A DNA stretch of 64,000 bases, from contig JBMNEO010000001.1 of assembly GCA_050948825.1 (NCBI GenBank), positions 11,673 through 75,672 on the forward strand, written 5' to 3'. Positions 1 through 64,000 of the stretch are shown here, one piece after another. How positions within the stretch are numbered: position 1 is the stretch's first letter; each line of letters opens with the position of its first letter. The stretch comes from Dethiobacteria bacterium. GTDB taxonomy: Bacteria; Bacillota; Dethiobacteria; DTU022; UBA8154. The notes beneath the pieces were generated by a model that was given only the letters and a program-made list of their open reading frames with translations, had not been told where the DNA came from and searched no databases. The position numbers and the translations under genes were made by a program.

Positions 1-128
1 ACCACATCAATATCGCCGGTAGCTACTGTGCCCGCAACATTCAACACATCCGTCCATGCGGCGTAGGCGCCGCCGATGAGTCCTAAAGCCAGGACCAAAA
101 TTAATGCAATATACTTCACCTTTTTCAC
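1..128 (-). CDS. N-terminal fragment (gene runs off the window edge) of a secreted protein with a TasA/SipW-cognate-like signal peptide, paralogous to the 257..805 product
   Basis: Minus-strand translation from a GTG at 128 gives VKKVKYIALILVLALGLIGGAYAAWTDVLNVAGTVATGDIDV.., with an AAGGAGAG RBS 10 nt upstream. The ..AAW(T/Q)..G.V.TGDID.. motif is shared with the next gene. Not in the ORF track because it is truncated. Confidence 0.4.
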   Translation of the reverse strand, partial: MKKVKYIALILVLALGLIGGAYAAWTDVLNVAGTVATGDIDV

Positions 129-256
129 TTAATTACACTCTCCTTTTTTCCTTTGTTTCCCTTTTTTTACCTCTTTAATTGGACAACAGTAAAATGATTC
201 TAATCCCCTTCTGATCCTGGGTTTTGGGACCACCACCTTTTTCAGCAATTATGGTA

Positions 257-805
257 TCAGGGAGCGGTGTTGCACTGCTGGAAGAATAGAGTCATGGAAA
301 ACCCGTATGAGGTTTTTTCCTCTACTTCATCCCCTATCTGGATCGATAGCTCACCATCAACGCTGTCCCCGTTTCCACCAAGAGTTCCCTCGGGTAACGA
401 GTTGTTGAACAATATCCCAGAGTCAATGTTTTCCAAAAGGGTATTAAAGCTGACCGGCACACTTCCCCGGTTAGCAATGGTATAATCAAAGGTAAAAACT
501 TCACCGGGGCAGGCGCCCTCAATGGAGATAGAAATTGTTTTTTCATTATTGATAATGGAAGCATCAACAGAAGAATCAATAATTGACGCACTAACAGCAG
601 AGGCATCCCCCCGGTCCCCGGTGCCTACGCTTATAAAAACGGGATCTATATCGCCGGTGGAGACCACGCCAAAGATCTGGATCCCCTCCTGCCAGGCCGC
701 TGCTCCCACGCCGATCATCCCCAGCGCCAGGGTCAGCGCAATCCAGATAAACATTGCCCGGGTTGTATTGCGTTTTCTGAATTTCCGTTTAAAAACTTTC
801 CTCAC
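257..805 (-). CDS. Small secreted protein with an N-terminal signal/TM segment and a Gly/Ser/Asp-rich beta-type domain, possibly TasA/camelysin-like
   Basis: ORF track, 182 aa. A charged N-region is followed by a hydrophobic stretch and then GAAAWQEGIQIFGVVSTGDIDPV, paralogous to the 1..128 fragment. The true start may be the internal ATG at 754. Confidence 0.5.
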   Translation of the reverse strand: MRKVFKRKFRKRNTTRAMFIWIALTLALGMIGVGAAAWQEGIQIFGVVSTGDIDPVFISVGTGDRGDASAVSASIIDSSVDASIINNEKTISISIEGACPGEVFTFDYTIANRGSVPVSFNTLLENIDSGILFNNSLPEGTLGGNGDSVDGELSIQIGDEVEEKTSYGFSMTLFFQQCNTAP

Positions 806-1124
806 GCCCCTCGTTTAAATTTAAAAAAATGTAAATTATCATTAAATAATGCAGAATAAGCATCGAGAAATATGCACTGAAAATAAGCACCGTGAATAAT
901 ATAGCACTATTACCTCTCATAACAGTCTCAAGCCTGTCTCAATTGCGTCTCAACTTCTTTTGTCTTTTTTCAGACAGCAACCGCAGTCGCCAAGAGATTG
1001 CCATTTATAATTGATTGTGGTATAAGTTGCTTAGAAGCTCTAGAGGATTTAAACCGCTTTAAAATAAAGGAAGTAGAAAAGCTGAAGGAGAAATTGCAGG
1101 ACAAACATAGAAAGAAGGTTAGAT

Positions 1125-1910
1125 ATGGTTAGCACGGTCTCTATCTTTTCAATGGTTATCACATTGTTAATATGTTTTGGACTTCCGATTATCCTGTTTA
1201 TCTATTTCTATAAAAGAGAACCGATTGCCGTTGCTGCCGTTTTAGTCGGCGCGCTGGTGTTCCTTGTTTCCCAAATATTTACTCGTATACCGCTGCTCAA
1301 CTTATTTTCTTCTATGGAATGGTACCAGCAAATAGCGGCTAATATATTTTTACTGGCCCTTTTCCTCTCTGTAACTGCCGGCCTTTTTGAAGAAGTAGGG
1401 CGCTATCTCGGTTTTAAACTCCTCTTAAAAAAGCATCTCACCTGGAAAAACGGGGTTGCTTTCGGTATTGGCCATGGCGGGATAGAGGCCATCGTTATAA
1501 CCGGCTTCGCTTATATAAACAACCTGGTTTACAGCGTATTAATAAATTCCGGTGCTTTTGCCGATACAATTGCTCCCCAGTTGGGGCCGGAAATAGCCGC
1601 TTACATCCAGGATCAGCTGGTTAACCTGCCATCATACCTGTTTCTTGTGGCAGGCTTTGAAAGGGCTTTTACTATATTTATTCATATCGCTTTGTCGTTG
1701 GTTGTACTGCTGGCGGTGGTAAAAGGCAAAGCTGTCTATTTGCTCTTTGCCATACTGCTTCATACAGCGGTAAATTTTCCAGCAGTGATAATCCCTGGTT
1801 TGGGTTACAGTATTCTTTTTGCGGAACTATATTTGCTGGTGCTGGCTGCCTTTAGTTGGATGTTTATTTTCCGTTCCCGGGGAAGCTTTCCAGACTTACC
1901 TGATAAATGA
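1125..1910 (+). CDS. YhfC-family intramembrane metalloprotease (polytopic membrane protein)
   Basis: 261 aa with about 7 TM segments. It carries the conserved FEEVGRY (EExxR) and HTAVNF (HxxxN) motifs and the GIGHGGIEA motif typical of the YhfC/DUF2324 family. Confidence 0.55.
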   Translation: MVSTVSIFSMVITLLICFGLPIILFIYFYKREPIAVAAVLVGALVFLVSQIFTRIPLLNLFSSMEWYQQIAANIFLLALFLSVTAGLFEEVGRYLGFKLLLKKHLTWKNGVAFGIGHGGIEAIVITGFAYINNLVYSVLINSGAFADTIAPQLGPEIAAYIQDQLVNLPSYLFLVAGFERAFTIFIHIALSLVVLLAVVKGKAVYLLFAILLHTAVNFPAVIIPGLGYSILFAELYLLVLAAFSWMFIFRSRGSFPDLPDK

Positions 1911-2015
1911 AAGAAGATGAGAGTTGAAGCAGTATAATATAATTGCGTGTTTTTGGGGCCTGGTCTACTTAGAAGAAATATGACTATTTAGTCTAACCTT
2001 CTTTTTTCCTTTTTT

Positions 2016-3416
2016 TCATGCCAGCGACAGCAGTCGCCGGGATGTCTCCCCTGCTATAGTAAGCGGCCCGGTGGTGTGCCGCAACGTAACCCCACTAAAG
2101 CTATTGCTGAGCAGGAAGTGATTTTTTATTCTCTCCAGCGCTTTTTCGGCCTGTTCCTGCCCGGCGCATATCATCAGCATCAAGTAGTACTGGTTATTGC
2201 TCCAGCGGCAGATGATATCTCCCTTGCGCAGGTTTTTTATCAGGACATCACCGAGCAGCTCCATAGCTTCTTCCATTTTATTTGAATCAGTCCAGGCATA
2301 ATCGTTACGGACAAGCGCCAAGCTACCCCAAAATGCCGTCTGCTCGCTTCTTTCGGCCCTCAACTCCTCCAGCCTGGAGAGCTTGACAAAGGTTTGCGGA
2401 TCAAAGAAAAAAGGCCCGCCCGTTTCCTGCATCGGGCTTAACCGCTCGCCTGGGAGCAGCCGTATTTTCTCCTGCGGGTCCCTCTTTGCTTCGCTCGTTA
2501 TCCTTCTGTACAGCTCGCGCATCTCGGCAGAAGGCTTCAAACCGGCTTCCCGGTATAACAGAGAGCTGGCATAATTATAATGCGTTTTAGCCAGGCAGGT
2601 TTTCCCCTCTTCGAGGAGCGATTCAATAAAGTGGATATGCAGCCCTTCCTGGAGCGGTTCAATTAAAAAGGCCTTCTCACAGACATCCCTGAGTTCGGAA
2701 TACCTGCCGGCCTTTTTCAGGAGCAGAATCAACTCATCGACACTTTCCAGGTAAATCCTGTGGTAATAGTCGCGCATAGTAATAACCCAGTCGTCATAAA
2801 GGTTTTCCGGGAGATAATCCCCCTGATAGAGGGAAAGCGCCATCTGGTAGAGGTTAATAGCCGCATGCGGCTCTTTCTGTGCTTTCTTGCCTGCCTTGCA
2901 GCACAAAAGTATAAATTCTTCCGCATCCAGCCAGTAATTTGAAGACAGGTTAAAAGAATACAGTCCCTGGGATAATACAATATACTGGGGATCGGCTCCG
3001 GGAGACAGCCCGCTTGCCAGAAGCCGCCGGAGCCGGTAAACAAGATTGCGCAGTGTGCGGTCAGGGTCTTTGGGTTCTTCCTCATGGTAAAGAGCTTCCA
3101 TCAGCAATTCCGGGTGGGTTGCTCTGCTGCGGTAGGTAAACAAATATTTAAAGAGCTTCCAGAGCTGCCGGGACCGTCCGGCATCTTCGGTAAACAACTG
3201 TTCCCCGCGCCTTACAAGGAAGTGGCCCAGGGTAAAAATCTCCAGTCTGTCATTAATTTGACTATTATCAGATGGTGCGTTCAGTGCACTTGGAACGCTT
3301 TTACTATCCGCCATGCTAAGCTCATGCTCAAATGCGGAAATATCAACCTGCTTGCTGCTTGCGATGCTTTTACTTTCCATCATGCTGGTTTGACTGTCAC
3401 CCTCCGGTTCGGCCAT
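2016..3416 (-). CDS. SARP/AfsR-like transcriptional regulator with an OmpR-type winged-helix DNA-binding domain and a BTAD domain, plus a C-terminal domain of unclear type
   Basis: 466 aa. LEIFTLGHFLVRRGEQLF..WKLFKYLFTY..LMEALY fits an OmpR/SARP wHTH. The following TPR-like BTAD region has the pattern ..LYQGDYLPE..W. The C-terminal ~130 aa is unassigned and may be a degenerate GGDEF-like or sensor domain. Confidence 0.55.
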   Translation of the reverse strand: MAEPEGDSQTSMMESKSIASSKQVDISAFEHELSMADSKSVPSALNAPSDNSQINDRLEIFTLGHFLVRRGEQLFTEDAGRSRQLWKLFKYLFTYRSRATHPELLMEALYHEEEPKDPDRTLRNLVYRLRRLLASGLSPGADPQYIVLSQGLYSFNLSSNYWLDAEEFILLCCKAGKKAQKEPHAAINLYQMALSLYQGDYLPENLYDDWVITMRDYYHRIYLESVDELILLLKKAGRYSELRDVCEKAFLIEPLQEGLHIHFIESLLEEGKTCLAKTHYNYASSLLYREAGLKPSAEMRELYRRITSEAKRDPQEKIRLLPGERLSPMQETGGPFFFDPQTFVKLSRLEELRAERSEQTAFWGSLALVRNDYAWTDSNKMEEAMELLGDVLIKNLRKGDIICRWSNNQYYLMLMICAGQEQAEKALERIKNHFLLSNSFSGVTLRHTTGPLTIAGETSRRLLSLA

Positions 3417-3679
3417 ATAATTTGTTAGACTATTCTTATCAATATTATATCTGGAATTAATTCAATAATTTGTTAGTATTTGCCGGCGGACGGAATGAAT
3501 ATTCAGACAAAAGGAGACAAAAACCCGGCAGCTCTTACAAGCTGTAATATGATCAGCAACGAAATATACACAGAGGATAAATAGCGGTGTCACCCATTGG
3601 CACGATATGTCGCAGGCCTACCTCTTTTTTATCCTGTAGAAATAAAAAAATGAGGAAGAATTTTGCCCCACTACACCGC

Positions 3680-3757
3680 CACTCAGCGGCCCAAAACATT
3701 ATACCTCAAAAATGGGACGAGGGACCTGTCCCCCTGTCCCTCTCCCCCTGTCCCTCA
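3680..3757. repeat. Copy 1 of a ~65-80 bp intergenic repeat containing a nested GGGACA/TGTCCC palindrome and, on the minus strand, a TATAATGTTTTGGGC core
   Basis: cactcagcggcccaaaacattatacctcaaaaatgggacgagggacctgtccccctgtccctc is nearly identical to 8419..8482. It lies between the DUF1232 gene's 3' end and the SARP gene's 5' end. Confidence 0.7.
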
Positions 3758-3776
3758 CTTTCAGGTTTTAAATAGC

Positions 3777-4166
3777 CTATTCGCTCTGGTTTAGCTGCAA
3801 CCACGATTTGTAGGCCAGTAAATCGTTTTGGATCTGTTTGATCGCAAAGGCCAGGATTGTGGCATCGTCAATCATGCCACCCAGGGGGATAAAATCGGGC
3901 ATTAAATCCAGCGGGTTAAGGAAATATAACAGGGCGGCTATAACCAGCAGCAGCGATTTGGGAGATATTTTTCTATAGCAGCCGTTCTTCCAGTCGCGCA
4001 GTAGGCTGAAAAAGAGGCGCAGATCCTCCCATATTGCTTCCAGAGGGCCGCTTTTGTTGTTTGCTTTGCTGACTGCATCATGAAGCAATTTTTCTGCTTT
4101 TTCACGATCGTTAATATAAGCCCCTGCTTTGCTTTTGTAACCGCGGAGAATATTATCTGCTTTCAT
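3777..4166 (-). CDS. DUF1232 (YkvA-like) membrane protein
   Basis: ..LLLVIAALLYFLNPLDLMPDFIPLGGMIDDA.. matches the DUF1232 signature. The start is placed at the ATG at 4166, preceded by a GGGAGG RBS. The ORF track extends it to 4229. Confidence 0.6.
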   Translation of the reverse strand: MKADNILRGYKSKAGAYINDREKAEKLLHDAVSKANNKSGPLEAIWEDLRLFFSLLRDWKNGCYRKISPKSLLLVIAALLYFLNPLDLMPDFIPLGGMIDDATILAFAIKQIQNDLLAYKSWLQLNQSE

Positions 4167-4316
4167 GATTATTCGCCTCCCAGGAAAAAGTAAAATTCTA
4201 AAGATCATTTCTATAAAGTGATTCAGCATCCTATAATAAAGATTGTCCCTCTTAGGATAATCATAAGTACTCCGTGTAGCCAGGAACCGCCATGTATGGC
4301 GGTTCCCCGAATAACC

Positions 4317-4556
4317 TTATCTCTTTTTCCACATAATCATAAACTGATTTACTTCTATTCCAGATTGGCGAATTATTGCCCTTAATAAACCCCGATCAAT
4401 TTCTTCATTTGAATGAACAGGGATAACAAACATTGATTCATTATAAATACTTTTTATGACATGATGGCTTCCTTTAATCCTTTTTAATTCACATCCACAC
4501 TTCAAGTAAAAATCAAGTAAATCTTTTCCTGATACTACAGGTAATTTTTCACCCAT
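4317..4556 (-). CDS. hicA: HicA-family mRNA-interferase toxin (type II toxin-antitoxin system)
   Basis: 79 aa. GKDLLDFYLKCGCELKRIKGSHHVIK matches the YcfA/HicA motif. Its start overlaps the upstream partner's stop in an ATGA arrangement. Confidence 0.7.
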   Translation of the reverse strand: MGEKLPVVSGKDLLDFYLKCGCELKRIKGSHHVIKSIYNESMFVIPVHSNEEIDRGLLRAIIRQSGIEVNQFMIMWKKR

Positions 4557-4783
4557 TAGCCCACTTCCACTTCAACCTGGTTTACACCAACAAATTTAAC
4601 AGTTTCTAAAATTTGTTCTTTATCGTCAATCGTTTCAAGAAATACTTCAATTGCCTCTTTAATCCGGGGAAAAATCTCCTCTATGGTTTTTGCTTGTGTA
4701 AATACTCCAGGCAATTCTGGTACTGAACCAATAAAGTAACCATCTATTCCTCTAGTTATAAGAAATGTGTAATTTTTTTTCAT
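4556..4783 (-). CDS. hicB: HicB-like antitoxin (UPF0150-type N-terminal domain)
   Basis: 75 aa. MKKNYTFLITRGIDGYFIGSVPELPGVFTQAKTIEE is typical of the HicB_N fold. It is translationally coupled to hicA. Confidence 0.6.
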   Translation of the reverse strand: MKKNYTFLITRGIDGYFIGSVPELPGVFTQAKTIEEIFPRIKEAIEVFLETIDDKEQILETVKFVGVNQVEVEVG

Positions 4784-4968
4784 TAACTATCATCTCCAAT
4801 GTATCAATCTTCTTATATTTTATCATATAAGCAATTTAAATAATACAACACATCGCTTCTTCAAAAAATGAGATTTTAGACTAGGACCCTGCCTCAACGA
4901 GGCAGATCGTATCCCGATGCCTGCGGAAACTGAGAAATTTTCAATAGCTGCCCTAAAACATTATAAGA

Positions 4969-5721
4969 CTATGCTTGTGTTTGGGATTTGATTTTCCCGT
5001 CAATGCCGATCACAATCTTTTCCTGAGGAACCTCGATACCGGCCTCGGTGCAGGCCCTGGACACCAGCTGACCCAGACCCGAACAGCAGCCAACCTCCAT
5101 CATCACAATAGCGATCTTTCCCGGAGTATTCTTCTGGAAAATTTCAACCAGCTTTTGAAAGTAGAAAGCAGCATCATCAAACTTGGGACAGCCGATTAAA
5201 AGCGCTTTCCCCTTTAAAAAACGGCGGTGAAAATCTGCAAAAGCAAAGGGCACACAATCCGCAGCTACCAGCAGGTGGGGTTTTTGCAAAAATTTCGCCC
5301 CGGGGGGAACCAGCCGGAGCTGTACAGGCCAATGGGTAAGCTCGGAAGCAAAAGAAGCTGCTGCCCCCGCCTCCAAAGCACCGCTATCTTCCTCCCTTTC
5401 CAGGACTATTTCACTACAGGCGGTGCAGGACACCGTATCCGCACATTCACTTTCTTCCTCCGCACCTTGAGTGGCACGGAGATGCTCCTCTACTGCCTGG
5501 GTATCAAAAGCCTCCGCTTCCCGCACTTCAATGGAGATCGCTCCCTGGGGACAGTCACCCAGACAGGCCCCCAACCCGTCACAGAGGCGTTCACCGACCA
5601 ACCTGGCTTTACCATCAATGATCTGCAGCGCCCCCTCCGCACAGGCCGGCACGCATAAACCGCATCCATCGCATTTTTCCTCATCAATATGAATGATCTC
5701 CCGCATGATCTTGCTGGCCAT
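4969..5721 (-). CDS. 4Fe-4S dicluster ferredoxin-domain protein with a conserved C-terminal Cys-containing domain
   Basis: Two CxxCxxCxxxCP motifs (CDGCGLCVPACAEG and CDGLGACLGDCPQG). It has an acidic linker, then ..HWPVQLRLVPP..LLVAADCVPFA..LLIGCPKFDD.. The start is chosen at MASKIMREII; the ORF track runs to 5766. Confidence 0.6.
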   Translation of the reverse strand: MASKIMREIIHIDEEKCDGCGLCVPACAEGALQIIDGKARLVGERLCDGLGACLGDCPQGAISIEVREAEAFDTQAVEEHLRATQGAEEESECADTVSCTACSEIVLEREEDSGALEAGAAASFASELTHWPVQLRLVPPGAKFLQKPHLLVAADCVPFAFADFHRRFLKGKALLIGCPKFDDAAFYFQKLVEIFQKNTPGKIAIVMMEVGCCSGLGQLVSRACTEAGIEVPQEKIVIGIDGKIKSQTQA

Positions 5722-5774
5722 TTTTTCTCCTCCTTTTACATTAGGCAACAGTACACAATTACTCAATTACGCAA

Positions 5775-5845
5775 TATTAAGCAATGATTTTGATGCATAA
5801 AATTAAGCAATGACTTTAATTCACTAGCAAGCAATGATTTTTTAC
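5775..5845. promoter_or_regulatory. Three direct repeats of TAAGCAATGA(T/C)TTT spaced ~26-29 bp apart in the leader/promoter region of the ferredoxin-like gene. Candidate operator.
   Basis: The string attaagcaatgattttgatgcataaaattaagcaatgactttaattcactagcaagcaatgatttttt is visible directly. Confidence 0.35.
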
Positions 5846-5974
5846 AGCTGATAACCGGTAGCTGACAGTTGTTTATACCCTCATCTTCGTAAGGTTCAAG
5901 GAACAACAACCACAATCTCTCCGGCTATACCCCGGGCACCTCAGGTTTCCTGAGCAATTTTTGCTCCGAGAGCA

Positions 5975-6556
5975 TTATCCCTGGCGTCCGCCTAGCTTCA
6001 GGGCCTTATGCAGCATACGGACAGGAAGGCTTCTCAGCTTTCCACTTTCCAACTCGGCAAGCACCTGTTCGGCCTCCTCCACAACAAGGCGGGGCAGGCC
6101 GGCCTTACCCGGCAGTTCTGCTATTGCTTTATCTGCAGCACTGCTGTCCATAGATTCCTTGATAATTTGAAAACAAACTGCAATAACAATCACTAAAAGC
6201 TGGACGCCTCTTTCAGCAGACAGTTTTTCCGCAACCGGCAGTACCCTCAACAGCTTTGCCAGGGCTTCCTCCTCCAGGATTTGTTCCATCGCCGCCCGGA
6301 TTTTTTCTAAAAAAGAATCCGGCTTCCCATATCCTTTGGCAATATCACCCAGACAATATTCGGCATACGCACACCATTCCGCACAGCCCATGTCAAAACG
6401 GGGATTGCTCACCAACCTCCGGCACTTTTCACAGCGGACACGGATATCAGTTTTCCAAAATTCCAGGATATTTCCACAGTTCGGACACTCCTCTTCGTAA
6501 ATATCCTCAGGTTTCCAGTATCTTCTATCCTGGCCGGGACATTTCGGTACTTGCAC
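5975..6556 (-). CDS. Hypothetical protein with an N-terminal Cys-rich (zinc-ribbon-like) segment
   Basis: 193 aa. CPGQD..CPNCGN..RCEKCRR..CAEWCAYAEYC gives 9 Cys in the first 70 aa. The rest looks helical. I do not recognise the family. Confidence 0.45.
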   Translation of the reverse strand: MQVPKCPGQDRRYWKPEDIYEEECPNCGNILEFWKTDIRVRCEKCRRLVSNPRFDMGCAEWCAYAEYCLGDIAKGYGKPDSFLEKIRAAMEQILEEEALAKLLRVLPVAEKLSAERGVQLLVIVIAVCFQIIKESMDSSAADKAIAELPGKAGLPRLVVEEAEQVLAELESGKLRSLPVRMLHKALKLGGRQG

Positions 6557-6865
6557 AGCGCCTCCCTCCCTTTCTGCTAAAATTTCAACCTAAATCCAAT
6601 GTCTATTTAATACCCAACCAATTAATACCTAACCAAGTTGGTTATATTATAATTTAGTTTTATTCCCTTGTCAAGTGTTTCCAGGACTATTTTAAAAATA
6701 AATAATAATAAATTGAGTGTCAGGAATTTTTCGCCAGACTACCGTCCTGGCTAATAACGTCCACCGGAATTAACTCGACCGGATCTTGACTATGGAATCA
6801 TCTTCCTGTAATATATATATATAACTAACTTGATTATATAACTATAAATGAAATCAGGTGCAACA

Positions 6866-7279
6866 ATGATCACCAAAAAAGCAGAGTATGCGATCATCGC
6901 CCTGGCTGATCTGGCTGTGCTGCCGCCCGATCAAAAAACAACGACACGGGAAATTGTCGCACGCCAGCAAATCCCACCCAACCTGCTCGCCCAGATTTTA
7001 CCCGTAATGCGTAAAGCAGGATGGATTAAAAGCACCCGGGGGGCCGGTGGAGGGATTTTTCTGTGCAAGGATCCCGCGCAGATCACTTTATGGGAAGTAA
7101 TCGAGCTGATTGACGGCCCTATAAAAATAACCCGCTGTCTGACACAAAGTATGCCCTGTGGAAACAAACCTTCCTGCCCTCTGAGGGATGTCTGGAAGGA
7201 AGCGCAAGAAAAAATGCTGCAGGTTTTTGAAGAAACCACCATTGGGGAGTTGGCTGCCAGAATAGCTGCTGCCGGATAA
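6866..7279 (+). CDS. Rrf2-family transcriptional regulator with three C-terminal Cys (likely Fe-S sensing, IscR/NsrR-like)
   Basis: MITKKAEYAIIALADLA..TTREIVARQQIPPNLLAQILPVMRKAGWIKSTRGAGGGIFL is the Rrf2 wHTH. CLTQSMPCGNKPSC supplies the three ligating Cys. An alternative ATG lies at 6848. Confidence 0.75.
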   Translation: MITKKAEYAIIALADLAVLPPDQKTTTREIVARQQIPPNLLAQILPVMRKAGWIKSTRGAGGGIFLCKDPAQITLWEVIELIDGPIKITRCLTQSMPCGNKPSCPLRDVWKEAQEKMLQVFEETTIGELAARIAAAG

Positions 7280-7417
7280 AAGTGAAAGGATTACACAATC
7301 GTCATGGATGATAACATCCTGAGGAATACCAGTGTGAGTGCAATGAACATTTTCAACAAACTGTTCTGAATAATAAATCTTCATGGTTTGTCAAGCCCTA
7401 AATCTTTAAATAATTCT

Positions 7418-7650
7418 TCAGTACTCTCTGCAACACGAAATTTCTCCCTCTTTAATTTGTTGATCCACTTTTTTCTCTTTTTCTTGCCACTCGGCAGAAT
7501 AATACCATCCCTGCTCTTTAGGAACTATAATTACGGGTGTAAGAACTAATTTCCCATCTTTAACTTGAGCATCAAACTTATCTCCTACTTTTAAATTCAG
7601 TTTTTTTACAAGCTCTTTGGGAATTGTGATTTGGGATTTTTGCTTAAAAT
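7418..7650 (-). pseudogene. Remnant of an AbrB/MazE/SpoVT-fold (swapped-hairpin) antitoxin-like gene with no canonical start codon
   Basis: The minus-strand frame reads ..FKQKSQITIPKELVKKLNLKVGDKFDAQVKDGKLVLTPVIIVPKEQGWYYSAEWQEKEKKVDQQIKEGEISCCREY*. There is no ATG, GTG or TTG in-frame upstream of the domain. Confidence 0.35.
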
Positions 7651-7731
7651 CCCTACCTAAAGATGGCTTGACATATATTTACATTTGTAATATTATATTT
7701 ACAGGTAATACATTATTGGGGGGGCATTACC

Positions 7732-7986
7732 GTGAAGAAAATTACTACTGTTACAAAGAAGGGGCAGGTTACCATACCCAGAATGGTACGGGAAAAGCTG
7801 CAAATCAACTCCGGTGACAAGGTCGAGTTTACTTTTAACGAGCAGGGGCAGGTAGTTTTACAGCCGGTTAAAACCGACCTGAACAGTCTTTACGGAATTC
7901 TGGCAAAAGAAAGGCCGGAGCTGGATATTGAAGAACAGCGAAAAGCTGCCCGGGATTGGATCAGCAGTAAGAAAGGCAGGTCGTAA
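7732..7986 (+). CDS. vapB: AbrB/MazE-fold antitoxin (VapB-like), partner of the downstream PIN toxin
   Basis: MKKITTVTKKGQVTIPRMVREKLQINSGDKVEF is a SpoVT/AbrB looped-hinge helix. An acidic/charged tail follows. Confidence 0.7.
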   Translation: MKKITTVTKKGQVTIPRMVREKLQINSGDKVEFTFNEQGQVVLQPVKTDLNSLYGILAKERPELDIEEQRKAARDWISSKKGRS

Positions 7987-7999
7987 GAGGGTGTTTTTT

Positions 8000-8398
8000 G
8001 TGGATACAAATTTATTTATTCGCTTTCTCTCACGAGATGACGAAGAAAAAGCGGCCAAATGCAAAACCCTCTTTGAAAAGGCCCTGGCCGGCGGAGTAAA
8101 GCTCTTTACCTCTGAATTGGTAATCGCTGAGGTGGTATGGGTACTTCAATCCCCTAAAACATATAATCAAAAACCGGAGAGAATACGCGAATTGCTGCTG
8201 CCGCTTCTCACCATTAAAAACCTGAATTTCCCCAACAAAGAGCTCTACCCGGAGGTTTTTGAACTTTTTGCTTCTACTAATGTGGACTATATTGACGCCT
8301 ATAACGCCGTTTTAATGCAACAAAAAGGCATTTCCGATATTTATAGTTACGATATACATTTCGACTTAATCAATAATATCAACCGCCTGGAGCCATAA
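8000..8398 (+). CDS. vapC: PIN-domain ribonuclease toxin (VapC)
   Basis: ..FFVDTNLFIRFL..SELVIAEVVWVL..VDYIDAYNAV.. gives PIN acidic residues at the expected spacing. The start is ambiguous (GTG at 8000 or 7991, or ATG at 7928). 8000 is chosen because an AAGAGGG RBS sits 7-9 nt upstream. Confidence 0.65.
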   Translation: MDTNLFIRFLSRDDEEKAAKCKTLFEKALAGGVKLFTSELVIAEVVWVLQSPKTYNQKPERIRELLLPLLTIKNLNFPNKELYPEVFELFASTNVDYIDAYNAVLMQQKGISDIYSYDIHFDLINNINRLEP

Positions 8399-8418
8399 AC
8401 TTTTTTACCGAAAAAAGA

Positions 8419-8482
8419 CCACTGAGCAGCCCCAAAACATTATACCTTAAAATGGGACAAGGGACCTGTCCCCCTGTCCCTC
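8419..8482. repeat. Copy 2 of the ~65-80 bp palindromic intergenic repeat (see 3680..3757)
   Basis: cactgagcagccccaaaacattataccttaaaatgggacaagggacctgtccccctgtccctc, located just 3' of vapC. Confidence 0.7.
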
Positions 8483-8491
8483 GGGGGGATA

Positions 8492-8524
8492 TTAAAAATC
8501 CCGCCCTGGAGTTTGCAGGGCGGG
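8492..8524 (-). terminator. Rho-independent terminator ending the TasA-like gene array (minus strand)
   Basis: The CCCGCCCTG-gagtttg-CAGGGCGGG hairpin is followed on the minus strand by AUUUUUAAUAU. Confidence 0.6.
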
Positions 8525-8678
8525 AACCGACTTGCATATTATTAATTTTCATAACCAAGAGGGCTGTTTATAAGAGCGCAGAGGATGTGCTATTTATGCC
8601 TCAAAAGGTTCTGGAAGTGCCTCTTTGTATGTTGTTATCTTTGCATGTGCCTTTTTGCTTATGCCTCCTGGCCCCTGT

Positions 8679-10313
8679 TTATTTAACTCTTCCACCTGAC
8701 CGCCTGGCACCCCTGGCCCTGGAGAGCGCTTTTCTCCGCAACGCAAGGCCGGCCAGCACCAGCAGGAGCCCGGCACCGTATAGTATCGCGGGAGGAAACT
8801 CACCGGTTTTCGGCGGTTCCGGAGGGATCTCCTCTTCGATCAACTGGCTGCTATCCCGGGGCGGGCTTTCAGGGCCTTCCGGAGGGACAATAATCTCTGT
8901 TTCCTGGTAATTGCCGAATATTACAGTTTCCCTGTCCCCTTCTTCCAGCGCAACCACAACTTCTGCCGGCGTCGCAGCCTCCCAGCCTTCCACAATTTCC
9001 TCCGTCAAGGTGTATTCACCGGGATCCAGCTCCAGCGTTAGCGGCGTGGTGTACTCTTCCCCGTTGATAAACACTTTCCAACCCGCGATCTGCTCTTCAT
9101 TATCATCCCAGACTCCGTCGGCATCGGCATCGTAGAACTTGTAAACGGCCAGTGATGCTTTCCCCGACGGTGGCGGCGGCGGTGGCGGCGATGGTGTCTC
9201 GTAATTGCCAAACAAGACCGTCTCCTGAGCTCCCGCTACCAGTGTTACGGTGTACTCTGTCGGAGTGCTCGCCCTCCATCCTTCGCGGGCCTCTTCACGG
9301 ACAGTGTAAGTTCCCGGTTCCAACTCCAGGGTTTGCGGAGTGCTGTACTCCTCATCATTGATGTATATGATCCAGCCTTCAATCTCCTCTTCACCATCGT
9401 CCCATATACCGTCGGCGTCGGCATCGTAGAACTTGTAAACGGCCAGTGATGCCTCTTCATCCCCCGGCGGTGGCGGCGGTGGCGGCGGCGGCGGCGATGA
9501 TACCCGGTAATTGCCGAATAAGACCGTCTTACTCTCCTCTGCTGCCAGCGTCACGGTATACTCCGTTTCGGTGCTCGCCCTCCATTCTTCGCGGGATCCC
9601 TCCCTGACGGTGTAGATCCCCGGTGCAAACTTCAGGGTTTGCGGTGTGCTGTACTGCTCATCATTAATGTATATTGTCCAACCTGTAATCTCCGGCTCAC
9701 CAGCGTCCCAAATCCCGTTGCGGTTATTGTCCCGGAACTTGCGCACCTCCAGCCCGGCATCCTCTTCCTGGGCAGGATCCGCACGGAATTTAAACTGCAC
9801 GGTGACATCGGCTCCCTGGTACTCGTTTCCCGTCTCCGGGCCGGAGAGATGGACCGAGATATCCAGCTGCTGGCTTTCGCCCCCGTTAAGGACGCCCATA
9901 TCCCGCCCCTTATCGCCAAATTGTTCCCTGAACTCGGCAACCAGGCCCTTAAAGAGCTCTTCTTCATTACGTTTTACGGTCATCTCCAGCTTCTCGTCCA
10001 GGTGTTTCCCGGCCTGCCCCCTGTAACTGCCGGCGCTGCTGCCGATCTTCTGAATATCGAAAAAGTACTTAAACGCACCGCTCCCCGTATTGGAGACGGT
10101 CAGGTATGAACCTTTTGTATCCCCCGGGGCGAGGTTGCTTACATCGGTATATTCATCCGCTACGTTGACCTCCAACCCGATTTCACTACCTTCCACCACG
10201 AAGGCGAAGGTGCTTCCCGCACCCGACATGATCAGGAGCGTTCCGCTTACAAACAATACCAGCAAAATCATGGCTATTGGGCTGATCAATTTCAACTTCT
10301 TAACGTTACTCAT
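8679..10313 (-). CDS. Cell-surface fibre protein: TasA/camelysin-like N-domain, three ~95-aa Cna-B/SdrD-B-like Ca-binding repeats separated by poly-Pro linkers, and a C-terminal (S/P)PxTG sortase sorting signal
   Basis: N-terminal signal peptide, then ..GNEYQGADVTVQFKF (camelysin-type YQG motif). Three repeats read ..VYKFYDADADGIWDDGEEEIEGW.IYINDEEYSTPQTLELEPGTYTVRE..GW.A..P.EYTVTL..VLFGNY. The linkers are PPPPPPPPPP and PSPPPPPPPS. The C-terminus is EPPKTGEFPP, a hydrophobic segment, then RRKALSRARGARR. Confidence 0.75.
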   Translation of the reverse strand: MSNVKKLKLISPIAMILLVLFVSGTLLIMSGAGSTFAFVVEGSEIGLEVNVADEYTDVSNLAPGDTKGSYLTVSNTGSGAFKYFFDIQKIGSSAGSYRGQAGKHLDEKLEMTVKRNEEELFKGLVAEFREQFGDKGRDMGVLNGGESQQLDISVHLSGPETGNEYQGADVTVQFKFRADPAQEEDAGLEVRKFRDNNRNGIWDAGEPEITGWTIYINDEQYSTPQTLKFAPGIYTVREGSREEWRASTETEYTVTLAAEESKTVLFGNYRVSSPPPPPPPPPPGDEEASLAVYKFYDADADGIWDDGEEEIEGWIIYINDEEYSTPQTLELEPGTYTVREEAREGWRASTPTEYTVTLVAGAQETVLFGNYETPSPPPPPPPSGKASLAVYKFYDADADGVWDDNEEQIAGWKVFINGEEYTTPLTLELDPGEYTLTEEIVEGWEAATPAEVVVALEEGDRETVIFGNYQETEIIVPPEGPESPPRDSSQLIEEEIPPEPPKTGEFPPAILYGAGLLLVLAGLALRRKALSRARGARRSGGRVK

Positions 10314-10647
10314 TCTTTACACCCTCCTCCGCGGGGCTTTCCTGCAAGGCAGAATAATATCCGGCTTTGCAGGAAACTAGCTTTTTTCCTTTATCTTTTG
10401 GTATGCGCCGGTTTCTCCAGCAACATCCCCCAAACGGTCTATTAAAACTACTCTGCGAGTAAGCTTGTTTTCAATTTCACAGAATCCATTTCTCAGGGAT
10501 GGAGTTCCTTTTTTACTAAACACACTCATTTGCTATTGGCAGGCAGGGAGTTTCCCTCCCGGCTCAATCCCTGCCTGCCCAAAACGCAAAATGTTGCTTT
10601 GATAAGAATTGAATTTATTTAACTATTTTATTTCACCTGATCTAATT

Positions 10648-11652
10648 TCACCTTGGTCTAGTTGTACCTGTATATACTCCCTCAATGGTTCTTTTAACAC
10701 CATCAATAACTACCGTTACTTTATAATAATTTCCGGACTCTATTGGATATTTTGGAGCATTAGTAATAAATTCAGCATTATTTTTGGTTCCATCTTTGAA
10801 TTCGACAAGCGCTGTTGCTGGCTGCTTTAGAATATCATCAAATTCATCATTAATTTTCTGTTGTATATTCAAAGTAACATCCTTTTTACCAGTGAATTCT
10901 TTTTCATAAACATCGATTACTTTGTAAATATCAACAGTACATTTGTAAGTTATATCTTTAGAATCCGCATTTGTTAATTTCTCAAATCGCCAGTTGGATA
11001 TTTCAAAGCTTTTTATCCCTTCCGTTTCTCCTTCACCAAAGGGGCACTTGTATTCAGGATACACGGCGCCTTCCTGCCACTGCCTCGCCAGTGCGATAAA
11101 GGCAGCCTTCAACTGAGAACCCTGGTATTCGTTGCCACTTTCTTCGCCTGGGAATTTAGCATAAATCTTATAAGTATATTCCTCGCCGGGTGCAAGCTTC
11201 ACTTCATAATTGTAATCCAACGGCTTTGGTTTACCTGCCAGGGTCCCTTGAGTTAATACTATATCCGGTTGATACTCCCCTTGTCCGGTAACTTTGAACT
11301 CTATTGCTTCCGACAATGGGTTGGTTCCGTATCCTTCACGGTCGCCAAAATATACATCGTCACGTTCAATACCCAGAATATCATCCCAGCAAATGACCAC
11401 CTTATGCACAAGATTCTTGGTCCCTTTATTCTCTACTATGATTTTCCACTCTTTCTCATCTCCGGGGTTGAGGTTATCCACGTCAAGTTCTTCGTAGGAA
11501 ATATCTTCGTGAAGATCGATGAGTAAAGTCCCCGCACTAAAGGTAACATCATCAGAAACGTCACTGTCTGTGAACCAGGCCATGGTCGCGCCGCCGATGA
11601 CGGCTGCCGCCAGGGCAAAAACCAACACTCCGATTAACATTTTACTTCTCAT
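10648..11652 (-). CDS. TasA/camelysin-family secreted protein with a SipW-cognate signal peptide
   Basis: MRSKMLIGVLVFALAAAVIGGATMAWFTDSDVSDDVTFSAGTLLIDL..NPGDEKEW..VENKGTKN..GNEYQGSQLKAAF. Confidence 0.75.
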   Translation of the reverse strand: MRSKMLIGVLVFALAAAVIGGATMAWFTDSDVSDDVTFSAGTLLIDLHEDISYEELDVDNLNPGDEKEWKIIVENKGTKNLVHKVVICWDDILGIERDDVYFGDREGYGTNPLSEAIEFKVTGQGEYQPDIVLTQGTLAGKPKPLDYNYEVKLAPGEEYTYKIYAKFPGEESGNEYQGSQLKAAFIALARQWQEGAVYPEYKCPFGEGETEGIKSFEISNWRFEKLTNADSKDITYKCTVDIYKVIDVYEKEFTGKKDVTLNIQQKINDEFDDILKQPATALVEFKDGTKNNAEFITNAPKYPIESGNYYKVTVVIDGVKRTIEGVYTGTTRPR

Positions 11653-11898
11653 GATATTTTTACCTCTCTAGTATTTTTAGAGTCCCTAAAGGCCTTCAAG
11701 TATACTGTATTTCTTATAATTGCTTATCCCTATATTTCAGCTATGTATCATTAATTGCTGTTGCCGGCGGGGCGGCCCGTTTATACCGGCTCGCCCCGCA
11801 GCATCATTGCTTTTTCCCGCCGTTCTTTATACTATTCGGCACTTTAAAGACTCCGGTGCATTTACGCACTTATTATGATTAAAAGTAATACTTGTTCT

Positions 11899-13113
11899 TT
11901 ACTCCGAAGGACTCCAGCTCCAGACTTCCTGGCTTGCATCGTGGGTGGTCTGGATGGCTTCCACACCAGCGTTAACTGTAAAGGCCTGGCCCTTATAATC
12001 ATTATCCGTTCCTGGGCCGTCCAGATGTACCTGCACGCAGAGCAGAGCTTCCTGGCCCGGCTCAAGTATGTGTTTGTAATAGAAATAGCCGTTATTATAT
12101 TCCCAGTCGTTCCCCACACCGCCACACAGTAAGAAGGACACGTTCTCACTGCTGAGGTCTTCAAGCCATTCGCCACTTACGCTTACCCGCACGTACTGAT
12201 TTTTTGTTCCTTTATTGCGGACATAATAACGAAGTATATCGCTATCGCCCGGGTTCCAGTTGTTTTGATAATTGGATGCCAGGTCGCCGAACATCTTATC
12301 GCACTCATAGAACCTCTCTATATCTCCGCTTGATACATCTACCGCATACCATTCCAAGTCCCTAGTAACGGTCCCGTAGAGCTCCCCATCGGCACCAAAA
12401 GCCAGCTGCAGGTTGACGGCATCAGCACCGAGAACCTCCTCATATTCACCTGTAGCAACGTTATAAGTGAAAAATTCCCCGCCAGATGAACCCGTGCCCG
12501 CCGTACTGCCGTAGATAATCCCGTCTTTCATATCTAAAGCAAGATCGCCAAAGCCAAACTGCATCTCAGCTTCCCCGGTGAAATTCTCATGTGCCAGAAT
12601 TACATCATCTATTGTCCCGTCAGGGTTAAAACTGACTTTGTAGAGATCATCGGTGCCTTCCTTGACAAACCAGTAGTATCCCAGGCCAAAGACAGCGTTA
12701 TAAAGCTTTGTATTTTCTTCAAAGATCTTTCCAGCAGATTTATCGCCTACACCGTCGGTAAAATCGTAGAAGTAAAGGTTGCTGTTGCCGTCAGCATAGT
12801 AAAGCTTTTTGTTTTTCCGGTCAAAAGCCAGGGCATTTAACCTTTTCTTATTGGAATCGTATAGTTTGGTATAGGTTACTATATTGCTATCCTTATCCAC
12901 AAATATCTCGTATAGAGTCCCGGGTTGATTCTCAGGATCTTTATACTCCACACCGTAGATCATCGAGGTGTTGGCCTCGACGAGCAGGGTGCCGGCGGCA
13001 AATTCAACCGGCCCGGAAACATCGCTGTCGGTAAACCAGGCCATGGTGGCCCCGCCGACCAGGGCGGCGACAAGGGCGATGGAAAGTGCGACTAGCATTA
13101 CTTTTTTGCTCAT
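11899..13113 (-). CDS. TasA/camelysin-family secreted protein (longer paralogue) with a SipW-cognate signal peptide
   Basis: MSKKVMLVALSIALVAALVGGATMAWFTDSDVSGPVEFAAGTLLVE.. ..RNKGTKNQYVRV.. ..DNDYKGQAFTVNAGVEAIQ. Confidence 0.7.
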   Translation of the reverse strand: MSKKVMLVALSIALVAALVGGATMAWFTDSDVSGPVEFAAGTLLVEANTSMIYGVEYKDPENQPGTLYEIFVDKDSNIVTYTKLYDSNKKRLNALAFDRKNKKLYYADGNSNLYFYDFTDGVGDKSAGKIFEENTKLYNAVFGLGYYWFVKEGTDDLYKVSFNPDGTIDDVILAHENFTGEAEMQFGFGDLALDMKDGIIYGSTAGTGSSGGEFFTYNVATGEYEEVLGADAVNLQLAFGADGELYGTVTRDLEWYAVDVSSGDIERFYECDKMFGDLASNYQNNWNPGDSDILRYYVRNKGTKNQYVRVSVSGEWLEDLSSENVSFLLCGGVGNDWEYNNGYFYYKHILEPGQEALLCVQVHLDGPGTDNDYKGQAFTVNAGVEAIQTTHDASQEVWSWSPSE

Positions 13114-13458
13114 TTATCTATTCCCTCCTTTCCCAACGTTTTCCAGAAAGTCAGCTCAATACCTCCGCCAGATTCCTGTATATGCCTTCAATAAATATCA
13201 TACTGCTAATAACATACCGCTTTTGTTTTTAAGGGGTGTAACCGGCGCCCGCCGGGCACACCGTGTTATTACTGAATTGTTCATTGTCATTCTCTCAGTT
13301 ATCTTTTACCACCCGGAAGAGTGGGCGTTCGGTTCCTTAACCCGCCACAATGCCGGGATGCTGGTGCGACAAGGGAGAATCCTCCCAAAGGGCACTCGAA
13401 GTCTTACTGCTTCCGACTTTATCCGGCTGCCAGGCTGTCTGGCAGCCGGATAGCCATC

Positions 13459-14151
13459 CTAGCTTGATGCTTCTGTCTCTCCAAAGGGGCACACGAAGTC
13501 ATCCGGCAGCTCGGGTGCGGGAGCGTTGTTGGTGGTCTGCCCAGCTATTACGCCGAAGACGAGATTGATTTTGGAGCCCTGATAATCGTTTCCGGTCCCC
13601 TCCCCGGGCAACGTGACTTCAACATCGTAAGTTAAAGACTCGCCGGGTGCCAGTTCAGCTAAACCAAACTTCAGGGGTTTTTGATCTTTGGGAAGTATGT
13701 CATTATAGAAAACGCTTTCTCCAAGATTAAAATCATCCCAGGTTGCGCCTCTGACCGAAATTTTGAAGTTTAATACATCGGAGAGACCCTTGTTGCCGTA
13801 GCCTTTATCAGCAAGCATTTGTGTCATGCCTGGATATTCATTATCAAGAGCATCGTTTAATTGGCCTTTGATATCTTCCCAGCAAAGGTAACCCATGAAC
13901 TGAAGGTTCTTTGAGCCTTCATTGACAACTACGAATGAACCCTTTTCCACATCGCCGGGGTTCATGTTATTAATTTCTAAATCTTCTTCTCCTTCAAGGT
14001 TGAGCTCATCAATGGCAATCAGCAGTGTCCCCGCGCTAAAGGTTACCTCATCCGAAACATCGCTGTCCGTGAACCAGGCCATGGTCGCGCCGCCGATAAC
14101 GGCTGCCGCCAGGGCGATAACCAACAAACTTACCAACATTCTGCTTTTCAT
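13459..14151 (-). CDS. TasA/camelysin-family secreted protein with a SipW-cognate signal peptide. First gene downstream of a c-di-GMP riboswitch.
   Basis: MKSRMLVSLLVIALAAAVIGGATMAWFTDSDVSDEVTFSAGTLLIAIDE..NPGDVEKGSFVVVNEGSKNLQF..GNDYQGSKINLVFGVIAGQ. A GGAGGG RBS precedes it. Confidence 0.75.
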   Translation of the reverse strand: MKSRMLVSLLVIALAAAVIGGATMAWFTDSDVSDEVTFSAGTLLIAIDELNLEGEEDLEINNMNPGDVEKGSFVVVNEGSKNLQFMGYLCWEDIKGQLNDALDNEYPGMTQMLADKGYGNKGLSDVLNFKISVRGATWDDFNLGESVFYNDILPKDQKPLKFGLAELAPGESLTYDVEVTLPGEGTGNDYQGSKINLVFGVIAGQTTNNAPAPELPDDFVCPFGETEASS

Positions 14152-14186
14152 TTTTTTCCCTCCATTAATTTTTTTTGGATTTTTTT

Positions 14187-14280
14187 AAACCCCATCTGGC
14201 GGCCAGGCTGCCATTCTATGGAAAGGCCCTGTGGCTTTGCGCCCCTGCCTTTCGGCAGGTTTGCCCTTTTCAGAAACCTG
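14187..14280 (-). promoter_or_regulatory. c-di-GMP-I (GEMM) riboswitch aptamer in the 5' leader of the TasA-like gene 13459..14151
   Basis: The minus strand reads GAAAAGGGCAAACCUGCCGAAAGGCAGGGGCGCAAAGCCACAGGGCC..GCCUGGCCGCCAGAUGGGG. It has the GEMM hallmarks: GGCAAACC, a GAAA tetraloop hairpin and GGGGCGCAAAGCC. It is paralogous to the elements at 48060..48180 and 50862..50966. Confidence 0.75.
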
Positions 14281-14395
14281 CACACTCTTCGTTTAAACAA
14301 GTCCACATCTTTTCCACTGCGTTTAGCGGGCATCACCCCTTTCAGGTTGATATATTTTAACAGGCGCCGATACGGCTTTTCCCTGCTGATTGCAT

Positions 14396-15401
14396 TTACT
14401 GTTCACCCGGCCAGTTCGGCCATATTTCCCTTGCTGCCCCGTGGGTAGCCTGCACGGACTCGGCTTTCAAGCTGGACGGTCGTAAGCTCCCGTCCGCAGA
14501 CTCTTCGTCCAGGCAGCCTCTCAGCACCAGCGTTACCTCTTCGCCGCTTCTTACCGGTTCGATGTAGTAGAACCAGCCGTCAGGAGGTTCGCCTTCTTCC
14601 CAGGGAGAGCCTTCCGGCAACGTCCAGTTAATTGTACCTTCCACCGTAGTTTCGGAACCTTTGGTAAGGCAGGAATGAACCGCTATTAATCCCGGCGGGA
14701 TGCCCGATGGGAAGTCCGATAGATCAATCTCATGGGTGTAGCTCTCCGCCAGGTAATGGTATTTCTTATAATCGAAATGGCCCGGTATGGGGTTATTGCC
14801 TTGCCGGCTAAAGGAAAACCATCTACTGTATCTGCAAGATGAACGTGAGAGTCGATCATCTTCCAGCCGTCTTTTGTTTGGAGCTCGACGTAAAGTTTCC
14901 CGCTTTCCTGCCATACCCTGACCGTTCCGGCATCGATATTTTGACCTGCCAGCAATCTTACCGTCTTTTCTAAACCGTCATATTCAAAATACATCGCCCA
15001 GTTGCCCTGCCGGCCCTCATTAAAGGGGGGACCCTCTCCCCAGGCGGTTTCATCCTTTTCAGGTAAACCCGGTGAAGGTATCCTTCGGGGCAGGCGCGGA
15101 AAAAGGCTGTCTTGGTGCCGGTGTTTTTAAAGGTCCAGCTCAGCTCCTTGCATTCACCGGCCATCCACGTTAAGGCTTGGCCTTCATTGTCACTTTCGCT
15201 TTCCTCGCCGCCTTCGGGCTCCCCGTCCCCTTCGGTAATCACGGAAGCATCCGTTACTTCAAACTCCAGGGTCCCCACGACCATCTCCGCTGCGGAAGGA
15301 ATGGTATAGTCGTCGGTAAACCAGGCCATCGTTGTCCCGGCGACAACAAGAACGGTAACGAGGGAGATAACGATCAGGCTCCTTACGGCACTTATTTTCA
15401 T
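14396..15401 (-). pseudogene. TasA/camelysin-family gene split by at least two frameshifts into three overlapping ORFs
   Basis: The N-piece (14970..15401) has the TTMAWFTDDY signal peptide and ..TFKNTGTKTAFF... The C-piece (14396..14914) ends ..GWFYYIEPV..VQATHGAAREIWPNWPGEQ, which aligns with the C-terminus of 11899..13113 (..GYFYYKHILEP..IQTTHDASQEVWSWSPSE). The three pieces are in three different frames. Confidence 0.6.
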
Positions 15402-16201
15402 GGGTTCTTACATCCTTTCTCCTCGGAGAGAGGGCTGCTCTCCTTTTTTTTCTTTGCCGCTTTTTCCGCTTCCCACTCCGCAGCGTAGCGGAAAAGGTTG
15501 CGCAGTTCAAAGATGATGATCAGGACTCCCGGAATCATTACCAGGGAGATTATCCCGGTTTTGCTCTGGCCGAAATCCATCAGGTATCCGGCGTAAGGAA
15601 CGGCATGCTCGACCCTGCCGACGACCTTGTCCGCCATGACGGGGTTCTGATCGTTCACGTCGTTGGCGTCTCCGCGGGTGATGAAGCTGAGACCGCCGTC
15701 GCGGTTGACCTGCACCACGCGGTGGGTGGTCAGCGCCCCTTCACCGGAGGAGGGGCGGAAGGTGATGATATCACCCTCGACGATGTTCTCCGGGTTTTCA
15801 GGCTTGAGAAGGATCAGGCTGCCGGCGTCAAAGGCCGGGCTCATGCTGCCGCTGAGAACGATATACATCTGGTAGCCGAACACCCGGGGCGCGCCGCCGC
15901 CGGAGAGCCTGCTCTGCACCATGGAGTAGACCAGGACCACCATGATGATCAGGATACAGGCAAAAACGATATTCTCCACCAGGTTGAAGGCTTTTTTCAG
16001 GCCGCTCTGCCGCTTTTTGCCCTTTGCGACGGTTTCCGCCTCTGCTGTGCTGCTGCAGGCGGCTGTCTGCTCTTCCTGAAAATCCGTTTCCCGGGAGTGC
16101 GTTTCAGCAAGGTTTTTTTCTGCAGTTGTTGGAGAAATATTGCTGTTAAGTTCTTCTCCCATTTCCGGTTTGCCCCCTTTAAGGCTATATTGTTTCGGCA
16201 T
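15398..16201 (-). CDS. sipW: Signal peptidase I, archaeal/SipW type (S26B), with an acidic N-terminal extension and a C-terminal TM anchor
   Basis: ..VLSGSMSPAFDAGSLILLKPENPENIVEGDIITFRPSSGEGALTTHRVVQV..FITRGDANDVNDQNPV.. matches the SipW Ser/His core and the GDAN motif. It lies inside the TasA-like cluster. Confidence 0.8.
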   Translation of the reverse strand: MPKQYSLKGGKPEMGEELNSNISPTTAEKNLAETHSRETDFQEEQTAACSSTAEAETVAKGKKRQSGLKKAFNLVENIVFACILIIMVVLVYSMVQSRLSGGGAPRVFGYQMYIVLSGSMSPAFDAGSLILLKPENPENIVEGDIITFRPSSGEGALTTHRVVQVNRDGGLSFITRGDANDVNDQNPVMADKVVGRVEHAVPYAGYLMDFGQSKTGIISLVMIPGVLIIIFELRNLFRYAAEWEAEKAAKKKKESSPLSEEKGCKNP

Positions 16202-16227
16202 CCGTTATCGGCATCCATGAAACTAAT

Positions 16228-18726
16228 CTATTTGTCCGGGTTGTTATTTTCTTCCTCGTCTTTGCCGGCGGTGCTGTCGGTTAGATCTTCATCTTCATCT
16301 TCACCGTCGCCGGTAATTTCTTCTTCGCCGTTATTAACGTCATTGTTGCCTTCATCATCTTCATTATCGCTATTATCGTCAGCAGCATCAGCACCATCAG
16401 CACCATCAGCACCATCAGCACCATCAGCGCTATCTTTATCGTCATCGATCACGCCGCCGCTTCCGTCAGCATCACCGTTGTTCTCATCATCGTCGTTATC
16501 TTCTTCTTCTTCATCTTCGTTATTACTGTCGCCGCCATCATCTTCTTCTGCAGGCGGTTCTTCCAGGGCGGGAGGTTCTTCTTCCTTCCCGGGAGGAGTC
16601 TCATCTTCTTCACCGCTGTCTCCTCCACCGTTTTCGTCTCCGTTATTTCCTTCCCCGTCGTTTTCGCCCTCGCCCTCTGCGGGGGGTACAGGCTCTTCAG
16701 CGGCCGGATCGGTTGGAGCCGGCAAGGCGAGGTTGACTTTTAGCTCGCCGGTGAGGAGAGTACTATTCTGCTCCGCCGCTTCTTTATCTTCTTCATCTTC
16801 CAGAGCCACTGTTATTTCTTCGTCTCCCTGGCAAGATACCAGTATGACGATCTCTCCTTCTGCGGAGCTGGAATCTACGGTCAGCTCGCCGTTTTCTGTC
16901 AGGCTGACCCCTTCATGCTCCTGCTGGAGCCGGAAGAGGGCATTTTGCAGAGGCTGCCGGTTGTTATCCAGGGCCGTGTAGGTAACGTTTATGGCCTCTT
17001 CCCCGGCGGGGATGAGGATGAGCGTTTCGCCCTCGATAATAAGGCGCTCTTCCCCTGCAGGGGGGCTCTCAATTTTTTCTTCTTCCCGCTCTTCCCGGGC
17101 CGGTGCTTCCAGTGTAACCGAAAGGCTTCCGCTGATCCCCGGGTCGCGCACGGAGGTGGCCAGCACCGTTATATTTCCGGAGGCAGCGTGCTGTTCCACG
17201 GTTAGAATCCCTTCTGCGTCAAGGGATATGCCGCTGCCGGCTGCGCTTTCCAGGCTCCAGGTTACCGGTTCGTTTTCAAGGACGGTTCCTTCCGCGTCAA
17301 GGACGAGTGCCCGGTAGTACTGCCGGAGGGGTTCCCCTTCGGGGATGACCATCGTTTCGGTGCCGGTTACCTCTACCGCCCCGATCCGGATGGTATGCAG
17401 CAGGATTTCTTTTTCCTGGCTAAGGGGGTTGCCCACGCCAGCAAATTCAAGCCGGGCGGCCAGGGTAAAGGATTCCGCCGCGGCATCGCTTGTAACGCTT
17501 ACAAGCCCTGTTTCGTCTGCGCAGATGCCGTTTGTCTCTTCCGGCAGTTCCCAGGTGACGCCGGTCAGCGTGAGCCCTGCGGGAGGTTCAACCGTGTACT
17601 GCTCCAGGGCGGTTTCTCCCGGGAGGGGGATGGTGATGGTATCCGCGCCGGTAATAATGGATGCGGGCTTTTCATACAGCGCTATTGTTTTCTGTGACGC
17701 CAGGATTCTTCCTTCGAGTTCGATGGCGGCCAGGATGGTCACGTAGCCGGGGGCCGCATTTGAATATACGGTCAGCGCTCCTGTTTCGCAGTCTATTTCC
17801 ACGCCTTCCAGCACTTCCGGGGCAGCAGGGGTTTCAAGAGCCCACCTGGCTCCTTCGAGTAAAGCCCCGTCCTGGTTTTCCAAAAGGTATGTTTTTACGA
17901 TTGTTTCACCGGGATCCGGGATGAAGAAGGCATCGGGGCCGGTGATGGCGGTTTCTTTTGTTTCGTAGCTGCCTTTTAATTTAATCGTTGCTTCGCCTGC
18001 AAAGAGGAAACGGTCCAGCCCGCCGGCGTAGCCTTCGCCGGATATGCCGAAGGTAACCAGCTCCATCGCCTCGCCCGTCTCTTCGAACCAGGCGGCAAGT
18101 TCTTCGCGGTCAAAATCGACAACCAGCGTTCCGTCTTCGTTTAGCTCACCGGAAAGGGCAAATGTTGAGTTCTCGTTGTAGTGCAGCTCGACAGAGGGGA
18201 CGTAGATCTCTCCGGGATCGAAGCCGTCTTCCAGCCGGATCTCGGCCTGGACTCTGTCTTCGCCGGAGAGCTTTTCTTCAATGCTTTCCAGGTCTGCTCC
18301 GAAGAGGGCACCCAGGGAACCGGTACTCAGGCCGGCTGCGTTCAGGCTGCGGCTGCGGTTAAGACCGGTGCCGGGGTTTGAGGAAGGGTTCTCGCTGCCT
18401 GCCGCAAAACCCATAAGCATCATTTCGCCGCCGCCCGGGGTGCCTATGCCGCCCAGTGTGCCTGCGCTGCCGGGACTGCTTGTACCGTCCGTATCTGATT
18501 CGCTTCCGCTTTCTTCATTTTCTTCGATGAGGAATTTATCGACAAAGAAAACATTGGCTTTTGTCTTGCCGTCAGCTTTTACAATGGTGAAGGTCAGCAC
18601 TTCGGACTCCGCGCCGGCCGTAAAGTAGGCATAGGTCACGGGAAGCTTCACGATGGAGCAAAGCATGACAAGTATTGTAAAGATCGCCGCTGTCTGCATA
18701 ATGTTTTTCTTAATCCTGGCTTTCAT
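16228..18726 (-). CDS. Large (~830 aa) secreted protein: SipW-cognate-like signal peptide (..VTYAYFTAGAESEV..), several Big_2/Ig-like repeats, and a very acidic low-complexity C-terminal tail
   Basis: The start is set at MKARIKKNIMQTAAIFTILVMLCSIVKLPVTYAYFTAG, with a GAGGAGG RBS 7 nt upstream. The ORF track extends it to 18810. Repeated ~80-aa segments (..TGALTVYSNAAPGYVTILAAIE.., ..GILTVEQHAASGNITVLATS..) follow. The tail is ..DADGSGG..DGADGADGADGADAADDNSDNEDDE.. Confidence 0.65.
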   Translation of the reverse strand: MKARIKKNIMQTAAIFTILVMLCSIVKLPVTYAYFTAGAESEVLTFTIVKADGKTKANVFFVDKFLIEENEESGSESDTDGTSSPGSAGTLGGIGTPGGGEMMLMGFAAGSENPSSNPGTGLNRSRSLNAAGLSTGSLGALFGADLESIEEKLSGEDRVQAEIRLEDGFDPGEIYVPSVELHYNENSTFALSGELNEDGTLVVDFDREELAAWFEETGEAMELVTFGISGEGYAGGLDRFLFAGEATIKLKGSYETKETAITGPDAFFIPDPGETIVKTYLLENQDGALLEGARWALETPAAPEVLEGVEIDCETGALTVYSNAAPGYVTILAAIELEGRILASQKTIALYEKPASIITGADTITIPLPGETALEQYTVEPPAGLTLTGVTWELPEETNGICADETGLVSVTSDAAAESFTLAARLEFAGVGNPLSQEKEILLHTIRIGAVEVTGTETMVIPEGEPLRQYYRALVLDAEGTVLENEPVTWSLESAAGSGISLDAEGILTVEQHAASGNITVLATSVRDPGISGSLSVTLEAPAREEREEEKIESPPAGEERLIIEGETLILIPAGEEAINVTYTALDNNRQPLQNALFRLQQEHEGVSLTENGELTVDSSSAEGEIVILVSCQGDEEITVALEDEEDKEAAEQNSTLLTGELKVNLALPAPTDPAAEEPVPPAEGEGENDGEGNNGDENGGGDSGEEDETPPGKEEEPPALEEPPAEEDDGGDSNNEDEEEEDNDDDENNGDADGSGGVIDDDKDSADGADGADGADGADAADDNSDNEDDEGNNDVNNGEEEITGDGEDEDEDLTDSTAGKDEEENNNPDK

Positions 18727-18890
18727 GATCTTCCTCCTCATCTTTCTTTGCCGGTAAAGACGCAGGCGTTGTTGTAGTTTGGTCAACGGTAATCCCTTCC
18801 TTGATTTCAACTATATTAAACTTACACTTATTCAGCGCGGGCAACATCCTTTTATAGGATTATTTTTCAGTATTAAATTGGATAATTTTA

Positions 18891-18910
18891 ATATAATCCT
18901 AAAGGATAAT
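18891..18910. promoter_or_regulatory. Palindromic motif ATATAATCC-TAAA-GGATAAT (plus a second ATCCT-TTTAT-AGGAT palindrome at 18846..18862) about 165 nt upstream of the large secreted protein gene. Candidate operator.
   Basis: Seen directly in the sequence. A near-identical perfect palindrome lies at 21906..21927. Confidence 0.4.
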
Positions 18911-18923
18911 GCCGGTGCATGCT

Positions 18924-19529
18924 TCAACCTGACAGCGCATAAAAAGGTTCTTCAAACTCCACTCCGTAGCTGTACTGCCATTCGTCGTGGTCCCCTGTTG
19001 CAAGAAGGTGCTCTCTCACCACTTTTCCCTTCATGCCGGTGGAGATCTCCCTTTCCCTGTTCAGGGATATTTCGAAAAAAAGCTGAAGTTCACCCATCAA
19101 CTCGAGGGGGGTTTTTACCATCAGAAGCGCCCCGCCCCTCGATATGTTTAGGATTTTGGCCTGCTTGAAGCTATTCACGTCTACTTTCTCGGACAGCAGG
19201 ACGTACTCCGCCCTGTAATTGACAGGGATCCGCCCGGATTTTCTGCGCTGCCAGCGCTGTTCCTCACCCAGTTGCTTGAGGATGCAGGCGCCTCCGTCCA
19301 GTACTTCCAGCACGGTCGCACGGATTATATAGAGCGCGTCCTCCCGCTGAGGGGCTTCCAGAGTAATTTCGTCACCGGGATATAAACTCAGAACCGACAT
19401 GATTGCCAGCGAGAATTCCTTTTCACCTGCGGTCACTGCGGTCATTATTACTGCATCACCTGATGTATTCTTTTTTCTGTCAATGATCTTGACCTCGTTG
19501 CCGGGTTTTAAGAGCATCCGGAGTATCAC
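18924..19529 (-). CDS. PilZ-domain c-di-GMP-binding protein (YcgR-like two-domain architecture)
   Basis: 201 aa. The RxxxR motif (QRRKSGRIP) and the (D/N)xSxxG motif (ILNISRGGALL) are present at the canonical spacing. Confidence 0.65.
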   Translation of the reverse strand: MILRMLLKPGNEVKIIDRKKNTSGDAVIMTAVTAGEKEFSLAIMSVLSLYPGDEITLEAPQREDALYIIRATVLEVLDGGACILKQLGEEQRWQRRKSGRIPVNYRAEYVLLSEKVDVNSFKQAKILNISRGGALLMVKTPLELMGELQLFFEISLNREREISTGMKGKVVREHLLATGDHDEWQYSYGVEFEEPFYALSG

Positions 19530-19554
19530 CTCATTTATCTGGCATCCACCTTAA

Positions 19555-21714
19555 CTAATGCAGCATTTCTTCAAGCAGTTCTTCCTTATTCATAAGTCCT
19601 AGCAGCGCCCTTCCCATCTTCGCCACAGTATCTGCCTTTGGGATCCAGGACGGTTCAAGCTCAAGCTGGGGATTTTTGCTCAATTCAAGTGCTGCAATAT
19701 CATCCTTTGCGGATACAATTTTTTCTTTGGTCATGATTATTCTTTCCAGAGTATCTATAGCCCGCCTGCATATGGAAATTCCTGCAGAAACCGGGCTTTC
19801 ATCCCCGTATTTCACAGCCAATTTCTCCAGCTCGTCTCTGGCAGTTAGCATATGGTGGCGCAGTTCGCTTTTGCGGGGAGAATCTGTTTCACTTTTTTTC
19901 TCGATCTTCTCGTGGAGTGTTATCCAGCGCCCCGCAAGTTTAACAGCTTCTTTAAGCCGGGACAGCGCCTGCCAGGAACCGGAAATATGGAAAATATCAG
20001 TGCAATCCTCCCCTTGAATATTGGAGTAGACTTTTGCCAGTTCTTTTTTCAGGTTGTCCTCTTCCTGCAGGTATTCTACAAGCTCTCGGACTCCATCCAG
20101 GAGCTTTTCATTGTTAGACTTAACCGGATCTAACAGCCTGTAAGCCAGGCCTTTTTCATCTTTCAGGAGCTTCTCCCACAGCTTCGATGCGAGCGGGGAT
20201 GCGGGGCTGAGCTTCTGATTGCGTTTTTGCCAGCTTTGTGCTTCATAGGATAAAATCCGGAATTTCTTGTCCCAAACACTGCCGCCTGTGTTATGCTGGG
20301 CCGCAAGGGTTGCGGATATTTTACTGAAGCCGCTGAGTCCCGGGGGGAGATCATTAAGCTGCCCGATCAGTTGCAGGGCACCGCTTCCGGGGGCGATGAA
20401 AGCCGGCTTCAGCAAAGAGGCATACATCAGCAGTGCCAGGGACAATTTTCTTTCTTCTATCGGCTCCTTTTCAAGTAACGTTACAAAATCATGGTTTTTA
20501 TAGATATATGAAAGCCAGGTTCCGGCCGGGCCGCCGTCACCTTCGATAATTTCGGCCAGTTCGGCAGCTTGTAATAGCCTGGAGGGAAAGGGGGCATCTC
20601 CGTATTGCTGCTCGGAATAACAGGAAAGCCAGTAGGCAGGGCCAAGCTTACCTTCCTTTATGAGTTGAATTATTTGCCCGGAGAGCTTGCTGCTATAGCC
20701 GGGGCAGAGGCCGGTGTCGGGATTGGGGCCGGGGCTAGCGCCGGCAATAATACTGGAAATGGGCCCGTGCCTCTGGTGCTCCCGGCCGCCGGCGCCGGCA
20801 GATGGTTTTGTTTCCGCTGCGATGTACTCCTCTGCTGCTGCTTCTGCTTCTATTACTTCTGTTTCTGCTTCTGCTTCTATTACTTCTGTTTCTGCTTCTG
20901 CTTCTATTACTTCTGTTTCTGCTTCTGCTTCTGTTGTCTCTGCTTCAGTTGCTGCTGCAGCTTTTTCCGCCGCCTGCAACTCTGCCTCCGTCGCGGGCTG
21001 CTCCGTTTCCACTGTTTCTTCCTGTTCAGCTGTTTCTTCCTGCAACTGAACGCCCTCCTCATTGTCGCTGCTTTCGTCTTGCTGAAAAAGCAAACTCTTC
21101 CTTGCTGCTGCCACGGAAAGAAGGATTCCAAATTCCCCGGCAGCTGCCTGAAATAATCCGGCTGCCTCTTCATGATCCGGTCGCTCTTCAGCAAGCTTTA
21201 AAAGAGCGTTTAACGGGTGAACCCCTGCGGCAAGCCGGTTGCGTAATTTGGCCGTTTCCGTATTTTCCGGATCTCCAGAAAGGATCGCTTCATAATGGGT
21301 GAGCTTGTCCCTGAAACGATCCAATTCGGCAAGAGATTCCTTACCCGTCAAACTCATTTTCTTGCACTTTTTAATAATTGCCTGTACCCGCCGGTTTTGC
21401 TCCTCCAGCATGCTTAAATAAACCAGGTGGTCAGCAAGGCTGTGCCAGATTTTCTCTATTTTGGCATATGCATTGTTTCCTTCGGTGATCTTTGGCAGTA
21501 TTAAATCATCTGCTCCCCTGTCATAATCTTCAGAGAGCAACTTGAATACGTCCAGTTGATTGGCGACATCCTGTTGAGAAAGATGTTCCGGCGGTAAATC
21601 GGGTTTTTTCGGGCTTTCCCCTTCCTCTACCAACCTGATGCCCAGTTTTTTAAATCTTTCTATCAGCTCTGTTATCTGCAAATGTAACTTATCCAGCCGC
21701 TTTTCCCGATCCAT
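19555..21714 (-). CDS. Large (719 aa) hypothetical cytoplasmic protein: helical N- and C-terminal regions around an acidic low-complexity core with a 9-aa tandem repeat (ETEVIEAEA x3)
   Basis: ORF track. There is no signal peptide and I recognise no catalytic motif. A 27-bp nucleotide tandem repeat lies at ~20838..20932. It sits immediately upstream of the PilZ gene with a 26-nt gap, so it is likely an operon. Confidence 0.5.
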   Translation of the reverse strand: MDREKRLDKLHLQITELIERFKKLGIRLVEEGESPKKPDLPPEHLSQQDVANQLDVFKLLSEDYDRGADDLILPKITEGNNAYAKIEKIWHSLADHLVYLSMLEEQNRRVQAIIKKCKKMSLTGKESLAELDRFRDKLTHYEAILSGDPENTETAKLRNRLAAGVHPLNALLKLAEERPDHEEAAGLFQAAAGEFGILLSVAAARKSLLFQQDESSDNEEGVQLQEETAEQEETVETEQPATEAELQAAEKAAAATEAETTEAEAETEVIEAEAETEVIEAEAETEVIEAEAAAEEYIAAETKPSAGAGGREHQRHGPISSIIAGASPGPNPDTGLCPGYSSKLSGQIIQLIKEGKLGPAYWLSCYSEQQYGDAPFPSRLLQAAELAEIIEGDGGPAGTWLSYIYKNHDFVTLLEKEPIEERKLSLALLMYASLLKPAFIAPGSGALQLIGQLNDLPPGLSGFSKISATLAAQHNTGGSVWDKKFRILSYEAQSWQKRNQKLSPASPLASKLWEKLLKDEKGLAYRLLDPVKSNNEKLLDGVRELVEYLQEEDNLKKELAKVYSNIQGEDCTDIFHISGSWQALSRLKEAVKLAGRWITLHEKIEKKSETDSPRKSELRHHMLTARDELEKLAVKYGDESPVSAGISICRRAIDTLERIIMTKEKIVSAKDDIAALELSKNPQLELEPSWIPKADTVAKMGRALLGLMNKEELLEEMLH

Positions 21715-21905
21715 CTTTTTTGCACCGCCTGTAAATTAATAATTTGTTACAGCACCAGGCTCCACAACAAGCCCGGAACCAGGTTCTCCTGATGAGCAAT
21801 ATCTGCAGTCCGGTTTCATACTCAACGCTATTACTATTCTATTTTTTTCTACAAATAAACTCATTACGCTTAAGTCCCAACTCTCATACTTAAAAAGATC
21901 ATTTT

Positions 21906-21927
21906 TATATAATCCCAAAGGATTATA
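21906..21927. promoter_or_regulatory. Perfect palindrome ATATAATCC-CAAA-GGATTATAT about 190 nt upstream of the 719-aa gene. Same motif as at 18891.
   Basis: Seen directly: atataatcccaaaggattatat. Confidence 0.4.
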
Positions 21928-22004
21928 TGGGATAAAAAAAGAACAGGTAACCTGTCCTTATACTTCTTTCTTGAACAAGGCAGGAATCCTGTCCTATTAT
22001 AGTT

Positions 22005-22661
22005 TTATCTGGCTTGCACGATTAGGCGGTTTACCGGATTTACACTGTAAAGAGGGTGACAGGTATAAAGCGTAAGTATCCTGTCACCCTCTTCAAATTC
22101 AAATATGGAAGTGTCGTCCACTTCGACTATTATTGTTCTGTATACTACATAGTGATATTGTTTATCATCTTCAGTGCTGATGGTTATGCTGTCACCGGCC
22201 TCCAGCTCGTCAAGCCGGTTAAAAAAACGCCCGTAGGTATGGCTTCTGTGAGCAGTAAGCACCGTATTCCCCACTTCACCAATCCCGGCTGTCCCCTCCA
22301 GAAGCCCGGCTCCAATTCTGAGAATAGCTTCGCTCGTTCCGCTCAGGATAGGGAGTTTAAGATTAATTTTTTCTATCTCCAAAATCCCCAGGGTATTCCG
22401 GAGTATTGTATCATTTTCACTGCCCTCTGCTTCACTGCTTTCTACCGAGTTTATGTCATTTTCGTTTTCCTCGAAGCCGGCTTCTGTTTCAACCCGTTCC
22501 TTAATGGTGTCTTTCTCCGCGTGCGTATCTTCCCGCAAATGCTCCGCTTCCCACTCGTTAAATATCTTTTGCTGCCAGTACCAGGTATACGCCCTGTCGA
22601 GCAACGGGTAGAGCAGAACCAAAACACCGGTTATGATTAATATTAAGGATAATCTTCTCAT
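22005..22661 (-). CDS. Sortase (transpeptidase) with an N-terminal membrane anchor
   Basis: ..NTVLTAHRSHTY.. (catalytic His), ..ILTLYTCHP.. (TLxTC Cys) and ..VNRLIVQAR (Arg). It overlaps the upstream substrate gene by 4 nt. Confidence 0.75.
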   Translation of the reverse strand: MRRLSLILIITGVLVLLYPLLDRAYTWYWQQKIFNEWEAEHLREDTHAEKDTIKERVETEAGFEENENDINSVESSEAEGSENDTILRNTLGILEIEKINLKLPILSGTSEAILRIGAGLLEGTAGIGEVGNTVLTAHRSHTYGRFFNRLDELEAGDSITISTEDDKQYHYVVYRTIIVEVDDTSIFEFEEGDRILTLYTCHPLYSVNPVNRLIVQAR

Positions 22662-23536
22662 TTAGCAGATGCTTTCTTATTTCTTCTTTTGCCGAGTACT
22701 AAACCCGCCAGAATCAGCAACAGTCCGGCTCCATAGTATACAATGGGAGGAAACTCCCCTGTTTGTGGAGGCTCAGCAGAGGTTCCCGGTTGTTCCGGCC
22801 ACAAAACGATTAGATTATCATCAGGAGTATCTTCGTTTTCCAAAGGTACATTTGGCTTTTCGGGGTTAATGACCAGCTCCTCATCCCGATCGAGATCCTC
22901 TGAAGGTTCGGGGCCTTGCGCAGGGCTTTCGGGGGTAAGCTCATCTTCTTCGCCACCGGGATCTGCACCGGAACGGTCGCCGAAATAGTCGCCAGGATTA
23001 TCATCGACGACGTCATAATCACTTCTGGCATGAAAAGAAATGTTGCCGCTGTAGTCTTTCAACTCCTGCCCCGGAGCTATAGAAAAGGTAAAGTTTATCG
23101 GTCCGGTGCTGCCATCCGTCTTGAGTTCAAGTATATCATAATCCTCGTTTCCCTCGATTGCGGGTATCCATTTCTCCCCGGAAGAAGCGTCGCAGCTGAG
23201 CCAGAAAGCACCTTCATTATATAACTCGGCCATTTCACCGTCCAAAGAGTGCCAGAGATAAATAGTGCCTCCCCATGTATTATTGATCCGGCAAAGATCT
23301 TCGTAATAGTACATACTGCCGGGCTGGAAACCGTACATCTTGCCGTCAATGCCCGTACCGGGCGTAAAAGTCATGCTGCTGCCGTTAACCTGTACATTGT
23401 TGTTTTTGCTGGTATCGGTTTTTACTATTGAAAAAAGTCCCGGGCTGGAAGCAACACTGGGAGTTGTCGCCAGAACAGTGATCGTCCCGCTCAGCGCCAG
23501 CCAGACCATAAGCAGAAGAATACTTAATTTTCTCAT
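22658..23536 (-). CDS. Secreted surface protein with a Sec signal peptide and a C-terminal sorting signal PPQTGEFPP, a hydrophobic segment, then KRRNKKASAK. Putative substrate of the adjacent sortase.
   Basis: 292 aa. The N-terminus is MRKLSILLLMVWLALSGTITVLA. The C-terminus is ..EPPQTGEFPPIVYYGAGLLLILAGLVLGKRRNKK. The same TGEFPP signal ends 8679..10313. Confidence 0.7.
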   Translation of the reverse strand: MRKLSILLLMVWLALSGTITVLATTPSVASSPGLFSIVKTDTSKNNNVQVNGSSMTFTPGTGIDGKMYGFQPGSMYYYEDLCRINNTWGGTIYLWHSLDGEMAELYNEGAFWLSCDASSGEKWIPAIEGNEDYDILELKTDGSTGPINFTFSIAPGQELKDYSGNISFHARSDYDVVDDNPGDYFGDRSGADPGGEEDELTPESPAQGPEPSEDLDRDEELVINPEKPNVPLENEDTPDDNLIVLWPEQPGTSAEPPQTGEFPPIVYYGAGLLLILAGLVLGKRRNKKASAK

Positions 23537-23551
23537 CTGTATTATGCCCCT

Positions 23552-24088
23552 TTACTCCGCTTCTGAAATCACTGTTAATGTACCGTTTTCGGATACTGGA
23601 ATTTCATTTTCGTTGATGCTAAAAGATACCGCTATTTTGGCAGTTTCCCCTGGCAAAAGGGGATAAAAATTACCTTTATTATTACCGTCTTCTACCATAA
23701 CAATGGCGCTTTCCGGATAAGAACCGGATGCCCACGCCTTCAAATTTATAAATGGTATACCGTTGTTTTCAATGGTAAATTTGATATTCTCTGCAGAGTT
23801 GTTTTGCACGGTAAAAAAGTGTGGCCATTCCCAGGAGCTGCCCGTGGTAAGGCCTTCACCACCGCTGAAATTAAAATATAAAACTCCACTATCAATGGTA
23901 CAGAAACTTCCTGTTTCTTCAAGCTCTTCTGCCGGAATAAGGGCCAGCAGCGCTTCATTGGTGGAGACTACCTTCAAAACGGCAGGGCTCTGAACAACCG
24001 CAGCGGAATAACACAATGCAGCAGTAACACACGTTATCACGATAAAAAGCATGATAAGCAATACAGTTACTTTCCTCAACAAATCCAC
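23552..24088 (-). CDS. Small secreted protein (178 aa), possibly SipW-processed (signal peptide ..TAALCYSAAVVQS..)
   Basis: An N-terminal hydrophobic signal is followed by a beta-rich Asn/Ser-rich domain. Family unknown. Confidence 0.45.
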   Translation of the reverse strand: MDLLRKVTVLLIMLFIVITCVTAALCYSAAVVQSPAVLKVVSTNEALLALIPAEELEETGSFCTIDSGVLYFNFSGGEGLTTGSSWEWPHFFTVQNNSAENIKFTIENNGIPFINLKAWASGSYPESAIVMVEDGNNKGNFYPLLPGETAKIAVSFSINENEIPVSENGTLTVISEAE

Positions 24089-24272
24089 CCTCCTTTTTGT
24101 TAATAATGACTAAGAACACGCTTGTAGCTTCACATTTTATAGCCTCACGCTTATAAACGCTAATAGCCCTGGATAATTTATTTTACTAATTTCTGCACTG
24201 CATTACAGCATTCTACAGATTAATCTGCTATGATCAGAAAAGATTATTTCCGTATACTCCAAAAGTATTATT

Positions 24273-25364
24273 TTAACCGCCGATAATTTCAGCGAACCGG
24301 CTAATCCTCTTCCGCCATATCTTCACCAGGCGCCTCCTCTCGCGCGGCTCCAAATATGGCAGGGCCATCAGCGGAAGGGCAGGAACAAGGGCAACGGCAG
24401 CGAAGGCCAGCCAGAGATTTATATCCGCCAGGAATCGTATCGCCGCTAACGGGAGGAAAGGCATGAACATACCGATATGAACATTGGCCTGATGGATCCC
24501 CGGCACCTCCGCCTTCAAAGTAGCGATAACCTCAGCGGTATCCCCTTTCCTCAGCCGATAGACGTTCTGCTGCAGTGTCAGCTGCGGATCGCTTGAGACG
24601 GCGTAATAAAGGGATGGTATGGACCCCTCATTCTTCAACTCGGCCAGAGCCAGCTCCCTGGAAGTGCCCTGCTCCAGCACGCCCACATCGCTCCCCATAA
24701 GCACACCGGGGTTATCCTCTACCCCGAAGGGGAAGGTAATAAAAAGGCTGCCCATAAGCATCAAGGCGCCCATTAGCATGGCAAAAGCCAGGCCGCCAAG
24801 AAAGTAAAGCTGGCTTTTCTGCAGGGCTTCCTTTTTTCGCTTTTTCTTTGATTTAAAGATTTCGTCCGCCAGGAGAACCACGGCCAGAACCCCCAGCAGA
24901 ACCGGCAGAACGCTGGAGTCCTGCATCTTCTCCTCCAGCAATAGAGGAATATATCCCAGAAGGGGGATCATCAGCGGCTGCGACCCGATCGCCGGCACTA
25001 CCCCGGCAATCCATTCCGCCTTCACAGGCGGAAAGCGGCTCCCCACCTGGTCGGTTTCCCTGTTGGCATCCCCTTTGGTAATAAAAGCACCGTCCCGATC
25101 GACGTCCACGATACGGTGCATTGTCCAATCGCGGATACCGTGTTCCTCAGAGCGAAAGACAATGATCTGGCCGGGAGAAAAATTCGTATGCTCGTTCGTG
25201 GGGAGGACAAAAACCATGTCTCCCCGGGTAAAGACAGGAACCATGCTCCATGTCCTTATTGAAACGGCAAGTGTAGGTTTCTGGCGCAAGAGGGTCGCCA
25301 GGGGAGAAATAACCAGTATGGCTAAGATGATGATAAATAAATAATTCCCGAGTTTCTTGAGCAT
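24273..25364 (-). CDS. SipW-like archaeal-type signal peptidase I fused to a ~200-aa C-terminal multi-TM extension
   Basis: ..VSIRTWSMVPVFTRGDMVFVLP..GQIIVFRSEEHGIRDWTMHRIVDV..FITKGDANRETDQ.. matches the S26B core. Then come about 5 predicted TM helices and a basic tail. At 363 aa it is about twice the length of a normal SipW. Confidence 0.65.
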   Translation of the reverse strand: MLKKLGNYLFIIILAILVISPLATLLRQKPTLAVSIRTWSMVPVFTRGDMVFVLPTNEHTNFSPGQIIVFRSEEHGIRDWTMHRIVDVDRDGAFITKGDANRETDQVGSRFPPVKAEWIAGVVPAIGSQPLMIPLLGYIPLLLEEKMQDSSVLPVLLGVLAVVLLADEIFKSKKKRKKEALQKSQLYFLGGLAFAMLMGALMLMGSLFITFPFGVEDNPGVLMGSDVGVLEQGTSRELALAELKNEGSIPSLYYAVSSDPQLTLQQNVYRLRKGDTAEVIATLKAEVPGIHQANVHIGMFMPFLPLAAIRFLADINLWLAFAAVALVPALPLMALPYLEPRERRRLVKIWRKRISRFAEIIGG

Positions 25365-25385
25365 CGCCGGCCTTCCCCAGCCTCC

Positions 25386-26033
25386 TTATTTGAATGGAAC
25401 GCCCTCGCTCTGCTCTCTGCCCATTCCCCGGGAGAAAGCATAGAGGGCTGCCTGTGTGCGATCATGGAGTTCCAGTTTGTCCAGGATGCTGCAGACATGT
25501 TTCTTTACTGTATTTTCACTGATAAAAAATTTTCTTGCTATGTCTCTATTGGTCATACCCTCTGCCAGCGCTTCAAGGACTTCCAATTCCCTGCCGGTCA
25601 GCTCCTTAAAGGAGTCTTCCTCCCCCTTCATAACCGTATCGATAATCTCCGGGTCATAATAACGCCGCCCCCGGGCTACGAGCCTGATGGCACTAATGAA
25701 CTCGTCGGGAAGGGCATCTTTAAGGATATAACCCTCGACATTTTCGGCGATTGCATCTGATACCTCTTTTTGCGAGGCAAACGAAGTCAGAATGACAAAG
25801 CGGCAACCGGGCACCTTTTTCCGGGCCTGTCTGATCAGCTCCAATCCGCCGCCCCCGGGCATCCTCATGTCCACGATAGCCAGATCCGGCTTTTCCGCAG
25901 AGATCAACTCCACGCCTTCCGGGCAGGAGGCAGCCATGCCCACCACTTCCATATCCTCTTCCATGCTGAGACTCTGCTCCAGTCCCTGACGCACTACGGG
26001 ATGGTCATCAATCAGTACAATTCTCACAATCAA
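25386..26033 (-). CDS. NarL/DegU-family response regulator (REC + LuxR-type HTH)
   Basis: MIVRIVLIDDHPVVRQGL..PDLAIVDMRMPGGGG.. is the REC domain. ..LTGRELEVLEALAEGMTNRDIARKFFISENTVKKHV is the LuxR HTH. Confidence 0.8.
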   Translation of the reverse strand: MIVRIVLIDDHPVVRQGLEQSLSMEEDMEVVGMAASCPEGVELISAEKPDLAIVDMRMPGGGGLELIRQARKKVPGCRFVILTSFASQKEVSDAIAENVEGYILKDALPDEFISAIRLVARGRRYYDPEIIDTVMKGEEDSFKELTGRELEVLEALAEGMTNRDIARKFFISENTVKKHVCSILDKLELHDRTQAALYAFSRGMGREQSEGVPFK

Positions 26034-27771
26034 TGTTCCCCCTTTCCGGCCGTTCCGGTAGCGTTTAAGATAAAATTATCCGCCATACCTGCCATAACTA
26101 CACAGGAAACCACGGTTCCCTTTCCAGACTTGCTATCTATTGAGAGGTTTCCCCCCATACTTCTTGCCAGCTCCTTCATGTTAAGAAGCCCCAGGCCGTT
26201 TTTTCCCCCGTGCTGGTATTCTTCCAGATCAAAGCCTCCGCCGTTATCGGCGATAATCAGTTCTATGATTCCGTTTCCCTCAATCAAAGAAACCTTGATC
26301 TTGCTGCAGTTGCCGTGACGGATACGGCATTGCCGGTAGCCTCCCTGATAATACGGTAGAGAGAGTTCCTGGCCACGGATTTTAAGGATCCAAGGCTGCC
26401 CCGACAGTCAAACTCGACAAATACATCATTCAACTGTCCCAGTTCAGTGAGGTACCGCCGGACATCCTCCAAAAAGGGCTCCTTTTTATTTTTGCGCGTA
26501 CTCATGCAGTAAATTGATGCTCTAAGATCCTTGAGGCTTCTCTGGGCCGTCTTCTGCAGGAGCCTGAGCTGGCTAATGACAGCCTCATCCAGGTCCTCCT
26601 TTTTAATCAGCATATCTAGCCCGTAGACCAGGCCAAAAATATTTTGGGTAACATTATCATGGATTTCGCCGGCAATGCGATCCTTTTCTTCGACAAGCAA
26701 CAGTTTTTCCGCCAGTGATTCCTGGGAGCGTTTTTCCAGGGCCACTGCACAGAGATCCGCCAGAAAGGTAAGGGTTTGCTCTACCTCGTCCAGAGCTTCC
26801 TCCCTGCCAAGGTAAAAAGCGGAAAGCACTCCAAAAACACTCACACTTGATTTAATGCGCACGGTAACCAGGACACCGGGCGTTTGCTCTTTTGCATTGG
26901 GAAAGTTCCGCACGTTTACTTCCGGAGCATGCTGTTTCTTCTCAAACTCCTTTTTTATATAAGGGTACCAGCTTTCCTCCGGAAAAACGTTCCTGGGGCC
27001 CCTGACGGCAAAATAGCTCTTTTTCTCCGGTTCCGAAAGCCCCATCTCCGTTTCTATCCAGACGATTACCTTCTTTGCCCCTGTCAGTGCCCTGCTGTAA
27101 GACGCAAAAAGGCTGACTATTTCCTGGGGATCGCTGTTGTGGGAAAAGACCTCCACTGCCCCGTAGAGGGACTTGATATGCTGGATCTGCTTTTCCATGA
27201 TCTGCGCCTGCCGGGAAAGCTTCATGATGAAAAAGTTAAACAACTGCCCTCCCAGGGTGCTAAGGACAAATATTACGACCAGGTAAGCGCGATCCGGCCA
27301 GAACACCAAAGGCACCTCCGGCACATCCGGCCCGTATATATTGAACTGGTGTAATAAAAAGGAGCTAAAGAGAAAAGTGCCCATCAAAGCCCAGCAAAAA
27401 TATGCCGGCGCAAGCGTAATGGCGAGAAGGATAGGGTTGACGGCATACCAGAGAAAAGGGCTGTCCAGGCCGCCGGTTAAAATAAGAATAAAAGCAAGCC
27501 CGATAGTTTCTACAAAGAGAAAGAGTTTCTTTCCCCAAGTGCTCCCGCCTTCATTGTTGTAAAATCGGATAAATAAAAATGCTTCCAAGAGCAGGCAAAA
27601 ACAAACTCCCGCTTTCAGGTAGAGAGGTGAAGGTGGAGGCCCACTTAAATAGAGCGCAGATGTAATAAGCAGGGAAATATACCGGTAATAACCGAGCAGT
27701 GAAGCCAGCTCCAGGTTATCCCAGTATAAGTTTTTTTTTAGGAAACCAAGGCGATCTTTTAAAAAGCGCAA
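26030..27771 (-). pseudogene. DegS/NarX-like sensor histidine kinase (HisKA_3 + HATPase) interrupted by a frameshift near 26320
   Basis: The 495-aa ORF has TM helices and the H-box ..AGEIHDNVTQNIFGL.., and ends ..REATGNAVSVTATAARSRFL*. The natural continuation ..RIRHGNCSKIKVSLIEGNGIIELIIADNGGGFD..GLGLLNMKELARSMGG (HATPase N/G boxes) lies in another frame, read as the 85-aa ORF 26030..26287. The two are separated by an apparent 2-nt insertion or 1-nt deletion. Confidence 0.6.
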
Positions 27772-27828
27772 ATAACGCAGGGAAATCCTCTGCCTTCCTG
27801 TTTCATAAATCTTTCTTTTCCTTAATAT

Positions 27829-28998
27829 TTAATCGGCATTAATATTGTAAAAATAAAGGGTTTCCCCATCAACAACATAAAATTGAACAGATTTTTCCTC
27901 AGAGCCATCCCGTTCGGTAACCTGCAGGACCGGCGTATCTTTTTCATCAGCTATTTTGAGCAGATCTTTAAAGCTTTCCATTTCTACCCTGAGGCTGCTT
28001 TCGGAAAGGGACCTTATACCGCTGGCCATGACAATTCTGCTGCGATGCCGTTTCCTGATCTGGCTGAGCCTGCCGGCAAAGCTGCCTGCTGCTCCATTTG
28101 TTTTCCTGGCCAGGGAGGTGTAAGAAATACCTCCGAGCAAAAGGAAAACAACCAGAGTGGAAGGGAACAATACCCTTCCTGTTGTCACGGGAAGAGGATA
28201 ACCAAAAACAATCATATAATTTACTGTAGAAACCGTATCCCTGGATTCTTCTGTTGTTTCGTAGAGTAACTCTCCTCTGGGCTCTATCAACACATTCGAT
28301 AAACCAAACTCATATTCACCGGTCAGGTCGCCGTTTTCCTGGAGCTGGGGATCTTCACCGGGAGGCTCTTCACCAAGGGGGCCTTCACCGAGGGGGTCAT
28401 CACCAACAGGAGGAGTATTTGACGATAAAATACTTTTAATCACCAGGCGGTATCCCTCCCGTGGCCTTACCTCAATTTCCTCGATAATAGCTTCAGCCAG
28501 TGCAACCGCCTCTTCCAGAGGGAGCGTAAAATTAGAACTATACCTGACTAGCCCTTCCCCCTGTTCCAGGACAGTCGTTTTTGGCTTCAACCCGAGATCT
28601 TTCTCCCACTGCCCCGGGGAACGCACAAACAGGCTGACATGCAGCTCCCCTTCCGGTTCGATATCGGGATGGACTTCGATTTCCCCGGTTACCTGAAATT
28701 CTACCCTGTTTATAACATTTCTGAAGTAGCTTTCCAGTCCTGCCGGCAAATCCGAACCTTCAGGATAAAGGATAGAAGGGGCTGTAAATACCTGATAATC
28801 GTAGATAATCCTTTGAGTTTTGCTCTGTTTTAAGATTTCCTGTGAGTTTACAGGTAATGCTTGCAAGGCTTTTACGGTCATTACGCCGGAAAATATGATA
28901 AGGACGATAATAACAACTGATATAGCAAGTTGAGCATTTTTAGGGCGCTGATTCTTTTTCAATAACACCTCTCCTGTCCTGTTTCGCCTTAAAATCAA
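27829..28998 (-). CDS. Bitopic membrane protein (N-terminal TM plus a second TM near residue 270), unknown function, with a Pro/Gly/Glu-rich linker. Co-located with the SipW-like and TasA-like genes.
   Basis: 389 aa, ORF track. It overlaps the upstream gene by 4 nt. Confidence 0.45.
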   Translation of the reverse strand: MILRRNRTGEVLLKKNQRPKNAQLAISVVIIVLIIFSGVMTVKALQALPVNSQEILKQSKTQRIIYDYQVFTAPSILYPEGSDLPAGLESYFRNVINRVEFQVTGEIEVHPDIEPEGELHVSLFVRSPGQWEKDLGLKPKTTVLEQGEGLVRYSSNFTLPLEEAVALAEAIIEEIEVRPREGYRLVIKSILSSNTPPVGDDPLGEGPLGEEPPGEDPQLQENGDLTGEYEFGLSNVLIEPRGELLYETTEESRDTVSTVNYMIVFGYPLPVTTGRVLFPSTLVVFLLLGGISYTSLARKTNGAAGSFAGRLSQIRKRHRSRIVMASGIRSLSESSLRVEMESFKDLLKIADEKDTPVLQVTERDGSEEKSVQFYVVDGETLYFYNINAD

Positions 28999-29939
28999 TC
29001 TTCAGTGCCGGTATCTGTGCCGCCGCTATCCGTTCCGCTGGTATCTGTGCCGCCTCCGGTATAATTGTCTCTGGTATCATCGTCTCCAGAACCGGTTCCG
29101 CCTCCAGCGGTATCTCCAGTACCTATTTCGTCTCCAGGATCCGTTCCGTTGCCTGTATTCGTCCCGTCATCGGTTTTTCCGTCTCCAGGATCCGCTCCGC
29201 CTTCAATGTTTGTTTTTTCACTGTTATCTTTTCCGTCACCGTCACCACCGGTGCCTGTTTCACCCTTAGCATCTGTTCCGTCACCGGTCCCATCGCCGGT
29301 GCCCATTCCATCATCACCATTCCCAGGGCTCTCCCCTTCTGCGGGACCCGCTCCTTCTCCGGTGCCTGTTCCATTATCGGTATCCCCGTCTCCTAAACCC
29401 GTTCCATCACCGTTACCGCCGGCGCCAGCCTTCCCGGTGCCCGCTTTTTCATCGGTTTGGGGTACAGGCTCATATACTTCTACCAGCAAATCATTTTTTA
29501 ACCTTGCGCTGCCGCCAGGAAAGTCAGCATTTAAAAAGACTGTCAGCAAGTGCTCCCCGGCCGGGCAATTTTCATCTACACTCATGGATATATAGCTGAC
29601 ACCATATGAGTCAAGATAACCGTATCCATAATCATCAATAAAGGTAAAATAATCACTATCACATTCAAACGTAAAATCAATACCTGATTCCAACTTGTTT
29701 GAGACAACAAGAACCCCTTCTGCAAGCCCCCCCTGCTCAATAGAATAGTAATCACCTGAAGCGTTAATAGAAATCAACCCATTGCTGGCTGAATTAGTGG
29801 CAAATAAGCTGTTGGAGTCAGAGTTTACAATTTCGAGTGAAGCAGGATTGTCCACCCTCACACTTGAATAACTAATCGCCCCATAGACACAAAAAAGAAG
29901 AAGCCCGGTAAAAAACAAGGTAATCGCTATCTTTTTCAT
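28995..29939 (-). CDS. Secreted protein: signal peptide, ~150-aa globular domain, then ~150 aa of Gly/Thr/Asp-rich low-complexity repeats
   Basis: MKKIAITLFFTGLLLFCVYGAISYSSVRVDNPASLEIVN.. resembles the SipW-cognate pattern. The tail is ..GTGKAGAGGNGDGTGLGDGDTDNGTGTGEGAGP.. Confidence 0.5.
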   Translation of the reverse strand: MKKIAITLFFTGLLLFCVYGAISYSSVRVDNPASLEIVNSDSNSLFATNSASNGLISINASGDYYSIEQGGLAEGVLVVSNKLESGIDFTFECDSDYFTFIDDYGYGYLDSYGVSYISMSVDENCPAGEHLLTVFLNADFPGGSARLKNDLLVEVYEPVPQTDEKAGTGKAGAGGNGDGTGLGDGDTDNGTGTGEGAGPAEGESPGNGDDGMGTGDGTGDGTDAKGETGTGGDGDGKDNSEKTNIEGGADPGDGKTDDGTNTGNGTDPGDEIGTGDTAGGGTGSGDDDTRDNYTGGGTDTSGTDSGGTDTGTED

Positions 29940-30361
29940 GAAAAACCACCCTGCCTTATATTTGGTCGTTATTTCTAAATATTAACAGAATAGATTAGCA
30001 AAATTTCTCGCTGTTGGTATGATGTTCATAAATATCCCTATTTTGACATATATACTTCGACACAGGTTAAACAAATTCCTTCTTAATTTTGGCAATTCCT
30101 TAGGAAGAATCTTATAACCATTCAGAATTATCACCTACCAGGTCAAAATGTTGTCAGATCCTTGCTCCATGGACAGAAGATTGAAGAACCCTTATTTCTC
30201 CTTATTAATTGATTTTTTGTCATCTACAAGCATAACATCACGGCCAACAGCCTGGCATCATCCCAGGGAATTAATTTAAATTACCAATTAAGATAAACAA
30301 AAAATAATCCAAAGGTAGTATAGAATCCTGCGTTAGCCATTTATCCTTTGGAGTGAAAAAT

Positions 30362-30733
30362 CTAAAATAAACGGACCTCAGGAATGAGCTTAAAATGATT
30401 ATCCAGGGAATAAACATAGGCATTGTTATTAATGGAAATCGCAGCAATTATTAAATCTGTCAGGGGGATGGTTAACCCATCTTTCCTTAGCCTGAACGAG
30501 ATTGAACCGGCCAGCCGCCAATCTTCAAATTAGAATCAATAAATGGCACAGCATCTATACAACCTAGCAATCTTTCAAATTCTTTTCCGTTTTTACCCCT
30601 TGCAAGAGTTCCGAAACGACTGGTCCTGCCATATACACGGATCCAGCCAAAAGTCCCTTATCGATTATTGCTGTTATTTCTGCCTTATCTTTAAAATATT
30701 CTATCCAAATAGATGTATCAACTATGATCTTCA
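30362..30733 (-). pseudogene. vapC: Degraded PIN-domain (VapC) toxin gene with two frameshifts
   Basis: Minus-strand reading: MKIIVDTSIWIEYFKDKAEITAIIDKGLLAGSVYMAGPVVSELLQGVKTEKNLKDC*, then in other frames ..ERLLGCIDAVPFIDSNLKIGGWPVQSRSG* and ..GLTIPLTDLIIAAISINNNAYVYSLDNHFKLIPEVRLF*. Together these make a complete PIN domain if the two frameshifts are repaired. Confidence 0.5.
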
Positions 30734-30939
30734 TTTTCTGTTAACTCTGCCTCTCTGAGTACTTTAATTGACTCTTCATCCAGATCAATATTGCCTTTCA
30801 AAGCCATAAAATCTTTTATTTTTTTGAGGCGGATCGCATCCTGCAGAGCATTTTCAACCGATTTGGAACGGCTGCCCGCTTTATAGAGCCGTTCTACTTC
30901 CTTGATTATGCTTTCGGAGATATTCAATGTCGTACGCAT
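30718..30939 (-). CDS. vapB: VapB-family antitoxin (PF09957-like, MRTTLNI..)
   Basis: MRTTLNISESIIKEVERLYKAGSRSKSVENALQDAIRLKKIKDFMALKG.. is the PF09957-type VapB sequence. The ORF track begins at 30957 (MKGVMRMRTT..). It overlaps the VapC remnant by 16 nt. Confidence 0.6.
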   Translation of the reverse strand: MRTTLNISESIIKEVERLYKAGSRSKSVENALQDAIRLKKIKDFMALKGNIDLDEESIKVLREAELTENEDHS

Positions 30940-31121
30940 CCTCATCACTCCCTTCATAATAATTATACACCAGATTGTTATGATTAATCAATGCTTTAAT
31001 TCTAGCTTTAGTCCAATGTCAACCATGGAATTGAAGTACATAGATGCAAACAAGCCCCTGGAAAGTATTTTTTACTACAAGGGCTTATAATAACTTCCTG
31101 ATGCGATTTATTTTAAAGTAA

Positions 31122-31160
31122 GATAAAACCCCCTTTGGAAACAAGATACTCTTAGGGGGC
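31122..31160 (-). terminator. Rho-independent terminator after gene 31193..31696
   Basis: On the minus strand, the hairpin CCCCCUAAGAGUAUCUUGUUUCCAAAGGGGG is followed by UUUUAUCUU. Confidence 0.55.
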
Positions 31161-31192
31161 TCTTAAATAATAAAGTAAATCTATAGCTTATG

Positions 31193-31696
31193 TTAGCTAT
31201 TGTTAACAGTAACTGCATCTACAACAAGTTTCCAGTTATATTCAGCAGTCCAACCATTGGTAGCAGTTGCTTTCATATCAATATACTGCTTTCCACCAGG
31301 TTCTAAAGTAAACTCAACTTTACCTCCTGAACCATGTATACCACTTAGTACTTTCCACGCATCCTCAGGCCCTCTCGCATAAATGTTGACTCTTCCTTGC
31401 GATACAGGATCCATACTGATAGAAACTACAACTGAATGTTCCGAATTGTTTGTTACTTTAAATAAGTCTTCCCATATATATTCACTTCCATCCTGAATAC
31501 CAAATGATTCATCATCTTTTCCACGAGAAAGATCTATCGCTAATTTAGTAGTATAATCAGGACTATTATAACCAATATAGCGTGCTGCATTATGGTTTTC
31601 ACTTGCTTCTAATGCTAACAAAGCACCAGCAGTTCTTGTTAATTTAACTGACATGTCGTTTGTTACACTGGCAGAAGTATATGCCATCGCCGCCAT
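31193..31696 (-). CDS. Secreted-type beta-domain protein whose signal peptide is cut off by an in-frame TAA. Possible nonsense-mutated gene, otherwise expressed without a signal peptide.
   Basis: The same frame upstream reads ATG(31753) MRKVGIMVIVVSAWR-TAA(31706..31708)-RVVMAAMAYTSASVTNDMSVKL... The AAMAYTSASVTND segment resembles the SipW-cognate motif of the TasA-like proteins. Confidence 0.45.
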   Translation of the reverse strand: MAAMAYTSASVTNDMSVKLTRTAGALLALEASENHNAARYIGYNSPDYTTKLAIDLSRGKDDESFGIQDGSEYIWEDLFKVTNNSEHSVVVSISMDPVSQGRVNIYARGPEDAWKVLSGIHGSGGKVEFTLEPGGKQYIDMKATATNGWTAEYNWKLVVDAVTVNNS

Positions 31697-31891
31697 GACT
31701 ACCCGTTACCGCCAAGCAGACACGACAATTACCATAATTCCAACTTTCCTCATCTTTTTTACCTCTCCTTTTATTAGTTTATTTTTTGCGTTTTGTTTAC
31801 GCTTCTTGATGATATTTTACAACGGGCTTAAATACCGCGCACCATCAAAAAGATCCAAATCCAATAGCTAATTAGAATAAACTTATAATAA

Positions 31892-31926
31892 TCCTAAAGG
31901 AGTATTCCATGCTAAAAAATGAGAGT
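31892..31926. repeat. 35-bp direct repeat (copy 1), identical to 33009..33043 at the 3' end of ORF 32021..33064
   Basis: tcctaaaggagtattccatgctaaaaaatgagagt occurs twice, once on each side of the 347-aa ORF. Confidence 0.7.
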
Positions 31927-32020
31927 TATACGAGTTTCCTCATATTTGTTAGATAAAGAGGCAAAAGTATGAAGTACAAAGGAATTAAAACACATTTCCA
32001 AATACGATAACAGTAAATGT

Positions 32021-33064
32021 TTGCACTACTACTTCTACTTTATTGATAAAGAATTTGGACTCTGCTATATGCGTGTTCCAACCTGGTGCCCCTTTAGACT
32101 TCAGTTTTACTTCAACGGGCATAACTGGCTGGCCAATAAGCTAAAGAGTAATGATATCCCCTACGTAATGCGGGAGAATGCTTTTCTTCAAATCAATGAC
32201 TTTGAAACAGCCCAAGAACTATCGCATAAGATCCGCATAGAAGATCTACACAAGGTTTTAGATATATTTGCCAAAAGATACTGCCCGGTTATAGAGAAAT
32301 ATGACCTTTCTTACCGCTGGAGCATCATGCAGGCCGAATACGCTACAGATATTGTTTTCCGTAAACAGGCTGATCTTAAGCCTTTATATGATAATCTGGT
32401 ACGTACAGCCATTCACTCCGTGAAGCCGGAGAATATCGCCACCTTTTTGGGAAAAAAGCTTCACCCCAACTACCAGGGCGAAATGGGCAATAATTTCAAT
32501 ACCCGCATCCAAGGTACAAGGATTAAGCACCAGATGGGTGCAACCAGTATCAAGATGTACGACAAATTTGGTATCATTCTACGGATCGAAACATCGACTA
32601 ATAATGTTTCCGAGTTCCAACACTTTAGAGAGGTCCAGCACCGCAACGGTGATACTACTAAAAAAGTTGCTCCTATGAAAAAAAACATTTATAGTCTTTT
32701 CCCGCTGGCCGGGTTATTAAAAGCAGCAAACCGTCGTTATCTTGAATTTATCTCAAGCTTTGATGACCCTACAAACGGAATCAAAAACTTAAACAAGGTA
32801 ACCCAGGATATAGAAAAGGCTAACCGTAATTACAAGGGTTTTAACTTTTTCAGTAATGAAGACCTCAACCTGCTTCTTGTACTTACCAAAGGGGAACTCA
32901 ATATTAATGGTATTAGAAATCAATACATACGGCAGCACCTCCCCTGGAACTCAGGTAAAGTGTCAAGAATGCTAAAGCGACTAAGAGTACATGGCCTGAT
33001 TAAAAGAGTCCTAAAGGAGTATTCCATGCTAAAAAATGAGAGTGATATTATAAAAAACCCCTGA
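32021..33064 (+). CDS. Hypothetical 347-aa protein, the only long plus-strand ORF in the minus-oriented block, flanked by 35-bp direct repeats. Possibly an insertion element or integrated-cassette ORF.
   Basis: MHYYFYFIDKEFGLCYMRVPTWCPFRLQFYFNGHNWLANKL... Family not recognised. It is lysine-rich, and its last 12 codons lie inside the second copy of the 35-bp repeat. Confidence 0.45.
   Translation: MHYYFYFIDKEFGLCYMRVPTWCPFRLQFYFNGHNWLANKLKSNDIPYVMRENAFLQINDFETAQELSHKIRIEDLHKVLDIFAKRYCPVIEKYDLSYRWSIMQAEYATDIVFRKQADLKPLYDNLVRTAIHSVKPENIATFLGKKLHPNYQGEMGNNFNTRIQGTRIKHQMGATSIKMYDKFGIILRIETSTNNVSEFQHFREVQHRNGDTTKKVAPMKKNIYSLFPLAGLLKAANRRYLEFISSFDDPTNGIKNLNKVTQDIEKANRNYKGFNFFSNEDLNLLLVLTKGELNINGIRNQYIRQHLPWNSGKVSRMLKRLRVHGLIKRVLKEYSMLKNESDIIKNP
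33009..33043. repeat. 35-bp direct repeat (copy 2)
   Basis: See 31892..31926. Confidence 0.7.
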
Positions 33065-33084
33065 GAGTGGTTCTCTCAGGGGGC
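33050..33084 (-). terminator. Rho-independent terminator of pilT (minus strand)
   Basis: The CCCCTGAGAG-tggt-CTCTCAGGGG hairpin is followed on the minus strand by GUUUUUUAUAAU. Confidence 0.7.
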
Positions 33085-33109
33085 GTGAGGAGTGAATGCG
33101 CCGGTGGTA

Positions 33110-34180
33110 TTAATCCCCGGACGCTGCCTGGCTCAGGAAACGCGACATGGAAACCCGGTCTACCGCATTTTCCAATGCATCCTCGGGGTTAATATATCCT
33201 TTATGAAGAAGCTGTTGCAGGTGATCATCCATGGTTCTCATTCCAGCGGTAACCCCGTTTTGCATACTGGAAAAGATCTGCTGAATCCTTCCTTCGCGGA
33301 TAAGATTGCGTACGTTGGAGTTGGATACTAAAAATTCGACAACAGCAACTCTGCCCATCCCGTCCCTTCGCGGTAAAAGACGTTGTGATATAACACCCAC
33401 AAGTGAGTTGGCAAGCTGAATCCGGATCTGGTTTTGCTGATTGGGCGGGAAAATATCAATTATACGCCAGATGGTCTGAGGAGCGTCGATTGTATGCAAT
33501 GAGGCCAGGACCAGGTGTCCTGTTTCGGCGGCGGTAAGGGCAAGTGAGATGGTCTCGGGATCTTTCATCTCGCCCACCATGACCACATCCGGATCCTGGC
33601 GCAGCGCGGCACGAAGGGCGACGGGGAAGGTATCGCTATCCGAGCCGATCTCCCTCTGGTTAATAATAGCTTTTTTGTGGGTGTGCAGGTATTCGATGGG
33701 GTTCTCAAGCGTGATTACATGACAGCTTCTTTCATTGTTTATCAGCTCGATCATTGCTGCCAGCGTGGTAGTTTTCCCGCTGCCGGCAGGGCCGGTGACC
33801 AAAATAATGCCCCGCGGGCGCAGCACCATCCGGGCAACAATGTCGGGGAGCCCCAGTGATGAAAGCTGCGGCACTTCGGTTTTAATAACCCTTATAGCCA
33901 TCCCCATAGTCCCCCTCTGGTGAAAGGCGTTCACCCGGAAGCGGCCGAACCCGGAGTAACTGTAGGGATAATCAATCTCGCCTTTTTCCTTGAAAAGTAC
34001 AAACTCCTTTTCCCCAAGTATCTGTTCAACCAGCTTACTTGTATCATCCGGTTTTAAAGGAGCATCATTTAAATGGGTTAGCAGGCCGTTCAACCTGATG
34101 GTCGGAGGAACCCCCACTGTTATATGTAGATCGGATGCCCCGCGTTCTACGGCCTGGTGCAGCAGTTCGTTTATGTGCAT
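33110..34180 (-). CDS. pilT: Twitching-motility / pilus retraction ATPase PilT
   Basis: Walker A is GPAGSGKTT. Also ..HVITLENPIEYLH.., Walker B/Asp-box ..DVVMVGEMKD.. and ..LVLASLHT... Length 356 aa. Confidence 0.9.
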   Translation of the reverse strand: MHINELLHQAVERGASDLHITVGVPPTIRLNGLLTHLNDAPLKPDDTSKLVEQILGEKEFVLFKEKGEIDYPYSYSGFGRFRVNAFHQRGTMGMAIRVIKTEVPQLSSLGLPDIVARMVLRPRGIILVTGPAGSGKTTTLAAMIELINNERSCHVITLENPIEYLHTHKKAIINQREIGSDSDTFPVALRAALRQDPDVVMVGEMKDPETISLALTAAETGHLVLASLHTIDAPQTIWRIIDIFPPNQQNQIRIQLANSLVGVISQRLLPRRDGMGRVAVVEFLVSNSNVRNLIREGRIQQIFSSMQNGVTAGMRTMDDHLQQLLHKGYINPEDALENAVDRVSMSRFLSQAASGD

Positions 34181-34217
34181 CTGTAAACCTCCTTTGCAAT
34201 TAACTTGCTACAATGCT

Positions 34218-34580
34218 TTAACTTGCTACAAAATTTATCGAGACTTCGTCGCCCACATTCGTCCCGTTAAGGTTTAAGGTGCCTGCCGGGGCCTCGATCA
34301 CGCAGCATGCTTCTTTTACCACCGGGCTTACCCTATTAGGTTTCATCGCTTCAATCAGATAGCATATCCGCTGATCTCCGGCAATAAAAGCCAGGTCAAT
34401 GGGGAATAACATCCCCAGGGTATGCACAGACCGGCACGGCTTGATAATAAGACCCTTGCGGGGCATGAGCTCCCTGCGGCCAAGGAGGCCTTTCAAACGC
34501 AAAAAGAAGCTATCGGCAATTTCCGCCTCTTCCAGAATAATTTTCTTCCGAGTTTTATTATATACTTCCGCTTTTTTCAT
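34218..34580 (-). CDS. DUF192 (COG1430) protein, commonly found in Tad/Flp loci
   Basis: ..LKGLLGRRELMPRKGLIIKPCRSVHTLGMLFPIDLAFI..VIEAPAG.. is the DUF192 signature. Confidence 0.6.
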   Translation of the reverse strand: MKKAEVYNKTRKKIILEEAEIADSFFLRLKGLLGRRELMPRKGLIIKPCRSVHTLGMLFPIDLAFIAGDQRICYLIEAMKPNRVSPVVKEACCVIEAPAGTLNLNGTNVGDEVSINFVAS

Positions 34581-34589
34581 ATTTTTCCT

Positions 34590-35354
34590 TCATATCTTTC
34601 CTTCCAGCACATTCGTTCCATAATTTTTTTGCTGTTGAGTCTTCTTCTCGTATGGGCTGTTGTACTGAAATATATATCCTCCTGATGCAAATGTTTCGGA
34701 GTGAAATAATTCTTTACTGGTATAGATTTTTCCGGAAAATTCCATAATGCCGGGCTCGGAGCAGCAGACTATTGTATTAAAAGGCGGCTGCTTTTTCAGC
34801 AATGTGTTCCATCCCTGTAAAAAGGGCAGCGCATCTTTCCCGGATACCCGTTTAATAATTATATCGTAATCAAACTCGCTGTCTTGAATATGATAGTCCG
34901 CCTTTTTATTTTCAGGGTTGAAAGAAATCCTAACGGCATCTTTTTTGTATTTGCCGAGGATTATTTTCTGGGGCAGCACCTCGTCATTTTCTTCCCCTGC
35001 CTTGTAGTACAGGAGAGCCCCTTGAATTTTTTTGCCGGGGCAAACGAACAGGCAGTACAGCAGCATGCCCAGGATTAAAAAAATCAGGAGCGTAATTAAT
35101 GCAACACCCACTCCGTACAGCAGAGGGCGAAAAGAAGAGGATAAGATACGTGCCAGTGCTATCCCCGGGGTGATGATTTCCAGCTCCATCTCCAATATCT
35201 GCGGTTCCACTGCGGTGGAAGAATTTTCCGCCACAAAGGCTAACCGGAGCGGGTAAATCCGGGGTTGTAAATCCTGAAAAAGGTTTAAATCCAGGTTAAA
35301 GCTCGTTTTTTGACCGGGTTCAAGCGTAATTCCCCGCGAACTGAGGCCGCCCAC
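34590..35354 (-). CDS. Hypothetical bitopic membrane protein in the Tad locus (GTG start)
   Basis: 254 aa with one central TM (..LLYGVGVALITLLIFLILGMLLYCLFV..). No recognised domain. Confidence 0.4.
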   Translation of the reverse strand: MGGLSSRGITLEPGQKTSFNLDLNLFQDLQPRIYPLRLAFVAENSSTAVEPQILEMELEIITPGIALARILSSSFRPLLYGVGVALITLLIFLILGMLLYCLFVCPGKKIQGALLYYKAGEENDEVLPQKIILGKYKKDAVRISFNPENKKADYHIQDSEFDYDIIIKRVSGKDALPFLQGWNTLLKKQPPFNTIVCCSEPGIMEFSGKIYTSKELFHSETFASGGYIFQYNSPYEKKTQQQKNYGTNVLEGKI

Positions 35355-35370
35355 CGGATCTTGCCGCTGA

Positions 35371-37191
35371 TCAACGAACAGTGTTTCCTGGAAAGGGGAT
35401 TCGTTGTTTACTTCCAGAGTTCAACGAGATGCTCCTTCCCGCAAGCGAACTGTATTCAAGGCGGGAAGCGTTAATATGTACCTTACCCGGAGCGTAAACG
35501 GCAAAGGGATCCAGGCCTTTTTCTACAGTAAACTCGCTGCCCATGTATTTTCCTGCAGCAAGCAGCGCAGCGGTGGCTATCCCCTCTTTTTTAAATGTAT
35601 GGCGGCCGGACCAGATACCGTCGGCCCTCTTTATATCCCCCTGCTCCTGTTTGCCTTGATCGTTCAGCGGGACGGTTTCCCTCGTCCCGTCCTCGTAATT
35701 AATTACTAAACTAAAGTTGTCAACTATAAGCTCACGGCCTTCCTCCAGCCTCTTTCCCCGGGCATTTAATGCACCGGTTATCACAACTTCTTCTCCCAAG
35801 CGAATATCCTCTGCCGGCCAAAAGTCGGTACTCAACGTTGGAAGTAATTTTACATAAAATTTAAACGGATCGGTACTGATAACCTGATCATCAAAAAGCA
35901 AGCGCAGCGTTAGCTCATAGGTACCCGTCTCATCAACTTTATCATAAACGCCGGTATAGTAACCGCCTTTGCCCTCCTGCAGCGGGATAAAGACGGGATC
36001 GGCGCCGGATTTTTCCAGTTGTATCTCCACTTTCAGGGGGATATCCTGCAAAAAATCGTCGCCGGTTACCTTTACTTTTAACTGGAGCGGCTCGTTTAAA
36101 GGATGCTGTGATAAGGGGACAGGTTCCTCCAGCCAGCCTTTGATAAAAAGATCCATATCCCCCAGGACGTTGACCTCCCCGCTCCCCGAGAAAACGGCCT
36201 GCCATTTTCCGGTATGAGTGTCTCCGGGGTCCGAGAGGACAGCCATGCTGTAGTTTTCATGGTTGTTTACCGTTATTCTCTCTATTTCGCCGGGTCGGCT
36301 CCCCGGCGGGACAATGGACAACTCGCATTTTCCCGCAGCCAGGTTAACGGCAACTAGATTAACCTGCCGGATATAATCTTCTACCTGGAATTCGAACGCC
36401 TGTGGCGAACCTTCCTGGAGATGAAATGTCCGGTTCACCAGGCTCCTGCGGTTTTTCAAATGTCCCAAAAGCTTGAAGAAGGAAACCACAAGTTCACCCG
36501 GCTCTTCCAAAAGATAGGAGTCCCCTTTTGTGTCCAGGGAGATCTTTTGCGTCAGCTCCGGGTTTATCTCATCGCTAAAGGCAACCGTGTAAATCGGTAT
36601 GCCGGAGAGCGCATAGTCTTCGACTAATTTCCAAAGGGAATCCATATATGATCCCATAAACGCAGGGTTATTTTGCGTGAGCGCAGGGTCGGGGCTCGGT
36701 TCCCCATCCGTAAGGAGCACTGCCAGCTGGCGGGCGTTCCCGGTTCCGGCTGCTTGAAATTGTTGAAACTGCCCGCGGGCCGCTTCCAAAGCCTCCAAAT
36801 AATCCGTGTATCCCCGGGGTTGAAGTTCAGCAGAGAGCTTCTCCTTGATCTGTTCTTTTCTGGAGGTGCTTTCGATCCGCTCCAGGGGAAATACAACTCT
36901 GGCATCATGGTCAAAGGTGATCACCCCCAGGAAGTCCTCGGGGCTTAGCAGATCAATAAAAATTCGGGAGGCCGTTTCCCGCAGCATTTGCGGATCTGTA
37001 TTCTGCATGCTGCCGGAAGTGTCGATCACCAAAATGATGGCAAGCTTCTCCCCGGTGAGAGCTTCCTCTGCCCGGACGTCAGGGGTAGAGCAAAATAGCA
37101 TGCAGGGTAAAATAATAATCGCCATGATCGCTGTGACAAATAGTTTGTATGGAATCCATCTTTTTGATGCTGCCATATTTGACGCTGCCAT
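35371..37191 (-). CDS. Secreted von Willebrand factor A (vWA) domain protein, TadG/pilus-associated-type
   Basis: Signal peptide. The vWA MIDAS motif is ..LAIILVIDTSGSMQ.. ...VLLTDGEPS... The large C-terminal beta-rich region is ~600 aa. Confidence 0.7.
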   Translation of the reverse strand: MAASNMAASKRWIPYKLFVTAIMAIIILPCMLFCSTPDVRAEEALTGEKLAIILVIDTSGSMQNTDPQMLRETASRIFIDLLSPEDFLGVITFDHDARVVFPLERIESTSRKEQIKEKLSAELQPRGYTDYLEALEAARGQFQQFQAAGTGNARQLAVLLTDGEPSPDPALTQNNPAFMGSYMDSLWKLVEDYALSGIPIYTVAFSDEINPELTQKISLDTKGDSYLLEEPGELVVSFFKLLGHLKNRRSLVNRTFHLQEGSPQAFEFQVEDYIRQVNLVAVNLAAGKCELSIVPPGSRPGEIERITVNNHENYSMAVLSDPGDTHTGKWQAVFSGSGEVNVLGDMDLFIKGWLEEPVPLSQHPLNEPLQLKVKVTGDDFLQDIPLKVEIQLEKSGADPVFIPLQEGKGGYYTGVYDKVDETGTYELTLRLLFDDQVISTDPFKFYVKLLPTLSTDFWPAEDIRLGEEVVITGALNARGKRLEEGRELIVDNFSLVINYEDGTRETVPLNDQGKQEQGDIKRADGIWSGRHTFKKEGIATAALLAAGKYMGSEFTVEKGLDPFAVYAPGKVHINASRLEYSSLAGRSISLNSGSKQRIPFPGNTVR

Positions 37192-37215
37192 AGGTATTCC
37201 TCCTAAATATTCCTC

Positions 37216-38145
37216 CTAGAACATTTCCCCAAATGATTGAAAAATCCTGAGAAACGCCGGGCCCAACAACACTACAAACAGGGTGGGGAAGATAAAGAAA
37301 ACCAGGGGGAAGAGCATCTTAATCGGAGCCTTCATAGCCGCCTCTTCAGCCCGCTGCCTGCGCTTCTGCCGCATGGTGGAGGCCTGGATACGCAATGTCT
37401 TCGCGATATTGCTGCCAAGCTGTTCGGATTGAATTACAGCGCTGATGAAACTGCTCAAATCGGGAACCCCTGTACGCTTTACAATCCCGCGCAGCGATTC
37501 CTCATGGGTCCTCCCCAGGCGCATCTCTTCCAGTGCACGTGCAAATTCTTTGCCGAGGGCGCCCGTTTCCTGTTCCGCAACTCTTTTTAAGGACATGGTA
37601 AAGCTTAAGCCGGCCTCCACGCTGACCAGCAGCAGGTCGAGAACATCCGGCAGGGCTTTTTGTATCTCTTTTTGCCGCTTTTGGGCCTGCGTGTTGAGAA
37701 TATTGTAGGGCAGCATCCCCCCGATAATGACCGCCAGCGCTGTTATTAAAAAAAAGTTCTGCCCCTCCAAGTTTCTCAACCAGGAAAAGGCCAGGGCTAA
37801 AAGGAGAAAAACCAGCACCATCGCCGCCTGCAGCGAAACAAAACCGTTAAATGATATATTCCACGGGTTGCCGGAATAGGAGATTTTTCTTTCAATACTA
37901 TTGCGGAATTCCCGCGGGGTAACGCTCCCCAAAACCCCGCTGATCTTTTTAAAACCTGGCCGGATCAGCCTTTCAAAGAAGGGTTTTTTTAGTTCATCTT
38001 CCTCATTGTCGCCCGTATCCATTTTTTTAACTTCCAGTAGCCGCTCCGCAAGCTGCCGCTTGCTGTTGAAAAATACTTCAGAAACAGCAACGACCAGCAA
38101 AACGACAGTGGAAAAGGTTAGCAAATATATTACCGGGGATAACAT
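37216..38145 (-). CDS. tadC: Tad pilus inner-membrane platform protein TadC (T2SSF domain)
   Basis: ..LPDVLDLLLVSVEAGLSFTMSLKRVAE.. is T2SSF. There are 3 TM helices. The start is at MLSPVIY with an AAAGAGGG RBS. The ORF track extends to 38229. Confidence 0.75.
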   Translation of the reverse strand: MLSPVIYLLTFSTVVLLVVAVSEVFFNSKRQLAERLLEVKKMDTGDNEEDELKKPFFERLIRPGFKKISGVLGSVTPREFRNSIERKISYSGNPWNISFNGFVSLQAAMVLVFLLLALAFSWLRNLEGQNFFLITALAVIIGGMLPYNILNTQAQKRQKEIQKALPDVLDLLLVSVEAGLSFTMSLKRVAEQETGALGKEFARALEEMRLGRTHEESLRGIVKRTGVPDLSSFISAVIQSEQLGSNIAKTLRIQASTMRQKRRQRAEEAAMKAPIKMLFPLVFFIFPTLFVVLLGPAFLRIFQSFGEMF

Positions 38146-38314
38146 TTTTACACCCTCTTTAACGTTCAATAATTCCGGAATCCAAATGACTATATCCGGT
38201 GCAAATCTCAGGCGCGCCCAGGGCGACATAAATCGGATCGTTATCGCGCACGGTGAAACCTACATACCGGGTCCGGTCCGAAGCCTAGACTCGATCGTAT
38301 GATCTTCGAATACA

Positions 38315-39250
38315 TTACCCGACGATCTGCATAACCACTGCAAAGCCAAGCATGAGCAGCCCCAGGGTTTCCTGCACGAGCGTTAACATATAGTCAGGGT
38401 TCATGATCGCTAAAAAAGCGGCAACAGCAAAGGGTAATAATACAATAATGATCGCGGACAATTTGCCCTGAGCCGTGAGGGTTTTAATCTCCCCCTGGAT
38501 TCTGACACGTTCCCGTATGGTGTGCGCGATATTATCCAGGATCTCGGCAAGGTTGCCGCCGACCTGTTTCTGGATGAGCAGTGCGGTTATGACAAGATTA
38601 AGATCGTCGCTGTCGATCCTCTCCCCAAGGTTATGCAGCACTTCCTCAAGCTGTTTGCCCATACGGTTTTCCAGGATTACCCGACCAAATTCCTCGCCGA
38701 TCGGGGGGGGCATCTCCCGCTGGACTACAGCCATGGCCTGTGGAAAACTAAAGCCTGACCTGAGGCCGCTGGAAACGATGGAGAGCGCTTCCGGAAGCTG
38801 GCGTGTAAAAGCGGCAGTCCTGCTGTTTTTTTTAAGATCGACAATGATTCCGGGGAGCTTTAACCCTGCCAGCCCGGAAAGGATGGAAAACAGCAAAGAT
38901 CCGCTAATAATGTAAATAAGGAAGAACATCGCCAATCCGCTAAAAAAAGTCAGCCCCGCATACTCTTCCGCGCGCATTAAGATGTGCGCCTGCAGCAGCT
39001 TTTTCTGGATTGTATGCTGATTGCCGCGCCGGGAGATCGTTTTTCCCAGCAGGCCCAAAAAACGCAACAGTTCGCCCCCGAAACCATTAGACCTGACCGT
39101 CTCCGGCTGTGCAGGGGCGGCCTCAGGCATGGTACAGGTTTTTAACCTTTCCCTGACAAGCATCTGTGAAGAAAAAATAAGCTGGTGCATCCCTGCAAAC
39201 AGCAATATTACGGTTAAAAAAGCACCGCTACAGGCTACGTAAAACATCAT
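38315..39250 (-). CDS. tadB: Tad pilus inner-membrane platform protein TadB (T2SSF domain)
   Basis: ..LPEALSIVSSGLRSGFSFPQAMAVV.. is T2SSF. TM helices sit at both ends. Confidence 0.75.
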   Translation of the reverse strand: MMFYVACSGAFLTVILLFAGMHQLIFSSQMLVRERLKTCTMPEAAPAQPETVRSNGFGGELLRFLGLLGKTISRRGNQHTIQKKLLQAHILMRAEEYAGLTFFSGLAMFFLIYIISGSLLFSILSGLAGLKLPGIIVDLKKNSRTAAFTRQLPEALSIVSSGLRSGFSFPQAMAVVQREMPPPIGEEFGRVILENRMGKQLEEVLHNLGERIDSDDLNLVITALLIQKQVGGNLAEILDNIAHTIRERVRIQGEIKTLTAQGKLSAIIIVLLPFAVAAFLAIMNPDYMLTLVQETLGLLMLGFAVVMQIVG

Positions 39251-39265
39251 CTTAGAACCTCCTGG

Positions 39266-40576
39266 TTAGAACCTTCTGAAAGCCGGCTCGGGATGTTTAT
39301 CCTGAAATATTTCCATACTCAATTTCTCATTGTATGCTTTCAGCTTTTCCATACACTGGGGAATAATGCCGGTCGGCATGTGTCTTCCGCTAATAAAGCC
39401 TTTTTCATTAATACCTGACTGGTTATAAACAAAGATATCCTGCATGGTGATCGTATCGCCTTCCATCCCGACCACCTCAGTTATCTTGACTATTTTGCGG
39501 CTCCCGTCATTAAGGCGAGACTGCTGAATTATAAGGTCGATAGCCGAGGAAATCTGCTCCCGGATCGCCCGCAGGGGTAAATCCATCCCCGCCATAAGCA
39601 CCATTGTCTCCAAACGTGCCAGGGCATCTCTGGGATTGTTGGCATGCAGGGTCGAGATTGATCCATCGTGTCCCGTATTCATCGCCTGAAGCATGTCAAG
39701 AGCCTCGCCCCCCCTTACCTCACCGACCACAATACGATCGGGGCGCATCCGCAGTGAGTTGATGACGAGATCCCTGATCGCAATTCTTCCCTTGCCGTCT
39801 ATATTCGGGGGACGGCTTTCCAGGGTAACAACGTGCTCCTGCCAGAGCTGCAGCTCTGCCGCGTCTTCAATGGTAACGATGCGCTCCTTTTCAGGGATGA
39901 AGCTGGAAAGCACGTTTAAAGTAGTGGTTTTACCGCTGCCGGTCCCTCCGGAGACGATGATATTCGCCCGGGCGCGCACGCACCCCCTTAAAAAGTTTGC
40001 TATTTCCCTGGTCATCGTGCCAAAGCCGATCAAATCCTCTGACTTAAAGGGGTCCGTGGCAAATTTCCGGATTGTCAGAACAGGACCCCTGACGGCCAGC
40101 GGCGGGATTATTGCGTTCACCCGCGAGCCGTCCGGCAGGCGGGCGTCAACCATCGGCGAACGATCGTCGATCCTTCTTCCCAGAGGAGCAAGGATCTTCT
40201 CTATCGTATGAACAACATGGGCATTGTCCCGGAAACATACACCGGTTTTTATAATTTTTCCGTCCCGTTCAATAAAAACCTGGTCGCAGCTGTTTACCAT
40301 AATCTCTGTAACGGTAGGATCGTGAATGAGCGGATCTATCGGACCGTAACCGAGGATTTCATCTGCCACATCCTCAATGACTTTTTGGCTGTCGCTTTGC
40401 GAGAGTTCCCGGCCAAACTCATTCAGGACAACTTCTAAAGTGCGGTTTATTTGCTTGTAGAGATGTTCCTTTCGAGCCGGATTCATTCTCTCCGGGAAAA
40501 ATGCGCTGTCTGTCGTACCAATGACCTGTCGCAGGGTTTCACTGACAATTATGTCCAGCTCTATTTTCTTATTCAT
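39266..40576 (-). CDS. cpaF: Tad/Flp pilus assembly ATPase CpaF/TadA
   Basis: ..IIVSGGTGSGKTTTLNVLSSFIP..ERIVTIEDAAELQL..RMRPDRIVVGEVRGGEALDMLQAMNTGHDGSISTLHAN.. Confidence 0.9.
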   Translation of the reverse strand: MNKKIELDIIVSETLRQVIGTTDSAFFPERMNPARKEHLYKQINRTLEVVLNEFGRELSQSDSQKVIEDVADEILGYGPIDPLIHDPTVTEIMVNSCDQVFIERDGKIIKTGVCFRDNAHVVHTIEKILAPLGRRIDDRSPMVDARLPDGSRVNAIIPPLAVRGPVLTIRKFATDPFKSEDLIGFGTMTREIANFLRGCVRARANIIVSGGTGSGKTTTLNVLSSFIPEKERIVTIEDAAELQLWQEHVVTLESRPPNIDGKGRIAIRDLVINSLRMRPDRIVVGEVRGGEALDMLQAMNTGHDGSISTLHANNPRDALARLETMVLMAGMDLPLRAIREQISSAIDLIIQQSRLNDGSRKIVKITEVVGMEGDTITMQDIFVYNQSGINEKGFISGRHMPTGIIPQCMEKLKAYNEKLSMEIFQDKHPEPAFRRF

Positions 40577-41744
40577 TTCCTGTTGCCACCCCGTTTTCTA
40601 ATATTTTACGTGCTATGCGCTGAATGCCGCGGCTGATTCTTGCCCGGGGATTGAGCAGGACAACAGGAACGCCTTTGTTTAATGACGAAGATACCAGCCT
40701 GTGCTCCGCCGGCAGCAACCCGTAAAGGCTTTGCTCCAGAGTTGTCTCGACATCCCTGCTCTTTATCTCACCCCGCGGTTCTGCCTTGTTAAGCAGCAGT
40801 CTTATCTTATGCCTGGGATAGTTAATAGTATTTAAAGAAACCATGCAGGCCCTGGTATTGCGAATCGCAGCTAAATCCTGCGTGGTAACAAGCATGAGCA
40901 GGTCGGCTTCCTGAAAGGCAGGGCTCATTGCGTCACCGGCACTTACAGGCAGATCTATAACAACATAATCAAATCCTTCTTGCAGGATCTTGATGATTGC
41001 TTCAACATGATCGGCGCCAATGAAATTTGTCATCTGCGGCTGTACGTTGGCGGCCAGCACCTTGACGCCGGATTGATGCTCAGTGAGGTAGCCGTTTAAC
41101 AGATCACTGTCAAGGTTGCGGATATCATTGACAACATCGGCAATTGTATAACGCGGAATAAGATTTAAGGCCAGAGAAATACTGCCAAAATCGAGGTCTA
41201 GATCTAACAGCGCTACCTTCTTACCTTTATGCTTCGCCAGGGAAACCGCAAGGTTTGTGGAGAAAAAGGTTTTGCCGACGCCTCCTTTGGTGCTAAATAC
41301 CGTAATAACCTTTCCCCTGCGGAGGTCTTTTTCCGCTCCGGGCTTTTTCTCTCGTTGCAGCTCCCTTTTCTTCTTCTCCAGCTGAAAGCTGCGGTGGATG
41401 GCATCAACCAGTTTTGATGGTGGAAAGGGATAGACGATCGCGTCCTTTGCCCCGGCAATAATCGTTTTACGCATAGCTTCTTCATTTATTTCATCTTCAA
41501 TCATGATAGTCGAAATCCAGGAGTGGGATAAAGAAAGCTGTTCCGCCAGCTTGTAACCGTCTTCCGAAAGAAGTGCATCAATGAGCATCACATCCGGATT
41601 ACTTTTCTCCACCATTTCCAGCGCCTCTTCAGCACTGCCGGCTTCACCTTCCAGCTTGATAAACTCCACATTGGAAAGGGTTCCGGCGATAGCTGACCGC
41701 TTTTCCGGGTCATTTTCAACAACGAGTACTTTAATACGCTCCAT
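40569..41744 (-). CDS. Response-regulator receiver domain fused to a CpaE/TadZ-like MinD/ParA-family ATPase
   Basis: N-terminal REC: MERIKVLVVENDPEKR..DVMLIDALL. The P-loop reads VITVFSTKGGVGKTFFSTNLAVSLA, with ..DYVVIDLP... Confidence 0.75.
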   Translation of the reverse strand: MERIKVLVVENDPEKRSAIAGTLSNVEFIKLEGEAGSAEEALEMVEKSNPDVMLIDALLSEDGYKLAEQLSLSHSWISTIMIEDEINEEAMRKTIIAGAKDAIVYPFPPSKLVDAIHRSFQLEKKKRELQREKKPGAEKDLRRGKVITVFSTKGGVGKTFFSTNLAVSLAKHKGKKVALLDLDLDFGSISLALNLIPRYTIADVVNDIRNLDSDLLNGYLTEHQSGVKVLAANVQPQMTNFIGADHVEAIIKILQEGFDYVVIDLPVSAGDAMSPAFQEADLLMLVTTQDLAAIRNTRACMVSLNTINYPRHKIRLLLNKAEPRGEIKSRDVETTLEQSLYGLLPAEHRLVSSSLNKGVPVVLLNPRARISRGIQRIARKILENGVATGNE

Positions 41745-41748
41745 GAAA

Positions 41749-42492
41749 TCACCTCTCCCTGAACGATTCTAAGTTTTCGGGGCTATAATAATCAAGCCCT
41801 ACTGTTTCTTCGTCGAGCGGCGAGCGCAGGCTCAGGTGGAAAGTCCCGTTAACATTGGCAAAGGCAAGCACTTCGGCCTGCGCCGGAGTAACCAGAAGCG
41901 TTACTGAATTTACAAGCTGCCTTTCCTCATTATCCTGCGGAAGGGTATGCTCTCCGACAGCCAGCACAGTGACATTTTGAACCACGGTGTAAACGATGGG
42001 GACTTCTTTGATGTCAGTATCGTCATAGGAAACCAGAACATCAACCTTATCCCCCGCCGAAATATAACCGGCAACCCCGATTTCCTCGCTGTTTATGGGG
42101 ATAGAAAACCCCCTGAGTTTTTCCGGCACACGGTAAGACAGCCCGGCCCGCCTGACGTCCGTAGCAACCCGGCTTTTCAGGACCTGCTCTCCTTTAATAA
42201 TATCCGCCCTGGAGATGCCGCCGACAGCCTCGTCCAAACTCGTCAGGGCCTCCGGATGCAGAGTATCTTCCGGGACAGAAGTAATTGTGAGCATCTCCGA
42301 TGTTATTCTGCTGTGCTGCGGTATTGTAATACCGGCGACCACCACGTCTGTTTGTGGGACGGGCGGCAGCGTTGAAGCCGCAGCAGGGTTTTTAAGATAC
42401 TGGTTTAACGCTAAAACTGTAATAAGTCCCATAATCACCGCCAATAACAAAAGCTTTCTACCGGATTTCAAAAGAATACCCGCCCCTTTCAA
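41749..42492 (-). CDS. cpaB: Flp pilus assembly protein CpaB/RcpC (SAF + RcpC domains, N-terminal TM)
   Basis: ..VVAGITIPQHSRITSEMLTITSVPEDTL.. then ..RGFSIPINSEEIGVAGYISAGDKVDVLVSY.. Confidence 0.75.
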   Translation of the reverse strand: MKGAGILLKSGRKLLLLAVIMGLITVLALNQYLKNPAAASTLPPVPQTDVVVAGITIPQHSRITSEMLTITSVPEDTLHPEALTSLDEAVGGISRADIIKGEQVLKSRVATDVRRAGLSYRVPEKLRGFSIPINSEEIGVAGYISAGDKVDVLVSYDDTDIKEVPIVYTVVQNVTVLAVGEHTLPQDNEERQLVNSVTLLVTPAQAEVLAFANVNGTFHLSLRSPLDEETVGLDYYSPENLESFRER

Positions 42493-42499
42493 TTGAGCT

Positions 42500-43474
42500 T
42501 TACTCCACTAGCACAAGGTTGTAAACACCAAAGTCATTTTCATCAGCAGGATCATCGGGTGAAGAAGGCGAAGCGTTATTCGGCAAAAACCATTTAATAA
42601 ACTTCCCCGTAACATTACACATATTTCCACTGCCCTCTACCCCTGTTATCTCGAAGCATGCAAAGCCGGCCACCTGTATCGAACCTCTCCCGCTTACATC
42701 TGTTATGCTGCTGTCATAAAGCGGGATTATAACAATCGTGTCATTATGGTCAAGCCTGTAACTTATCCCTTGATTTGTAGGCCCGGACATGTTTCCCGGT
42801 TCGGTGTCGATATAATCACCAATGGAGATTACTCCCTGGTAACCGTGCTTGATATTATTCCTGTAGTTGTTCGCTCCCGTACCCCCGAGAGCGATTGCGC
42901 CGAAATTACCATTGCCGATGGATCCGTCCTGCCATTTTCCAACTTTGAGCAGGACCTCTTCGCCGTAACTATAATCTTCTCCGGGAGGCGGCATAGGTAC
43001 GATAAAGGGAACAATCCCGGTTACCGCCCTGGCCGGCTTGATCGCAGCTTTGGCCCGCGCAGATACTGACGTTGAATGAAAGCCCAGGACCTTTGCAAAT
43101 GAGAAGTCAACAACCTGGCTGGCGGATACCGTGATTTCACAATTGTTGCCGGAGACAGTTACGGTAACATTCTCCGGCTCTGCCCCGTTTTTCGAAGCAT
43201 ATTCAAGCGCTCTCGTTTCGGCTTGAGCGGGGTTGCTTACCAGTTCCTGGGCTCCCGCCAGCGCTGCGGCATCGGCAGCGGTAACCATTTTTCTTCTGGC
43301 ATAGGCGATACTCCCTACATCGGTAACCATCGCCGTTAAGCCGAGCAAAAATACCATTGCGGCGGCGATAATTACAAGGACACCCCCATTTTCATCGGTT
43401 AGCAGCAAATTAAACTTTTTCTTCATTACACAGTCATCCTTTTTGCTTGCCGGGCCATGATCAAACTCAATCAT
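42500..43474 (-). CDS. TadE/TadG-like pseudopilin / pilus-assembly protein (Tad-family N-terminal domain)
   Basis: ..NGGVLVIIAAAMVFLLGLTAMVTDVGSIAYARRKMVTAADAAALAGAQE.. is the typical Tad TadE/G-like N-terminal domain. Its ATGA overlaps tadE. Confidence 0.6.
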   Translation of the reverse strand: MIEFDHGPASKKDDCVMKKKFNLLLTDENGGVLVIIAAAMVFLLGLTAMVTDVGSIAYARRKMVTAADAAALAGAQELVSNPAQAETRALEYASKNGAEPENVTVTVSGNNCEITVSASQVVDFSFAKVLGFHSTSVSARAKAAIKPARAVTGIVPFIVPMPPPGEDYSYGEEVLLKVGKWQDGSIGNGNFGAIALGGTGANNYRNNIKHGYQGVISIGDYIDTEPGNMSGPTNQGISYRLDHNDTIVIIPLYDSSITDVSGRGSIQVAGFACFEITGVEGSGNMCNVTGKFIKWFLPNNASPSSPDDPADENDFGVYNLVLVE

Positions 43475-43980
43475 GTGACCGGCAGGATTTTCGTGCCGTC
43501 CTCATCGCCCCCGGGGATAAGGGCAAGGTCCGCCGTCGAAATTAAGGCAGAGGCGGCCTGCCCAACCTCGAGGCGCATTGACGCGGTGGAGACCAGCGGA
43601 AAGACATCTCCGACCATTCTATCCAGAATGGGAACAATTACATCCACAGATGCATTAACCGTGACTTCTATTTCTTCGCCAACGATACGGTTTGAAGGGC
43701 CGGGGGTGATGGAGATAGAATCGGAAGAAACATTGAGAAATGGCGTAGAAGCCACACAATCTAAAACCATGCTCTTAACATCGTCATCTGATTTTCCGAC
43801 CGCAGCAAGGCGCGCTCCATCCCTGACTGCATGTGAAATAGTAAGCTGGCCATTAAAGATCAAACCAAACTGAAGTATGCCGAAAAGCAGCGGGGGCAGG
43901 ACAAATATTAATAAGAGCGCAAACTCAACCAGAGACTGCCCCTTTTCCGTTTTTTTCATAAACTTCAGCAGCTTAACCAT
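43471..43980 (-). CDS. tadE: TadE-family minor pilin
   Basis: ..EKGQSLVEFALLLIFVLPPLLFGILQFGLIFNGQLTISHAVRDGARLAAVG.. is the TadE signature. Confidence 0.7.
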   Translation of the reverse strand: MVKLLKFMKKTEKGQSLVEFALLLIFVLPPLLFGILQFGLIFNGQLTISHAVRDGARLAAVGKSDDDVKSMVLDCVASTPFLNVSSDSISITPGPSNRIVGEEIEVTVNASVDVIVPILDRMVGDVFPLVSTASMRLEVGQAASALISTADLALIPGGDEDGTKILPVT

Positions 43981-44068
43981 GCTCTCACACTCCTAACCTG
44001 GACATAGCCGGCGGCAACAGGCTTGCCCCGCCTGCTTGCAGGCAACGGCAGCACGTTGCCGGAATAAT

Positions 44069-44668
44069 TTAAAACAGGCTGTATAAAACGGGCTGTGCAG
44101 CTCCGCTTAAGGCGATAATTGTTCCTGCTGCTATGGCTACACCGTAAGGCAAATAGACCTTTTCCGCTGAATGCGTCTCAAAAGAAGATGATAATAATAA
44201 TGATAGCTGATTAAGATAAGGGTTTCTGAATCTAAAATAAAGTAAAGCAAGCAAGGGAACGGCAACAAAGGCCAGTATTTTCTTTAATATTCTTAAAAAC
44301 TGCCGGTTATAAATTAGATAGATAACAGCAAGAATTCCCCCGCAAAAAGCGGTAAATACCGCGGCATAAAAAACAAACTGCAATCCTTTTAAAGCGCCGA
44401 TAGCCCCCAGGAGTTTTACATCGCCCCCTCCCATGCCGCCGAGCATAAAGGGGATGAAAAAAATGGCTAACCCTAATAGCAGGCCGTAAACGCTGAACAA
44501 AAAACCTTCCGGCCCGCCCGTAATTGTATGAGCCAGCAAACCCCAGAGCATTACCGGAAACGTCAGGAAGTTGGGGATTTTTTTCCTGGTAAGGTCAAAA
44601 AAAAGCGCTGCCAGCAGCAGGGCAAGCAATATATAATCGTTATACTGTAAAGGCAGTTGTAAAATCAT
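44069..44668 (-). CDS. cpaA: Prepilin peptidase (A24 family, CpaA/TadV-like)
   Basis: About 6 TM helices. ..FMLGGMGGGDVKLLGAIGALKG.. supplies the second catalytic Asp. Confidence 0.75.
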   Translation of the reverse strand: MILQLPLQYNDYILLALLLAALFFDLTRKKIPNFLTFPVMLWGLLAHTITGGPEGFLFSVYGLLLGLAIFFIPFMLGGMGGGDVKLLGAIGALKGLQFVFYAAVFTAFCGGILAVIYLIYNRQFLRILKKILAFVAVPLLALLYFRFRNPYLNQLSLLLSSSFETHSAEKVYLPYGVAIAAGTIIALSGAAQPVLYSLF

Positions 44669-44762
44669 AAGAACGCTCCTGCTAATTCAAGTAATCGGGG
44701 GAGAAAACACCCCGGAGATACTGCTCCCGCGATGAAGAGGCCTTTTGTATCTTCATTACGTT

Positions 44763-44936
44763 TTATGGCCAGTTCAGAGCCTCGTGATTGATAAATGTAT
44801 TAAATAAAGCCAGCACTTGCCCCCCCAGCTGCCTCAGGGCAAAAGAGACAATCAGGACAACGAAGGCAATAATCAGGGAATATTCCATCAGACCCTGTCC
44901 CTCATCCAAATACAACTTTTTTATGTAAACAGTCAT
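44763..44936 (-). CDS. flp: Flp-family pilin (57 aa)
   Basis: Not in the ORF track because it is under 60 aa. Minus-strand translation is MTVYIKKLYLDEGQGLMEYSLIIAFVVLIVSFALRQLGGQVLALFNTFINHEALNWP*. It has the Flp motif G-x-x-x-EY plus a hydrophobic helix, with an AAAGAGGA RBS. Confidence 0.7.
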   Translation of the reverse strand: MTVYIKKLYLDEGQGLMEYSLIIAFVVLIVSFALRQLGGQVLALFNTFINHEALNWP

Positions 44937-44966
44937 AGCTTATCCTCTTTTTGCTGAAGATTTTTT

Positions 44967-45001
44967 GTTACCTGCCCCCTGGGAAACAGGGGGCAGGTAA
45001 C
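44967..45001. other. Perfect 15-bp-stem hairpin (GTTACCTGCCCCCTG-ggaaa-CAGGGGGCAGGTAAC) between the two flp genes
   Basis: Seen directly. It lacks a 3' U-tract on the minus strand. It probably acts as a stability/attenuation element, as is common downstream of major pilin genes. Confidence 0.5.
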
Positions 45002-45091
45002 AAAAGCTTATCTTTAAGAATTTAGCTATACTAATCTACTTCGCACGCTCCCGTCTAATCCTTTGTAATTTCTCAAAAACTATTAATTTCA

Positions 45092-45211
45092 TCACCCAAT
45101 AGTTCCTAGCACCCCAATAACCGCCACCGCAATCAACACCAGGATCAAGGCGTATTCCGCCAGGCCCTGTCCTTCCTCGTCCCTGACCAATCTGGAAATC
45201 ATTTTCAGCAT
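45092..45211 (-). CDS. flp: Flp-family pilin (40 aa), first gene of the Tad operon
   Basis: Not in the ORF track. MLKMISRLVRDEEGQGLAEYALILVLIAVAVIGVLGTIG*. It has the Flp motif GQGLAEYALIL and a perfect AAGGAGG RBS. Confidence 0.7.
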   Translation of the reverse strand: MLKMISRLVRDEEGQGLAEYALILVLIAVAVIGVLGTIG

Positions 45212-45356
45212 TTCTTTTACCTCCTTAATTCTTATTGTTCATTGACAAAACAAGCGAGAAAATAACCCTCCATTAAAACCTGCCCTTGCTTTAATAACCT
45301 GCTTTTTCCCCCACGCTACACCTCCTTAAAGTGGTTTTCTAACTGGAGTAAGTTTA

Positions 45357-45833
45357 TTAGTCCATTGAGGAACACTCATTATCCGGACACAGAATCAGGT
45401 GAAACAAACCCCTGTAACAGGCCCCCACCAGCGCTTCGGCCTCCTCGGGGTAAACAGCTAGCGTTACCGCAGTTTGATGCTCTCCGGTTTCTTCTTCCGC
45501 CTCCCCGGAAGAGAGCACGAGGGCATTTTTTGCGGCGGTGTAGACCGGGGGCGGTTCACCGTTGCCGCGGTCAATCGCAACAAGCACGTCCACCCGGGCG
45601 CCGCAGCTCATATACCTGGACAAACCGGATAATTTATTTACCGGGATGGATATGCCGCGCATCTTCTTGGGAATCAGGCTGGAGAGGTTTCTTTCCGGAT
45701 TTGTTTCCGCTAGAGGCGGGTCAACTTCATTTTCCCGCTGCTCATCCCGAACCTCATTTTTAACCTCATCTGCAACCTCTTCTTCAACCTCCGGCTCCTC
45801 TTCAGCTTCCCGGACCGGAAGGGGTTCCACCAA
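45357..45833 (-). CDS. CpaB/RcpC C-terminal-domain-only protein with an acidic N-terminal segment (TTG start). A fragment or remnant of a second CpaB.
   Basis: ..RGISIPVNKLSGLSRYMSCGARVDVLVAIDRGNGEPPPVYTAAKNALVLSSG..TAVTLAVYPEEAEALVGACYRGLFHLIL aligns with residues ~127-235 of the CpaB at 41749..42492. It has no TM or SAF domain. Confidence 0.5.
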   Translation of the reverse strand: MVEPLPVREAEEEPEVEEEVADEVKNEVRDEQRENEVDPPLAETNPERNLSSLIPKKMRGISIPVNKLSGLSRYMSCGARVDVLVAIDRGNGEPPPVYTAAKNALVLSSGEAEEETGEHQTAVTLAVYPEEAEALVGACYRGLFHLILCPDNECSSMD

Positions 45834-45860
45834 AGTTGCGCTATGCGGTCAACAGTATCT

Positions 45861-47975
45861 TCACGGGGATAGATCGCTATGTTGCCTTCCCCGAAAGAAG
45901 CCGGAGACAGCGGAGGAGATGCTGGAGGACTGCTCGCCGGCGGAAATATCCCTCCGGACAGCGGAACTAATGAGCACCAATCTGTTTTCCCTGTTACCCT
46001 GCCTGTCAAACTCACTTCTGCTTTGGCTGAAATATTCTTTTCCTTCCGTTTTAACCGGATGATCTGTTTCCACTTCAGCCGGCTCATTTGGATCAACTGC
46101 GTTATTTAGATTAGCTTCTGGATTAACTTCTTCTTCTGGATCAACTGCTTCATCTGTCTCATCAATGTCATTAGCATCATAAGTATTATCAATATCATCA
46201 ATATCATCAATATCATCAATATCATCTATTTGATCAGTATCATCAGTATCATCTGTTACATCCAGATAATCTGTATCATCGTCTATTGCCCCCGAATAAC
46301 TTGTTTCCTCTGTATAACTTGTTTTATACATATAATTTGTTTCATTTAATACATCAGCTTCATCCATATCATCTGTTCCATCTGTTTCATAGGCTTCGTA
46401 TGTTTCATAAGCTTCATCTATCTCGCCCATTTCATCCAGATCTTCCAGATCATCCAGATCCTCAAGATCTTTTTTTTCTTTTATTTCCCCGATCATTTCA
46501 TCTGATCCGGCCACCCCATCATCTTCATGTAAATATTTCGCCTCTTCAGCAAGCGGCTCCACTGGCGGCTCTTTTTCCTCCACTTCTTCCTGTTCGCGGG
46601 GTTGCTGTGCCTGGTATTTCTCCTGTAAGCCTTCAATGCAGTCCGCCTCACCGCAAGCCCTCAACTTATCAATACATCTGGGGGTTGTCCCCGTGTATTT
46701 ATGCTCGCCCTGGACCATCCCGCTCTCGTTCAGACCGTCCTGCTGAAAGACAAAGATATCCTGCAGGGTTATATGGTCTTTCTCCATTCCCACCACTTCG
46801 CTAATCCTGGTTATTTTGCGCGTCCCGTCGCTGAAACGGGACTGCTGGATAATCAGCTCTATGGCAGAACTTATCTGCTCTCTGACAGCGGGCAGGGGAA
46901 GGTCCATACCGGCCATCAGCACCATGGTTTCCATACGAGTCAGCGCCTCACGGGGATTATTTGCGTGCAGGGTGGATATAGAACCATCGTGTCCTGTATT
47001 CATGGCCTGCAGCATGTCAAGCGTTTCAGCCCCTCTGACCTCTCCGACCACGATGCGATCCGGCCTCATGCGCAGGGAATTGATCACCAGTTCCCTAATC
47101 GTATACTGTCCCCTGCCTTCAATGTTGGCCGGGCGGCTCTCCAGGGTAACGACGTGATCCTGCTGTAGTTGTAGCTCGGCTGTATCTTCGATAGTAATTA
47201 TCCTTTCGTGATCGGGTATGAAACTTGAAAGCACATTCAGGGTGGTCGTCTTACCGCTGCCGGTCCCGCCGGAGACGATAATATTGACGCGCGACCTCAC
47301 GCAGGCCTTGAGAAACATAACCATCTCCTCTGTCATCGTTCCCAGTTCTAATAAGTCTTCCACGGTAAAGGGATCAGCAGCAAATTTTCGGATCGTCAGT
47401 GACGGCCCCTTGAGGGCCAGGGGCGGAATAATGGCATTTACGCGTGAGCCGTCCGGCAAGCGGGCATCTACCGTCGGTGAACTCTCGTCAATCCTCCTGC
47501 CCAAGGGGGTGATGATTTTATTAATAACGTGTAGAACATGCTCGTTATTCCGGAAAGTAACCTCCGTCTTGGCAATTCTGCCGTCCCGCTCCACATAGAC
47601 ATTATCATAGCCGTTCACCATAATTTCAGTAACGGCAGGATCATCGAGCAGCGAATTTATCGGGCCATAACCAAATATCTCATCGCAGACGTATTGAATT
47701 ACTTTTTGCTTGTCGCTCTGTGAAAGATGAAGGCTGCTCTCTTCCAGTACCGCTACCAGTGTATCGTAAATCTGCTCCGTGAACTGCCTCATTTGGAATG
47801 AGTCGAGCTTTTCTAGCACCAGCTTATCGTCTACTGAATCTATAACCTTTGTTAAGGTTTTGGATGCAATCTCTTCCAGCTCTTTTTTCCTGTCTGTGAT
47901 ATTATTTGATGAGGGTTCCCTGCTAAGCAGCTGCGGTCTCTTCCCATTGAACCTTAATTGCTGTTTTGGAAACAT
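45861..47975 (-). CDS. Second CpaF/TadA-family ATPase carrying a ~300-aa C-terminal acidic low-complexity extension with (DID)n and ETYEAY repeats. It lies immediately downstream of a c-di-GMP riboswitch.
   Basis: The start is set at MFPKQQLRF.. with a GGGTGGG RBS. The ORF track start at 48101 would overlap the riboswitch. The core is ..IIVSGGTGSGKTTTLNVLSSFIPDHERIITIEDTAELQL..GHDGSISTLHAN... The tail is ..DDTDDTDQIDDIDDIDDIDDIDNTYD... The last ~40 codons look out of frame. Confidence 0.75.
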   Translation of the reverse strand: MFPKQQLRFNGKRPQLLSREPSSNNITDRKKELEEIASKTLTKVIDSVDDKLVLEKLDSFQMRQFTEQIYDTLVAVLEESSLHLSQSDKQKVIQYVCDEIFGYGPINSLLDDPAVTEIMVNGYDNVYVERDGRIAKTEVTFRNNEHVLHVINKIITPLGRRIDESSPTVDARLPDGSRVNAIIPPLALKGPSLTIRKFAADPFTVEDLLELGTMTEEMVMFLKACVRSRVNIIVSGGTGSGKTTTLNVLSSFIPDHERIITIEDTAELQLQQDHVVTLESRPANIEGRGQYTIRELVINSLRMRPDRIVVGEVRGAETLDMLQAMNTGHDGSISTLHANNPREALTRMETMVLMAGMDLPLPAVREQISSAIELIIQQSRFSDGTRKITRISEVVGMEKDHITLQDIFVFQQDGLNESGMVQGEHKYTGTTPRCIDKLRACGEADCIEGLQEKYQAQQPREQEEVEEKEPPVEPLAEEAKYLHEDDGVAGSDEMIGEIKEKKDLEDLDDLEDLDEMGEIDEAYETYEAYETDGTDDMDEADVLNETNYMYKTSYTEETSYSGAIDDDTDYLDVTDDTDDTDQIDDIDDIDDIDDIDNTYDANDIDETDEAVDPEEEVNPEANLNNAVDPNEPAEVETDHPVKTEGKEYFSQSRSEFDRQGNRENRLVLISSAVRRDISAGEQSSSISSAVSGFFRGRQHSDLSP

Positions 47976-47999
47976 TTTTATCCCACCCTTATTCTGAGA

Positions 48000-48036
48000 A
48001 ATCAGGAAAACAAATACCCGGCGCCGGCGCCGGGAT
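48000..48036 (-). terminator. Intrinsic terminator forming the expression platform of the riboswitch upstream of the cpaF paralogue
   Basis: On the minus strand, CCCGGCGCCGGCGCCGGG is followed by UAUUUGUUUUCC. It lies between the aptamer and the RBS. Confidence 0.6.
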
Positions 48037-48059
48037 GCACGAATAAGGATTATAAAAAT

Positions 48060-48180
48060 CCCGTCTTCGGCAACCTGGCAATCATGGCCCACTAAGATCA
48101 TGCTAAGATCATGTTACTGAAGGCTTTAGACCCATGGCTTTGCGTCCCTGCCTTTCGACAGGTTTGCCTTTATCGGTCAG
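48060..48180 (-). promoter_or_regulatory. c-di-GMP-I (GEMM) riboswitch aptamer
   Basis: The minus strand reads CUGACCGAUAAAGGCAAACCUGUCGAAAGGCAGGGACGCAAAGCCAUGGGUCUAAAGCC...GCCAGGUUGCCGAAGACGGG. It has GGCAAACC, a GAAA tetraloop and GGGACGCAAAGCC, matching the canonical Vc2-type aptamer. Confidence 0.85.
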
Positions 48181-48192
48181 GAAAATGTCTCC

Positions 48193-49470
48193 TCACCTGA
48201 TAATTAAATCATGGTTTTTAAATGAGTTTGTATAGTATTTTGATTCGGGAGTATTTCTGTAAAAGATCTGATTAGACATCTCCAACGCACTGAGATAGCA
48301 CTCCCTAACGTCAATCTCCGCAAGTTCCAGCAGCGTTGTCTTGATCGCCAGCTGCTCCCAGTCACCCGATTCATAAGCTAAGATCAGTTCATAAACATCC
48401 TTGAATCTGCTTTTGCCGCCCAGCAGCGCAAGTTTGATATCATCGGATATTGGAAGCTCTGCTAATATGTCGGGCAGAGGCCGGTCGAGAAAAGCGTCGA
48501 TGAGAGAAAACATACCCATCAGGAAAAGATCCGGGCTGCGGTCCTTCAGGCCAACTCTGGGTGCAATCAGCTCACAAAACCTTGCCCTGCAGATCGCCGT
48601 GATAATAAGCTCGTCCGGCTTGTTATCGCCTATGCCTCTTAAAGCAATAAGGGAAAGCCATTTACTGAGTTCTTTCTGTCCTAAAAGAACAAGCGCCTGC
48701 TTAATGGAGCGGATTTCATTCCTGAAACCAAAGGATAACGAGTTGATAAACTTGAGCAACTTGTATGAAAGAGAAACATCCATTTTTATATAGTCTTCAA
48801 TCCGGTCAAAATCCAGATCCTGCTTGTTGACTTCCTGCAGTATTTTCAGGTAGATGAGCTTGAAGCTGGGGATATCTTTTCCGCTAAGAATAAGGGGTTT
48901 GCTGAAAAAATACCCCTGGAAGTAAGAATAACCCATCTCCAATGCTTGATTAAATTCATCCCTGGTCTCCACTTTTTGCGCCAGAAAATGTATTTTATGT
49001 TTGCCAACCCTCTGAACGATCGCTTCTCTTTCTTTCTTTTGGGTTTTCAAAAAATCCACTTTGATAATATCAACCAGATCTATCAGCGGCAATAATTTGT
49101 TATTGTAGCTAAAATCGTCCAGCGCCAGATAGTAGCCCAGCTCCTTCAACTTTCTGCAGGCGTTTAAAGTTTTTTCGTCCAGCTCAATATCCTGCAGGAT
49201 CTCTATAACAATGGCCTCATTGGGTAGAAGGGTGGCCACATCATTTTCCAGCAGGTTTTTGGTAAAATTTATGAAAGCCTTTTTGCCCCTGGTAAGCGTT
49301 TCCAGACCAATAAGCAGAAAGCTGTTGGTAATAACCTCAAAAGAAGCCTGGTCTCCGTTTAAAGTGGAATAAAATTTGTTAACCCCGGAACGATACAGGA
49401 GCTCGTAGGCAAACACTTCCTGATTTCGATTAAAGATTGGCTGTCTGGCCACATATATCTCCATATCCAT
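48193..49470 (-). CDS. EAL-domain + HDOD-domain protein (c-di-GMP phosphodiesterase-like / signalling)
   Basis: ..QPIFNRNQEVFAYELLYR.. is the EAL motif region. ..ALDDFSYNNK..IIKVD.. then an HDOD-like C-terminal half (..ALVLLGQKELSKWLSLIAL..). The start is at MDMEIY with a GGAAGAGGGG RBS. The ORF track extends to 49551. Confidence 0.7.
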   Translation of the reverse strand: MDMEIYVARQPIFNRNQEVFAYELLYRSGVNKFYSTLNGDQASFEVITNSFLLIGLETLTRGKKAFINFTKNLLENDVATLLPNEAIVIEILQDIELDEKTLNACRKLKELGYYLALDDFSYNNKLLPLIDLVDIIKVDFLKTQKKEREAIVQRVGKHKIHFLAQKVETRDEFNQALEMGYSYFQGYFFSKPLILSGKDIPSFKLIYLKILQEVNKQDLDFDRIEDYIKMDVSLSYKLLKFINSLSFGFRNEIRSIKQALVLLGQKELSKWLSLIALRGIGDNKPDELIITAICRARFCELIAPRVGLKDRSPDLFLMGMFSLIDAFLDRPLPDILAELPISDDIKLALLGGKSRFKDVYELILAYESGDWEQLAIKTTLLELAEIDVRECYLSALEMSNQIFYRNTPESKYYTNSFKNHDLIIR

Positions 49471-49557
49471 GGGTTTAATCCCCTCTTCCTTTCTCTTCTT
49501 TCTCCTTACAAGTCTCTTACACGGGCCTTCTACAGGCTTCTTGCAGGGCAAGATAAT

Positions 49558-50760
49558 TTAACGTCCTACAAGTTCCTCCTCCCAGATAACAGAGAGGCGG
49601 GAGCCTTTATAACGTACCTTCAGGGGGATATCCTCATAGTTTTGTGCTAAATGACTTGCCTGCGGCAGAGAGCCGAAGTATTTCATATTTCCGCTGTGGA
49701 TATCCATAGTGGGGTCGGCGGGAACCCAGCCGCTCCCGTCGAGGAAAAATTCAACCCAGCTGTGCCGGTAACCCTGCAGAGGGAACCTCTCCCCGGGGGA
49801 AAGGTTCCAGATGTCTCCCGTACCTTTGGGGTCACAGTAGCCGTTTATCACCCTGGCCGGGATCCCTGACGCGCGGCAGAGCGCGGCAAAAAGGGAAGCA
49901 TAGTCCTCACATACCCCTGAACCGTTGCGTAAAGCTGTTAGCGCCCCCCCATTGCGTGAGCTTGAATTGAGATCGTATTTCAAATATGTAATGACAAAGC
50001 TGCAAATGGCACGCGCCTTTTCAAGATCTGTTTTACACGCTGACGTAAGCTCGCGCGCTTTTCTTACAATATCGGGATGGTTGCTCTCAATTTTTTCGGA
50101 AGCTCCCAGGAAATTTTGAGGAAATAGGTTGTTATGATAATTGTTTGCCATCAATTGTTTCAGGTTTAACGGGTAAACATTCAAGAAGTATTCCAGGGTT
50201 ATCGTATCACCGGCCCCTGGACGCAGTGAATCCAGCTGAAAAACAGCAATGCGGTTGTTATTGCTCAGCCGCTTAACTTCAACCGGTTTGTGACTGAAGG
50301 TTTCTTTGGCGACTTCCTGGTATGGGGAGTCAAGCTCGGCCAGCAGGGGGATTTCCAGCCGGATGTTTGAGGCTGTATCGCTGCCTTTGTTTTTTACCAC
50401 GATGTTCACGCGCAGACTTCTGCCGTAAGCATGGCCGGAAGAATACGTTTTGACTGCAGGGTACGGCAGGGCACCGGCAGCATCAGGAAGAACGTTATCC
50501 GCTTCTGATCCGAAAATCTCGGAAGGATCTTCTTTAGGATCTTCTTTCCCCGCTGTTGCAGCCGGGGTAAAAGAATCATCTTTCCCCGTCGCTGCAAGCG
50601 TGGCCTGCGGAGGTTCATACCGGTACACATTATCCTTGCCAACCTGAACTTTTTCCTGGGAATAAGGATTGAAAAAAGTTAAAACCAGCAGCAGGATAAA
50701 AATAATAATTAGGGCAATAACAAGTAATTTTTCGGTCAGTATTTCTGATTTGCCATTCAT
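49558..50760 (-). CDS. Membrane-anchored transglutaminase-like cysteine-protease-domain protein, downstream of a c-di-GMP riboswitch
   Basis: N-terminal TM. The transglutaminase core is ..NGSGVCEDYASLFAALCRASGIPARVINGY..GYRHSWVEFFLDGSGWVPADPT, giving Cys, His and Asp. The start is at the ATG at 50760. The TTG at 50787 used in the ORF track lies inside the terminator hairpin. Confidence 0.7.
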   Translation of the reverse strand: MNGKSEILTEKLLVIALIIIFILLLVLTFFNPYSQEKVQVGKDNVYRYEPPQATLAATGKDDSFTPAATAGKEDPKEDPSEIFGSEADNVLPDAAGALPYPAVKTYSSGHAYGRSLRVNIVVKNKGSDTASNIRLEIPLLAELDSPYQEVAKETFSHKPVEVKRLSNNNRIAVFQLDSLRPGAGDTITLEYFLNVYPLNLKQLMANNYHNNLFPQNFLGASEKIESNHPDIVRKARELTSACKTDLEKARAICSFVITYLKYDLNSSSRNGGALTALRNGSGVCEDYASLFAALCRASGIPARVINGYCDPKGTGDIWNLSPGERFPLQGYRHSWVEFFLDGSGWVPADPTMDIHSGNMKYFGSLPQASHLAQNYEDIPLKVRYKGSRLSVIWEEELVGR

Positions 50761-50784
50761 GCCTGTCCCCCCGGGAGGGACCGA

Positions 50785-50815
50785 CAAACCGAAAAACCCC
50801 GGCCAGGCCGGGGAT
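50785..50815 (-). terminator. Intrinsic terminator (riboswitch expression platform) upstream of the transglutaminase-like gene
   Basis: On the minus strand, CCCCGGCCUGGCCGGGG is followed by UUUUUCGGUUUG. Confidence 0.65.
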
Positions 50816-50861
50816 CAGGGGATTAAAGTACTAATATAGTACATTATAGGAGAAAAAGACA

Positions 50862-50966
50862 AAATCCCTGTCTTCGGCAACCTGGCGATCTTAGCCCCTC
50901 ATTACAGAGCTTTAGACCCATGGCTTTGCGCCCCACCCTTTCGGGATGGTTTGCCTTTGTCGGTCA
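50862..50966 (-). promoter_or_regulatory. c-di-GMP-I (GEMM) riboswitch aptamer
   Basis: The minus strand reads CUGACCGACAAAGGCAAACCAUCCCGAAAGGGUGGGGCGCAAAGCCAUGGGUCUAAAGCUCUGUAAUGAGGGGCUAAGAUCGCCAGGUUGCCGAAGACAGGG. It is nearly identical in its core to 48060..48180. Confidence 0.85.
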
Positions 50967-51085
50967 GGATGTAAAATCCTTCCCTTAATTATTGGTAATT
51001 TTTTCTTCTTAATTCTTTATATCATAACTTAAATAAAAAGTAAATACCAAATATAAATATTTTTTGTGCTCAGGAGATAATTTTT

Positions 51086-52180
51086 TTAATTTTTCTGTAG
51101 ATATATGCTATTCGATGTATTTGCGCCTTGCCTGGCACCTCCCAGTGGCAGGTCTATTTTTAATGCAATCTCTGCCAATTCAGGGTCAAACTGGGTTCCC
51201 GCACAGCGTTTCAACTCCTCCCTGACCTGGGAAAGGGACTTTGCCCGGGCATAAGGGCGATCAGTGAGCATAGCGTCAACTGCATCCGCGACCGCAATTA
51301 TCCTTGAGCCCAGTGGAATCTGCAAACCGCTAATCCCGTCGGGATAGCCTGTCCCGTCGTATTTTTCATGGTGATGCCTGACAATGGGTACAGCATCTTT
51401 GAGAAACTCTACCGGGGAGATGATCTCGGCTCCGATGGCAGGGTGCTGTTTGACAATCTTGAACTCTTCAAAGGTCAGGCCGGAGGTTTTCCTGAGGATC
51501 TGCTCGGGTATGCCAATCTTTCCGATATCATGCAATATTGCCGCCTGCTGCAGCAAGTCCAGTTCTTTTGGTGCAAGCTTTAGCTCTTCCCCCAGTAAGA
51601 CGGAGTACCTGGCCACTCTCTCCTGGTGGCCTTTGGTATAGGAATCCTTGGCATCGATCGCCGCTACCAGGGAGCGTACCGTCTCCAGATAGTGTTTCTG
51701 GATGTTGTTGTAGGCATGCTCGATCTCGCCCCTCAGCGTCTCGTTGGTTACCTGTAGTTCGCTCAGCCGGTTTTTGATCGCCGTGGATGATTTCCGGCGG
51801 GAGAGGCCTTTTTCAACAACCTCTTTCACGGCGCTTATTTCAAACGGCTTGATCAGATAATCCAGCGCGCCGTTGCGCAGGGCATTGGTCGCCGTATCCA
51901 CGGACGCATAGGCGGTAATCATTACCACCTCTGTTTCCGGGGCCTTTTTTTTCACCTCCGCCAAAAGCTCAATTCCGCTGATATCGGGCATTCTGATATC
52001 GAGTATTACAAGATCAAATTCGGAGTTGTCCAGGTAATCAAGGGCCTGGTTACCGTTGCCCGCGGTAACGACATCATAGTCGTCCCGCAAAATCATACGC
52101 AACGCTTCTCTGGGGCCAAGTTCATCATCGACAACAAGTATCCTGGGTGCATTACTCACCTTTTTCTCCTCCTTCTTCAA
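51086..52180 (-). CDS. Response regulator with REC + HD-GYP domains (c-di-GMP phosphodiesterase, RpfG-like)
   Basis: REC: ..ILVVDDELGPREAL..DLVILDIRMPDISGIELL... HD: ..HQERVARYSVLL..AAILHDIGKIGIP... GYP: ..HHEKYDGTGYPDG... Confidence 0.8.
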   Translation of the reverse strand: MKKEEKKVSNAPRILVVDDELGPREALRMILRDDYDVVTAGNGNQALDYLDNSEFDLVILDIRMPDISGIELLAEVKKKAPETEVVMITAYASVDTATNALRNGALDYLIKPFEISAVKEVVEKGLSRRKSSTAIKNRLSELQVTNETLRGEIEHAYNNIQKHYLETVRSLVAAIDAKDSYTKGHQERVARYSVLLGEELKLAPKELDLLQQAAILHDIGKIGIPEQILRKTSGLTFEEFKIVKQHPAIGAEIISPVEFLKDAVPIVRHHHEKYDGTGYPDGISGLQIPLGSRIIAVADAVDAMLTDRPYARAKSLSQVREELKRCAGTQFDPELAEIALKIDLPLGGARQGANTSNSIYLQKN

Positions 52181-54260
52181 TAATTATCGGCAAAAATACC
52201 TCAATTTCAAGGTGTTTATTTTTCCTGCACTGCGCCTTGATCCGCCCCCCGTGGTCTTCGATTATTTTCCTGCTCACCGGCAGCCCCAGGGAGAGATATC
52301 CATTCAGGCGCATACTCAAGGGATCGAACAGCTTTCCCAAATCATCCTGCGCAACCGTGGTCTGAAAATCGCAGAACCCGATGCGGACCCCACCGTTCGT
52401 AAAGAGATTTTCCTCAAAGGAAGTATTGATCCGAATTGTTCCACCCTTTTCCAGTGCTTTGAAGGAATGTCGAAAAAGGTATGAAAATGCCCTGGCCAAA
52501 AGGGTTTTATCGGCCATGATGCTTAGACGTTCCCTGCAGTATGACGTCTCCACTGTGGTCTCCTGCCCTAGCCCCTGCTCTTGCAGCAGCAGGAGCCCCA
52601 GGTCCAAAATCTCATGAATATCGGCAACCGTATATTTGTATGAAAGGGGCGAAGAAAAGGCAATGAGCTGCTCCACCAGCTCATTTAACCGCTTAACCTC
52701 CTGGCGAACGGTATAGGTAAAATATTCGCGGAAAGAGCTGTCATCATATTTCTCCCTTAAAAGTTCAGAAAAAGTCTGAATGGCAACCATGGGGTTTTTT
52801 ATTTCATGCGCAAGCTGGCTGACAAATTTGTTGAGCACATCCAGCTGGTCGGATTGACGGCGTTCCAACTCAAGCTGTTTCCTTTCCGAGATATCATCAA
52901 AGATCATCACACTTCCCAGAACACCCCCCGCGGAATCGAGCAGCTGGAAAGTGCTTATTTCCAGGGGAACACGCCCCTTTGCCAGTGTATACTCCTCCTT
53001 TAAAATCTCCTTCCCCGTTGTTAAAGTTTCGTAAAGTAAATCTCCCAGAGGGCTGGGCAACAGACGCAGGTCTTTGCCCATCGTTTCTTCCCGGCAAATC
53101 TGGAGGAGAGCACTCGCACGGGAATTAAAAGTAATAACCCGGTTTTCGCTGTTTATAGCTACAACCCCGCTGTTCATGCGCTGCAGGATATTTTCAAAAT
53201 ATGCTTTCTGGTTAATTACCTGGTGGTGGAGATCAATATCCCGCAGAGCCAGTGCAACATTTCCGCAGAGGATATACAGTATCTCCAGCTCCGCAGCGAA
53301 AAAGGGGGCGCCGGTTACTTTGGGGCCCAGGTTTAAAGCCCCGAGCAGCTCACCGTGGGCGATAAGCGGAATAGAGACCTCCCCCTGGAGCATCAGCAGC
53401 TCCTGGAGCGCTTCGGCAGAGAGGTAATCTGCGGCATCAGATGTTTCAGCAGCGATAAAAATTCGGCCTTCATCAGTTAACCAGGAGATTAATCCCGAAG
53501 ATGGGCTGAAGCTTAAATCCGAGCAATAATGCGGGTCCAAACCCCTCTGCGCAAAGACAACATAATTGCCCTGGCCCTGGCCCCGGCCGCTGTTGTCTTT
53601 TAACAGGATGGAAATTTTTGCTGCGGAAACGAGCCCAACAACGGAATCCATAAATAGTTCCAGCAGGCGCTCACTATTAAAATTATTGCCCAGGGCCCTG
53701 GAAAAATCGCAGAGAATGCGCTCCTCCTGATTTACATATGACAACGGGCGGTAGCGATGCCTTTCACGGAAATATTCCCCAGGGTTAGTGGAAAAGGCCT
53801 TTTTCTGCAGATCCTGAGCGTTATAGCTTAGCTGAGCCCTTTCCCAGGCTTTATCGAGTATTTTCTTTACCTGGCCGGCATTACAGGATAAAGGGATAAA
53901 GTCGAAAAAACAGTTTTCAGGCAGCGCAGCCTGCCCCTGCTCTCCAACTGCCAGGTAAATTAAATCGGGACGCACCCGATGAGCGTTTTCTACCCAGGGG
54001 AGGGCTTTCTTACTTGAAAGATCGACTATAACAATTCCTGCAGGGATTTTTTTGATTAAGCGCAGCGCTGACGCATATTCCCTTTCCAGCAAAGAATAGT
54101 CCTCCGGAAGATAGTTTTTTATTGTACCGATAAGCTTGCTATTGCTGAATGACGCTAACAGAACCAGTCTCAACCTCTTCTCCCCCTCAATAGCCGGCAG
54201 CAGGAAGGTAGATTTCAAAAACAGTACCGGTGTTGTTGCTGAAAAACTGCACACTCCCAC
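52152..54260 (-). CDS. Cytoplasmic sensor histidine kinase (degenerate REC-like N-terminus, GAF, PAS, HisKA, HATPase)
   Basis: H-box is ..LAHEIKNPMVAIQTFSELL.. The ATPase region is ..GGTIRINTSFEEN..GLGLPVSRKIIEDHGGRI... The N-terminal 5' end overlaps the upstream kinase by 74 nt, so the true start is likely internal. Confidence 0.7.
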   Translation of the reverse strand: MGVCSFSATTPVLFLKSTFLLPAIEGEKRLRLVLLASFSNSKLIGTIKNYLPEDYSLLEREYASALRLIKKIPAGIVIVDLSSKKALPWVENAHRVRPDLIYLAVGEQGQAALPENCFFDFIPLSCNAGQVKKILDKAWERAQLSYNAQDLQKKAFSTNPGEYFRERHRYRPLSYVNQEERILCDFSRALGNNFNSERLLELFMDSVVGLVSAAKISILLKDNSGRGQGQGNYVVFAQRGLDPHYCSDLSFSPSSGLISWLTDEGRIFIAAETSDAADYLSAEALQELLMLQGEVSIPLIAHGELLGALNLGPKVTGAPFFAAELEILYILCGNVALALRDIDLHHQVINQKAYFENILQRMNSGVVAINSENRVITFNSRASALLQICREETMGKDLRLLPSPLGDLLYETLTTGKEILKEEYTLAKGRVPLEISTFQLLDSAGGVLGSVMIFDDISERKQLELERRQSDQLDVLNKFVSQLAHEIKNPMVAIQTFSELLREKYDDSSFREYFTYTVRQEVKRLNELVEQLIAFSSPLSYKYTVADIHEILDLGLLLLQEQGLGQETTVETSYCRERLSIMADKTLLARAFSYLFRHSFKALEKGGTIRINTSFEENLFTNGGVRIGFCDFQTTVAQDDLGKLFDPLSMRLNGYLSLGLPVSRKIIEDHGGRIKAQCRKNKHLEIEVFLPIIIEEGGEKGE

Positions 54261-56706
54261 CGTGATCTGTAATAATTCTGTGGCTGATACTTAAACCCAT
54301 CCCTACCCCATCAGGCTTGGTTGTATAAAATGGATCAAAAATTCGATTACTCTGTTCAGGTGCAATTCCGGTCCCCGTATCTTTAATCATAATCTTTAAT
54401 TTACCCGTTGCAGCGCTATCCGGAGAACCCCCGGCAGAGGAAGAAAGGCTTTTCCCTGCGGGCACTCTCTCCGGCAGTGGGCATACATCGACCCACAGTT
54501 CTCCCCCGCCAGGCATTGCCTGAACCGCATTTACGCAAATATTAAAGAGCGCCTGTTTCATCTGCTCCCGATCTGCCTTTACAACCAGGGCATCACCGTG
54601 ACAGTTTTTGTGCAGCAGGATTTTCTGTGAGTCTATGCGGGGAAATAAAAGCAAAAGGACCTCCTCCATTAATTCCCAAATATCAACTTTTTCTAAATAG
54701 GGCCGATTGTCCCTGGAAAAGTTTAACAACTCCATGATAAGTTTGTTAATGCGACTTATTTCCCCGGTAACAATCTGGGAAAAAGTGTGACGGAACTCGT
54801 AGTCATCGTATTTTTCAGGCAGAAGCTCTGCAAACGTTTTAATGGAAACCAACGGGTTTTTTATTTCATGCGCTATCCCCGCAGCCAGTTTCCCCAGGGA
54901 GGCCAGCTTCTCGGTCCGGTTTTTCTCGCGTTCCAGCTCTTTAATCCGCGTTAAATCGCTCAAGACCATTATAACCCCTTGTTCCCCTTTTTCCAGCGAC
55001 CCCACCCTGGCCGTACTGCAGCATAAATAGGACGAAGACAGATCGGAGGGCAGCTCTATTTCAACCTCGCTTTTGTTCCGGCCGCTTTTTAATGTGTGTA
55101 GAATTGTATCGGCCAACACCGGATCCAGGACTTCCTCAATGCCCCTGCCCAGCACATCTTTGTCCGGATGAATGCCCGTAAGCTTCTTCGCCGAACTGTT
55201 AAAGGTAGTTATTCGCCCCTGTGCATCCACGGCAATTAGTCCGTTGCCCATGTTTTTTAGAATATTTTCCAGGTATTGTTTAATATCCAGGATCTCGTTA
55301 TACAACTGGGCATTTTTTAAGGCAACGGCTACATGCAAAGCCAGTGCGGAAAACAAATGCACATCTTCCCTGGAATAGGGATCCCCGGATTGCTTGTAAC
55401 CAAGAAACAAAATCCCCTCCAACCTTCCTTCCATTAATACCGGGACTGCAGCTTCAGCACCCAGCTTTTTCATTTCTGCAGAGAGCAGTTCCCGTTTTTC
55501 GGCATCCCTCATCCCATTTAAATCGGTAAGCAGCATGATTGAAGCCTTTTCCCGCAGGTAATTCACTAAAGGATTACTGCTCCGTAGAAAGCGGTCAGCC
55601 TGCACAGGCGGAGAGTAGAGCAAATATTCCTCGGCTGCAAGGGTAAATGAACCATCCCCTTCTTTGAGAAAAAAAACGGCGCTTTCAATAGAGATCGTGT
55701 TTACCATTTTATCAACCAGGAAATAAAGGAGTTTGTCCATGTTTAATATAGAAATCATCGACTTGTTTTCTTCAAGCATAATATCGTGATAATCATCTCG
55801 ACCGCGAAAAAAAACAAGATTAACCAGGAACTGAATCTGGTCTTTTACAGGCTGGTAAAAGAGCGCGGTCAGGATTATCGGCAGGATGATAAAATAGAGA
55901 ATATTTGCTTCAACAAAACCCCGTGAATTTTTTTCCGCAACCAGCAATAATGATATAAAAACACCCGCAAAAAGCACTATCGTAAATATATTGGCGACAA
56001 CTTTGCGCAGCGCCAGGCGGATATCCATTAACCTGAACTTCACAATAGCATAAGAAATAGAAGCAATCATAATCAAAGTAAAAACGGGCCCAAACGGGCG
56101 CAGGTCGATTGCTTTTACACCCAGCAGGGGGAGAAAAATGTTGGAAAGCGAACCCATCACAAAGGAAACCAGGATACCGCCGATAAAAAACCGGTACTGA
56201 TAGCGAACCAGGCCTCTGGAAAAAAGGATCTTGCGGTAAAGGACGATAAAAGTATAAACACCTATTCCGCTGAATAAAATGGCATAGAGTGGAAAAAGCG
56301 GACCATAAAGCGGTTCTTTGTTTTCCAAGGGGACCGTCACACCCTTGATTATTGCGGGTGTGAAACTCGCCGTAGAGAGGATTAAGCTTAAGAAGAGCAG
56401 TAATATAACGCTTTTGTAAGGGTATTTGATATCATCCTCAAAACAAAAAACCAGGGCAAATATAAACCATGGAGTCGTTGCGGCCACAGCGTGCGAAATC
56501 CTGATTGCAAGCAAAAGGTCCTCATAATCGTTAAAAAAAAGAACCGTCATAACAGTAATGGTCCAAATGCAGGCGTTCAGGGTAAAGCCCAGGAACAAAC
56601 GGTTAAGGCGCGATATGGGGTTCTTCCGGAAAACAAAAATGCCTAAAAAAAGGTTGGCCGCTGCCGCAAAACCAAGAAGCCATTTTGCAAAAATAATTAA
56701 GTCCAT
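54187..56706 (-). CDS. Polytopic membrane sensor histidine kinase (~10 TM N-terminal domain, GAF, PAS, HisKA, HATPase)
   Basis: H-box is ..IAHEIKNPLVSIKTFAELL.. The ATPase region is ..GGGELWVDV..GMGLSISHRIITDHGGSV... The start is set at MDLIIFAKW, 11 nt after the ketoacyl synthase stop. The ORF track start at 56820 overlaps that gene by 100 nt. Confidence 0.75.
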   Translation of the reverse strand: MDLIIFAKWLLGFAAAANLFLGIFVFRKNPISRLNRLFLGFTLNACIWTITVMTVLFFNDYEDLLLAIRISHAVAATTPWFIFALVFCFEDDIKYPYKSVILLLFLSLILSTASFTPAIIKGVTVPLENKEPLYGPLFPLYAILFSGIGVYTFIVLYRKILFSRGLVRYQYRFFIGGILVSFVMGSLSNIFLPLLGVKAIDLRPFGPVFTLIMIASISYAIVKFRLMDIRLALRKVVANIFTIVLFAGVFISLLLVAEKNSRGFVEANILYFIILPIILTALFYQPVKDQIQFLVNLVFFRGRDDYHDIMLEENKSMISILNMDKLLYFLVDKMVNTISIESAVFFLKEGDGSFTLAAEEYLLYSPPVQADRFLRSSNPLVNYLREKASIMLLTDLNGMRDAEKRELLSAEMKKLGAEAAVPVLMEGRLEGILFLGYKQSGDPYSREDVHLFSALALHVAVALKNAQLYNEILDIKQYLENILKNMGNGLIAVDAQGRITTFNSSAKKLTGIHPDKDVLGRGIEEVLDPVLADTILHTLKSGRNKSEVEIELPSDLSSSYLCCSTARVGSLEKGEQGVIMVLSDLTRIKELEREKNRTEKLASLGKLAAGIAHEIKNPLVSIKTFAELLPEKYDDYEFRHTFSQIVTGEISRINKLIMELLNFSRDNRPYLEKVDIWELMEEVLLLLFPRIDSQKILLHKNCHGDALVVKADREQMKQALFNICVNAVQAMPGGGELWVDVCPLPERVPAGKSLSSSAGGSPDSAATGKLKIMIKDTGTGIAPEQSNRIFDPFYTTKPDGVGMGLSISHRIITDHGGSVQFFSNNTGTVFEIYLPAAGY

Positions 56707-56719
56707 TGCGCACTCACCT

Positions 56720-57949
56720 TTATGGCCCGGTAACAACCAGCGATGCGTTGCAGCCCCCAATACCGTGCAAATTAACCAGGGCAGTATCGACTCTGGCCAC
56801 ACGGCCTCTGTTGGGGACATAATCCAGATCGCAATGCGGATCGGGATACTGGTAGTTCACCGTTGGGGGAATAAATTTATTACCTATTATCTGAGCTGTT
56901 GCTATTACCTGTAACGGCCCCGAGGCAGCAAGCGGATTGCCGATCATTGATTTGATTGAACTTACCGGCATGTTATAAGCATAATCTCCAAAAACCTCTT
57001 TAATTGCTTGCGTCTCTATTTTATCAATGAACCTGTCTCCAGGAGCATGGGCAGAGATATAATCTATATCCGCCAGTGCCAGCTTTGCCTTTTTTAACGA
57101 TTCTTGCAATGATGATACTATTGATGATTTTAGACTTTTTGGCGAGGTTGCATTGGTAATCGACCACCCTGTTATCCTACCCAGGATCTTCGCCCCTCTG
57201 GCCAAAGCCTTTTCGGCATCCTCAAGCAGGAGCATCCCGCTTCCCTCGGCCAAAACGCCGCCCGCGCGCCTGGCATCAAAAGGCCTGCTGGCGATAGCAG
57301 GTTCATCGTTATAAGAACCTGGCAGGAGCCCTGTAGAGCAAAAACAGGCAAGGACGAACGGGGTTATCGGGGCATCGCCTCCACCGGCCAGAGCCACCTC
57401 TGTATTCCCCTGAAGAATGGATTCAACGGCATAGATAATGCTGAAGATCCCGGAAGGGCAGCCTGTAGATACCGTAACCACCTGACCCGAGCACTTAAAC
57501 TCGGTTGCAAGCGCGCTGGCTGCCGCATGGGGGAATGAAGAAGGGATAACAGTTGGCTTCGTGGAACCGTTAATTTTAAAAAGGTCATACTCGCTTTCCA
57601 CCACCCCCATGTCCGACGTGCTGATACCTACCCAGATGCCGGACCGCAAACGGGCAAATTCCTCCTTGCTCATATTTGCATCCTGCAGCGCCATGCGTGC
57701 AGCGGTAATAATCAGATGAGTACTCCATGCCCTCCCGTTGCCAGGAAGAGGCTCGATATTTTCAATCCATTCCAGGGGAATTTCTCCGGCTATTTGCGAT
57801 GAATATTCTGAAGGATCAAAACGCCTGATGCGCCGAATGCCGGATTTGCCCTCACACAGAGCATTCCAAAAATTATCTTTTCCCACCCCGTTGGGCGCTA
57901 CAGATCCCAAGCCGGTAATCACCACATCAGACATTGCTTTCCCCTCCAA
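56720..57949 (-). CDS. Beta-ketoacyl synthase-family protein (FabF/FabB-like fold) with a non-canonical active site (Cys in TGCPSG; His in HAPGD; third residue Asn in KSMIGNPLAASG)
   Basis: ..VVITGLGSVAPNG..FWNALCEGKSGI..RRFD.. is the KS N-terminus. The C-terminal block is ..ISAHAPGD.. ..KSMIGNPLAASG... Confidence 0.7.
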   Translation of the reverse strand: MEGKAMSDVVITGLGSVAPNGVGKDNFWNALCEGKSGIRRIRRFDPSEYSSQIAGEIPLEWIENIEPLPGNGRAWSTHLIITAARMALQDANMSKEEFARLRSGIWVGISTSDMGVVESEYDLFKINGSTKPTVIPSSFPHAAASALATEFKCSGQVVTVSTGCPSGIFSIIYAVESILQGNTEVALAGGGDAPITPFVLACFCSTGLLPGSYNDEPAIASRPFDARRAGGVLAEGSGMLLLEDAEKALARGAKILGRITGWSITNATSPKSLKSSIVSSLQESLKKAKLALADIDYISAHAPGDRFIDKIETQAIKEVFGDYAYNMPVSSIKSMIGNPLAASGPLQVIATAQIIGNKFIPPTVNYQYPDPHCDLDYVPNRGRVARVDTALVNLHGIGGCNASLVVTGP

Positions 57950-58705
57950 TTACTTGAAAAATAACCCTTCCTCTTTTTCTTCAGGAGCCGGTTTTACAGC
58001 ATCCAGAAACCAATCCTGGTCTCCATATACTTTTTCTATCGATAAAAGTTCAAAGCCGCACTCCTCAACCAGGGATATGAGCTCCTCCCTCTTTAAGAAA
58101 TGGAAAGACTCCTGTTTTTTGATAAACATATTTAAAATTATAAAGATAAAAAGCCACGGAGCCAGGCTTAAGATCTGGCCGCTCAGGAAGAAAGGCCAAT
58201 AATACGGTTTGCCCTCCTTCATTTGTTGGACATGCTCTATGAAAACCGGGAAGATCTTCGGCTGAAAAGGCGGTGTAACCAATACCAGTTTGCCACCTAT
58301 TTCCAATACCCTGTGAATCTCTTTCAGCAACAAATCGGGACGTTTCACAGCATAGAGAACATTGATACAGGCTGCCCCCTGGAAAACTTCATCGCCATAC
58401 GGAATAAAGCTATTAAGGTCTGCTTCCCGCAAGGTAACCCTGTGCTCCCAGTTGACGATCTTTTTGCTCTTCAGGCCTGCCCGCTGCAGCATGGCCGGTG
58501 CAAAATCTATCCCATCTGCCTTCACTTTCGGTTCCAGGCGCAGGAGATGATGAAGAAAATTTCCCGTGCCGCAGCCTGCATCGAGGATATGCCAGCCGCT
58601 TTTTGGATTAAGGCTTTTTGCCGCGGCATCCAGAAGCCGGCGGTAAGGCAATAAATGCAGCATGATATGATCGTATACCAGCGCATATATTTGCCAGAAA
58701 ATCAC
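57950..58705 (-). CDS. Class I SAM-dependent methyltransferase
   Basis: ..HILDAGCGTGNFL.. is motif I. It also has the acidic motif II region and is about 250 aa long. Confidence 0.65.
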   Translation of the reverse strand: MIFWQIYALVYDHIMLHLLPYRRLLDAAAKSLNPKSGWHILDAGCGTGNFLHHLLRLEPKVKADGIDFAPAMLQRAGLKSKKIVNWEHRVTLREADLNSFIPYGDEVFQGAACINVLYAVKRPDLLLKEIHRVLEIGGKLVLVTPPFQPKIFPVFIEHVQQMKEGKPYYWPFFLSGQILSLAPWLFIFIILNMFIKKQESFHFLKREELISLVEECGFELLSIEKVYGDQDWFLDAVKPAPEEKEEGLFFK

Positions 58706-58795
58706 AGAAAAGCCTTTATCAACTTCTGCCTTTTCTATCTTTATTTCTTGTATGTGGGAACCTGAAAGCGAGCTACAGCCAGCTTCACTCCATAT

Positions 58796-61558
58796 TCACT
58801 TAATCAGGCGCTCAATGTCTACCAGGTTGATAAAAATGTCTACCAGCCAGGGGTCAAACTGTATACCCCTGTTCTTCTTCAGTTCCGCGATCGCCTCTTC
58901 GTGGGTAAGGGCCGGCCGGTAGGGACGCGGGCTTGTCATGGCTTCATAGGCATCTATAATGGAGATGATGCGGGAGTAAATATGAATGTTATTTCCTTTT
59001 AAGCCCTTGGGATAGCCGCTCCCGTCCCAGCGTTCGTGATGCTGTAATATATAATCTGCAACGGATGATATCTCCGGGTGAAATTTGGCGATGCGATAGC
59101 CGATTTCGGGGTGGGATTTCATTTCATCCCACTCACTGGAATCAAGCTCCCCATTCTTAAATATTATTTCTTTGTTTATTCCAACCTTGCCGATGTCGTG
59201 CACTCGCGATAACAGCAGGATTTTATCCATCTCTTTGACCGGTATGCCGATAGCCTGCCCCAGCAGCAGCGCCATGCACTGCAGCCGTTTTTCGTACCCT
59301 TCGCTTCTGAAATCCCTGTCCTTGAGCAAACTTAATAGAAAATCTATAATGCTCTTTTTTACTTCATCGCTGCGCTCGAATTTATTTTTATACATATTAC
59401 TGTCGGCTTTTTTAAAGATTCCTTTTATTCCCCCTGATCCTGTTGAGCCCCTTATACCCCCTGAATTATAGTCCGCAGAGGCATAACCTACTGAAAGGCT
59501 GAGCGGTATGGTCTTTTCGTTTTTGTTGTACTCGTCTACTAATCTTTGGATGCGCCCAACAATCTCCTTGGCCACACTTTCACCGGTCCGGGGAAGAATA
59601 ATGGCAAATTCGTCTCCTCCAACCCGCGCCACTACATCGGAAGAACGAAAAGGCTTCTTAATAATCCCGACAGCAGTTTTCAGAAGCTCATCGCCTATGC
59701 TGTGGCCCATGATATCATTGATCAGCTTCAATCCATCAACATCGCAGACAACAATGCTTATTGGATAATGACGCTTGGAATCAAGCCGCTTCATTTCCTC
59801 TTCAAAATAAAGCCGGTTATAAATCCCGGTCAGCGAATCATGCATGCCAAGATACTTCAGCTTCTCCTCGTTCTGTTTCCGTTCGGTAATGTCGCTGGCA
59901 GTAAAAAGAACGCCGTTAAAACCTTCATCGAAATTAAAAATCGGGGTTAGAACTATGTCCAGCCACCGGAACTCTCCAGAGTTATTTTGCAGGGCTACCT
60001 CTACTTTTACCGTTTCACCGCTGGCAAGCACCTGATCTCTGGCTTCCAGCAAGGGCTCCGCTTCTCGGGGATTGAGAATATCGCGGATATTTGAATTAAC
60101 AAGATTTTCAGTTACTGTTCCCCAAAATGCGGCGCCGGCTTTGTTTAAGAAGATTAGCTTTCCCTCATCATCGAGAACCCAAATCAGACTGGGAATTGCA
60201 TCAAGTACCCGGTTATCCCTTTCTTCTTCTGCTGCTGCTACGGCCTTCTTTTCGCCCAGTGCAGCCAGGAGGGAATCAAATAACAGCTCATCCTCCTCTT
60301 CCAGCATGGACCTGGGATCCAGCAGCACTTTCCCGTCTTTAATCCTGGGGATAACCGGATGACGGCCTTTGCTTAAAAAGCTGCTGATTTGCTTGGCGGA
60401 ATACTTCGGCGAACTGAGGCAGACCTGAACGCTTTGAAACTTCTCTTCCCGGAAAGAAAGTTCCGTGAGGGAAACATTTTCGTAAGCCAGACTGATTTCA
60501 TAATTCCCGTTAAGAGAGTTGCTCAATCTATCCGCCAGGGAACGGGCGCGTTTTTCAAGGTTTTCCGGCTGAACGGAGAGCATGCGCAGCAAAGGAATTT
60601 TCTGCATGGCGTTAAATGAATCGCTATAAAGCTCCAGCGTTGCCTCCAAAGCTGCGACATTCATTCTGTCAGCGGCAAACATTTTTTTCAAGGTGTCTTT
60701 TTTTATCAATGAAAGATGCTTCCTTTTTCCAACGATAATCCCTATTGGGGGCCCTCCCAGGAGCTTGTCCCCAGAAAAAATAACCAGATCATAATCCGAA
60801 ACGGCCTTTTGGAGCTGCCAGCTTTCGGGAAATCCAAACAGAGCAGGATCCAGAAGCGTGGCGAAGTTCATGACTCTTACTGTGACAGGATCGTGCTCCT
60901 CGTTTAGTTCGGGCTTTTCGGCAATAGTGTGTCCCCCGGCAATACTTGCCGCGATGACTGCCCCGGAAGCATCAGTTGCATCGGCTGTATCGGTGGGACT
61001 TGTTATACCTGTGCCATTGATTGTATCGGTGGGAATGGTTGTATCTGTATCATTGATTGTACCTGTGTCATCGGCAGCATCGGCTATATGCCCTTCAGCA
61101 GCTGGATTTTTATTTTTCCCGGCACCAAAGGTAATAAAGCAGGCGGATTTTTTAATTCCCCCGTCCGCACCTTCTTTTTCATTAATGATTCTGAGCTGCG
61201 CTCCGCTCTGTTTTGCTAACGCCCTTAAAGATGGAGTAACACAGTTTAAATTGTTATTGCAATAGAATAACTCGTCTCTGGGAATAGATATCTCCTTTCC
61301 CCTTGCCAGGGCGTGAAAAACCAGGAATATGGCGGCTGAAAGATTGCTGGTCACAAGTAAATCTTCAGCCCCGGTGAGATTGGAAAAAAGCAAATTTAAA
61401 CGGCTCCAATGGGGAGCAGTATAGTTCAACCCATCCATCCGTGCATGAGAACCGGCCGCTGTTTTGGAAGCTCTAATAGCCTCTTCAGCGAGGGGTGGTT
61501 CAACTCCATTAATGAACAACATTCCGGATGCATTAATAAAAGGGTGCACAAAAATCAC
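58796..61558 (-). CDS. Multidomain signalling protein: SelA-like (L-seryl-tRNA(Sec) selenium transferase-fold, PLP-type) N-terminal domain with an internal Thr/Asp-rich low-complexity insert, then PAS, GGDEF and HD-GYP domains
   Basis: SelA-like: ..NLSAAIFLVFHALARGKEISIPRDELFYCNNNL..SGAQLRII.. and ..DLVIFSGDKLLGGPPIGIIVGKRKHL..AALEATLELY. GGDEF: ..RVGGDEFAIILP. HD-GYP: ..RVHDIGKVGI.. ..HHERWDGSGYPKG... Confidence 0.7.
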   Translation of the reverse strand: MIFVHPFINASGMLFINGVEPPLAEEAIRASKTAAGSHARMDGLNYTAPHWSRLNLLFSNLTGAEDLLVTSNLSAAIFLVFHALARGKEISIPRDELFYCNNNLNCVTPSLRALAKQSGAQLRIINEKEGADGGIKKSACFITFGAGKNKNPAAEGHIADAADDTGTINDTDTTIPTDTINGTGITSPTDTADATDASGAVIAASIAGGHTIAEKPELNEEHDPVTVRVMNFATLLDPALFGFPESWQLQKAVSDYDLVIFSGDKLLGGPPIGIIVGKRKHLSLIKKDTLKKMFAADRMNVAALEATLELYSDSFNAMQKIPLLRMLSVQPENLEKRARSLADRLSNSLNGNYEISLAYENVSLTELSFREEKFQSVQVCLSSPKYSAKQISSFLSKGRHPVIPRIKDGKVLLDPRSMLEEEDELLFDSLLAALGEKKAVAAAEEERDNRVLDAIPSLIWVLDDEGKLIFLNKAGAAFWGTVTENLVNSNIRDILNPREAEPLLEARDQVLASGETVKVEVALQNNSGEFRWLDIVLTPIFNFDEGFNGVLFTASDITERKQNEEKLKYLGMHDSLTGIYNRLYFEEEMKRLDSKRHYPISIVVCDVDGLKLINDIMGHSIGDELLKTAVGIIKKPFRSSDVVARVGGDEFAIILPRTGESVAKEIVGRIQRLVDEYNKNEKTIPLSLSVGYASADYNSGGIRGSTGSGGIKGIFKKADSNMYKNKFERSDEVKKSIIDFLLSLLKDRDFRSEGYEKRLQCMALLLGQAIGIPVKEMDKILLLSRVHDIGKVGINKEIIFKNGELDSSEWDEMKSHPEIGYRIAKFHPEISSVADYILQHHERWDGSGYPKGLKGNNIHIYSRIISIIDAYEAMTSPRPYRPALTHEEAIAELKKNRGIQFDPWLVDIFINLVDIERLIK

Positions 61559-61780
61559 CTTTTCCTTTAATAATGGTGGATGTCTGATGATGTTGAATAA
61601 TGAATAATTAAATAATATTTCTGGTAAATTACTGGTAAATTATAGGTAATGGAGGAATTATTTTCTTTTATTCATTCTATATAAGCCCAACATTTTCCTG
61701 CAATTATTACTTATTTCATCATTAAAATCTTTTTTTTTAACAGAGATTCTGAAGTTTTTGACGATCCCTATACAACACCG

Positions 61781-61896
61781 TGCGACAAAGGGGACGGTTC
61801 TCGCTGTCAGCAGTTGCGACAGCGGGGACGGTGCGACAGCGGGGACGGTTCTCGCTGTCGCATTTGCGACAAAGGGGACGGTTCTCGCTGTCGCAT
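61781..61896. repeat. Array of about four tandem copies of a 29-31 bp hairpin unit, TGCGACA(G/A)(C/A)GGGGACGGTTCTCGCTGTCGCA, immediately 3' of the PBP gene
   Basis: Seen directly. The stem TGCGACAGCG/CGCTGTCGCA encloses a loop containing GGGACGGTTCT. A related array lies at 63638..63738. Confidence 0.7.
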
Positions 61897-61906
61897 TAAG
61901 CCAGTT

Positions 61907-63613
61907 TTAATAAAGAAGCGGATAGATAGCTTCAGCAATCTGTCCGAAAACTGCAGATGCATTTCCATGAAGTGCTTCTTCGACAAATACTGTAACAACC
62001 GCCCTGCTGTTTTCCAAAGGAATGATACCGGTAAACCACGAGTAGTTCAAAGGCTTTTCGTTCATAAATCTGCCTGTTTCAGCTGTGCCGGTCTTCCCTC
62101 CGAGAACAATCTTCTCGCTAAAGGCTAATTCTCCCGTTCCATACTCCACCGTGCCAAGCATCATAAAACGTATTTTGCTTGCCGTTAACGAATTCAATAC
62201 TTTCTTTTTCGATGTAGTGAACAAGCTTATCTGCAAGCCCTGCCTGGATTGTATGGATTTCACCAGCCGTGGTTCAACAAGATATCCGCCATTGGCTATT
62301 ACTGAAGTAAGACGCGCTATCTGCAACGGTGTAGTTTCAACCCTGCCCTGGCCTATGGCTGCCAGCGCCAGGTCTCCCAGGAAGGGCATCTCCCGCGGCG
62401 TTGGAATAATTCCCATCATCTCCCCGCCCTCTTCCGGGCTTCCAAGGGGTATGCCGGTTTCTTCTCCAAGGCCCAGCGCTGTGGCATAATTATATATTGC
62501 ATCCTTCCCCAGACGAATTGCCAGGTCGATAAAGACAGTGTTACAAGAGTGAGCAAAAGCCTCTGCCAGGGTAATCTCTCCGTGAGAACCATCCTGGCAC
62601 TTGAATAGCTTATCTCCTATTTCAATATATCCGGGACAGAAAAACCTTGTTCCCAGCCGTACTATTCCGGAATCCAGGGCGGCGGCGGCTACAACAATTT
62701 TAAAAACAGAACCAGGGGGATAGCTTAAAATACTGCGGTTTATAAAGGGCTGGGAGCTTAAATAATTGGTGTATTCATTTCCATCGCTTAGATACCGGGA
62801 TAGCTGCGATTGAAAATAATTCGGCCTGCTTGCCATTGCCAGGATATCCCCATTGTGCGGATCCATTACGACCACAGCGCCCCGGGCAATCGTATTATCC
62901 ATAATAGACTCCACTTTTGCCTGCAATCTACCGTCAATAGTGAGTGAAATGTCATAAGGGCGATGAGGGTTCCTGTTCTCCCAGAGGCGGAAACCAAGTC
63001 CTTCAACAAGGTTGTTTTTCCCATCAATGACGGCAGCGAGCATTCTGGGCGAATCACACTTCAACTCGCTGTTAAATACCAGCTCCAGGCCCACTTTCCC
63101 CTCACCATCTCCCTGCCCGATATGCCCCACAACATGCGTGGCAAGTGCCCCGTCGCCGTAGCGCCTTTGCACCTCTGTCACGATCAGGCCGCGGGCAAGG
63201 CTCTTAAAAAGTTCCTCCTCCTGGGAATTGACATCATGCAGAGCTATAAAGGGGTTCCCAGGCAACGCCGCTTGTGGAACAAATTGGGAAATCAGCTCTA
63301 CTTTTTCCGGCCCGGATTTTCCCAGCAGTGTTGGGAATACTACCAGCACCTTTTCCATTTTATCATCGAGAAGTGAAATGCCATTTCGGTCGAGAATAAT
63401 ACCCCGGTTATAGTCCAGCGTCACGGCCTGCGCCCTCTGGCGTACAGCATCCATGGTAAGCTTGTTATGTCTGAAAAGCTGTAAGTAACCGAGGCGCATT
63501 ACATACAACAGCATAATTGCTATGCAAAACAAAGCCAGGTATAGTATTCTCTGCTGCCTGATAAACCTCTGCATAAGAGCAAAGATCTCCTTTTTCCAGC
63601 TATTCTTTACCAT
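61907..63613 (-). CDS. Class B penicillin-binding protein (FtsI/SpoVD/PBP2-type transpeptidase)
   Basis: N-terminal TM plus dimerisation domain. Transpeptidase motifs are SVFK (..PPGSVFKIVVAAAAL..), SCN (..AHSCNTVF..) and KTGT (..GGKTGTAE..). Confidence 0.85.
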   Translation of the reverse strand: MVKNSWKKEIFALMQRFIRQQRILYLALFCIAIMLLYVMRLGYLQLFRHNKLTMDAVRQRAQAVTLDYNRGIILDRNGISLLDDKMEKVLVVFPTLLGKSGPEKVELISQFVPQAALPGNPFIALHDVNSQEEELFKSLARGLIVTEVQRRYGDGALATHVVGHIGQGDGEGKVGLELVFNSELKCDSPRMLAAVIDGKNNLVEGLGFRLWENRNPHRPYDISLTIDGRLQAKVESIMDNTIARGAVVVMDPHNGDILAMASRPNYFQSQLSRYLSDGNEYTNYLSSQPFINRSILSYPPGSVFKIVVAAAALDSGIVRLGTRFFCPGYIEIGDKLFKCQDGSHGEITLAEAFAHSCNTVFIDLAIRLGKDAIYNYATALGLGEETGIPLGSPEEGGEMMGIIPTPREMPFLGDLALAAIGQGRVETTPLQIARLTSVIANGGYLVEPRLVKSIQSRQGLQISLFTTSKKKVLNSLTASKIRFMMLGTVEYGTGELAFSEKIVLGGKTGTAETGRFMNEKPLNYSWFTGIIPLENSRAVVTVFVEEALHGNASAVFGQIAEAIYPLLY

Positions 63614-63637
63614 ACCTGACTTTAATATACTTCAAAT

Positions 63638-63738
63638 ATGCGACACTGGGTGTGCGACACTAGGGACGGTTCTCCCTGTCGCACGACACTGGGTGCGTGC
63701 GGCACTGTGCGACACCGGGGACGGTTCTCCCTGTCGCA
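63638..63738. repeat. Second hairpin-repeat array, TGCGACAC(T/C)(A/G)GGGACGGTTCTCCCTGTCGCA, 25 nt upstream of the PBP start codon
   Basis: The loop core GGGACGGTTCTC matches 61781..61896. The inner stem bases differ in a compensatory way (CAGCG/CGCTG there, AGGGA/TCCCT here), which preserves the hairpin. Confidence 0.7.
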
Positions 63739-64000
63739 TTATTTTCGGGGTCTCTAAAATTAGTATAAACTATCAACTATCAAAGTAGCTGTCCTCAGTA
63801 GACATTCATAAAGGGTCACTTCACCATCAATAAATGTAAATGGCAATCTACAGAATGGTTCAACTGTCATAAAGGTACCTTTTTACTATTACCAAGGTTT
63901 TCAAAGCAGTTGTTCCTCAAGCTCTAAAAATAATATCTTTACTTATTCCTAACACAAGGGACAATTCCCGAACCGAAAACTGGGATACCCGTTTCAATTC

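Follow-up and report, generated by a model that had tools for sequence, protein, structure and literature searches.

A TasA-type biofilm fiber gene cluster in a Dethiobacteria bacterium that ends in a stalked TasA-like subunit with a sortase sorting signal

In Bacillus subtilis, an accessory gene (tapA) precedes the gene for a SipW-type signal peptidase, which is followed by the gene for a single TasA-family subunit (tasA); the subunits have a jelly-roll fold, their signals end in T-x-A-aromatic-F, and control is exerted by SinR. In Clostridioides difficile, the sortase SrtB acts on (S/P)PxTG substrates, and the SrtB system includes surface proteins linked to c-di-GMP riboswitches. Clostridium perfringens possesses srtB and a sipW-bsaA-bsaB(LPXTG)-bsaC locus, in which one of several TasA-family paralogs has an LPXTG signal and adjoins the sortase gene; the authors speculate that this paralog anchors the fiber to peptidoglycan (PMC11580942, PMC7395162), and LPXTG-bearing BsaB together with SrtB has been proposed as the wall anchor of BsaA fibers (PMC11580942). 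In strain 13, which has no LPXTG gene, BsaA polymers were unaffected by srtB deletion (PMC7395162). For tafi, TafF has been modeled as the basal anchor and terminator (PMC11821415). Two preprints (2024-2026) report TasA-superfamily loci with LPXTG anchors and sortases (PMC11580942; bioRxiv 10.64898/2026.01.04.697558), and in AF3 models from the latter, the LPXTG anchor of a Clostridium locus is predicted to engage in donor-strand complementation with fiber subunits. No experimental demonstration of a sortase-anchored TasA-like protein, or of such a protein joining a fiber, was found in the literature.

Here, we analyzed a 64,000-nucleotide stretch of a Dethiobacteria bacterium contig (JBMNEO010000001.1), referred to as the window, which contains a cluster of genes for TasA-type biofilm fibers whose final gene encodes a stalked TasA-like subunit. 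The gene layout is genuine and common across Firmicutes. The features recognized by the original prediction, made from the sequence alone, are real, but its description needs correcting, and its interpretation is partly supported. The array ORFs were all recovered where predicted, on the minus strand, as are all features described below. The SipW-type peptidase (15398..16201) is an archaeal/ER-type (S26B) signal peptidase I with two predicted TM helices, scoring 125.5 bits on TIGR02228 (cut-off, 51.85) and 154.9 bits on the Bacillus SipW equivalog model NF046067, below the cut-off of 190. Downstream of it lie one frameshifted and three intact TasA/camelysin-like paralogs, and the array ends with the gene at 8679..10313. 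The intact paralogs are proteins of 230 aa (13459..14151; Peptidase_M73, 47 bits; TIGR04088, 34.8 bits), 404 aa (11899..13113; 29.5 and 32.6 bits), in which a large insertion separates the N-terminal strand from the core, and 334 aa (10648..11652; 48.5 and 31.4 bits), which has an extra C-terminal domain. All three exceed the Pfam and TIGR04088 thresholds, share the SipW-type signal (I/V)GGATMAWFTDSDVS, and resemble each other far beyond chance (phmmer E values of 1e-51 to 1e-16 among 396 window ORFs). The fourth paralog (14396..15401) is split over three reading frames by two frameshifts, and its N-terminus scores 19.1 bits on TIGR04088. Its orthologs are single intact ORFs in related loci L003, L005, and L009; the window copy is either a pseudogene or misassembled. 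An expanded array with a SipW-type peptidase is thus present, with four or five paralogs rather than the one of B. subtilis; T-x-A-aromatic-F signal ends and a jelly-roll fold are common to the subunits of both systems. The predicted five or six near-identical signal peptides reduce to those of three intact genes and the frameshifted one, and the paralogs, said to surround SipW, all sit downstream of it. Unlike BsaA, they miss the BsaA family model TIGR04090 (20 versus 60 bits).

The 230-aa protein is probably the major fiber subunit. Its gene is the first after a c-di-GMP-I-GGC riboswitch aptamer (14194..14274; Rfam RF03167, 68 bits versus a gathering score of 59) located 43 nt upstream of the start codon, and a riboswitch of the same clan immediately precedes a TasA-like gene in 17/21 related loci. 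We infer the ligand and polarity of the riboswitch. Together with a PilZ protein, it sets the locus apart from the SinR-controlled system of B. subtilis.

The final gene (8679..10313) encodes a chimera of 544 aa, the first 185 of which (nt 9759-10313) comprise a signal peptide and a head domain. Several lines of evidence support a TasA fold for the head, as had been proposed: hhalign aligned it to the neighboring paralog family (98.9%, E 1.4e-17, 166 columns), and an AF2 model of moderate quality (pLDDT 74; TM 0.45 to TasA) had the TasA fiber 8aur_A as its top Foldseek match in the PDB (E 2e-5). Weaker matches included TasA 5of1 and an archaeal bundling pilus (7ueg), at E values (2-3e-3) that unrelated beta-sandwich folds also reached. 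Of 148 proteins scanned against Peptidase_M73, namely the chimera and 147 relatives, 56 matched; on the chimera itself, the N-domain alone scored 19.0 bits, below the Pfam cut-off of 22.5, and the full-length protein gave no match to this model. Of the two features on which the original prediction had staked the chimera, the sorting signal is present and the Peptidase_M73 match is sub-threshold. A SipW-type signal peptide, also predicted, is not detectable: the N-terminus (SGAGSTFAFVVEG) is unlike the signal of the secreted paralogs, TIGR04088 did not match it even at E ≤ 10, and only 1/148 proteins scanned matched that model. In the BsaA model, SipW processing is coupled to strand exchange; for the chimera, SipW processing is unproven because its signal peptide does not fit the SipW-type model.

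Behind the head are three 86-aa repeats (aa 186-271, 288-373, and 386-471; nt 9501-9758, 9195-9452, and 8901-9158) that are 45-67% identical and separated by poly-Pro linkers, and together they score 38.1 bits on SdrD_B (cut-off, 29.7), in keeping with the predicted three-repeat stalk. The C-terminus (nt 8682-8816) consists of PPKTGEFPP, a hydrophobic stretch, and RRK, and the last 70 aa score 20.2 bits on TIGR01167 (cut-off, 15.9). Among called genes in the window, credible sorting signals (xPxTG with a hydrophobic stretch and then a basic tail behind it) were found only here and in a 292-aa protein encoded beside the sortase (22658..23536), which ends in PPQTGEFPP-TM-KRR, likewise passes TIGR01167, and shares TGEFPP with the chimera as had been noticed. 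A head-domain profile search found 867 representatives. An LPXTG-like C-terminus was present in 78 of 154 head-family proteins (seven from a first search plus profile hits), as counted by a strict regular expression blind to M/A/S at position 1. Relatives have PxTGE preceded by L/P/A/M/S/I at position 1. The signal is thus an LPXTG derivative with the family motif xPxTGE rather than a member of the predicted (S/P)PxTG class; Pro at position 1 recalls the C. difficile substrates, but the likeness is limited to the two window proteins, since relatives use L/A/M/S/I there and always have Glu after Gly.

The only sortase in the window (22005..22661) is a 218-aa protein with one N-terminal TM helix and the motifs TAHR, TLYTCHP, and R. 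By sequence, it is closest to class C/D: its best NCBIfam model was class C, at a sub-threshold 127 versus 160, followed by classes D and E, and its ten best-scoring solved chains were class C or unclassified (E 3e-16 to 5e-12). No class B model matched at E ≤ 0.01 and no chain named class B at E ≤ 0.001, so the expected resemblance to C. difficile SrtB was not borne out, and by the models tried, the enzyme differs in class from the sortases of C. difficile and C. perfringens alike. The predicted pairing with the chimera fared better. Although the two genes are 11.7 kb apart, the window sortase is 49% identical to the sortase directly after the chimera ortholog in a related MAG, and anchored gene and sortase gene directly adjoin in 12 of the 25 related loci whose downstream sequence is long enough to tell. 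The sortase is therefore a credible partner of the chimera.

Related genomes usually have the order SipW, TasA-like genes, anchored TasA-like gene, and sortase; the longer order, which begins with a giant protein gene before SipW and has two to five TasA-like genes, recurs wholly or in large parts across Bacillota. In the window, the giant protein (16228..18726) is a secreted protein 832-860 aa long (832 from the ATG at 18726), has weak Ig-like matches, and is placed relative to sipW as tapA is. Its predicted acidic tail was confirmed (41% Asp+Glu across the last 200 residues). The AYFTAG-type signal peptide attributed to it was not recovered by HMM, its TYAYFTAG motif giving no match; T-x-A-[YF]-F-T is nevertheless conserved among its orthologs. 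These lie directly upstream of SipW in loci L005, L009, L011, and L012, and L003 also has one, on a contig from which SipW1 is absent. The giant protein is a candidate tip or nucleator. A PilZ-domain protein (18924..19529; PilZ, 33.2 bits), a candidate c-di-GMP receptor, is kept in the corresponding locus of relatives, and a 719-aa protein (19555..21714) that matched no family and lacks predicted TM helices adjoins PilZ in a relative too.

The sortase and the 292-aa substrate belong to a second, tafi-like module (22.0-31.7 kb). It also includes a 178-aa secreted protein (23552..24088), a candidate subunit; a second SipW-like signal peptidase of 363 aa with approximately five predicted TM helices and an extracytoplasmic insert (24273..25364; TIGR02228, 68.7 bits versus 51.85); a LuxR-type response regulator (25386-26033) and a HisKA_3 histidine kinase (26284-27771); a DUF5305 protein (27829..28998; 63.9 bits versus 29), of a family proposed as a signal peptidase accessory in tafi/AbpX-like loci (PMC11821415; bioRxiv 10.64898/2026.01.04.697558); a 314-aa secreted protein with a Gly/Asp/Thr-rich tail (28995..29939); and a DUF1102-family ORF (31193..31696), immediately 5′ of which an in-frame stop codon breaks the signal peptide. 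The 178-aa protein is paralogous to the DUF1102 and 314-aa proteins. AbpX-like/tafi-like loci share the signal peptidase I with extra TM helices, the DUF5305 accessory, DUF1102-type small subunits, a two-component system, and c-di-GMP links (bioRxiv 10.64898/2026.01.04.697558; PMC11821415), and bacterial ones also have an LPXTG anchor and sortase; the likeness is one of features. Unlike those loci, the module adjoins a classical SipW/Peptidase_M73 array, with one sortase apparently common to both.

Taken as a whole, the window from 8.5 to 21.7 kb is best explained, with slightly better than even confidence, as a single operon for a TasA-superfamily fiber assembled by donor-strand exchange, as would be expected from the likeness to B. 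subtilis. A terminator-like hairpin of 10 pairs (8 GC) followed by a T run (8499..8525; consensus match only) lies directly 3′ of the anchored gene and probably marks the operon end; another is found 3′ of the sortase gene. The SipW-type peptidase would mature the secreted subunits, which would polymerize by inserting N-terminal strands into neighboring subunits, with the giant protein, whose T-x-A-Y-F-T N-terminus resembles theirs, probably acting at the tip or as nucleator, like TapA. The last gene would supply a divergent TasA-fold subunit on a stalk of poly-proline and three Ca-binding SdrD_B repeats. Judging from its sorting signal, this 544-aa protein is probably fixed to the cell wall by the sortase, which would cleave at PPKTGE and link it to peptidoglycan. 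There it may accept or donate a strand, tethering and probably terminating the fiber. The same sortase would also serve the 292-aa substrate of the module with the DUF1102-like proteins, DUF5305, and the multi-TM signal peptidase. Such an anchor would differ from TapA in being a stalked TasA-fold protein that a sortase acts on, and from the C. perfringens anchor in having SdrD_B repeats. Counting against this explanation are the sub-threshold Pfam score of the head, the poor fit of the chimera's signal peptide to the SipW-type model, the moderate quality of the structure model, the distance between the sortase gene and the anchored gene, and the frameshifted paralog, which means that the system may be partly decayed.

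It is possible, if doubtful, that the 544-aa protein is instead a stand-alone wall-anchored surface protein or adhesin, with a TasA-like jelly-roll binding head on a stalk and no part in its neighbors' fiber. The secreted paralogs have a different N-terminal strand and a different signal peptide, stalks made of SdrD_B repeats are typical of MSCRAMM-type adhesins that act as monomers, and loci L001 and L037 have substrate and sortase but, as far as their sequence extends, no TasA array. However, the anchored gene ends SipW/TasA-like arrays in many distant Bacillota, a recurrence that would be difficult to account for if the genes were functionally unrelated; moreover, an analogous anchor is predicted to co-assemble in the AF3 models of the AbpX preprint, and the head family conserves the N-terminal strand GL.V.V. 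That same strand, retained past the predicted cleavage site, would allow the wall-fixed protein to nucleate rather than terminate the fiber, which would then grow outward as from wall-bound TapA, described in a source cited by PMC11821415 as providing the first donor strand to TasA. We consider nucleation unlikely: it is the giant protein that is placed like tapA and that more closely imitates the N-terminus of the subunits, and a basal terminator fits the BsaA model, in which the fiber grows at its membrane-proximal end. Far less probable is a covalent sortase pilus built from both substrates, independent of TasA-type assembly. The best NCBIfam and PDB matches are indeed class C pilus sortases, but that class C score falls short of its cut-off, the enzyme has no predicted C-terminal TM helix, and the locus has a single sortase with no housekeeping partner; moreover, both substrates lack a YPKN-type pilin motif, Pro-Lys occurring once in the chimera, within the PPKTG of the sorting signal, and nowhere in the 292-aa protein. 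Finally, that the paralogs are camelysin-type (M73) metalloproteases, as the Pfam family name suggests, is very improbable, since HExxH is found in 0/4 proteins and the solved TasA structures most similar to the head model are fiber and scaffold proteins.

The combination of TasA-like subunits with a sortase-anchored member, flagged in the original prediction as unfamiliar from Bacillus TasA systems, had already been described from genome neighborhoods (PMC11580942; bioRxiv 10.64898/2026.01.04.697558). The cluster is thus a good example of this layout, not a new kind of system. What is newly noted here is the conserved c-di-GMP-I-GGC riboswitch and the second, tafi-like module with the sortase and a second substrate; through this riboswitch, ahead of the gene for the probable major subunit, and through the PilZ protein, fiber production would be tied to cyclic-dinucleotide signaling.

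The genes of interest all lie on the minus strand, and terminator-like hairpins 3′ of the sortase gene (21959-21939) and of the chimera gene (8525-8499), each recognized by consensus match only, suggest two transcription units. The TasA/camelysin array of the original prediction was recovered by profile searches. Three intact genes at 13459-14151, 11899-13113, and 10648-11652 encode proteins of 230, 404, and 334 aa that pass the Pfam Peptidase_M73 model (PF12389) with 47.0, 29.5, and 48.5 bits, respectively, matching it chiefly over their N-terminal 55 to 85 residues, and that also pass the SipW-cognate signal model TIGR04088 (34.8, 32.6, and 31.4 bits; cut-off, 19 bits). The three proteins are mutually homologous, with phmmer E values of 1e-51 to 1e-16 within the window. 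A fourth TasA-like gene (14396-15401) is broken across three frames; it has VVAGTTMAWFTDD, and its N-terminus alone reaches 19.1 bits on TIGR04088, barely at the cut-off. In three related contigs (L003, L005, and L009), the orthologue is an uninterrupted ORF of ∼323 aa that matches all three frames, so the window copy either represents a pseudogene or results from faulty assembly. Three intact paralogues and one broken one were thus found in place of the five or six with near-identical signal peptides that had been proposed, and their genes are all downstream of the SipW gene instead of surrounding it. The HExxH motif is absent from all four proteins, and a metalloprotease reading was accordingly rejected. 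On the BsaA family model TIGR04090 (cut-off, 60 bits), the best score was the 20.1 bits of the 334-aa paralogue, and a sequence search of the PDB with the 230-aa paralogue returned nothing useful.

Two signal peptidases are encoded in the locus, at 15398-16201 and 24273-25364. Both exceed the 51.85-bit cut-off of TIGR02228 (125.5 and 68.7 bits, respectively), and both fall below the 190-bit cut-off of the Bacillus SipW equivalog model NF046067 (154.9 and 39.2 bits). By these scores, both are predicted to be of the SipW or archaeal signal peptidase I type, and neither to be the Bacillus SipW equivalog. Just past the operon terminator are an AbrB/VapB-like small ORF followed by a PIN-domain gene, which together form a toxin-antitoxin pair, and an Rrf2 regulator (7732-8398 and 6848-7279, both on the plus strand).

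Three independent lines of evidence establish that the head of the 544-aa chimera (8679-10313) is homologous to the TasA/camelysin family. The TasA-like N-terminal domain that had been predicted for this protein is not supported by a direct Peptidase_M73 match: the full-length chimera gives none, and residues 1 to 190 alone score 19.0 bits (E = 1.4e-3), below the 22.5-bit gathering threshold, in an alignment covering profile positions 43-193 of 196. The prediction stands instead through other comparisons. First, hhalign matched a profile built from the head plus five close homologues to one of the 230/334-aa-type paralogues over 166 columns (probability, 98.9%; E = 1.4e-17). Second, the head profile retrieved 867 representatives from a library of 1.84 billion proteins, and when the chimera and 147 of the best matches were scanned with HMMs, 56/148 matched Peptidase_M73 at an E value of ≤1e-3; the LPXTG-bearing relatives P0099, P0119, and P0093 exceed the Pfam cut-off. 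Third, an AlphaFold2 model of the head, of moderate quality (pLDDT, 74; pTM, 0.67), has as its top Foldseek match in the PDB the cryo-EM TasA fibre 8aur_A (E = 2e-5; TMq, 0.45), and the lower matches include monomeric TasA (5of1_B) and an archaeal bundling pilin (7ueg_A), both at E values of 2-3e-3 and among unrelated beta-sandwich folds. A sequence search of the PDB with the head profile yielded nothing useful, and an exact look-up found no identical chimera product on record in the contig collection. The family name NF053819 (EF2685/EF0750 sortase-dependent surface protein), matched by 46/148 of the scanned proteins, was rejected because all of these matches are below the cut-off and span only the proline-rich stalk and the anchor.

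The stalk of the chimera comprises three 86-aa repeats (residues 186-271, 288-373, and 386-471) that are 45 to 67% identical and separated by poly-proline linkers. Jointly they pass the Pfam SdrD_B model (38.1 versus 29.7 bits), in agreement with the Cna-B-like repeats originally described, and their DADADG loops fit the DxDxDG pattern established as calcium binding in SdrD B domains. The signal peptide was a different matter. A SipW-type signal had been assigned to the chimera, whose N-terminus (SGAGSTFA/FVVEG) gives no match to TIGR04088 even at an E value of ≤10; among the chimera and its 147 relatives, this model matched only 1/148 proteins. Yet hhalign sets the chimera’s GAGSTFAF against the GGATMAWF of the paralogues, so the chimera signal is best regarded as a divergent homologue of the SipW-type end. 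Seven close relatives of the head were found; in those of 280 to 300 aa, the head is followed by a Pro/Glu stalk, (L/P)PKTGE, a transmembrane segment, and a basic tail.

The window contains exactly one sortase gene (22005-22661) and two credible sorting signals, a signal being counted as credible when, on a called gene, xPxTG precedes a hydrophobic stretch that leads into a basic tail. The last 45 residues of the chimera consist of PPKTGEFPP, about 20 hydrophobic residues, and RRK, and they pass TIGR01167 with 20.2 bits (cut-off, 15.9), as the original reading of a PKTGE motif with a transmembrane segment and basic tail had anticipated. The 292-aa protein encoded next to the sortase (22658-23536) ends in PPQTGEFPP, about 20 hydrophobic residues, and KRR (23.8 bits on the same model), so that the TGEFPP signal is indeed common to both. 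From these signals, the chimera and the 292-aa protein are predicted to be the sortase substrates. Their signals are alike as protein, and their DNA is only ∼70% identical over 76 nt; this gives no sign of recent gene conversion of the sorting signal and favors shared selection over recent copying.

The class of the sortase differs from that first proposed. No class B sortase model matched it at an E value of ≤0.01 and no PDB chain named as class B at an E value of ≤0.001, so the suggested likeness to Clostridioides difficile SrtB is reduced to the proline at position 1 of the motif. The enzyme scores 127.2 bits with the class C model, 96.5 with SrtD (LPxTATN-specific class D), 92.0 with class E, and 81.2 with class D, all below the respective cut-offs. 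The 10 top-scoring PDB chains are class C or unclassified (E values of 3e-16 to 5e-12), with class A chains appearing from an E value of 8e-12. A class C assignment also falls short, with 127.2 versus 160 bits on NF033745 and a YPK-type pilin motif visible in neither substrate. Among chimera relatives, motif position 1 is L, P, A, M, S, or I, and the commonest form is PxTG followed by Glu, often then by x-P-P; the signal is therefore an LPXTG derivative that is best written xPxTGE. Many Bacilli-type relatives of the head (P0094, P0098, P0099, P0107, P0128, and others) end instead in LPNTA or LPDTA and match the LPxTATN sorting-signal model, from which it appears that class D sortases, too, use TasA-fold proteins as substrates.

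A large secreted protein of 832 or 860 aa with an acidic tail (16228-18726/18810) is encoded just upstream of the SipW gene. The related AYFTAG-type signal peptide attributed to it falls outside the SipW-type model, as TIGR04088 gave no match to the N-terminus of the 860-aa form even at an E value of ≤10. A conserved T-x-A-[YF]-F-T N-terminus is common to the large protein and the TasA-like subunits, with weak BLAST support (E = 0.015). Its location in the tapA position, together with an N-terminus like those of the subunits, makes the large protein a candidate tip or nucleator. In the closest metagenome-assembled genome (MAG; L003, 3600-6383), the chimera orthologue stops within its first repeat, and the large-protein gene overlaps it as an inverted copy, probably through misassembly or inversion at repetitive acidic or proline-rich sequence.

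The sortase gene closes a second module (22005-31696) that contains three DUF1102-type small paralogues, a DUF5305 protein, a two-component system, a signal peptidase, and an LPXTG-type substrate. The DUF5305 protein (27829-28998) scores 63.9 bits against a cut-off of 29, and the DUF1102 ORF (31193-31696) scores 29 bits against a cut-off of 22.2; the 178-aa secreted protein (23552-24088) is paralogous to the DUF1102 ORF (E = 2e-6) and to the 314-aa secreted protein (28995-29939; E = 1e-7). Between them are a histidine kinase (26284-27771), a LuxR-type response regulator (25386-26033), and the long, 363-aa signal peptidase (24273-25364), which has approximately five predicted transmembrane helices versus two in the SipW-type peptidase. 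The genes upstream of the sortase have the same inventory as archaeal tafi-like clusters (PMC11821415) and bacterial AbpX-like loci (bioRxiv 10.64898/2026.01.04.697558), the latter likeness being one of gene content. With DUF5305, DUF1102-type subunits, and a multi-transmembrane signal peptidase I, the module is classified as tafi-like or AbpX-like at the level of predicted protein families. The 292-aa substrate would be its anchor. An AlphaFold2 model of this substrate was poor (pLDDT, 50) and gave no Foldseek match at an E value of ≤1e-3; the only hint of a link is a phmmer match to the DUF1102 proteins (E = 6e-4). The DUF1102 ORF begins exactly at the predicted cleavage-site motif and is parted from an upstream MRKVGIMVIVVSAWR signal-peptide-like start (31193-31770) by an in-frame stop, attributable to a nonsense mutation, to a sequencing error, or to read-through. 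GC content is low (0.36) around 30 to 32 kb.

One genome per GTDB species was surveyed, with annotation by phmmer against the window proteins, and 32 loci were returned. The order large protein, SipW, two to five TasA-like genes, anchored TasA-like gene, and sortase recurs in Clostridia, Syntrophomonadaceae, Oscillospiraceae, Thermoclostridium, Tepidanaerobacter, and Alkaliphilus, and a Fictibacillus locus has it without recognizable TasA-like paralogues in between. A sorting signal was recognizable in 23/29 loci with a chimera-type ORF; four of the remaining six, those inspected, are truncated at the end of a contig or at a likely misassembly. The sortase gene is immediately next downstream in 12 of the 25 loci with enough downstream sequence, and 15 loci include a SipW homologue (13 upstream and 2 downstream). 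The nearest genomes, a Dethiobacteria MAG and an anaerobic-digester Bacillota MAG, share 91% identity in the head, and the SdrD_B stalk is also present in L004, L006, L009, and the head relative P0008. In a biogas-reactor MAG, the gene directly after the chimera relative is a sortase 49% identical to that of the window. In two Syntrophomonadaceae MAGs (L024, 12852-15050; L026, 11941-14031), a SipW homologue lies within an ORF of ∼700 aa downstream of the anchored gene, which may be a peptidase fused to an accessory domain, as reported for DUF5305 fusions.

The sortase position differs even between close relatives: it is 3′ of the chimera orthologue in the L005/L035 contig and follows the 292-aa or 178-aa protein in the window, L003, L036, and L037. 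The sortase gene has thus moved between its two substrates within the lineage, which supports the view that one enzyme serves both. In L036 (JGI 3300053716, a 95% related contig), the signal peptidase, sortase, and 719-aa genes are each split by frameshifts, and an IS element (DDE_Tnp_1) and a PIN/VapB pair follow; either this assembly is error prone or the locus is decaying.

The locus also carries a riboswitch. A full-length c-di-GMP-I-GGC aptamer (RF03167) at 14194-14274 on the minus strand (68.0 bits; gathering threshold, 59; E = 2e-14; model positions 1-80) ends 43 nt from the start codon of the 230-aa paralogue, which is the probable major TasA-like subunit. Among 21 related loci scanned, the GGC variant is present inside the array in 14 (L003, L005, L009, L010, L011, L012, L014, L015, L021, L022, L024, L025, L027, and L028) and a canonical c-di-GMP-I aptamer in 3 more; in all 17, the aptamer is immediately upstream of a TasA-like gene within the array. 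An association of RF03167 with a TasA-like gene was not found described in the literature available. The ligand of the GGC variant is not stated in the literature found, and c-di-GMP is taken here as the default. In the minimum-free-energy fold, part of the aptamer (CCUUUCCAU) possibly pairs with the AUGGAGGG ribosome-binding region, a modeled pairing that hints at translational control.

A PilZ gene (18924-19529) and the gene for a 719-aa protein without a family match (19555-21714) accompany the locus in relatives (L005/L035, L003, and L037); their order in L005 is reversed relative to the window. In L003, no 719-aa gene was detected, and L037 has none annotated. An acidic ETEVIEAEA repeat is present in the 719-aa protein, which has neither a signal peptide nor a transmembrane helix. 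Together, the conserved riboswitch and the conserved PilZ gene tie the fibre to cyclic-dinucleotide signaling. Elsewhere in the window are two more riboswitches of the c-di-GMP-I clan, both on the minus strand. A GGC variant (48065-48177) precedes the gene for a T2SSE-type pilus ATPase (45861-48101), which is clustered with RcpC/CpaB and prepilin peptidase genes. A canonical member (50873-50965) precedes the gene for a transglutaminase-like protein, after which an EAL-HDOD protein is encoded; just upstream are genes for a response-regulator-HD protein and a PAS/GAF histidine kinase. Taken as a whole, the window resembles an island of surface-structure genes controlled by cyclic dinucleotides.

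In the mechanism best supported here, the secreted subunits would be matured by SipW and would polymerize by donor-strand exchange, by analogy with TasA and BsaA, with the large upstream protein as candidate tip or nucleator. The sortase would fix the stalked TasA-fold protein to peptidoglycan, and this protein would tether the fibre. By analogy with TafF in tafi or with a basal pilin, we infer that the wall-fixed subunit may be both terminator and anchor; in the published BsaA model, subunits are added at the membrane-proximal end (PMC11580942). That the chimera, with its TasA-like head, stalk, and sorting signal, serves as a stand-alone adhesin instead is unlikely. A nucleating role for it, the part for which the large protein is a candidate, is more improbable still. 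A wider reading may be entertained tentatively, and not without doubt: a single dedicated xPxTGE sortase would anchor to the wall two evolutionarily distinct donor-strand fibre systems in one locus, the SipW/TasA-camelysin array and the tafi-like module of DUF1102, DUF5305, and a multi-transmembrane peptidase, each ending in its own stalked anchor subunit, and, throughout Bacillota, the GGC riboswitch would be dedicated to regulating the gene for the major TasA-type subunit. If the GGC variant is such a regulator, this class would acquire a defined regulon and, with it, an approach to its ligand.

The combination of a TasA-like array with a sortase-anchored subunit, initially thought unfamiliar, has two prior descriptions and is therefore already recognized, in silico only. 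BsaA and TasA genes often share operons with LPXTG proteins, signal peptidases, and sortases, for which wall anchoring was speculated, and an LPXTG-bearing bsaB-like gene adjoins srtB in most Clostridium perfringens strains (PMC11580942). Deletion of srtB was without effect in strain 13, but that strain lacks the LPXTG gene (PMC7395162). According to the AbpX preprint, TasA-superfamily loci of bacteria include LPXTG anchors and sortases as well as c-di-GMP enzymes and two-component systems, and AlphaFold3 predicts there that the anchor coassembles with fibre subunits (bioRxiv 10.64898/2026.01.04.697558). The finding is real and coherent, the original interpretation is correct in part, and the window is a clear further example of a recognized system, not a new kind of system. 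Its particular features are the SdrD_B stalk, which some relatives share, a sortase that has been relocated and has two substrates, and a riboswitch embedded in the operon.

How TasA-type matrix fibres stay on Gram-positive cells is still unsettled. To our knowledge, experiments have addressed only two answers, the TapA of Bacillus and, for C. perfringens strain 13, a tether in the membrane. The locus and its many relatives yield a testable prediction, namely, that a dedicated sortase covalently fixes a TasA-fold subunit to peptidoglycan and so tethers the fibre. A further prediction open to test comes from the conserved riboswitch inside the operon: a cyclic dinucleotide would switch the major subunit and, with it, the anchor. 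The locus thus offers clean experiments on both the tethering and the regulation of TasA-type fibres. Since its host is an uncultured bacterium of the class Dethiobacteria with kin among biogas and anaerobic-digester genomes, its practical use would be in modeling how cells aggregate in such communities.

Follow-up and report, generated by a model that had tools for sequence, protein, structure and literature searches.

Class I c-di-GMP riboswitches (c-di-GMP-I, or GEMM-I; RF01051; PMC1950547) are common, and the three described here –RS1, RS2, and RS3, found within a window that comprises the whole 64-kb stretch of DNA analyzed– are in themselves unsurprising. They display the same two-hairpin architecture, with the GGC-AAA-C internal loop, a P1 hairpin capped by a GNRA tetraloop, and the AAA linker. 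Like the known members, they hold a 5′ regulatory place before surface-structure and c-di-GMP-signaling genes. Nothing essential differs from RF01051 in the window aptamers; RS2 has a P2 insertion of ~35 nt, and RS1 combines a GAAA loop with no tetraloop receptor, whereas a receptor usually accompanies GAAA (PMC1950547). The switch type is well known; its link to a TasA-like fiber gene was not found described. A literature search with TasA, SipW, and camelysin, in a limited library and hence no proof of novelty, did not bring up any TasA-family gene for which a c-di-GMP riboswitch has been reported.

TasA-family genes in model organisms are known to be protein-regulated, and tapA-sipW-tasA of Bacillus subtilis is controlled by protein regulators. 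The sipW-bsaA operon of Clostridium perfringens is also described as controlled by protein regulators, and in both systems the SipW peptidase adjoins TasA-family subunits, as in the window (PMC7395162). With RS1, the c-di-GMP regulon would gain a large TasA-like, SipW-dependent fiber family of uncultured anaerobes.

In Clostridioides difficile, class I riboswitches precede flgB and the PPEP-1/ZmpI protease, and class II riboswitches precede the adhesin substrates and a pilin operon (PMC11477304). The likeness lies in a single second messenger that, through riboswitches, reciprocally controls surface proteins and an enzyme possibly acting on them; a sortase and type IV-like pili also belong to the system. 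In our window, however, both arms are class I, the fiber is TasA-like and SipW-processed rather than a sortase-anchored adhesin, the enzyme has a transglutaminase fold and no known substrate, the pilus arm is apparently OFF rather than ON, and the control logic is deduced from sequence and folding. By analogy, there are hints that the transglutaminase-like protein may act on the TasA-like fibers.

The same gene family as that enzyme is found behind tandem c-di-GMP-I aptamers, which are enriched with COG1305 in Bacillota (PMC12452182; tandem statistics in PMC9481103). Some relatives of the window carry the tandem form (L003, L019, L038, L044, and L013). In contrast, RS3 is single, and a second aptamer (RS2) follows after two genes and would control the next operon.

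The window holds three class I c-di-GMP riboswitches of an uncultured Bacillota bacterium that is probably a relative of Dethiobacteria. In the best explanation, which we consider likely, RS1 is predicted to be an ON switch, RS3 an OFF switch, and RS2 probably an OFF switch. This direction of control was absent from an earlier sequence-only reading of the same DNA. At high c-di-GMP, the TasA-like fiber would be ON, and the transglutaminase-like enzyme and an extra pilus ATPase would be OFF. One aptamer class thus seems to act in opposite directions within the window, in parallel to the adhesin/protease circuit of C. difficile. A broader proposal is more tentative, and we regard it as a candidate that falls somewhat short of probable: the receptor-less aptamer may represent a coherent functional c-di-GMP-I subclass that has not been described, acting as a translational ON switch with its ligand-contacting 3′ strand as anti-Shine-Dalgarno (anti-SD), for SipW-processed fiber subunits across uncultured anaerobic Bacillota, and reciprocal to OFF paralogues on the transglutaminase-like enzyme and the CpaF-RcpC ATPase. 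Under this proposal, an all-RNA circuit would choose between matrix fibers and pilus or fiber-remodeling functions.

Aptamer class and ligand pocket

A cmscan of the entire window, run with the Rfam gathering thresholds, retrieved three aptamer loci and no more, all on the minus strand:

14194-14274, minus strand: RS1; RF03167, 68.0 bits, E 6e-14; R1, 84.3 bits; receptor-less subtype with GAAA loop and P2 of GGGCCUUUCC...GAAUGGCAGCC
48065-48177, minus strand: RS2; RF03167, 73.0 bits, E 2.2e-15; R1, 88.7 bits; tetraloop receptor and long P2 insertion
50873-50965, minus strand: RS3; RF01051, 77.9 bits, E 1.3e-13, gathering score 35; canonical c-di-GMP-I aptamer with tetraloop receptor

R1 is a covariance model made in this analysis, and RF03167 is the clan sister of RF01051 (clan CL00126; gathering score 59). 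The three matches are full length (model positions 1-87 of 87 or 1-80 of 80). Three weaker matches to other families of the clan also exceeded the threshold, a second clan family passing at each locus. The sequence-only reading had placed three minus-strand GEMM-I elements at 14187-14280, 48060-48180, and 50862-50966, and these intervals enclose the Rfam matches. It had proposed RF01051 as the check; RF01051 is the best-scoring family for RS3 only, and RF03167 for RS1 and RS2.

The hallmarks that it had listed for all three are present, namely GGCAAACC, a GAAA-capped hairpin, and GGG(A/G)CGCAAAGCC. Moreover, each aptamer displays a P1 hairpin with stems of 2 and 6 bp, a 3-nt loop between them, and a GNRA cap, followed by the AAA linker and the P2 hairpin. 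The expected covariation was also found: over 58 related aptamers, in an alignment that was fitted to the model so that the counts lean towards it, both sides change in 16 of 21 pairs, and 89% of the cells are paired vs. 27-48% with slid partners, values reached in none of 500 shuffles.

The pocket letters are canonical in RS1, RS2, and RS3: the aligned columns read (A/G)-G-GCAAAC, CGC-A-AA, and G-C-C. We take these columns to be the ligand-contacting G20, A47, and C92, by the numbering and roles of the crystal structure of Vc2, the Vibrio cholerae aptamer that exemplifies class I. On their sequence, all three are true c-di-GMP aptamers of class I and look functional. Since all three have the canonical pocket, c-di-GMP is the expected ligand of each.

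RF03167 beats the other clan members at the RS1 and RS2 loci, which could suggest that these two are c-di-GMP-I-GGC variants with an altered ligand. We consider this very improbable. By the Rfam consensus, a GGC variant has G for A after CGC (CGCGAA), as RF03167 does, whereas RS1 and RS2 have the CGCAAA of RF01051, with a blank in the match line at that column; the GGC-variant identity was rejected on this basis. Besides, the diagnostic column holds A in all 58 related aptamers. The higher score more likely comes from the P2 region, where RF03167 has neither the receptor nor the inner-stem positions that RF01051 includes. The identity of a c-AMP-GMP riboswitch (GEMM-Ib) was rejected as well: A at the G20 position marks c-AMP-GMP sensors (PMC9481103), and all three window aptamers have G. 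Three relatives (L010, L030, and L035:3881) have A or a gap at this position.

The three had also been described as paralogous, and this stands for RS2 and RS3 only. These two are close paralogues by sequence, with shared flanks (5′ CCUGACCGA and 3′ GCCAGGUUGCCGAAGAC(A/G)GGGAUUUU) and a tetraloop receptor in P2 (UCUAAAGC...C(A/U)A(U/A)GAU). RS1 lacks the receptor and is of a different subtype. The GNRA tetraloop receptor is optional, and about half of the c-di-GMP-I members have one (PMC1950547).

RS1 and the TasA-like array

RS1 lies between a SipW-type signal peptidase gene and three TasA-like genes:

8679-10313, minus strand: SdrD_B-domain protein (Pfam), downstream of the TasA-like paralogues
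10648-11652 and 11899-13113, minus strand: two further TasA-like paralogues (Pfam), downstream of the RS1 gene
13459-14151, minus strand: TasA-like protein (230 aa) that bears a SipW-type signal peptide (PF12389, 47 bits, cut-off 22.5; TIGR04088, 34.8 bits, cut-off 19)
14158-14163, minus strand: GGAGGG Shine-Dalgarno (SD) site of the TasA-like gene, read from the sequence
14197-14202, minus strand: CCGCCA, the 3′ end of the RS1 aptamer (C92-equivalent and start of the P1 3′ strand) and proposed anti-SD; UGGAGG duplex of -6.3 kcal/mol
14218-14225, minus strand: CUUUCCAU, the apex of RS1 P2 and second possible anti-SD segment; partner of AUGGAGGG (14165-14158) when the leader is folded without constraint to its minimum free energy (MFE) structure
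15398-16201, minus strand: SipW-type signal peptidase (TIGR02228, 125.5 bits vs. cut-off 51.85), on the 5′ side of RS1 within the array

The proposed TasA/SipW array was borne out by the M73 and TIGR04088 matches, the SipW peptidase, and the fold match to 8AUR. The match to PF12389 (M73; TasA/camelysin family) covers residues 3-83 only. The AF2 model of the protein (pLDDT 74.6) has the TasA fiber 8AUR as its top PDB fold match (E 2.5e-6, TM 0.46). From these profiles and the modeled fold, the RS1 gene product is a predicted fiber subunit of the TasA/camelysin family. The array is free of terminators and runs in the order sipW, RS1, three TasA-like genes, and SdrD-like gene; there is no terminator between the genes downstream of the RS1 gene (8679 to 13113), and the first minus-strand terminator 3′ of it is at 8525-8499.

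All three aptamer-gene pairings were seen again in other uncultured Bacillota. For RS1, the aptamer lies 26-76 nt before the ATG in 33 of 44 TasA-like loci, and TasA-like genes follow the RS1-type motif in at least 23 of its 35 metagenome matches. The L003 orthologue of the TasA-like protein, 67% identical, has the same aptamer; among GTDB representative genomes the best match is 45% identical. Judged by these sequence matches, many anaerobic Bacillota carry the receptor-less subtype in front of TasA-like genes.

How RS1 acts was assessed on its leader and on those of its relatives. In agreement with the sequence-only reading, RS1 has no terminator platform: the scan of 13400-15000 detected none from RS1 to its gene, and none precedes the gene in any RS1-type (receptor-less) leader examined. 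No credible promoter was detected upstream of RS1 in a scan for the sigma-70 consensus. An extended -10-like TGTTAAAAT located there was set aside, being conserved only in the near-identical L020.

Since the RS1 3′ strand pairs with its own SD site and no terminator is present, translational ON control is predicted. Without ligand, CCGCCA –which holds the ligand-contacting C– and/or CUUUCCAU of P2 would sequester the GGAGGG of the TasA-like gene. With c-di-GMP bound, these strands would be locked in the aptamer and the ribosome-binding site freed. When the aptamer was enforced in folding as the MFE structure of the isolated aptamer, the unpaired probability of the RS1 SD rose from 0.17 (free) to 0.96. 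The anti-SD helix backed by covariation is weak in RS1 (5 bp and a mismatch, -6.3 kcal/mol). The stronger helix is CUUUCCAU x AUGGAGGG, which cannot show covariation because its letters are conserved.

At the family level, the mean unpaired probability of the SD is 0.42 free vs. 0.75 with the aptamer enforced. RS1-type 3′ strands pair better with their own SD flank (-7.08 kcal/mol) than with swapped ones (-5.81 +/- 0.27 kcal/mol; permutation p = 2e-5), and the Watson-Crick extension of this pairing gave p = 5e-5. Independent compensatory sets include AUAU/AUAU, GAUU/AAUC, GGUUUGU/ACAAACC, and AAUUAAUU/AAUUAAUU. This leader analysis backs the earlier guess of translational control, and RS1 is probably a translational ON switch for the TasA-like fiber protein. 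It suggests a compact design in which the ligand-binding strand doubles as anti-SD.

A different mode of action, on transcription or RNA stability –through Rho-dependent termination or RNase access– or RS1 merely marking the internal 5′ end of a transcript from an unrecognized promoter, appears quite unlikely to us. It would fit a site where neither promoter nor terminator can be assigned, and the A-rich, unstructured linker of RS1 could be an entry site for Rho or RNase E. Predicted SD accessibility also shifts little in roughly half of the leaders of TasA type, rising by more than 0.3 in only 16 of 34. However, covariation between the aptamer 3′ strand and the SD flank is seen in independent lineages, RS1-type linkers are all short with a strong GGAGG at their end, and in L026 and L038 RS1-type aptamers precede successive TasA-like cistrons of one array.

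RS3 and RS2 leaders and their operons

RS3 precedes two genes that end just before RS2:

48193-49551, minus strand: EAL(partial)-HDOD protein (PF08668, 70 bits; PF00563, 49.3 bits), second gene behind RS3, ending 16 nt before RS2
49558-50760, minus strand: membrane transglutaminase-core protein of 400 aa (PF01841, 100.8 bits, cut-off 23)
50765-50788, minus strand: UUUGUCGGUC, complement of the P1 5′ strand GACCGACAAA (50965-50956; helix list), overlapping the SD-sequestering hairpin GUCCCUC/GGGGGAC
50797-50813, minus strand: intrinsic terminator stem of RS3, CCCCGGCCTGGCCGGGG + TTTTTCGG, with a U-tract to about 50790 (terminator scan)
50863-50886, minus strand: antiterminator strand GCCAGGUUGCCGAAGACAGGGAUU, made of the RS3 aptamer 3′ half and the P1 extension, pairing with 50824-50802

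The membrane transglutaminase-like protein of the sequence-only reading is indeed encoded here: the product has an N-terminal hydrophobic membrane helix and a Transglut_core domain, as in the transglutaminase-like superfamily (PF01841 / COG1305). Its GVCEDYA...HSWVE...ADPT motifs would, in our reading, provide the Cys-His-Asp catalytic triad. Transglutaminase genes with single or tandem aptamers were also found in L003, L019, L044, L013, L035, and L036.

The two claimed terminators (48000..48036 and 50785..50815) were recovered by the scan at 48034-48017 and 50813-50797. In RS3, the antiterminator includes a 9-bp helix, GCCAGGUUG x CGGCCUGGC, of -14.5 kcal/mol, and this pairing is also present in the L048 orthologue. 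Since the antiterminator comes from the aptamer 3′ half, and the terminator probability goes from 0.10 free to 0.99 with the aptamer enforced, RS3 is predicted to be OFF. It is probably a transcriptional OFF switch for the operon of the transglutaminase-like enzyme, and we infer that it regulates the EAL-HDOD gene too. Without ligand, the aptamer 3′ half would pair with the terminator 5′ half as antiterminator, and the P1 5′ strand would pair with UUUGUCGGUC, opening a hairpin that otherwise masks the ribosome-binding site. Ligand binding would let both terminator and hairpin form and shut off the two genes. The module of UUUGUCGGUC and the SD hairpin is also found in L035 and L048.

RS2 lies 16 nt past the EAL-HDOD stop codon, at the head of the whole Tad/Flp locus:

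37216-45211, minus strand: rest of the Tad/Flp locus (Pfam: prepilin peptidase, TadE, TadG, CpaB, CpaE, second CpaF, TadB, TadC)
39266-40576, minus strand: second CpaF of the same locus, the RS2 gene being an extra paralogue
44763-44936 and 45092-45211, minus strand: two Flp pilins, small ORFs of the locus
45357-45833, minus strand: RcpC/CpaB C-domain ORF (PF16976, 55.9 bits)
45861-47975, minus strand: CpaF/TadA-like ATPase paralogue of 704 aa (PF00437, T2SSE, 233.8 bits) with a DDIDD-rich acidic repeat tail
48007-48034, minus strand: intrinsic terminator of RS2, CCCGGCGCCGGCGCCGGG + TATTTGTTTT at 48034-48017 (scan); CCCGGCGCCGGCGCCGGG then UAUUUGUUUU
48041-48050, minus strand: AUCCUUAUUC, complement of the RS2 SD region GAAUAAGGGU (47994-47985); 10-bp helix of -10.3 kcal/mol

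The T2SSE domain, together with a locus of Flp pilin, prepilin peptidase, TadB/C, CpaB, and CpaE, identifies the RS2-linked ATPase as a Tad/Flp CpaF/TadA. The CpaF paralogue with its acidic repeat tail and the CpaB C-domain ORF had been recognized correctly. Near RS2 and RS3, the sigma-70 consensus scan gave only 9-of-12 promoter matches, no more than in shuffles.

RS2 is probably an OFF switch like RS3, given its layout and the folding of its orthologues. In the orthologous leaders L048 and L049 the terminator probability is 0.00 free vs. 0.80 and 0.96 with the aptamer enforced, and the terminator is kept at this position in three orthologous leaders, with compensatory changes. In the window, the RS2 antiterminator is degenerate and the terminator forms in both states (0.90 free and 0.99 enforced), as it does in L050 and several tandem transglutaminase leaders. 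The AUCCUUAUUC x GAAUAAGGGU helix forms in the aptamer-enforced MFE of the RS2 leader. As a paralogue of RS3, RS2 would be a second checkpoint, placed ahead of the CpaF paralogue and of the pilus genes in the Tad/Flp locus.

In the opposite reading, c-di-GMP would block termination at RS2 and RS3 and induce the transglutaminase-like protein together with the Tad pilus ATPase. That would agree with the usual view of c-di-GMP as a signal that promotes adhesion, and in many GEMM representatives the terminator overlaps the P2 3′ strand, implying ON control (PMC1950547). Folding does not separate the states for RS2, L050, and several tandem leaders. Yet the RS2 and RS3 terminators do not overlap the aptamer, and the aptamer 3′ strand complements the terminator 5′ half, which is the OFF layout. 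With the aptamer enforced, the terminator becomes more probable in RS3, L044, L048, and L049, and less probable in no leader of the RS2/RS3 type. We regard ON control of RS2 and RS3 as unlikely.

The CpaF-RcpC loci examined all have aptamer and terminator (3 of 3). The RcpC ORF is fused to the CpaF ATPase in relatives P0123, P0125, and P0168, and in the window it is in the same frame as the CpaF paralogue, behind two TGA codons. Selenocysteine read-through from CpaF into the RcpC ORF was judged unlikely, the two TGA codons being 12 nt apart. The riboswitch links would give a first hint of function for the poorly understood CpaF-RcpC fusion and the EAL-HDOD protein. Finally, adhesion genes are not usually expected to be turned off at high c-di-GMP, as a Tad pilus component would be here.

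Aptamer identity and expected ligand

At the detection level, we scanned the whole window against all Rfam families at gathering thresholds and found exactly three places, each on the minus strand and at full length:

14194-14274, minus strand: RS1, RF03167 (c-di-GMP-I-GGC), 68.0 bits, E 6e-14
48065-48177, minus strand: RS2, RF03167 (c-di-GMP-I-GGC), 73.0 bits, E 2.2e-15
50873-50965, minus strand: RS3, RF01051 (c-di-GMP-I), 77.9 bits, E 1.3e-13

Three extra matches, lower-scoring and above threshold, came from other families of the same clan at the same three places. The sequence-only reading had located three GEMM-I elements at 14187-14280, 48060-48180, and 50862-50966 (minus strand); these coordinates were correct and the hallmarks it described were present. 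The two intrinsic terminators it proposed were recovered by a terminator scan (48034-48017 and 50813-50797). The observation of three riboswitches is confirmed, and its interpretation is supported, with corrections.

RF03167 was the top-scoring model for RS1 and RS2. Its consensus after CGC is CGC-G-AA vs. CGC-A-AA in RF01051, and both aptamers carry an A there, leaving that column blank in the match line to RF03167. The A, rather than G, argues against a GGC-variant ligand for RS1 and RS2. We take this base to be A47 of the Vc2 crystal structures, which stacks between both ligand guanines; Vc2 G20 and C92 make contacts to them. At the aligned pocket columns, RS1, RS2, and RS3 read G, A, and C, as do nearly all of 58 relatives, and therefore c-di-GMP is the expected ligand of all three. 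Specificity for c-AMP-GMP needs A at position 20 (PMC9481103), and with G found there that ligand is not expected for the window aptamers.

RS2 and RS3 are close paralogues, with common 5' and 3' flanks and a tetraloop receptor in both. RS1 represents a separate subtype with a GAAA loop, no receptor, and GGGCCUUUCC...GAAUGGCAGCC as P2. A covariance model (R1) based on six aptamers served to align the 58 related ones: 16 of 21 pairs showed both-sided changes, 89% of cells were paired (vs. 27-48% with slid partners), and none of 500 shuffles reached the observed values, although the alignment was fitted to the model and the covariation counts thus favour the structure.

Three other aptamers ahead of TasA-like genes (L010:3853-3944, L035:3881-3968, and L030:3877-3963, in related loci) read AAAAGCAAACC or AAA-GCAAACC, so that the G20 position holds A or is gapped; A there is a known switch towards c-AMP-GMP.

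RS1 and the TasA-like fibre genes

Between the end of RS1 and the ATG of its gene lie 42 nt; the 230-aa product carries a SipW-dependent signal peptide (TIGR04088) and, over its first 80 residues, a match to Peptidase_M73/TasA. Compared with the PDB, its AlphaFold model (pLDDT 74.6) matched the TasA fibre 8AUR best and an archaeal bundling pilus second. Two further TasA-like paralogues and an SdrD_B-domain protein lie downstream; a SipW peptidase, a Big_1 protein, and a PilZ protein lie upstream. The scan found no terminator between RS1 and its gene, and no terminator-like site from 21939 to 8525 on the minus strand; therefore, RS1 is embedded in a long array, as had been proposed.

This gene link is conserved. 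An identical gene was present on two metagenome contigs, and in the related locus L003 the same aptamer subtype precedes a 67%-identical orthologue, with tandem RF01051 aptamers ahead of a transglutaminase gene. Among 44 loci encoding TasA-like relatives (43 from species-representative genomes plus L003), 33 had an aptamer whose end lay 26-76 nt ahead of the start codon. By a simple motif test, a TasA-type signal peptide followed 31 receptor-less aptamers vs. none of 19 receptor-bearing ones, and several of the remaining receptor-less cases were TasA-like genes with a variant motif. An RS1-derived pattern matched 36 metagenome contigs (35 usable) and lay ahead of TasA-like genes in at least 23 of the 35, the other 12 having another secreted protein.

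Regarding mechanism, no receptor-less leader had a terminator before the gene. The linker is short and A-rich, with GGAGG at its end. We folded 34 RS1-type leaders ahead of TasA-like genes, RS1 among them, freely and with the aptamer structure imposed (enforced). In the unconstrained RS1 leader, CUUUCCAU of P2 paired with AUGGAGGG, and the unpaired probability of the ribosome site rose from 0.17 free to 0.96 enforced (family mean, 0.42 to 0.75). Across the family, the bases after the conserved GCC (P1 3' strand) are complementary to those immediately preceding the GGAGG of the same leader: at -7.08 kcal/mol, native pairs were stronger than swapped ones (-5.81 +/- 0.27; p = 2e-5; Watson-Crick extension, p = 5e-5). 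Clearly independent compensatory sets were AUAU/AUAU, GAUU/AAUC, and GGUUUGU/ACAAACC, with AAUUAAUU/AAUUAAUU in metagenomes; in RS1 itself this anti-Shine-Dalgarno (anti-SD) helix is modest (-6.3 kcal/mol). Ligand binding would lock the anti-SD strand into the aptamer and free the ribosome site, so that, judging from sequence and folding, the RS1-type layout is most likely a translational ON switch.

The 12 contigs with another secreted protein (L052, L055, L057, L063, L064, L066, L068, L071, L073, L075, L077, and L078) encode an N-terminus like VKRRLSVVLALAMVFSLVLSSVAMAAP...ISNELEL and carry the palindrome AAUUAAUU twice, once behind the aptamer and once ahead of the ribosome site. In a Dethiobacteria MAG (L021:1024-1165), the RS1-type aptamer continues directly into the middle of a TasA-like signal peptide; linker, ribosome site, and start codon are absent, as if deleted. 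Receptor-type c-di-GMP-I aptamers near TasA-like genes precede a different family (L035:5656-6819, L027:4190-6419, L022:6629-8505, and L032:6368-8230) with an N-terminal receiver-like domain starting LYLLL(A/V)(E/D)NN(F/Y)ISSREIK.

Within the window, GCAGGUUU just upstream of RS1 (14274-14281, minus strand) is complementary to AAACCUGC inside the aptamer (14255-14262; -10.3 kcal/mol), a pairing partly kept in L020, and may form an alternative structure competing with the P1 hairpin. The PilZ-domain protein (18924-19529, minus strand) shares the terminator-free array with sipW and the TasA-like genes, and the array may also take c-di-GMP input through this protein receptor. Window 14396-15401 (minus strand) is ~99.8% identical to two independent metagenome contigs (L001:1015-2013 and L002). 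Six small insertions relative to them (15083, 15064, 14800-14798, 14487, 14481, and 14473), all within the gene immediately ahead of RS1, break a 332-aa ORF into two of 143 and 172 aa; this may reflect a pseudogene, variation between strains, or faulty assembly. A second fibre-type array (22005-31696, minus strand) lacks a riboswitch. It encodes a sortase and another signal peptidase of the archaeal type (24273-25364), as well as DUF5305 and DUF1102 proteins and a LuxR-type two-component pair.

RS3 and RS2 ahead of the transglutaminase and Tad genes

The first of the two genes that RS3 precedes encodes 400 aa, with a hydrophobic helix at the N-terminus and a Transglut_core domain; the second encodes an EAL(partial)-HDOD protein, and RS2 starts 16 nt after its stop codon. 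Behind RS2, the first gene encodes a 704-aa CpaF paralogue whose tail is acidic (DDIDD type). An RcpC/CpaB C-domain ORF is next, and then come two Flp pilins with the other Tad genes, among them a second, ordinary CpaF. Just upstream of RS3 are a REC-HD-GYP protein, sensor kinases, and a GGDEF-HD-GYP protein.

Relatives of the CpaF paralogue encode CpaF-RcpC fusions of 630-760 aa as one protein, and a class I aptamer with a GC-rich terminator lies upstream in all three loci examined, including the complete Candidatus Contubernalis alkalaceticus genome. One related locus, L048, keeps the entire order (aptamer, EAL-HDOD, aptamer, CpaF-RcpC, Flp, Tad genes). Likewise, one or two aptamers stand ahead of transglutaminase genes in L019, L044, L013, L035, and L036.

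In RS3, the aptamer 3' half (GCCAGGUUG...CAGGGAUU) has its complement in AAUCCCCUG...CGGCCUGGC, which spans the terminator's loop and 5' half; in a transcript ending at the terminator, the latter had a probability of 0.10 free vs. 0.99 enforced. In addition, the P1 5' strand GACCGACAAA is perfectly complementary to UUUGUCGGUC, which overlaps a hairpin (GUCCCUC/GGGGGAC) over the ribosome site; this module type recurs in L035 and L048. Both layers, terminator and SD hairpin, predict OFF control. RS2 shares the RS3 flanks, but its antiterminator is degenerate and its terminator forms in both states (0.90 free, 0.99 enforced). Two of three orthologous RS2 leaders behaved like RS3 (L048, 0.00 to 0.80; L049, 0.00 to 0.96), and none of the leaders folded showed the opposite trend, a terminator lowered by the enforced aptamer. 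OFF control is therefore favoured for RS2 by these models, with low confidence.

For RS2 and RS3, the bases immediately 5' of the aptamer complement the sequence around the start codon of the gene under control, in a long-range helix closing the whole leader (minus strand; RS2, 48182-48192 with 47968-47978, GGAGACAUUUU with AAAAUGUUUCC; RS3, 50966-50972 with 50758-50765, CAUCCUG with CAGGCAUG). The CpaF paralogue shares its frame with the RcpC-domain ORF; between them (45833-45863, minus strand) lie two TGA codons at a distance of 12 nt, and the second ORF has no obvious ribosome site ahead. At L048:8067-8472, the RS3-like aptamer is followed only by a short ORF resembling the N-terminal membrane helix of the transglutaminase gene, then by the EAL-HDOD gene, which suggests loss of the enzyme domain. 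A 920-aa protein (58796-61558, minus strand) combines a SelA-like domain (PF03841, 151 bits), an unusual input domain for a c-di-GMP enzyme, with PAS, GGDEF, and HD-GYP domains.

Comparison with known c-di-GMP switches

The window aptamers are ordinary members of the GEMM-I class. Its 2007 description included receptor-bearing and receptor-less forms, frequent terminators, and associated genes for pili –including cpaA– and c-di-GMP signalling domains (PMC1950547). Tandem c-di-GMP-I aptamers before COG1305 transglutaminase-like genes were already reported in Bacillota (PMC12452182). Beyond the ordinary are the predicted opposite control logic within one locus and the broad association between TasA-like fibre genes and a receptor-less, SD-sequestering subtype. 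This association is apparently undescribed: a literature search over a limited range of journals found no paper in which genes for TasA, SipW, or camelysin were connected with a c-di-GMP riboswitch. In function, the nearest counterpart is the Clostridioides difficile circuit, where the PPEP-1/ZmpI protease is under a class I riboswitch, and its adhesin substrates, like the pilin operon, are under class II ones (PMC11477304).

Follow-up and report, generated by a model that had tools for sequence, protein, structure and literature searches.

The window analysed here, a 64,000-nt stretch of Dethiobacteria bacterium DNA (GCA_050948825.1 JBMNEO010000001.1:11673-75672), carries a complete Tad locus (37216..44936, minus strand) comprising flp2, a prepilin peptidase gene, tadE, tad, cpaB, cpaE, cpaF, tadB and tadC, in which CpaB combines a transmembrane (TM) segment with SAF and RcpC domains and CpaF measures 436 aa. 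The first gene of this locus, flp1 (45092..45211, minus strand), encodes a 39-aa pilin with a G/LAEY processing motif and is preceded by a 145-nt gap in which a terminator scan predicted no terminator. Beyond this gap, and likewise on the minus strand, lie an open reading frame (ORF) for an RcpC domain (45357..45833), a second cpaF gene (cpaF2; 45861..47975), a GEMM-I riboswitch aptamer (48065..48177) and, immediately upstream of the latter, a gene encoding EAL and HDOD domains (48193..49551). An original prediction, drawn from the sequence alone, had described this region as a partial duplicate of the Tad machinery. The features it listed are all present, on the minus strand, and the description is a fair one: identity amounts to 67% between the CpaF2 core and the local CpaF, and to 41% between the RcpC part and the D2 domain of the local CpaB. 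Homologous loci from relatives are referred to below as L001 (with two haplotypes, L001a and L001b) to L007; the EAL+HDOD gene recurs upstream in L002, L004 and L006.

The aptamer matches the Rfam c-di-GMP-I-GGC model over its full length (RF03167 covariance model; 73 bits, gathering score 59; model positions 1-80), a variant shared with L002 and L007. It is followed by an expression platform (48007..48034, minus strand), where both the terminator scan and folding of the leader RNA identified a hairpin (CCCGGCG-CCGG-CGCCGGG) ahead of TATTTGTTTT; the scan placed its stem of 7 bp, all GC, and the ensuing T-run at 48034..48017. The order on the minus strand is thus aptamer, terminator, cpaF2. Homologous GEMM-I aptamers precede the corresponding gene in L002 to L007, so that this arrangement holds for all seven loci with upstream DNA, including those at which the gene has no adjoining Tad genes. 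Riboswitch control, as originally proposed, is strongly supported by this conservation; induction by the ligand is not, since four of the seven leaders (L003, L004, L006 and L007) look OFF-type. In their predicted folds, the terminator's 5′ arm is sequestered by the aptamer's 3′ strand in a clear, mutually exclusive antiterminator, which suggests that ligand binding would cause termination rather than induction. No such antiterminator was evident in the leaders of L002, L005 or the window, the last of which is predicted to form an alternative hairpin that abuts the terminator without overlapping it, leaving its polarity ambiguous.

As written, the cpaF2 frame comprises 704 aa and ends at a TGA at 45863..45861. 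A mechanically called ORF extends further upstream (45861..48101), its first 42 codons overlapping the aptamer. The true start is the ATG at 47975, which follows a Shine-Dalgarno-like GGGTGGG (47988..47982) and corresponds to the point at which homologues begin (MFPKQQ/MFSKQ). Residues 1-455 (46611..47975, minus strand) constitute a CpaF/TadA ATPase core, as delineated by Pfam, by sequence identity and by alignment to PDB entries. The core is intact, in line with the original claim: the T2SSE domain (PF00437) spans residues 105-380 (E 3e-69), the Walker A motif GGTGSGKT is present, and the alignment behind the 67% identity to canonical CpaF runs ungapped for 427 aa. Alignment to Caulobacter CpaF (PDB 9E24; E 5e-123) covers 422 residues (query 21-442, chain 69-488), with a proline-arginine pair retained at the positions equivalent to P386/R387 along with the full C-terminal motif, in which HANNPRE aligns with HANSPRE. 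We therefore assign CpaF2 to the CpaF/TadA ATPases, its ATPase activity and hexameric state being putative.

Downstream of the core, CpaF2 continues into an acidic, repeat-rich tail of ~250 aa, somewhat shorter than the ~300 aa originally estimated. Its principal part is a low-complexity linker (aa ~456-655; 46011..46610, minus strand) rich in Asp and Glu, recognisable from composition and translation and containing DLEDLDDLEDLDE, (DDI)n repeats and EAYETYEAYET, the latter accounting for the ‘ETYEAY repeats’ noted before. It also harbors a 9-bp tandem array (46159..46253, minus strand; 10.6 copies with 80% match according to TRF), within which we counted four perfect atcaatatc units (46188..46223) plus degenerate copies, instead of the five copies reported at ~46189..46229. 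Next comes a non-acidic island, NRENRLVLISSAVRRDISAGEQ (45930..45995, minus strand), whose sequence is retained in close relatives and is reminiscent of the first SAF/D1 strand; the corresponding RLVLISSAVRRDISAGEQ is a short SAF-like island and the sole remnant of SAF in this gene. An AlphaFold2 (AF2) model predicted no docking of the NRENRLVLISSAVRRDISAGEQ island.

The neighbouring ORF (45357..45833, minus strand) is annotated as a 157-aa protein (MGI6327403.1) and opens with TTG/GTG, without the Shine-Dalgarno-like sequence that is clear for both cpaF2 and flp1. Behind an acidic, disordered N-terminus of 49 aa, Pfam RcpC (PF16976) matches residues 49-148 with 55.9 bits (cut-off 28.8), and neither a SAF domain nor a TM segment was found in the ORF, whereas canonical CpaB possesses SAF (PF08666). 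The original view of this ORF as just the C-terminal, RcpC-like half of CpaB with a TTG start is thus borne out. The NCBIfam equivalog TIGR03177 (cut-off 71 bits) scores the ORF at 55.5 bits and canonical CpaB at 174. Residues 50-150 (45384..45686, minus strand) are predicted to fold as the ring-forming D2 domain (AF2 pLDDT 85-96), and a Foldseek search of the PDB with this model returned chains A and B of 9GZR as the sole significant matches (probability 1.00). In a profile alignment, an Arg and an Asp that are invariant in the family correspond to Arg130 and Asp153 of 9GZR. This D2 domain, whose structure was solved only in 2025, forms a periplasmic C12 ring in RcpC of P. aeruginosa (PDB 9GZR; PMC12307814).

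How the two ORFs relate became apparent from their junction, where translation confirmed that all three minus-strand frames are open across 45834..45960. The ORFs themselves share a frame (48101-45833 = 2268 = 3 x 756), and the conserved reading of the 22-26 codons between them lies in a different one. At a first frameshift site with TCCTCC context (45921..45929, minus strand), DNA alignment showed the window to be longer than L001a by 1 nt and shorter than L001b by 2 nt. The annotated ORF translates the 22 codons that follow (45864..45929, minus strand) in the wrong frame, as SSSISSAVSGFFRGRQHSDLSP, while the neighbouring frame encodes the conserved peptide SPPLSPASFGEGNIAIYPRED, a reading supported by P0002, by L001 and by three-frame translation. 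Two in-frame TGA codons (45863..45861 and 45851..45849) and a second frameshift site, at which the window has +2 nt relative to both L001a and L001b, then fall within 45840..45863 (minus strand), and this second indel brings the sequence back into the cpaF2 frame. The window is hence set apart from its relatives by two compensating indels, +1 and +2, located ~85 nt apart inside the linker. As written, these indels, which create the two TGA stops, leave it encoding a tailed CpaF without the RcpC domain, the latter persisting as an ORF with a poor start.

In the relatives, this disruption is absent. Eighteen distinct database proteins combine T2SSE with RcpC, one of them encoded in the complete Candidatus Contubernalis alkalaceticus genome; in these, CpaF core, acidic linker and RcpC form one ORF. 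The close relatives L004 and L007 both possess an intact fusion ORF (~690 aa in L007), and in both L001 haplotypes no stop separates the acidic tail from the RcpC N-terminus; it is against L001a, L001b, L004 and L007 that the frame in the window is disrupted. The L004 protein (P0038) comprises 693 aa with a core 79% identical to that of the window, and reaches 96.4 bits with TIGR03177, albeit only over profile positions 100-218. Its locus has the same synteny as the window: EAL/HDOD, riboswitch, fusion, flp, peptidase, tadE, tad, cpaB, cpaE, cpaF, tadB, tadC and VWA, with an identical order of the Tad genes. The fusion gene is accompanied by genes for Tad platform, pilin and peptidase in L004, as is its counterpart in the window, and stands alone in L003 and L005. 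A normal-length cpaF followed by a full cpaB, with no tail, at homologous loci had been named as the sign of local decay; we found the opposite—one fused ORF—and this favors the ‘frameshifted fusion’ among the readings first offered.

The window region is thus very probably one gene rather than two, belonging to a small family restricted to Dethiobacteria-like Bacillota in which a single polypeptide joins a CpaF core, an acidic linker and an RcpC D2 domain downstream of a GEMM-I riboswitch with terminator. The fusion gene has apparently not been described so far. By contrast, that the window holds two separate functional genes by design, namely one for a CpaF with a tail and one for an independent RcpC-domain protein in the cytoplasm, is very improbable. 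PGAP did annotate the 157-aa RcpC/CpaB family protein, and short RcpC-only entries exist in databases. However, these entries are either internal-start calls within intact fusions (P0127 corresponds to the P0038 C-terminus, and P0129 falls within the ORF of L007) or fragments on ~1 kb contigs, and no relative of good quality has a split version. The missing Shine-Dalgarno sequence and the TTG/GTG start likewise argue against it, as does the conserved peptide that is out of frame with both ORFs.

One point against the one-gene reading is that no fusion is encoded by the window copy, which, should the indels be genuine, lacks the defining domain. Two explanations of these indels stand out. We give close to an even chance to an assembly or consensus artefact, in which case the organism would have an intact fusion of ~870 aa and the indels would stem from a strain mixture assembled across the hypervariable linker. 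The sequence derives from a metagenome-assembled genome (P0001; NCBI ‘MAG: Dethiobacteria bacterium’), the region is rich in repeats, and L001 itself is scaffolded with an N-gap here. The window is moreover 100% identical to L001a over 46460..46281 and 46160..46101, and becomes closer to L001b near the junction (57/60 versus 53/60 and 51/60 versus 44/60 identities for L001b versus L001a), which puts the indels at a mosaic boundary; at site 2 it resembles a blend of the two haplotypes. The indels also sum to +3 and so keep the downstream RcpC domain in frame, although a total divisible by three is expected by chance in about one-third of cases. Set against an artefact are the observations that De Bruijn graph chimeras of in-frame haplotypes do not normally give rise to +1/+2 shifts and that no other Tad gene in the window is disrupted, implying an assembly that is not generally error-prone.

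A real and recent disruption—leaving a truncated, tailed CpaF2 and no expressed RcpC domain, be it an incipient pseudogene or a tolerated variant—has a sizeable, if less than even, probability. It would account for the two in-frame stops and for the RcpC ORF beginning at TTG/GTG without the Shine-Dalgarno-like sequence seen at cpaF2 and flp1; the linker gathers indels between strains, and the family motif GDRVD has already been replaced by GARVD in close relatives. Yet nothing in the ATPase core is damaged, selection would not favor a further indel that restores the frame past the stops, and no additional lesions mark the RcpC part of the window. Its dN/dS of 0.27-0.38 (0.37-0.38 against the nearest relatives, the closest pairs differing by ~20 substitutions) and the conserved architecture mean that a ‘decaying duplication’, as had been suggested, applies at most to the window copy and not to the family.

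The repeats had also raised the idea of slipped-strand length variation and of a contingency locus; in the form weighed here, the latter would have slippage turn the RcpC domain on and off. Many short tandem arrays do occur in the linker, and the 9-bp array is one unit shorter in L001a than in the window (a 9-nt alignment gap), in keeping with length variation. A phase-variable switch is nonetheless very improbable: the periods of all TRF arrays in the linker are 9, 12, 18 or 27 bp, all multiples of three, so that slippage alters length and not frame, and both frameshift sites lie outside the arrays in neither homopolymers nor short-unit tracts. With the 9-bp units in frame, the polymorphism is one of linker length.

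Across the family, the linkers are net acidic and range from 94 to 668 aa; that of the window, once repaired, contains 32.5% D+E and 7.5% K+R for a net charge of -83. The equivalent region is disordered in the one ortholog modelled, P0038 (pLDDT <40), for which AF2 predicted, as a monomer, a folded core modelled with confidence, a disordered linker of ~110 aa and a folded D2. Long linkers in the family carry CLIPPER_2/DUF11 domains, otherwise found extracellularly in cell-surface stalks, and these, like D2, fit poorly with a cytoplasmic role.

None of the 18 fusion proteins has a signal peptide, TM segment or sorting motif, and neither they nor the RcpC-only ORF contain a hydrophobic segment (maximal KD19 of 1.68, compared with 2.11 for the canonical CpaB control); the D2 of the fusion should consequently be cytoplasmic. 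One might instead suppose that the C-terminal half, including linker, CLIPPER_2 and RcpC D2, is extracytoplasmic, being exported or threaded by an unknown route and either tethered to the motor or cleaved from it. All modules after the core are of extracytoplasmic type, given that D2 is periplasmic in P. aeruginosa and CLIPPER_2/DUF11 are stalk domains, and the canonical CpaB of the locus has a TM anchor. Still, we regard this as improbable: besides the missing export signals, the ATPase core has to be cytoplasmic, and no mechanism is known that moves the C-terminal extension of a PilT/VirB11-type ATPase across a membrane.

In Tad pili, a single ATPase drives both extension and retraction. [quoted passage not shown] With the fusion taken as one cytoplasmic polypeptide, we tentatively favor—as a possible, if doubtful, mechanism—a paralogous motor under riboswitch control, masked on its C-terminal, retraction face. 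The fusion protein would act as a second motor competing with canonical CpaF for the TadB/TadC platform, masking would bias it toward one orientation, that of extension, and the tails may be gathered into a ring by their D2 domains. The riboswitch would set expression and, given the OFF-type appearance of the family leaders, production of the protein would be expected at low c-di-GMP. In its fullest form, which we consider rather unlikely, the fusion proteins would be natural orientation-locked Tad motors, with a second CpaF hexamer whose retraction face is blocked or regulated by a polyanionic brush capped by a D2 ring, and a c-di-GMP riboswitch choosing between bidirectional CpaF and its one-way paralogue. 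With linkers of 94-668 aa, any steric effect may be much weaker than that of a directly fused mCherry.

Natural CpaF paralogues with a large C-terminal appendage, a normal CpaF alongside and a second-messenger riboswitch provide a comparative test of the hexamer-flip idea, and orientation-locked motors, if real, would be an independent natural test of motor inversion as well as the first case of a periplasmic alignment-ring domain reused inside the cytoplasm. An RcpC D2 on a protein without export signal points either to an overlooked cytoplasmic function or to an unknown export route. For annotation, the lesson is that one gene underlies both the ‘704-aa CpaF’ and the ‘157-aa RcpC/CpaB family protein’, each a piece of it.

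Compared with known systems, CpaF2 resembles CpaF/TadA of Caulobacter crescentus (PDB 9E24-9E29, 8RJF) in its T2SSE domain, Walker A motif, P386/R387 equivalents and C-terminal motif, and lies beside a complete Tad locus with a canonical CpaF. The fusion family differs in adding 94-668 aa of acidic linker plus a C-terminal RcpC D2 domain, and in being a second copy under its own riboswitch that is unlinked to Tad genes in some genomes. With P. aeruginosa RcpC (9GZR), the C-terminal domain of the fusion shares the D2 fold and the invariant Arg130/Asp153 equivalents, yet the N-terminal TM helix, the D1/SAF domain and the C-terminal beta-hairpin are missing, and D2 is fused to a cytoplasmic ATPase, that is, predicted on the wrong side of the membrane.

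As in GEMM-I c-di-GMP riboswitches whose expression platform is a terminator, exemplified by the Cd1 OFF switch of the C. difficile flagellar operon, the window combines an aptamer above the gathering threshold with an intrinsic terminator, and an antiterminator formed by the aptamer 3′ strand is possible in four of the seven fusion-gene leaders. Window, L002 and L007 depart from typical members by belonging to the Rfam GGC variant, for which c-di-GMP is the presumed ligand. In the literature searched, we found no GEMM-I riboswitch with a pilus motor fusion as its target. Like the engineered CpaF-mCherry, the family bears a bulky domain on the CpaF C-terminus, but it is natural, has a long flexible acidic linker and coexists as a paralogue with unmodified CpaF. 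Finally, two-motor type IV pili also employ two paralogous hexameric ATPases for one platform, PilB for extension and PilT for retraction, which engage it through opposite hexamer faces according to AlphaFold3 models (bioRxiv 10.64898/2026.02.24.707734), whereas both motors here are of CpaF type and 67% identical, with a division of labour between them being putative.

Every gene of the cpaF2 region is encoded on the minus strand. At the 5' end stands a c-di-GMP-I riboswitch (50965..50873) with its terminator (50797..50813), followed by a transglutaminase-like gene (49558..50787); according to a survey paper, tandem c-di-GMP-I riboswitches in Bacillota often have transglutaminase-like COG1305 genes as their targets. 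An EAL+HDOD gene (49551..48193) comes next, immediately 5' of a second GEMM-I aptamer (48177..48065; Rfam c-di-GMP-I-GGC, 73 bits versus a gathering score of 59) and a predicted terminator composed of a 7-bp, all-GC hairpin and a T-run (48034..48007). The listed ORF 45861..48101 starts within this aptamer; the real start of cpaF2 (47975..45861), shared by its homologues, is the ATG at 47975 behind GGGTGGG. Downstream lie an RcpC-only ORF (45833..45357), two flp pilin genes and the complete Tad locus (prepilin peptidase, tadE, tad, cpaB, cpaE, cpaF, tadB, tadC and a VWA protein). Between the two flp genes lies a perfect 20-bp hairpin (44962..45006). On the minus (coding) strand it lacks a T-run behind it; it may tune the ratio of pilin to machinery, either as an attenuator or through RNA processing.

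As the original prediction held, the 704-aa CpaF2 retains an intact ATPase core (T2SSE, E 3e-69) and carries an acidic low-complexity tail, which begins after about residue 455. The core is 67% identical, without gaps, to the canonical 436-aa CpaF of the locus and aligns with Caulobacter CpaF structures over 422 residues, the equivalents of P386 and R387 included. Also borne out was the proposal that the next ORF comprises RcpC only: this is the sole Pfam domain in 45833..45357, with 49 acidic residues ahead of it. Its TTG/GTG start is devoid of a Shine-Dalgarno sequence, whereas both cpaF2 and flp1 have one. The two ORFs share a single frame (48101-45833 = 2268, a multiple of three) and are separated by two TGA codons. 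The peptide read from the final 22 codons of 'CpaF2' is not conserved, while the adjacent frame encodes SPPLSPASFGEGNIAIYPRED. Taken as written, the window sequence thus specifies a tailed CpaF lacking D2, the C-terminal RcpC domain; with the frame restored across two indels, the linker contains 32.5% D+E and has a net charge of -83.

A search with the repaired, 871-aa conceptual protein revealed that CpaF, acidic tail and RcpC do occur as one ORF elsewhere, a possibility already raised from the sequence: 18 distinct proteins of 629-1203 aa combine T2SSE and RcpC in one chain. P0038 (693 aa) aligns with half of the query at 79% identity, with synteny at its locus (L004) exactly as in the window, and an intact ORF of ~690 aa in a Bacillota MAG (L007) shows 77% identity. 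Candidatus Contubernalis alkalaceticus, whose genome is complete, also encodes one of the 18, annotated by NCBI simply as TadA. The fusion architecture is conserved. The family is also small: among the best 80 CpaF loci from a P0038 scan of 185,579 species genomes, only L007 encodes a fusion, and there are four among the best 150 matches to 1.84 billion 50%-identity cluster representatives. Long P0038 matches in Pelotomaculum, Anoxynatronum, Sporosarcina and other genera were discarded, being canonical cpaB-cpaE-cpaF pieces joined by the tool. The long fusions were missed by an RcpC-domain profile search, which yielded short CpaB fragments; its best-scoring RcpC-only entries, where traceable, were internal-start calls or contig fragments rather than stand-alone genes. 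A search of one full-text library found no description of a CpaF-RcpC fusion. Separately, CpaF homologues of 1100-1600 aa (P0007-P0018, P0245-P0247) contain two to four stretches matching the query profile and may represent a different unusual CpaF architecture in which ATPase cores repeat in tandem along a single chain, with Chloroflexota as one example.

Is the window copy, then, a broken fusion gene? P0002, from the relative locus L001, is 89% identical and reads through as one polypeptide (...RLVLISSAVRRDISVGEQPSSTSPPLSPVSFGEGNIAIYPREDMLPHSATLAEPLPV...). The L001 sequence is a SPAdes scaffold that joins two diverged linker-RcpC haplotypes, L001a and L001b, over a 10-N gap (803..812). The region therefore appears twice, which led the gene caller to a 238-aa 'RcpC' (P0002); this protein is in truth the C-terminal portion of a fusion. 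In neither haplotype does a stop interrupt the frame between acidic tail and RcpC part. Compared with the pair, the window carries +1 (or -2) nt at ~45921..45929 and, closer to the RcpC ORF, +2 nt at ~45840..45857. Another relative locus, L002, is uninformative on the fusion frame; the many genes split by frameshifts on this contig suggest an error-prone assembly. At 2562..5557 of L002, an IS21-type element (IstB and transposase) separates the first c-di-GMP-I riboswitch from a truncated transglutaminase gene.

The two window indels together restore the downstream frame, the sequence before the junction matches L001a exactly but is nearer to L001b across it, and the second frameshift site resembles a blend of both haplotypes. 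These features are compatible with an artefact, namely a chimeric consensus of haplotypes, and also with a recent, real disruption in which recombination and genuine mutations struck a fast-evolving linker. The RcpC part is free of other lesions, with dN/dS values of 0.37-0.38 against the nearest relatives and 0.27 against L007. Programmed frameshifting was rejected: two shifts of opposite sign would be needed, and slippery sites are absent. So was TGA recoding, because TGA terminates flp1. Two metagenome scans, with a conserved junction 40-mer and with P0002, gave no matches, and exact-sequence look-ups of the 704-aa and 158-aa products and of P0001 returned no recorded contig. The locus is very probably a split member of the CpaF-RcpC fusion family.

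All seven loci with upstream DNA harbor a GEMM-I aptamer 120-200 nt 5' of the fusion gene, including L003 (Ca. Contubernalis alkalaceticus), L005 and L006, where flp/Tad genes do not follow; this pattern ties the riboswitch to the fusion gene itself. Since neither a terminator nor a promoter-like site was predicted between the fusion gene and flp1 in the window or L004, the riboswitch may gate the Tad operon too. Folding predicted pairing of the aptamer 3' strand with the 5' arm of the terminator in L003, L004, L006 and L007, as is characteristic of an OFF switch. The alternative structure that minimum-free-energy and stepwise folding gave for the window, L002 and L005 was not clearly exclusive of the terminator. 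In the window, L002, L004 and L006, an EAL/HDOD gene sits directly 5' of the fusion-gene riboswitch. In L003 (CP054699, 1820129-1842021), riboswitch and fusion gene stand alone amid housekeeping genes, with Tad genes absent within 10 kb; if the fusion protein works on a Tad machine, that machine's genes are located elsewhere in the genome.

The window holds a third GEMM-I aptamer (GGC variant, 68 bits; 14194..14274, minus strand), upstream of minus-strand genes at 14151..13459, 13113..11899, 11652..10648 and 10313..8679. The products of three genes behind it start ...GGATMAWFTDSDVS, which may resemble TasA/camelysin-type, SipW-dependent signals. The next in the run, a 544-aa protein, has three repeats split by poly-proline and a C-terminal PPKTGE with a hydrophobic tail. 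Together, these genes may form an operon for a matrix or fibre under c-di-GMP control.

Linkers of the fusion family span 94-668 aa and are net acidic in every case. AlphaFold modelled P0038 with a disordered linker (pLDDT <40), flanked by an ATPase core and a C-terminal domain that were both confident. The idea that a short hydrophobic linker motif (RLVLISS, LRLVQK and similar) serves as a docking strand was given no weight, because the motif falls within this low-pLDDT stretch and is weakly defined. Long linkers (P0048, P0052, P0053, P0055, P0058, P0059, P0061, P0062) carry CLIPPER_2/DUF7507 and DUF11 domains, otherwise known from the extracellular, isopeptide-bonded stalks of cell-surface proteins (PMC12617251) and present here in proteins that lack an export signal. 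The tandem arrays in the window linker are short and in frame. The main one, a 9-bp array, was originally placed at ~46189..46229 with five copies; it extends over 46159..46253 and has four perfect units. It is one unit longer than in L001a, so array length varies between strains, in line with the proposed slipped-strand variation. A phase-variation switch does not follow, because the periods of all arrays are multiples of three and the frameshift sites lie outside them.

Judged from sequence, the CpaF2 core is a recent paralogue of the local CpaF, and D2 a paralogue of the local CpaB D2. Whitfield et al. proposed that CpaF drives retraction via its C-terminal face engaging the platform; they report that R387 on this face is required, and that a C-terminal mCherry fusion had no observable retraction events (bioRxiv 10.64898/2026.02.24.707734). 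Alignment to Caulobacter CpaF indicates that CpaF2 keeps this face intact. Six polyanionic tethers and six D2 domains would hang from it, and since it is the proposed retraction face, such a load would favor a motor working in one orientation. The mechanism that we favor, though at less than even odds, has CpaF2 as a riboswitch-gated second motor with an orientation bias, its D2 domains possibly gathering the tails into a ring.

The closest known counterpart of the C-terminal domain is Pseudomonas aeruginosa RcpC (9GZR), the sole PDB match to the model from the window ORF (pLDDT 85-96). Profile alignment identifies the domain as D2, with a family-invariant Arg and Asp aligning with Arg130 and Asp153, residues that bond neighboring protomers in 9GZR; in the periplasmic alignment complex, the C12 ring is built from D2 (PMC12307814). 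While the canonical CpaB of the window has an obvious transmembrane segment, none of the 18 fusion proteins has a predicted signal peptide or transmembrane segment. On the simplest reading, D2 and linker would be cytoplasmic, which would make the location of a domain otherwise at home in a periplasmic ring the most surprising aspect of the family.
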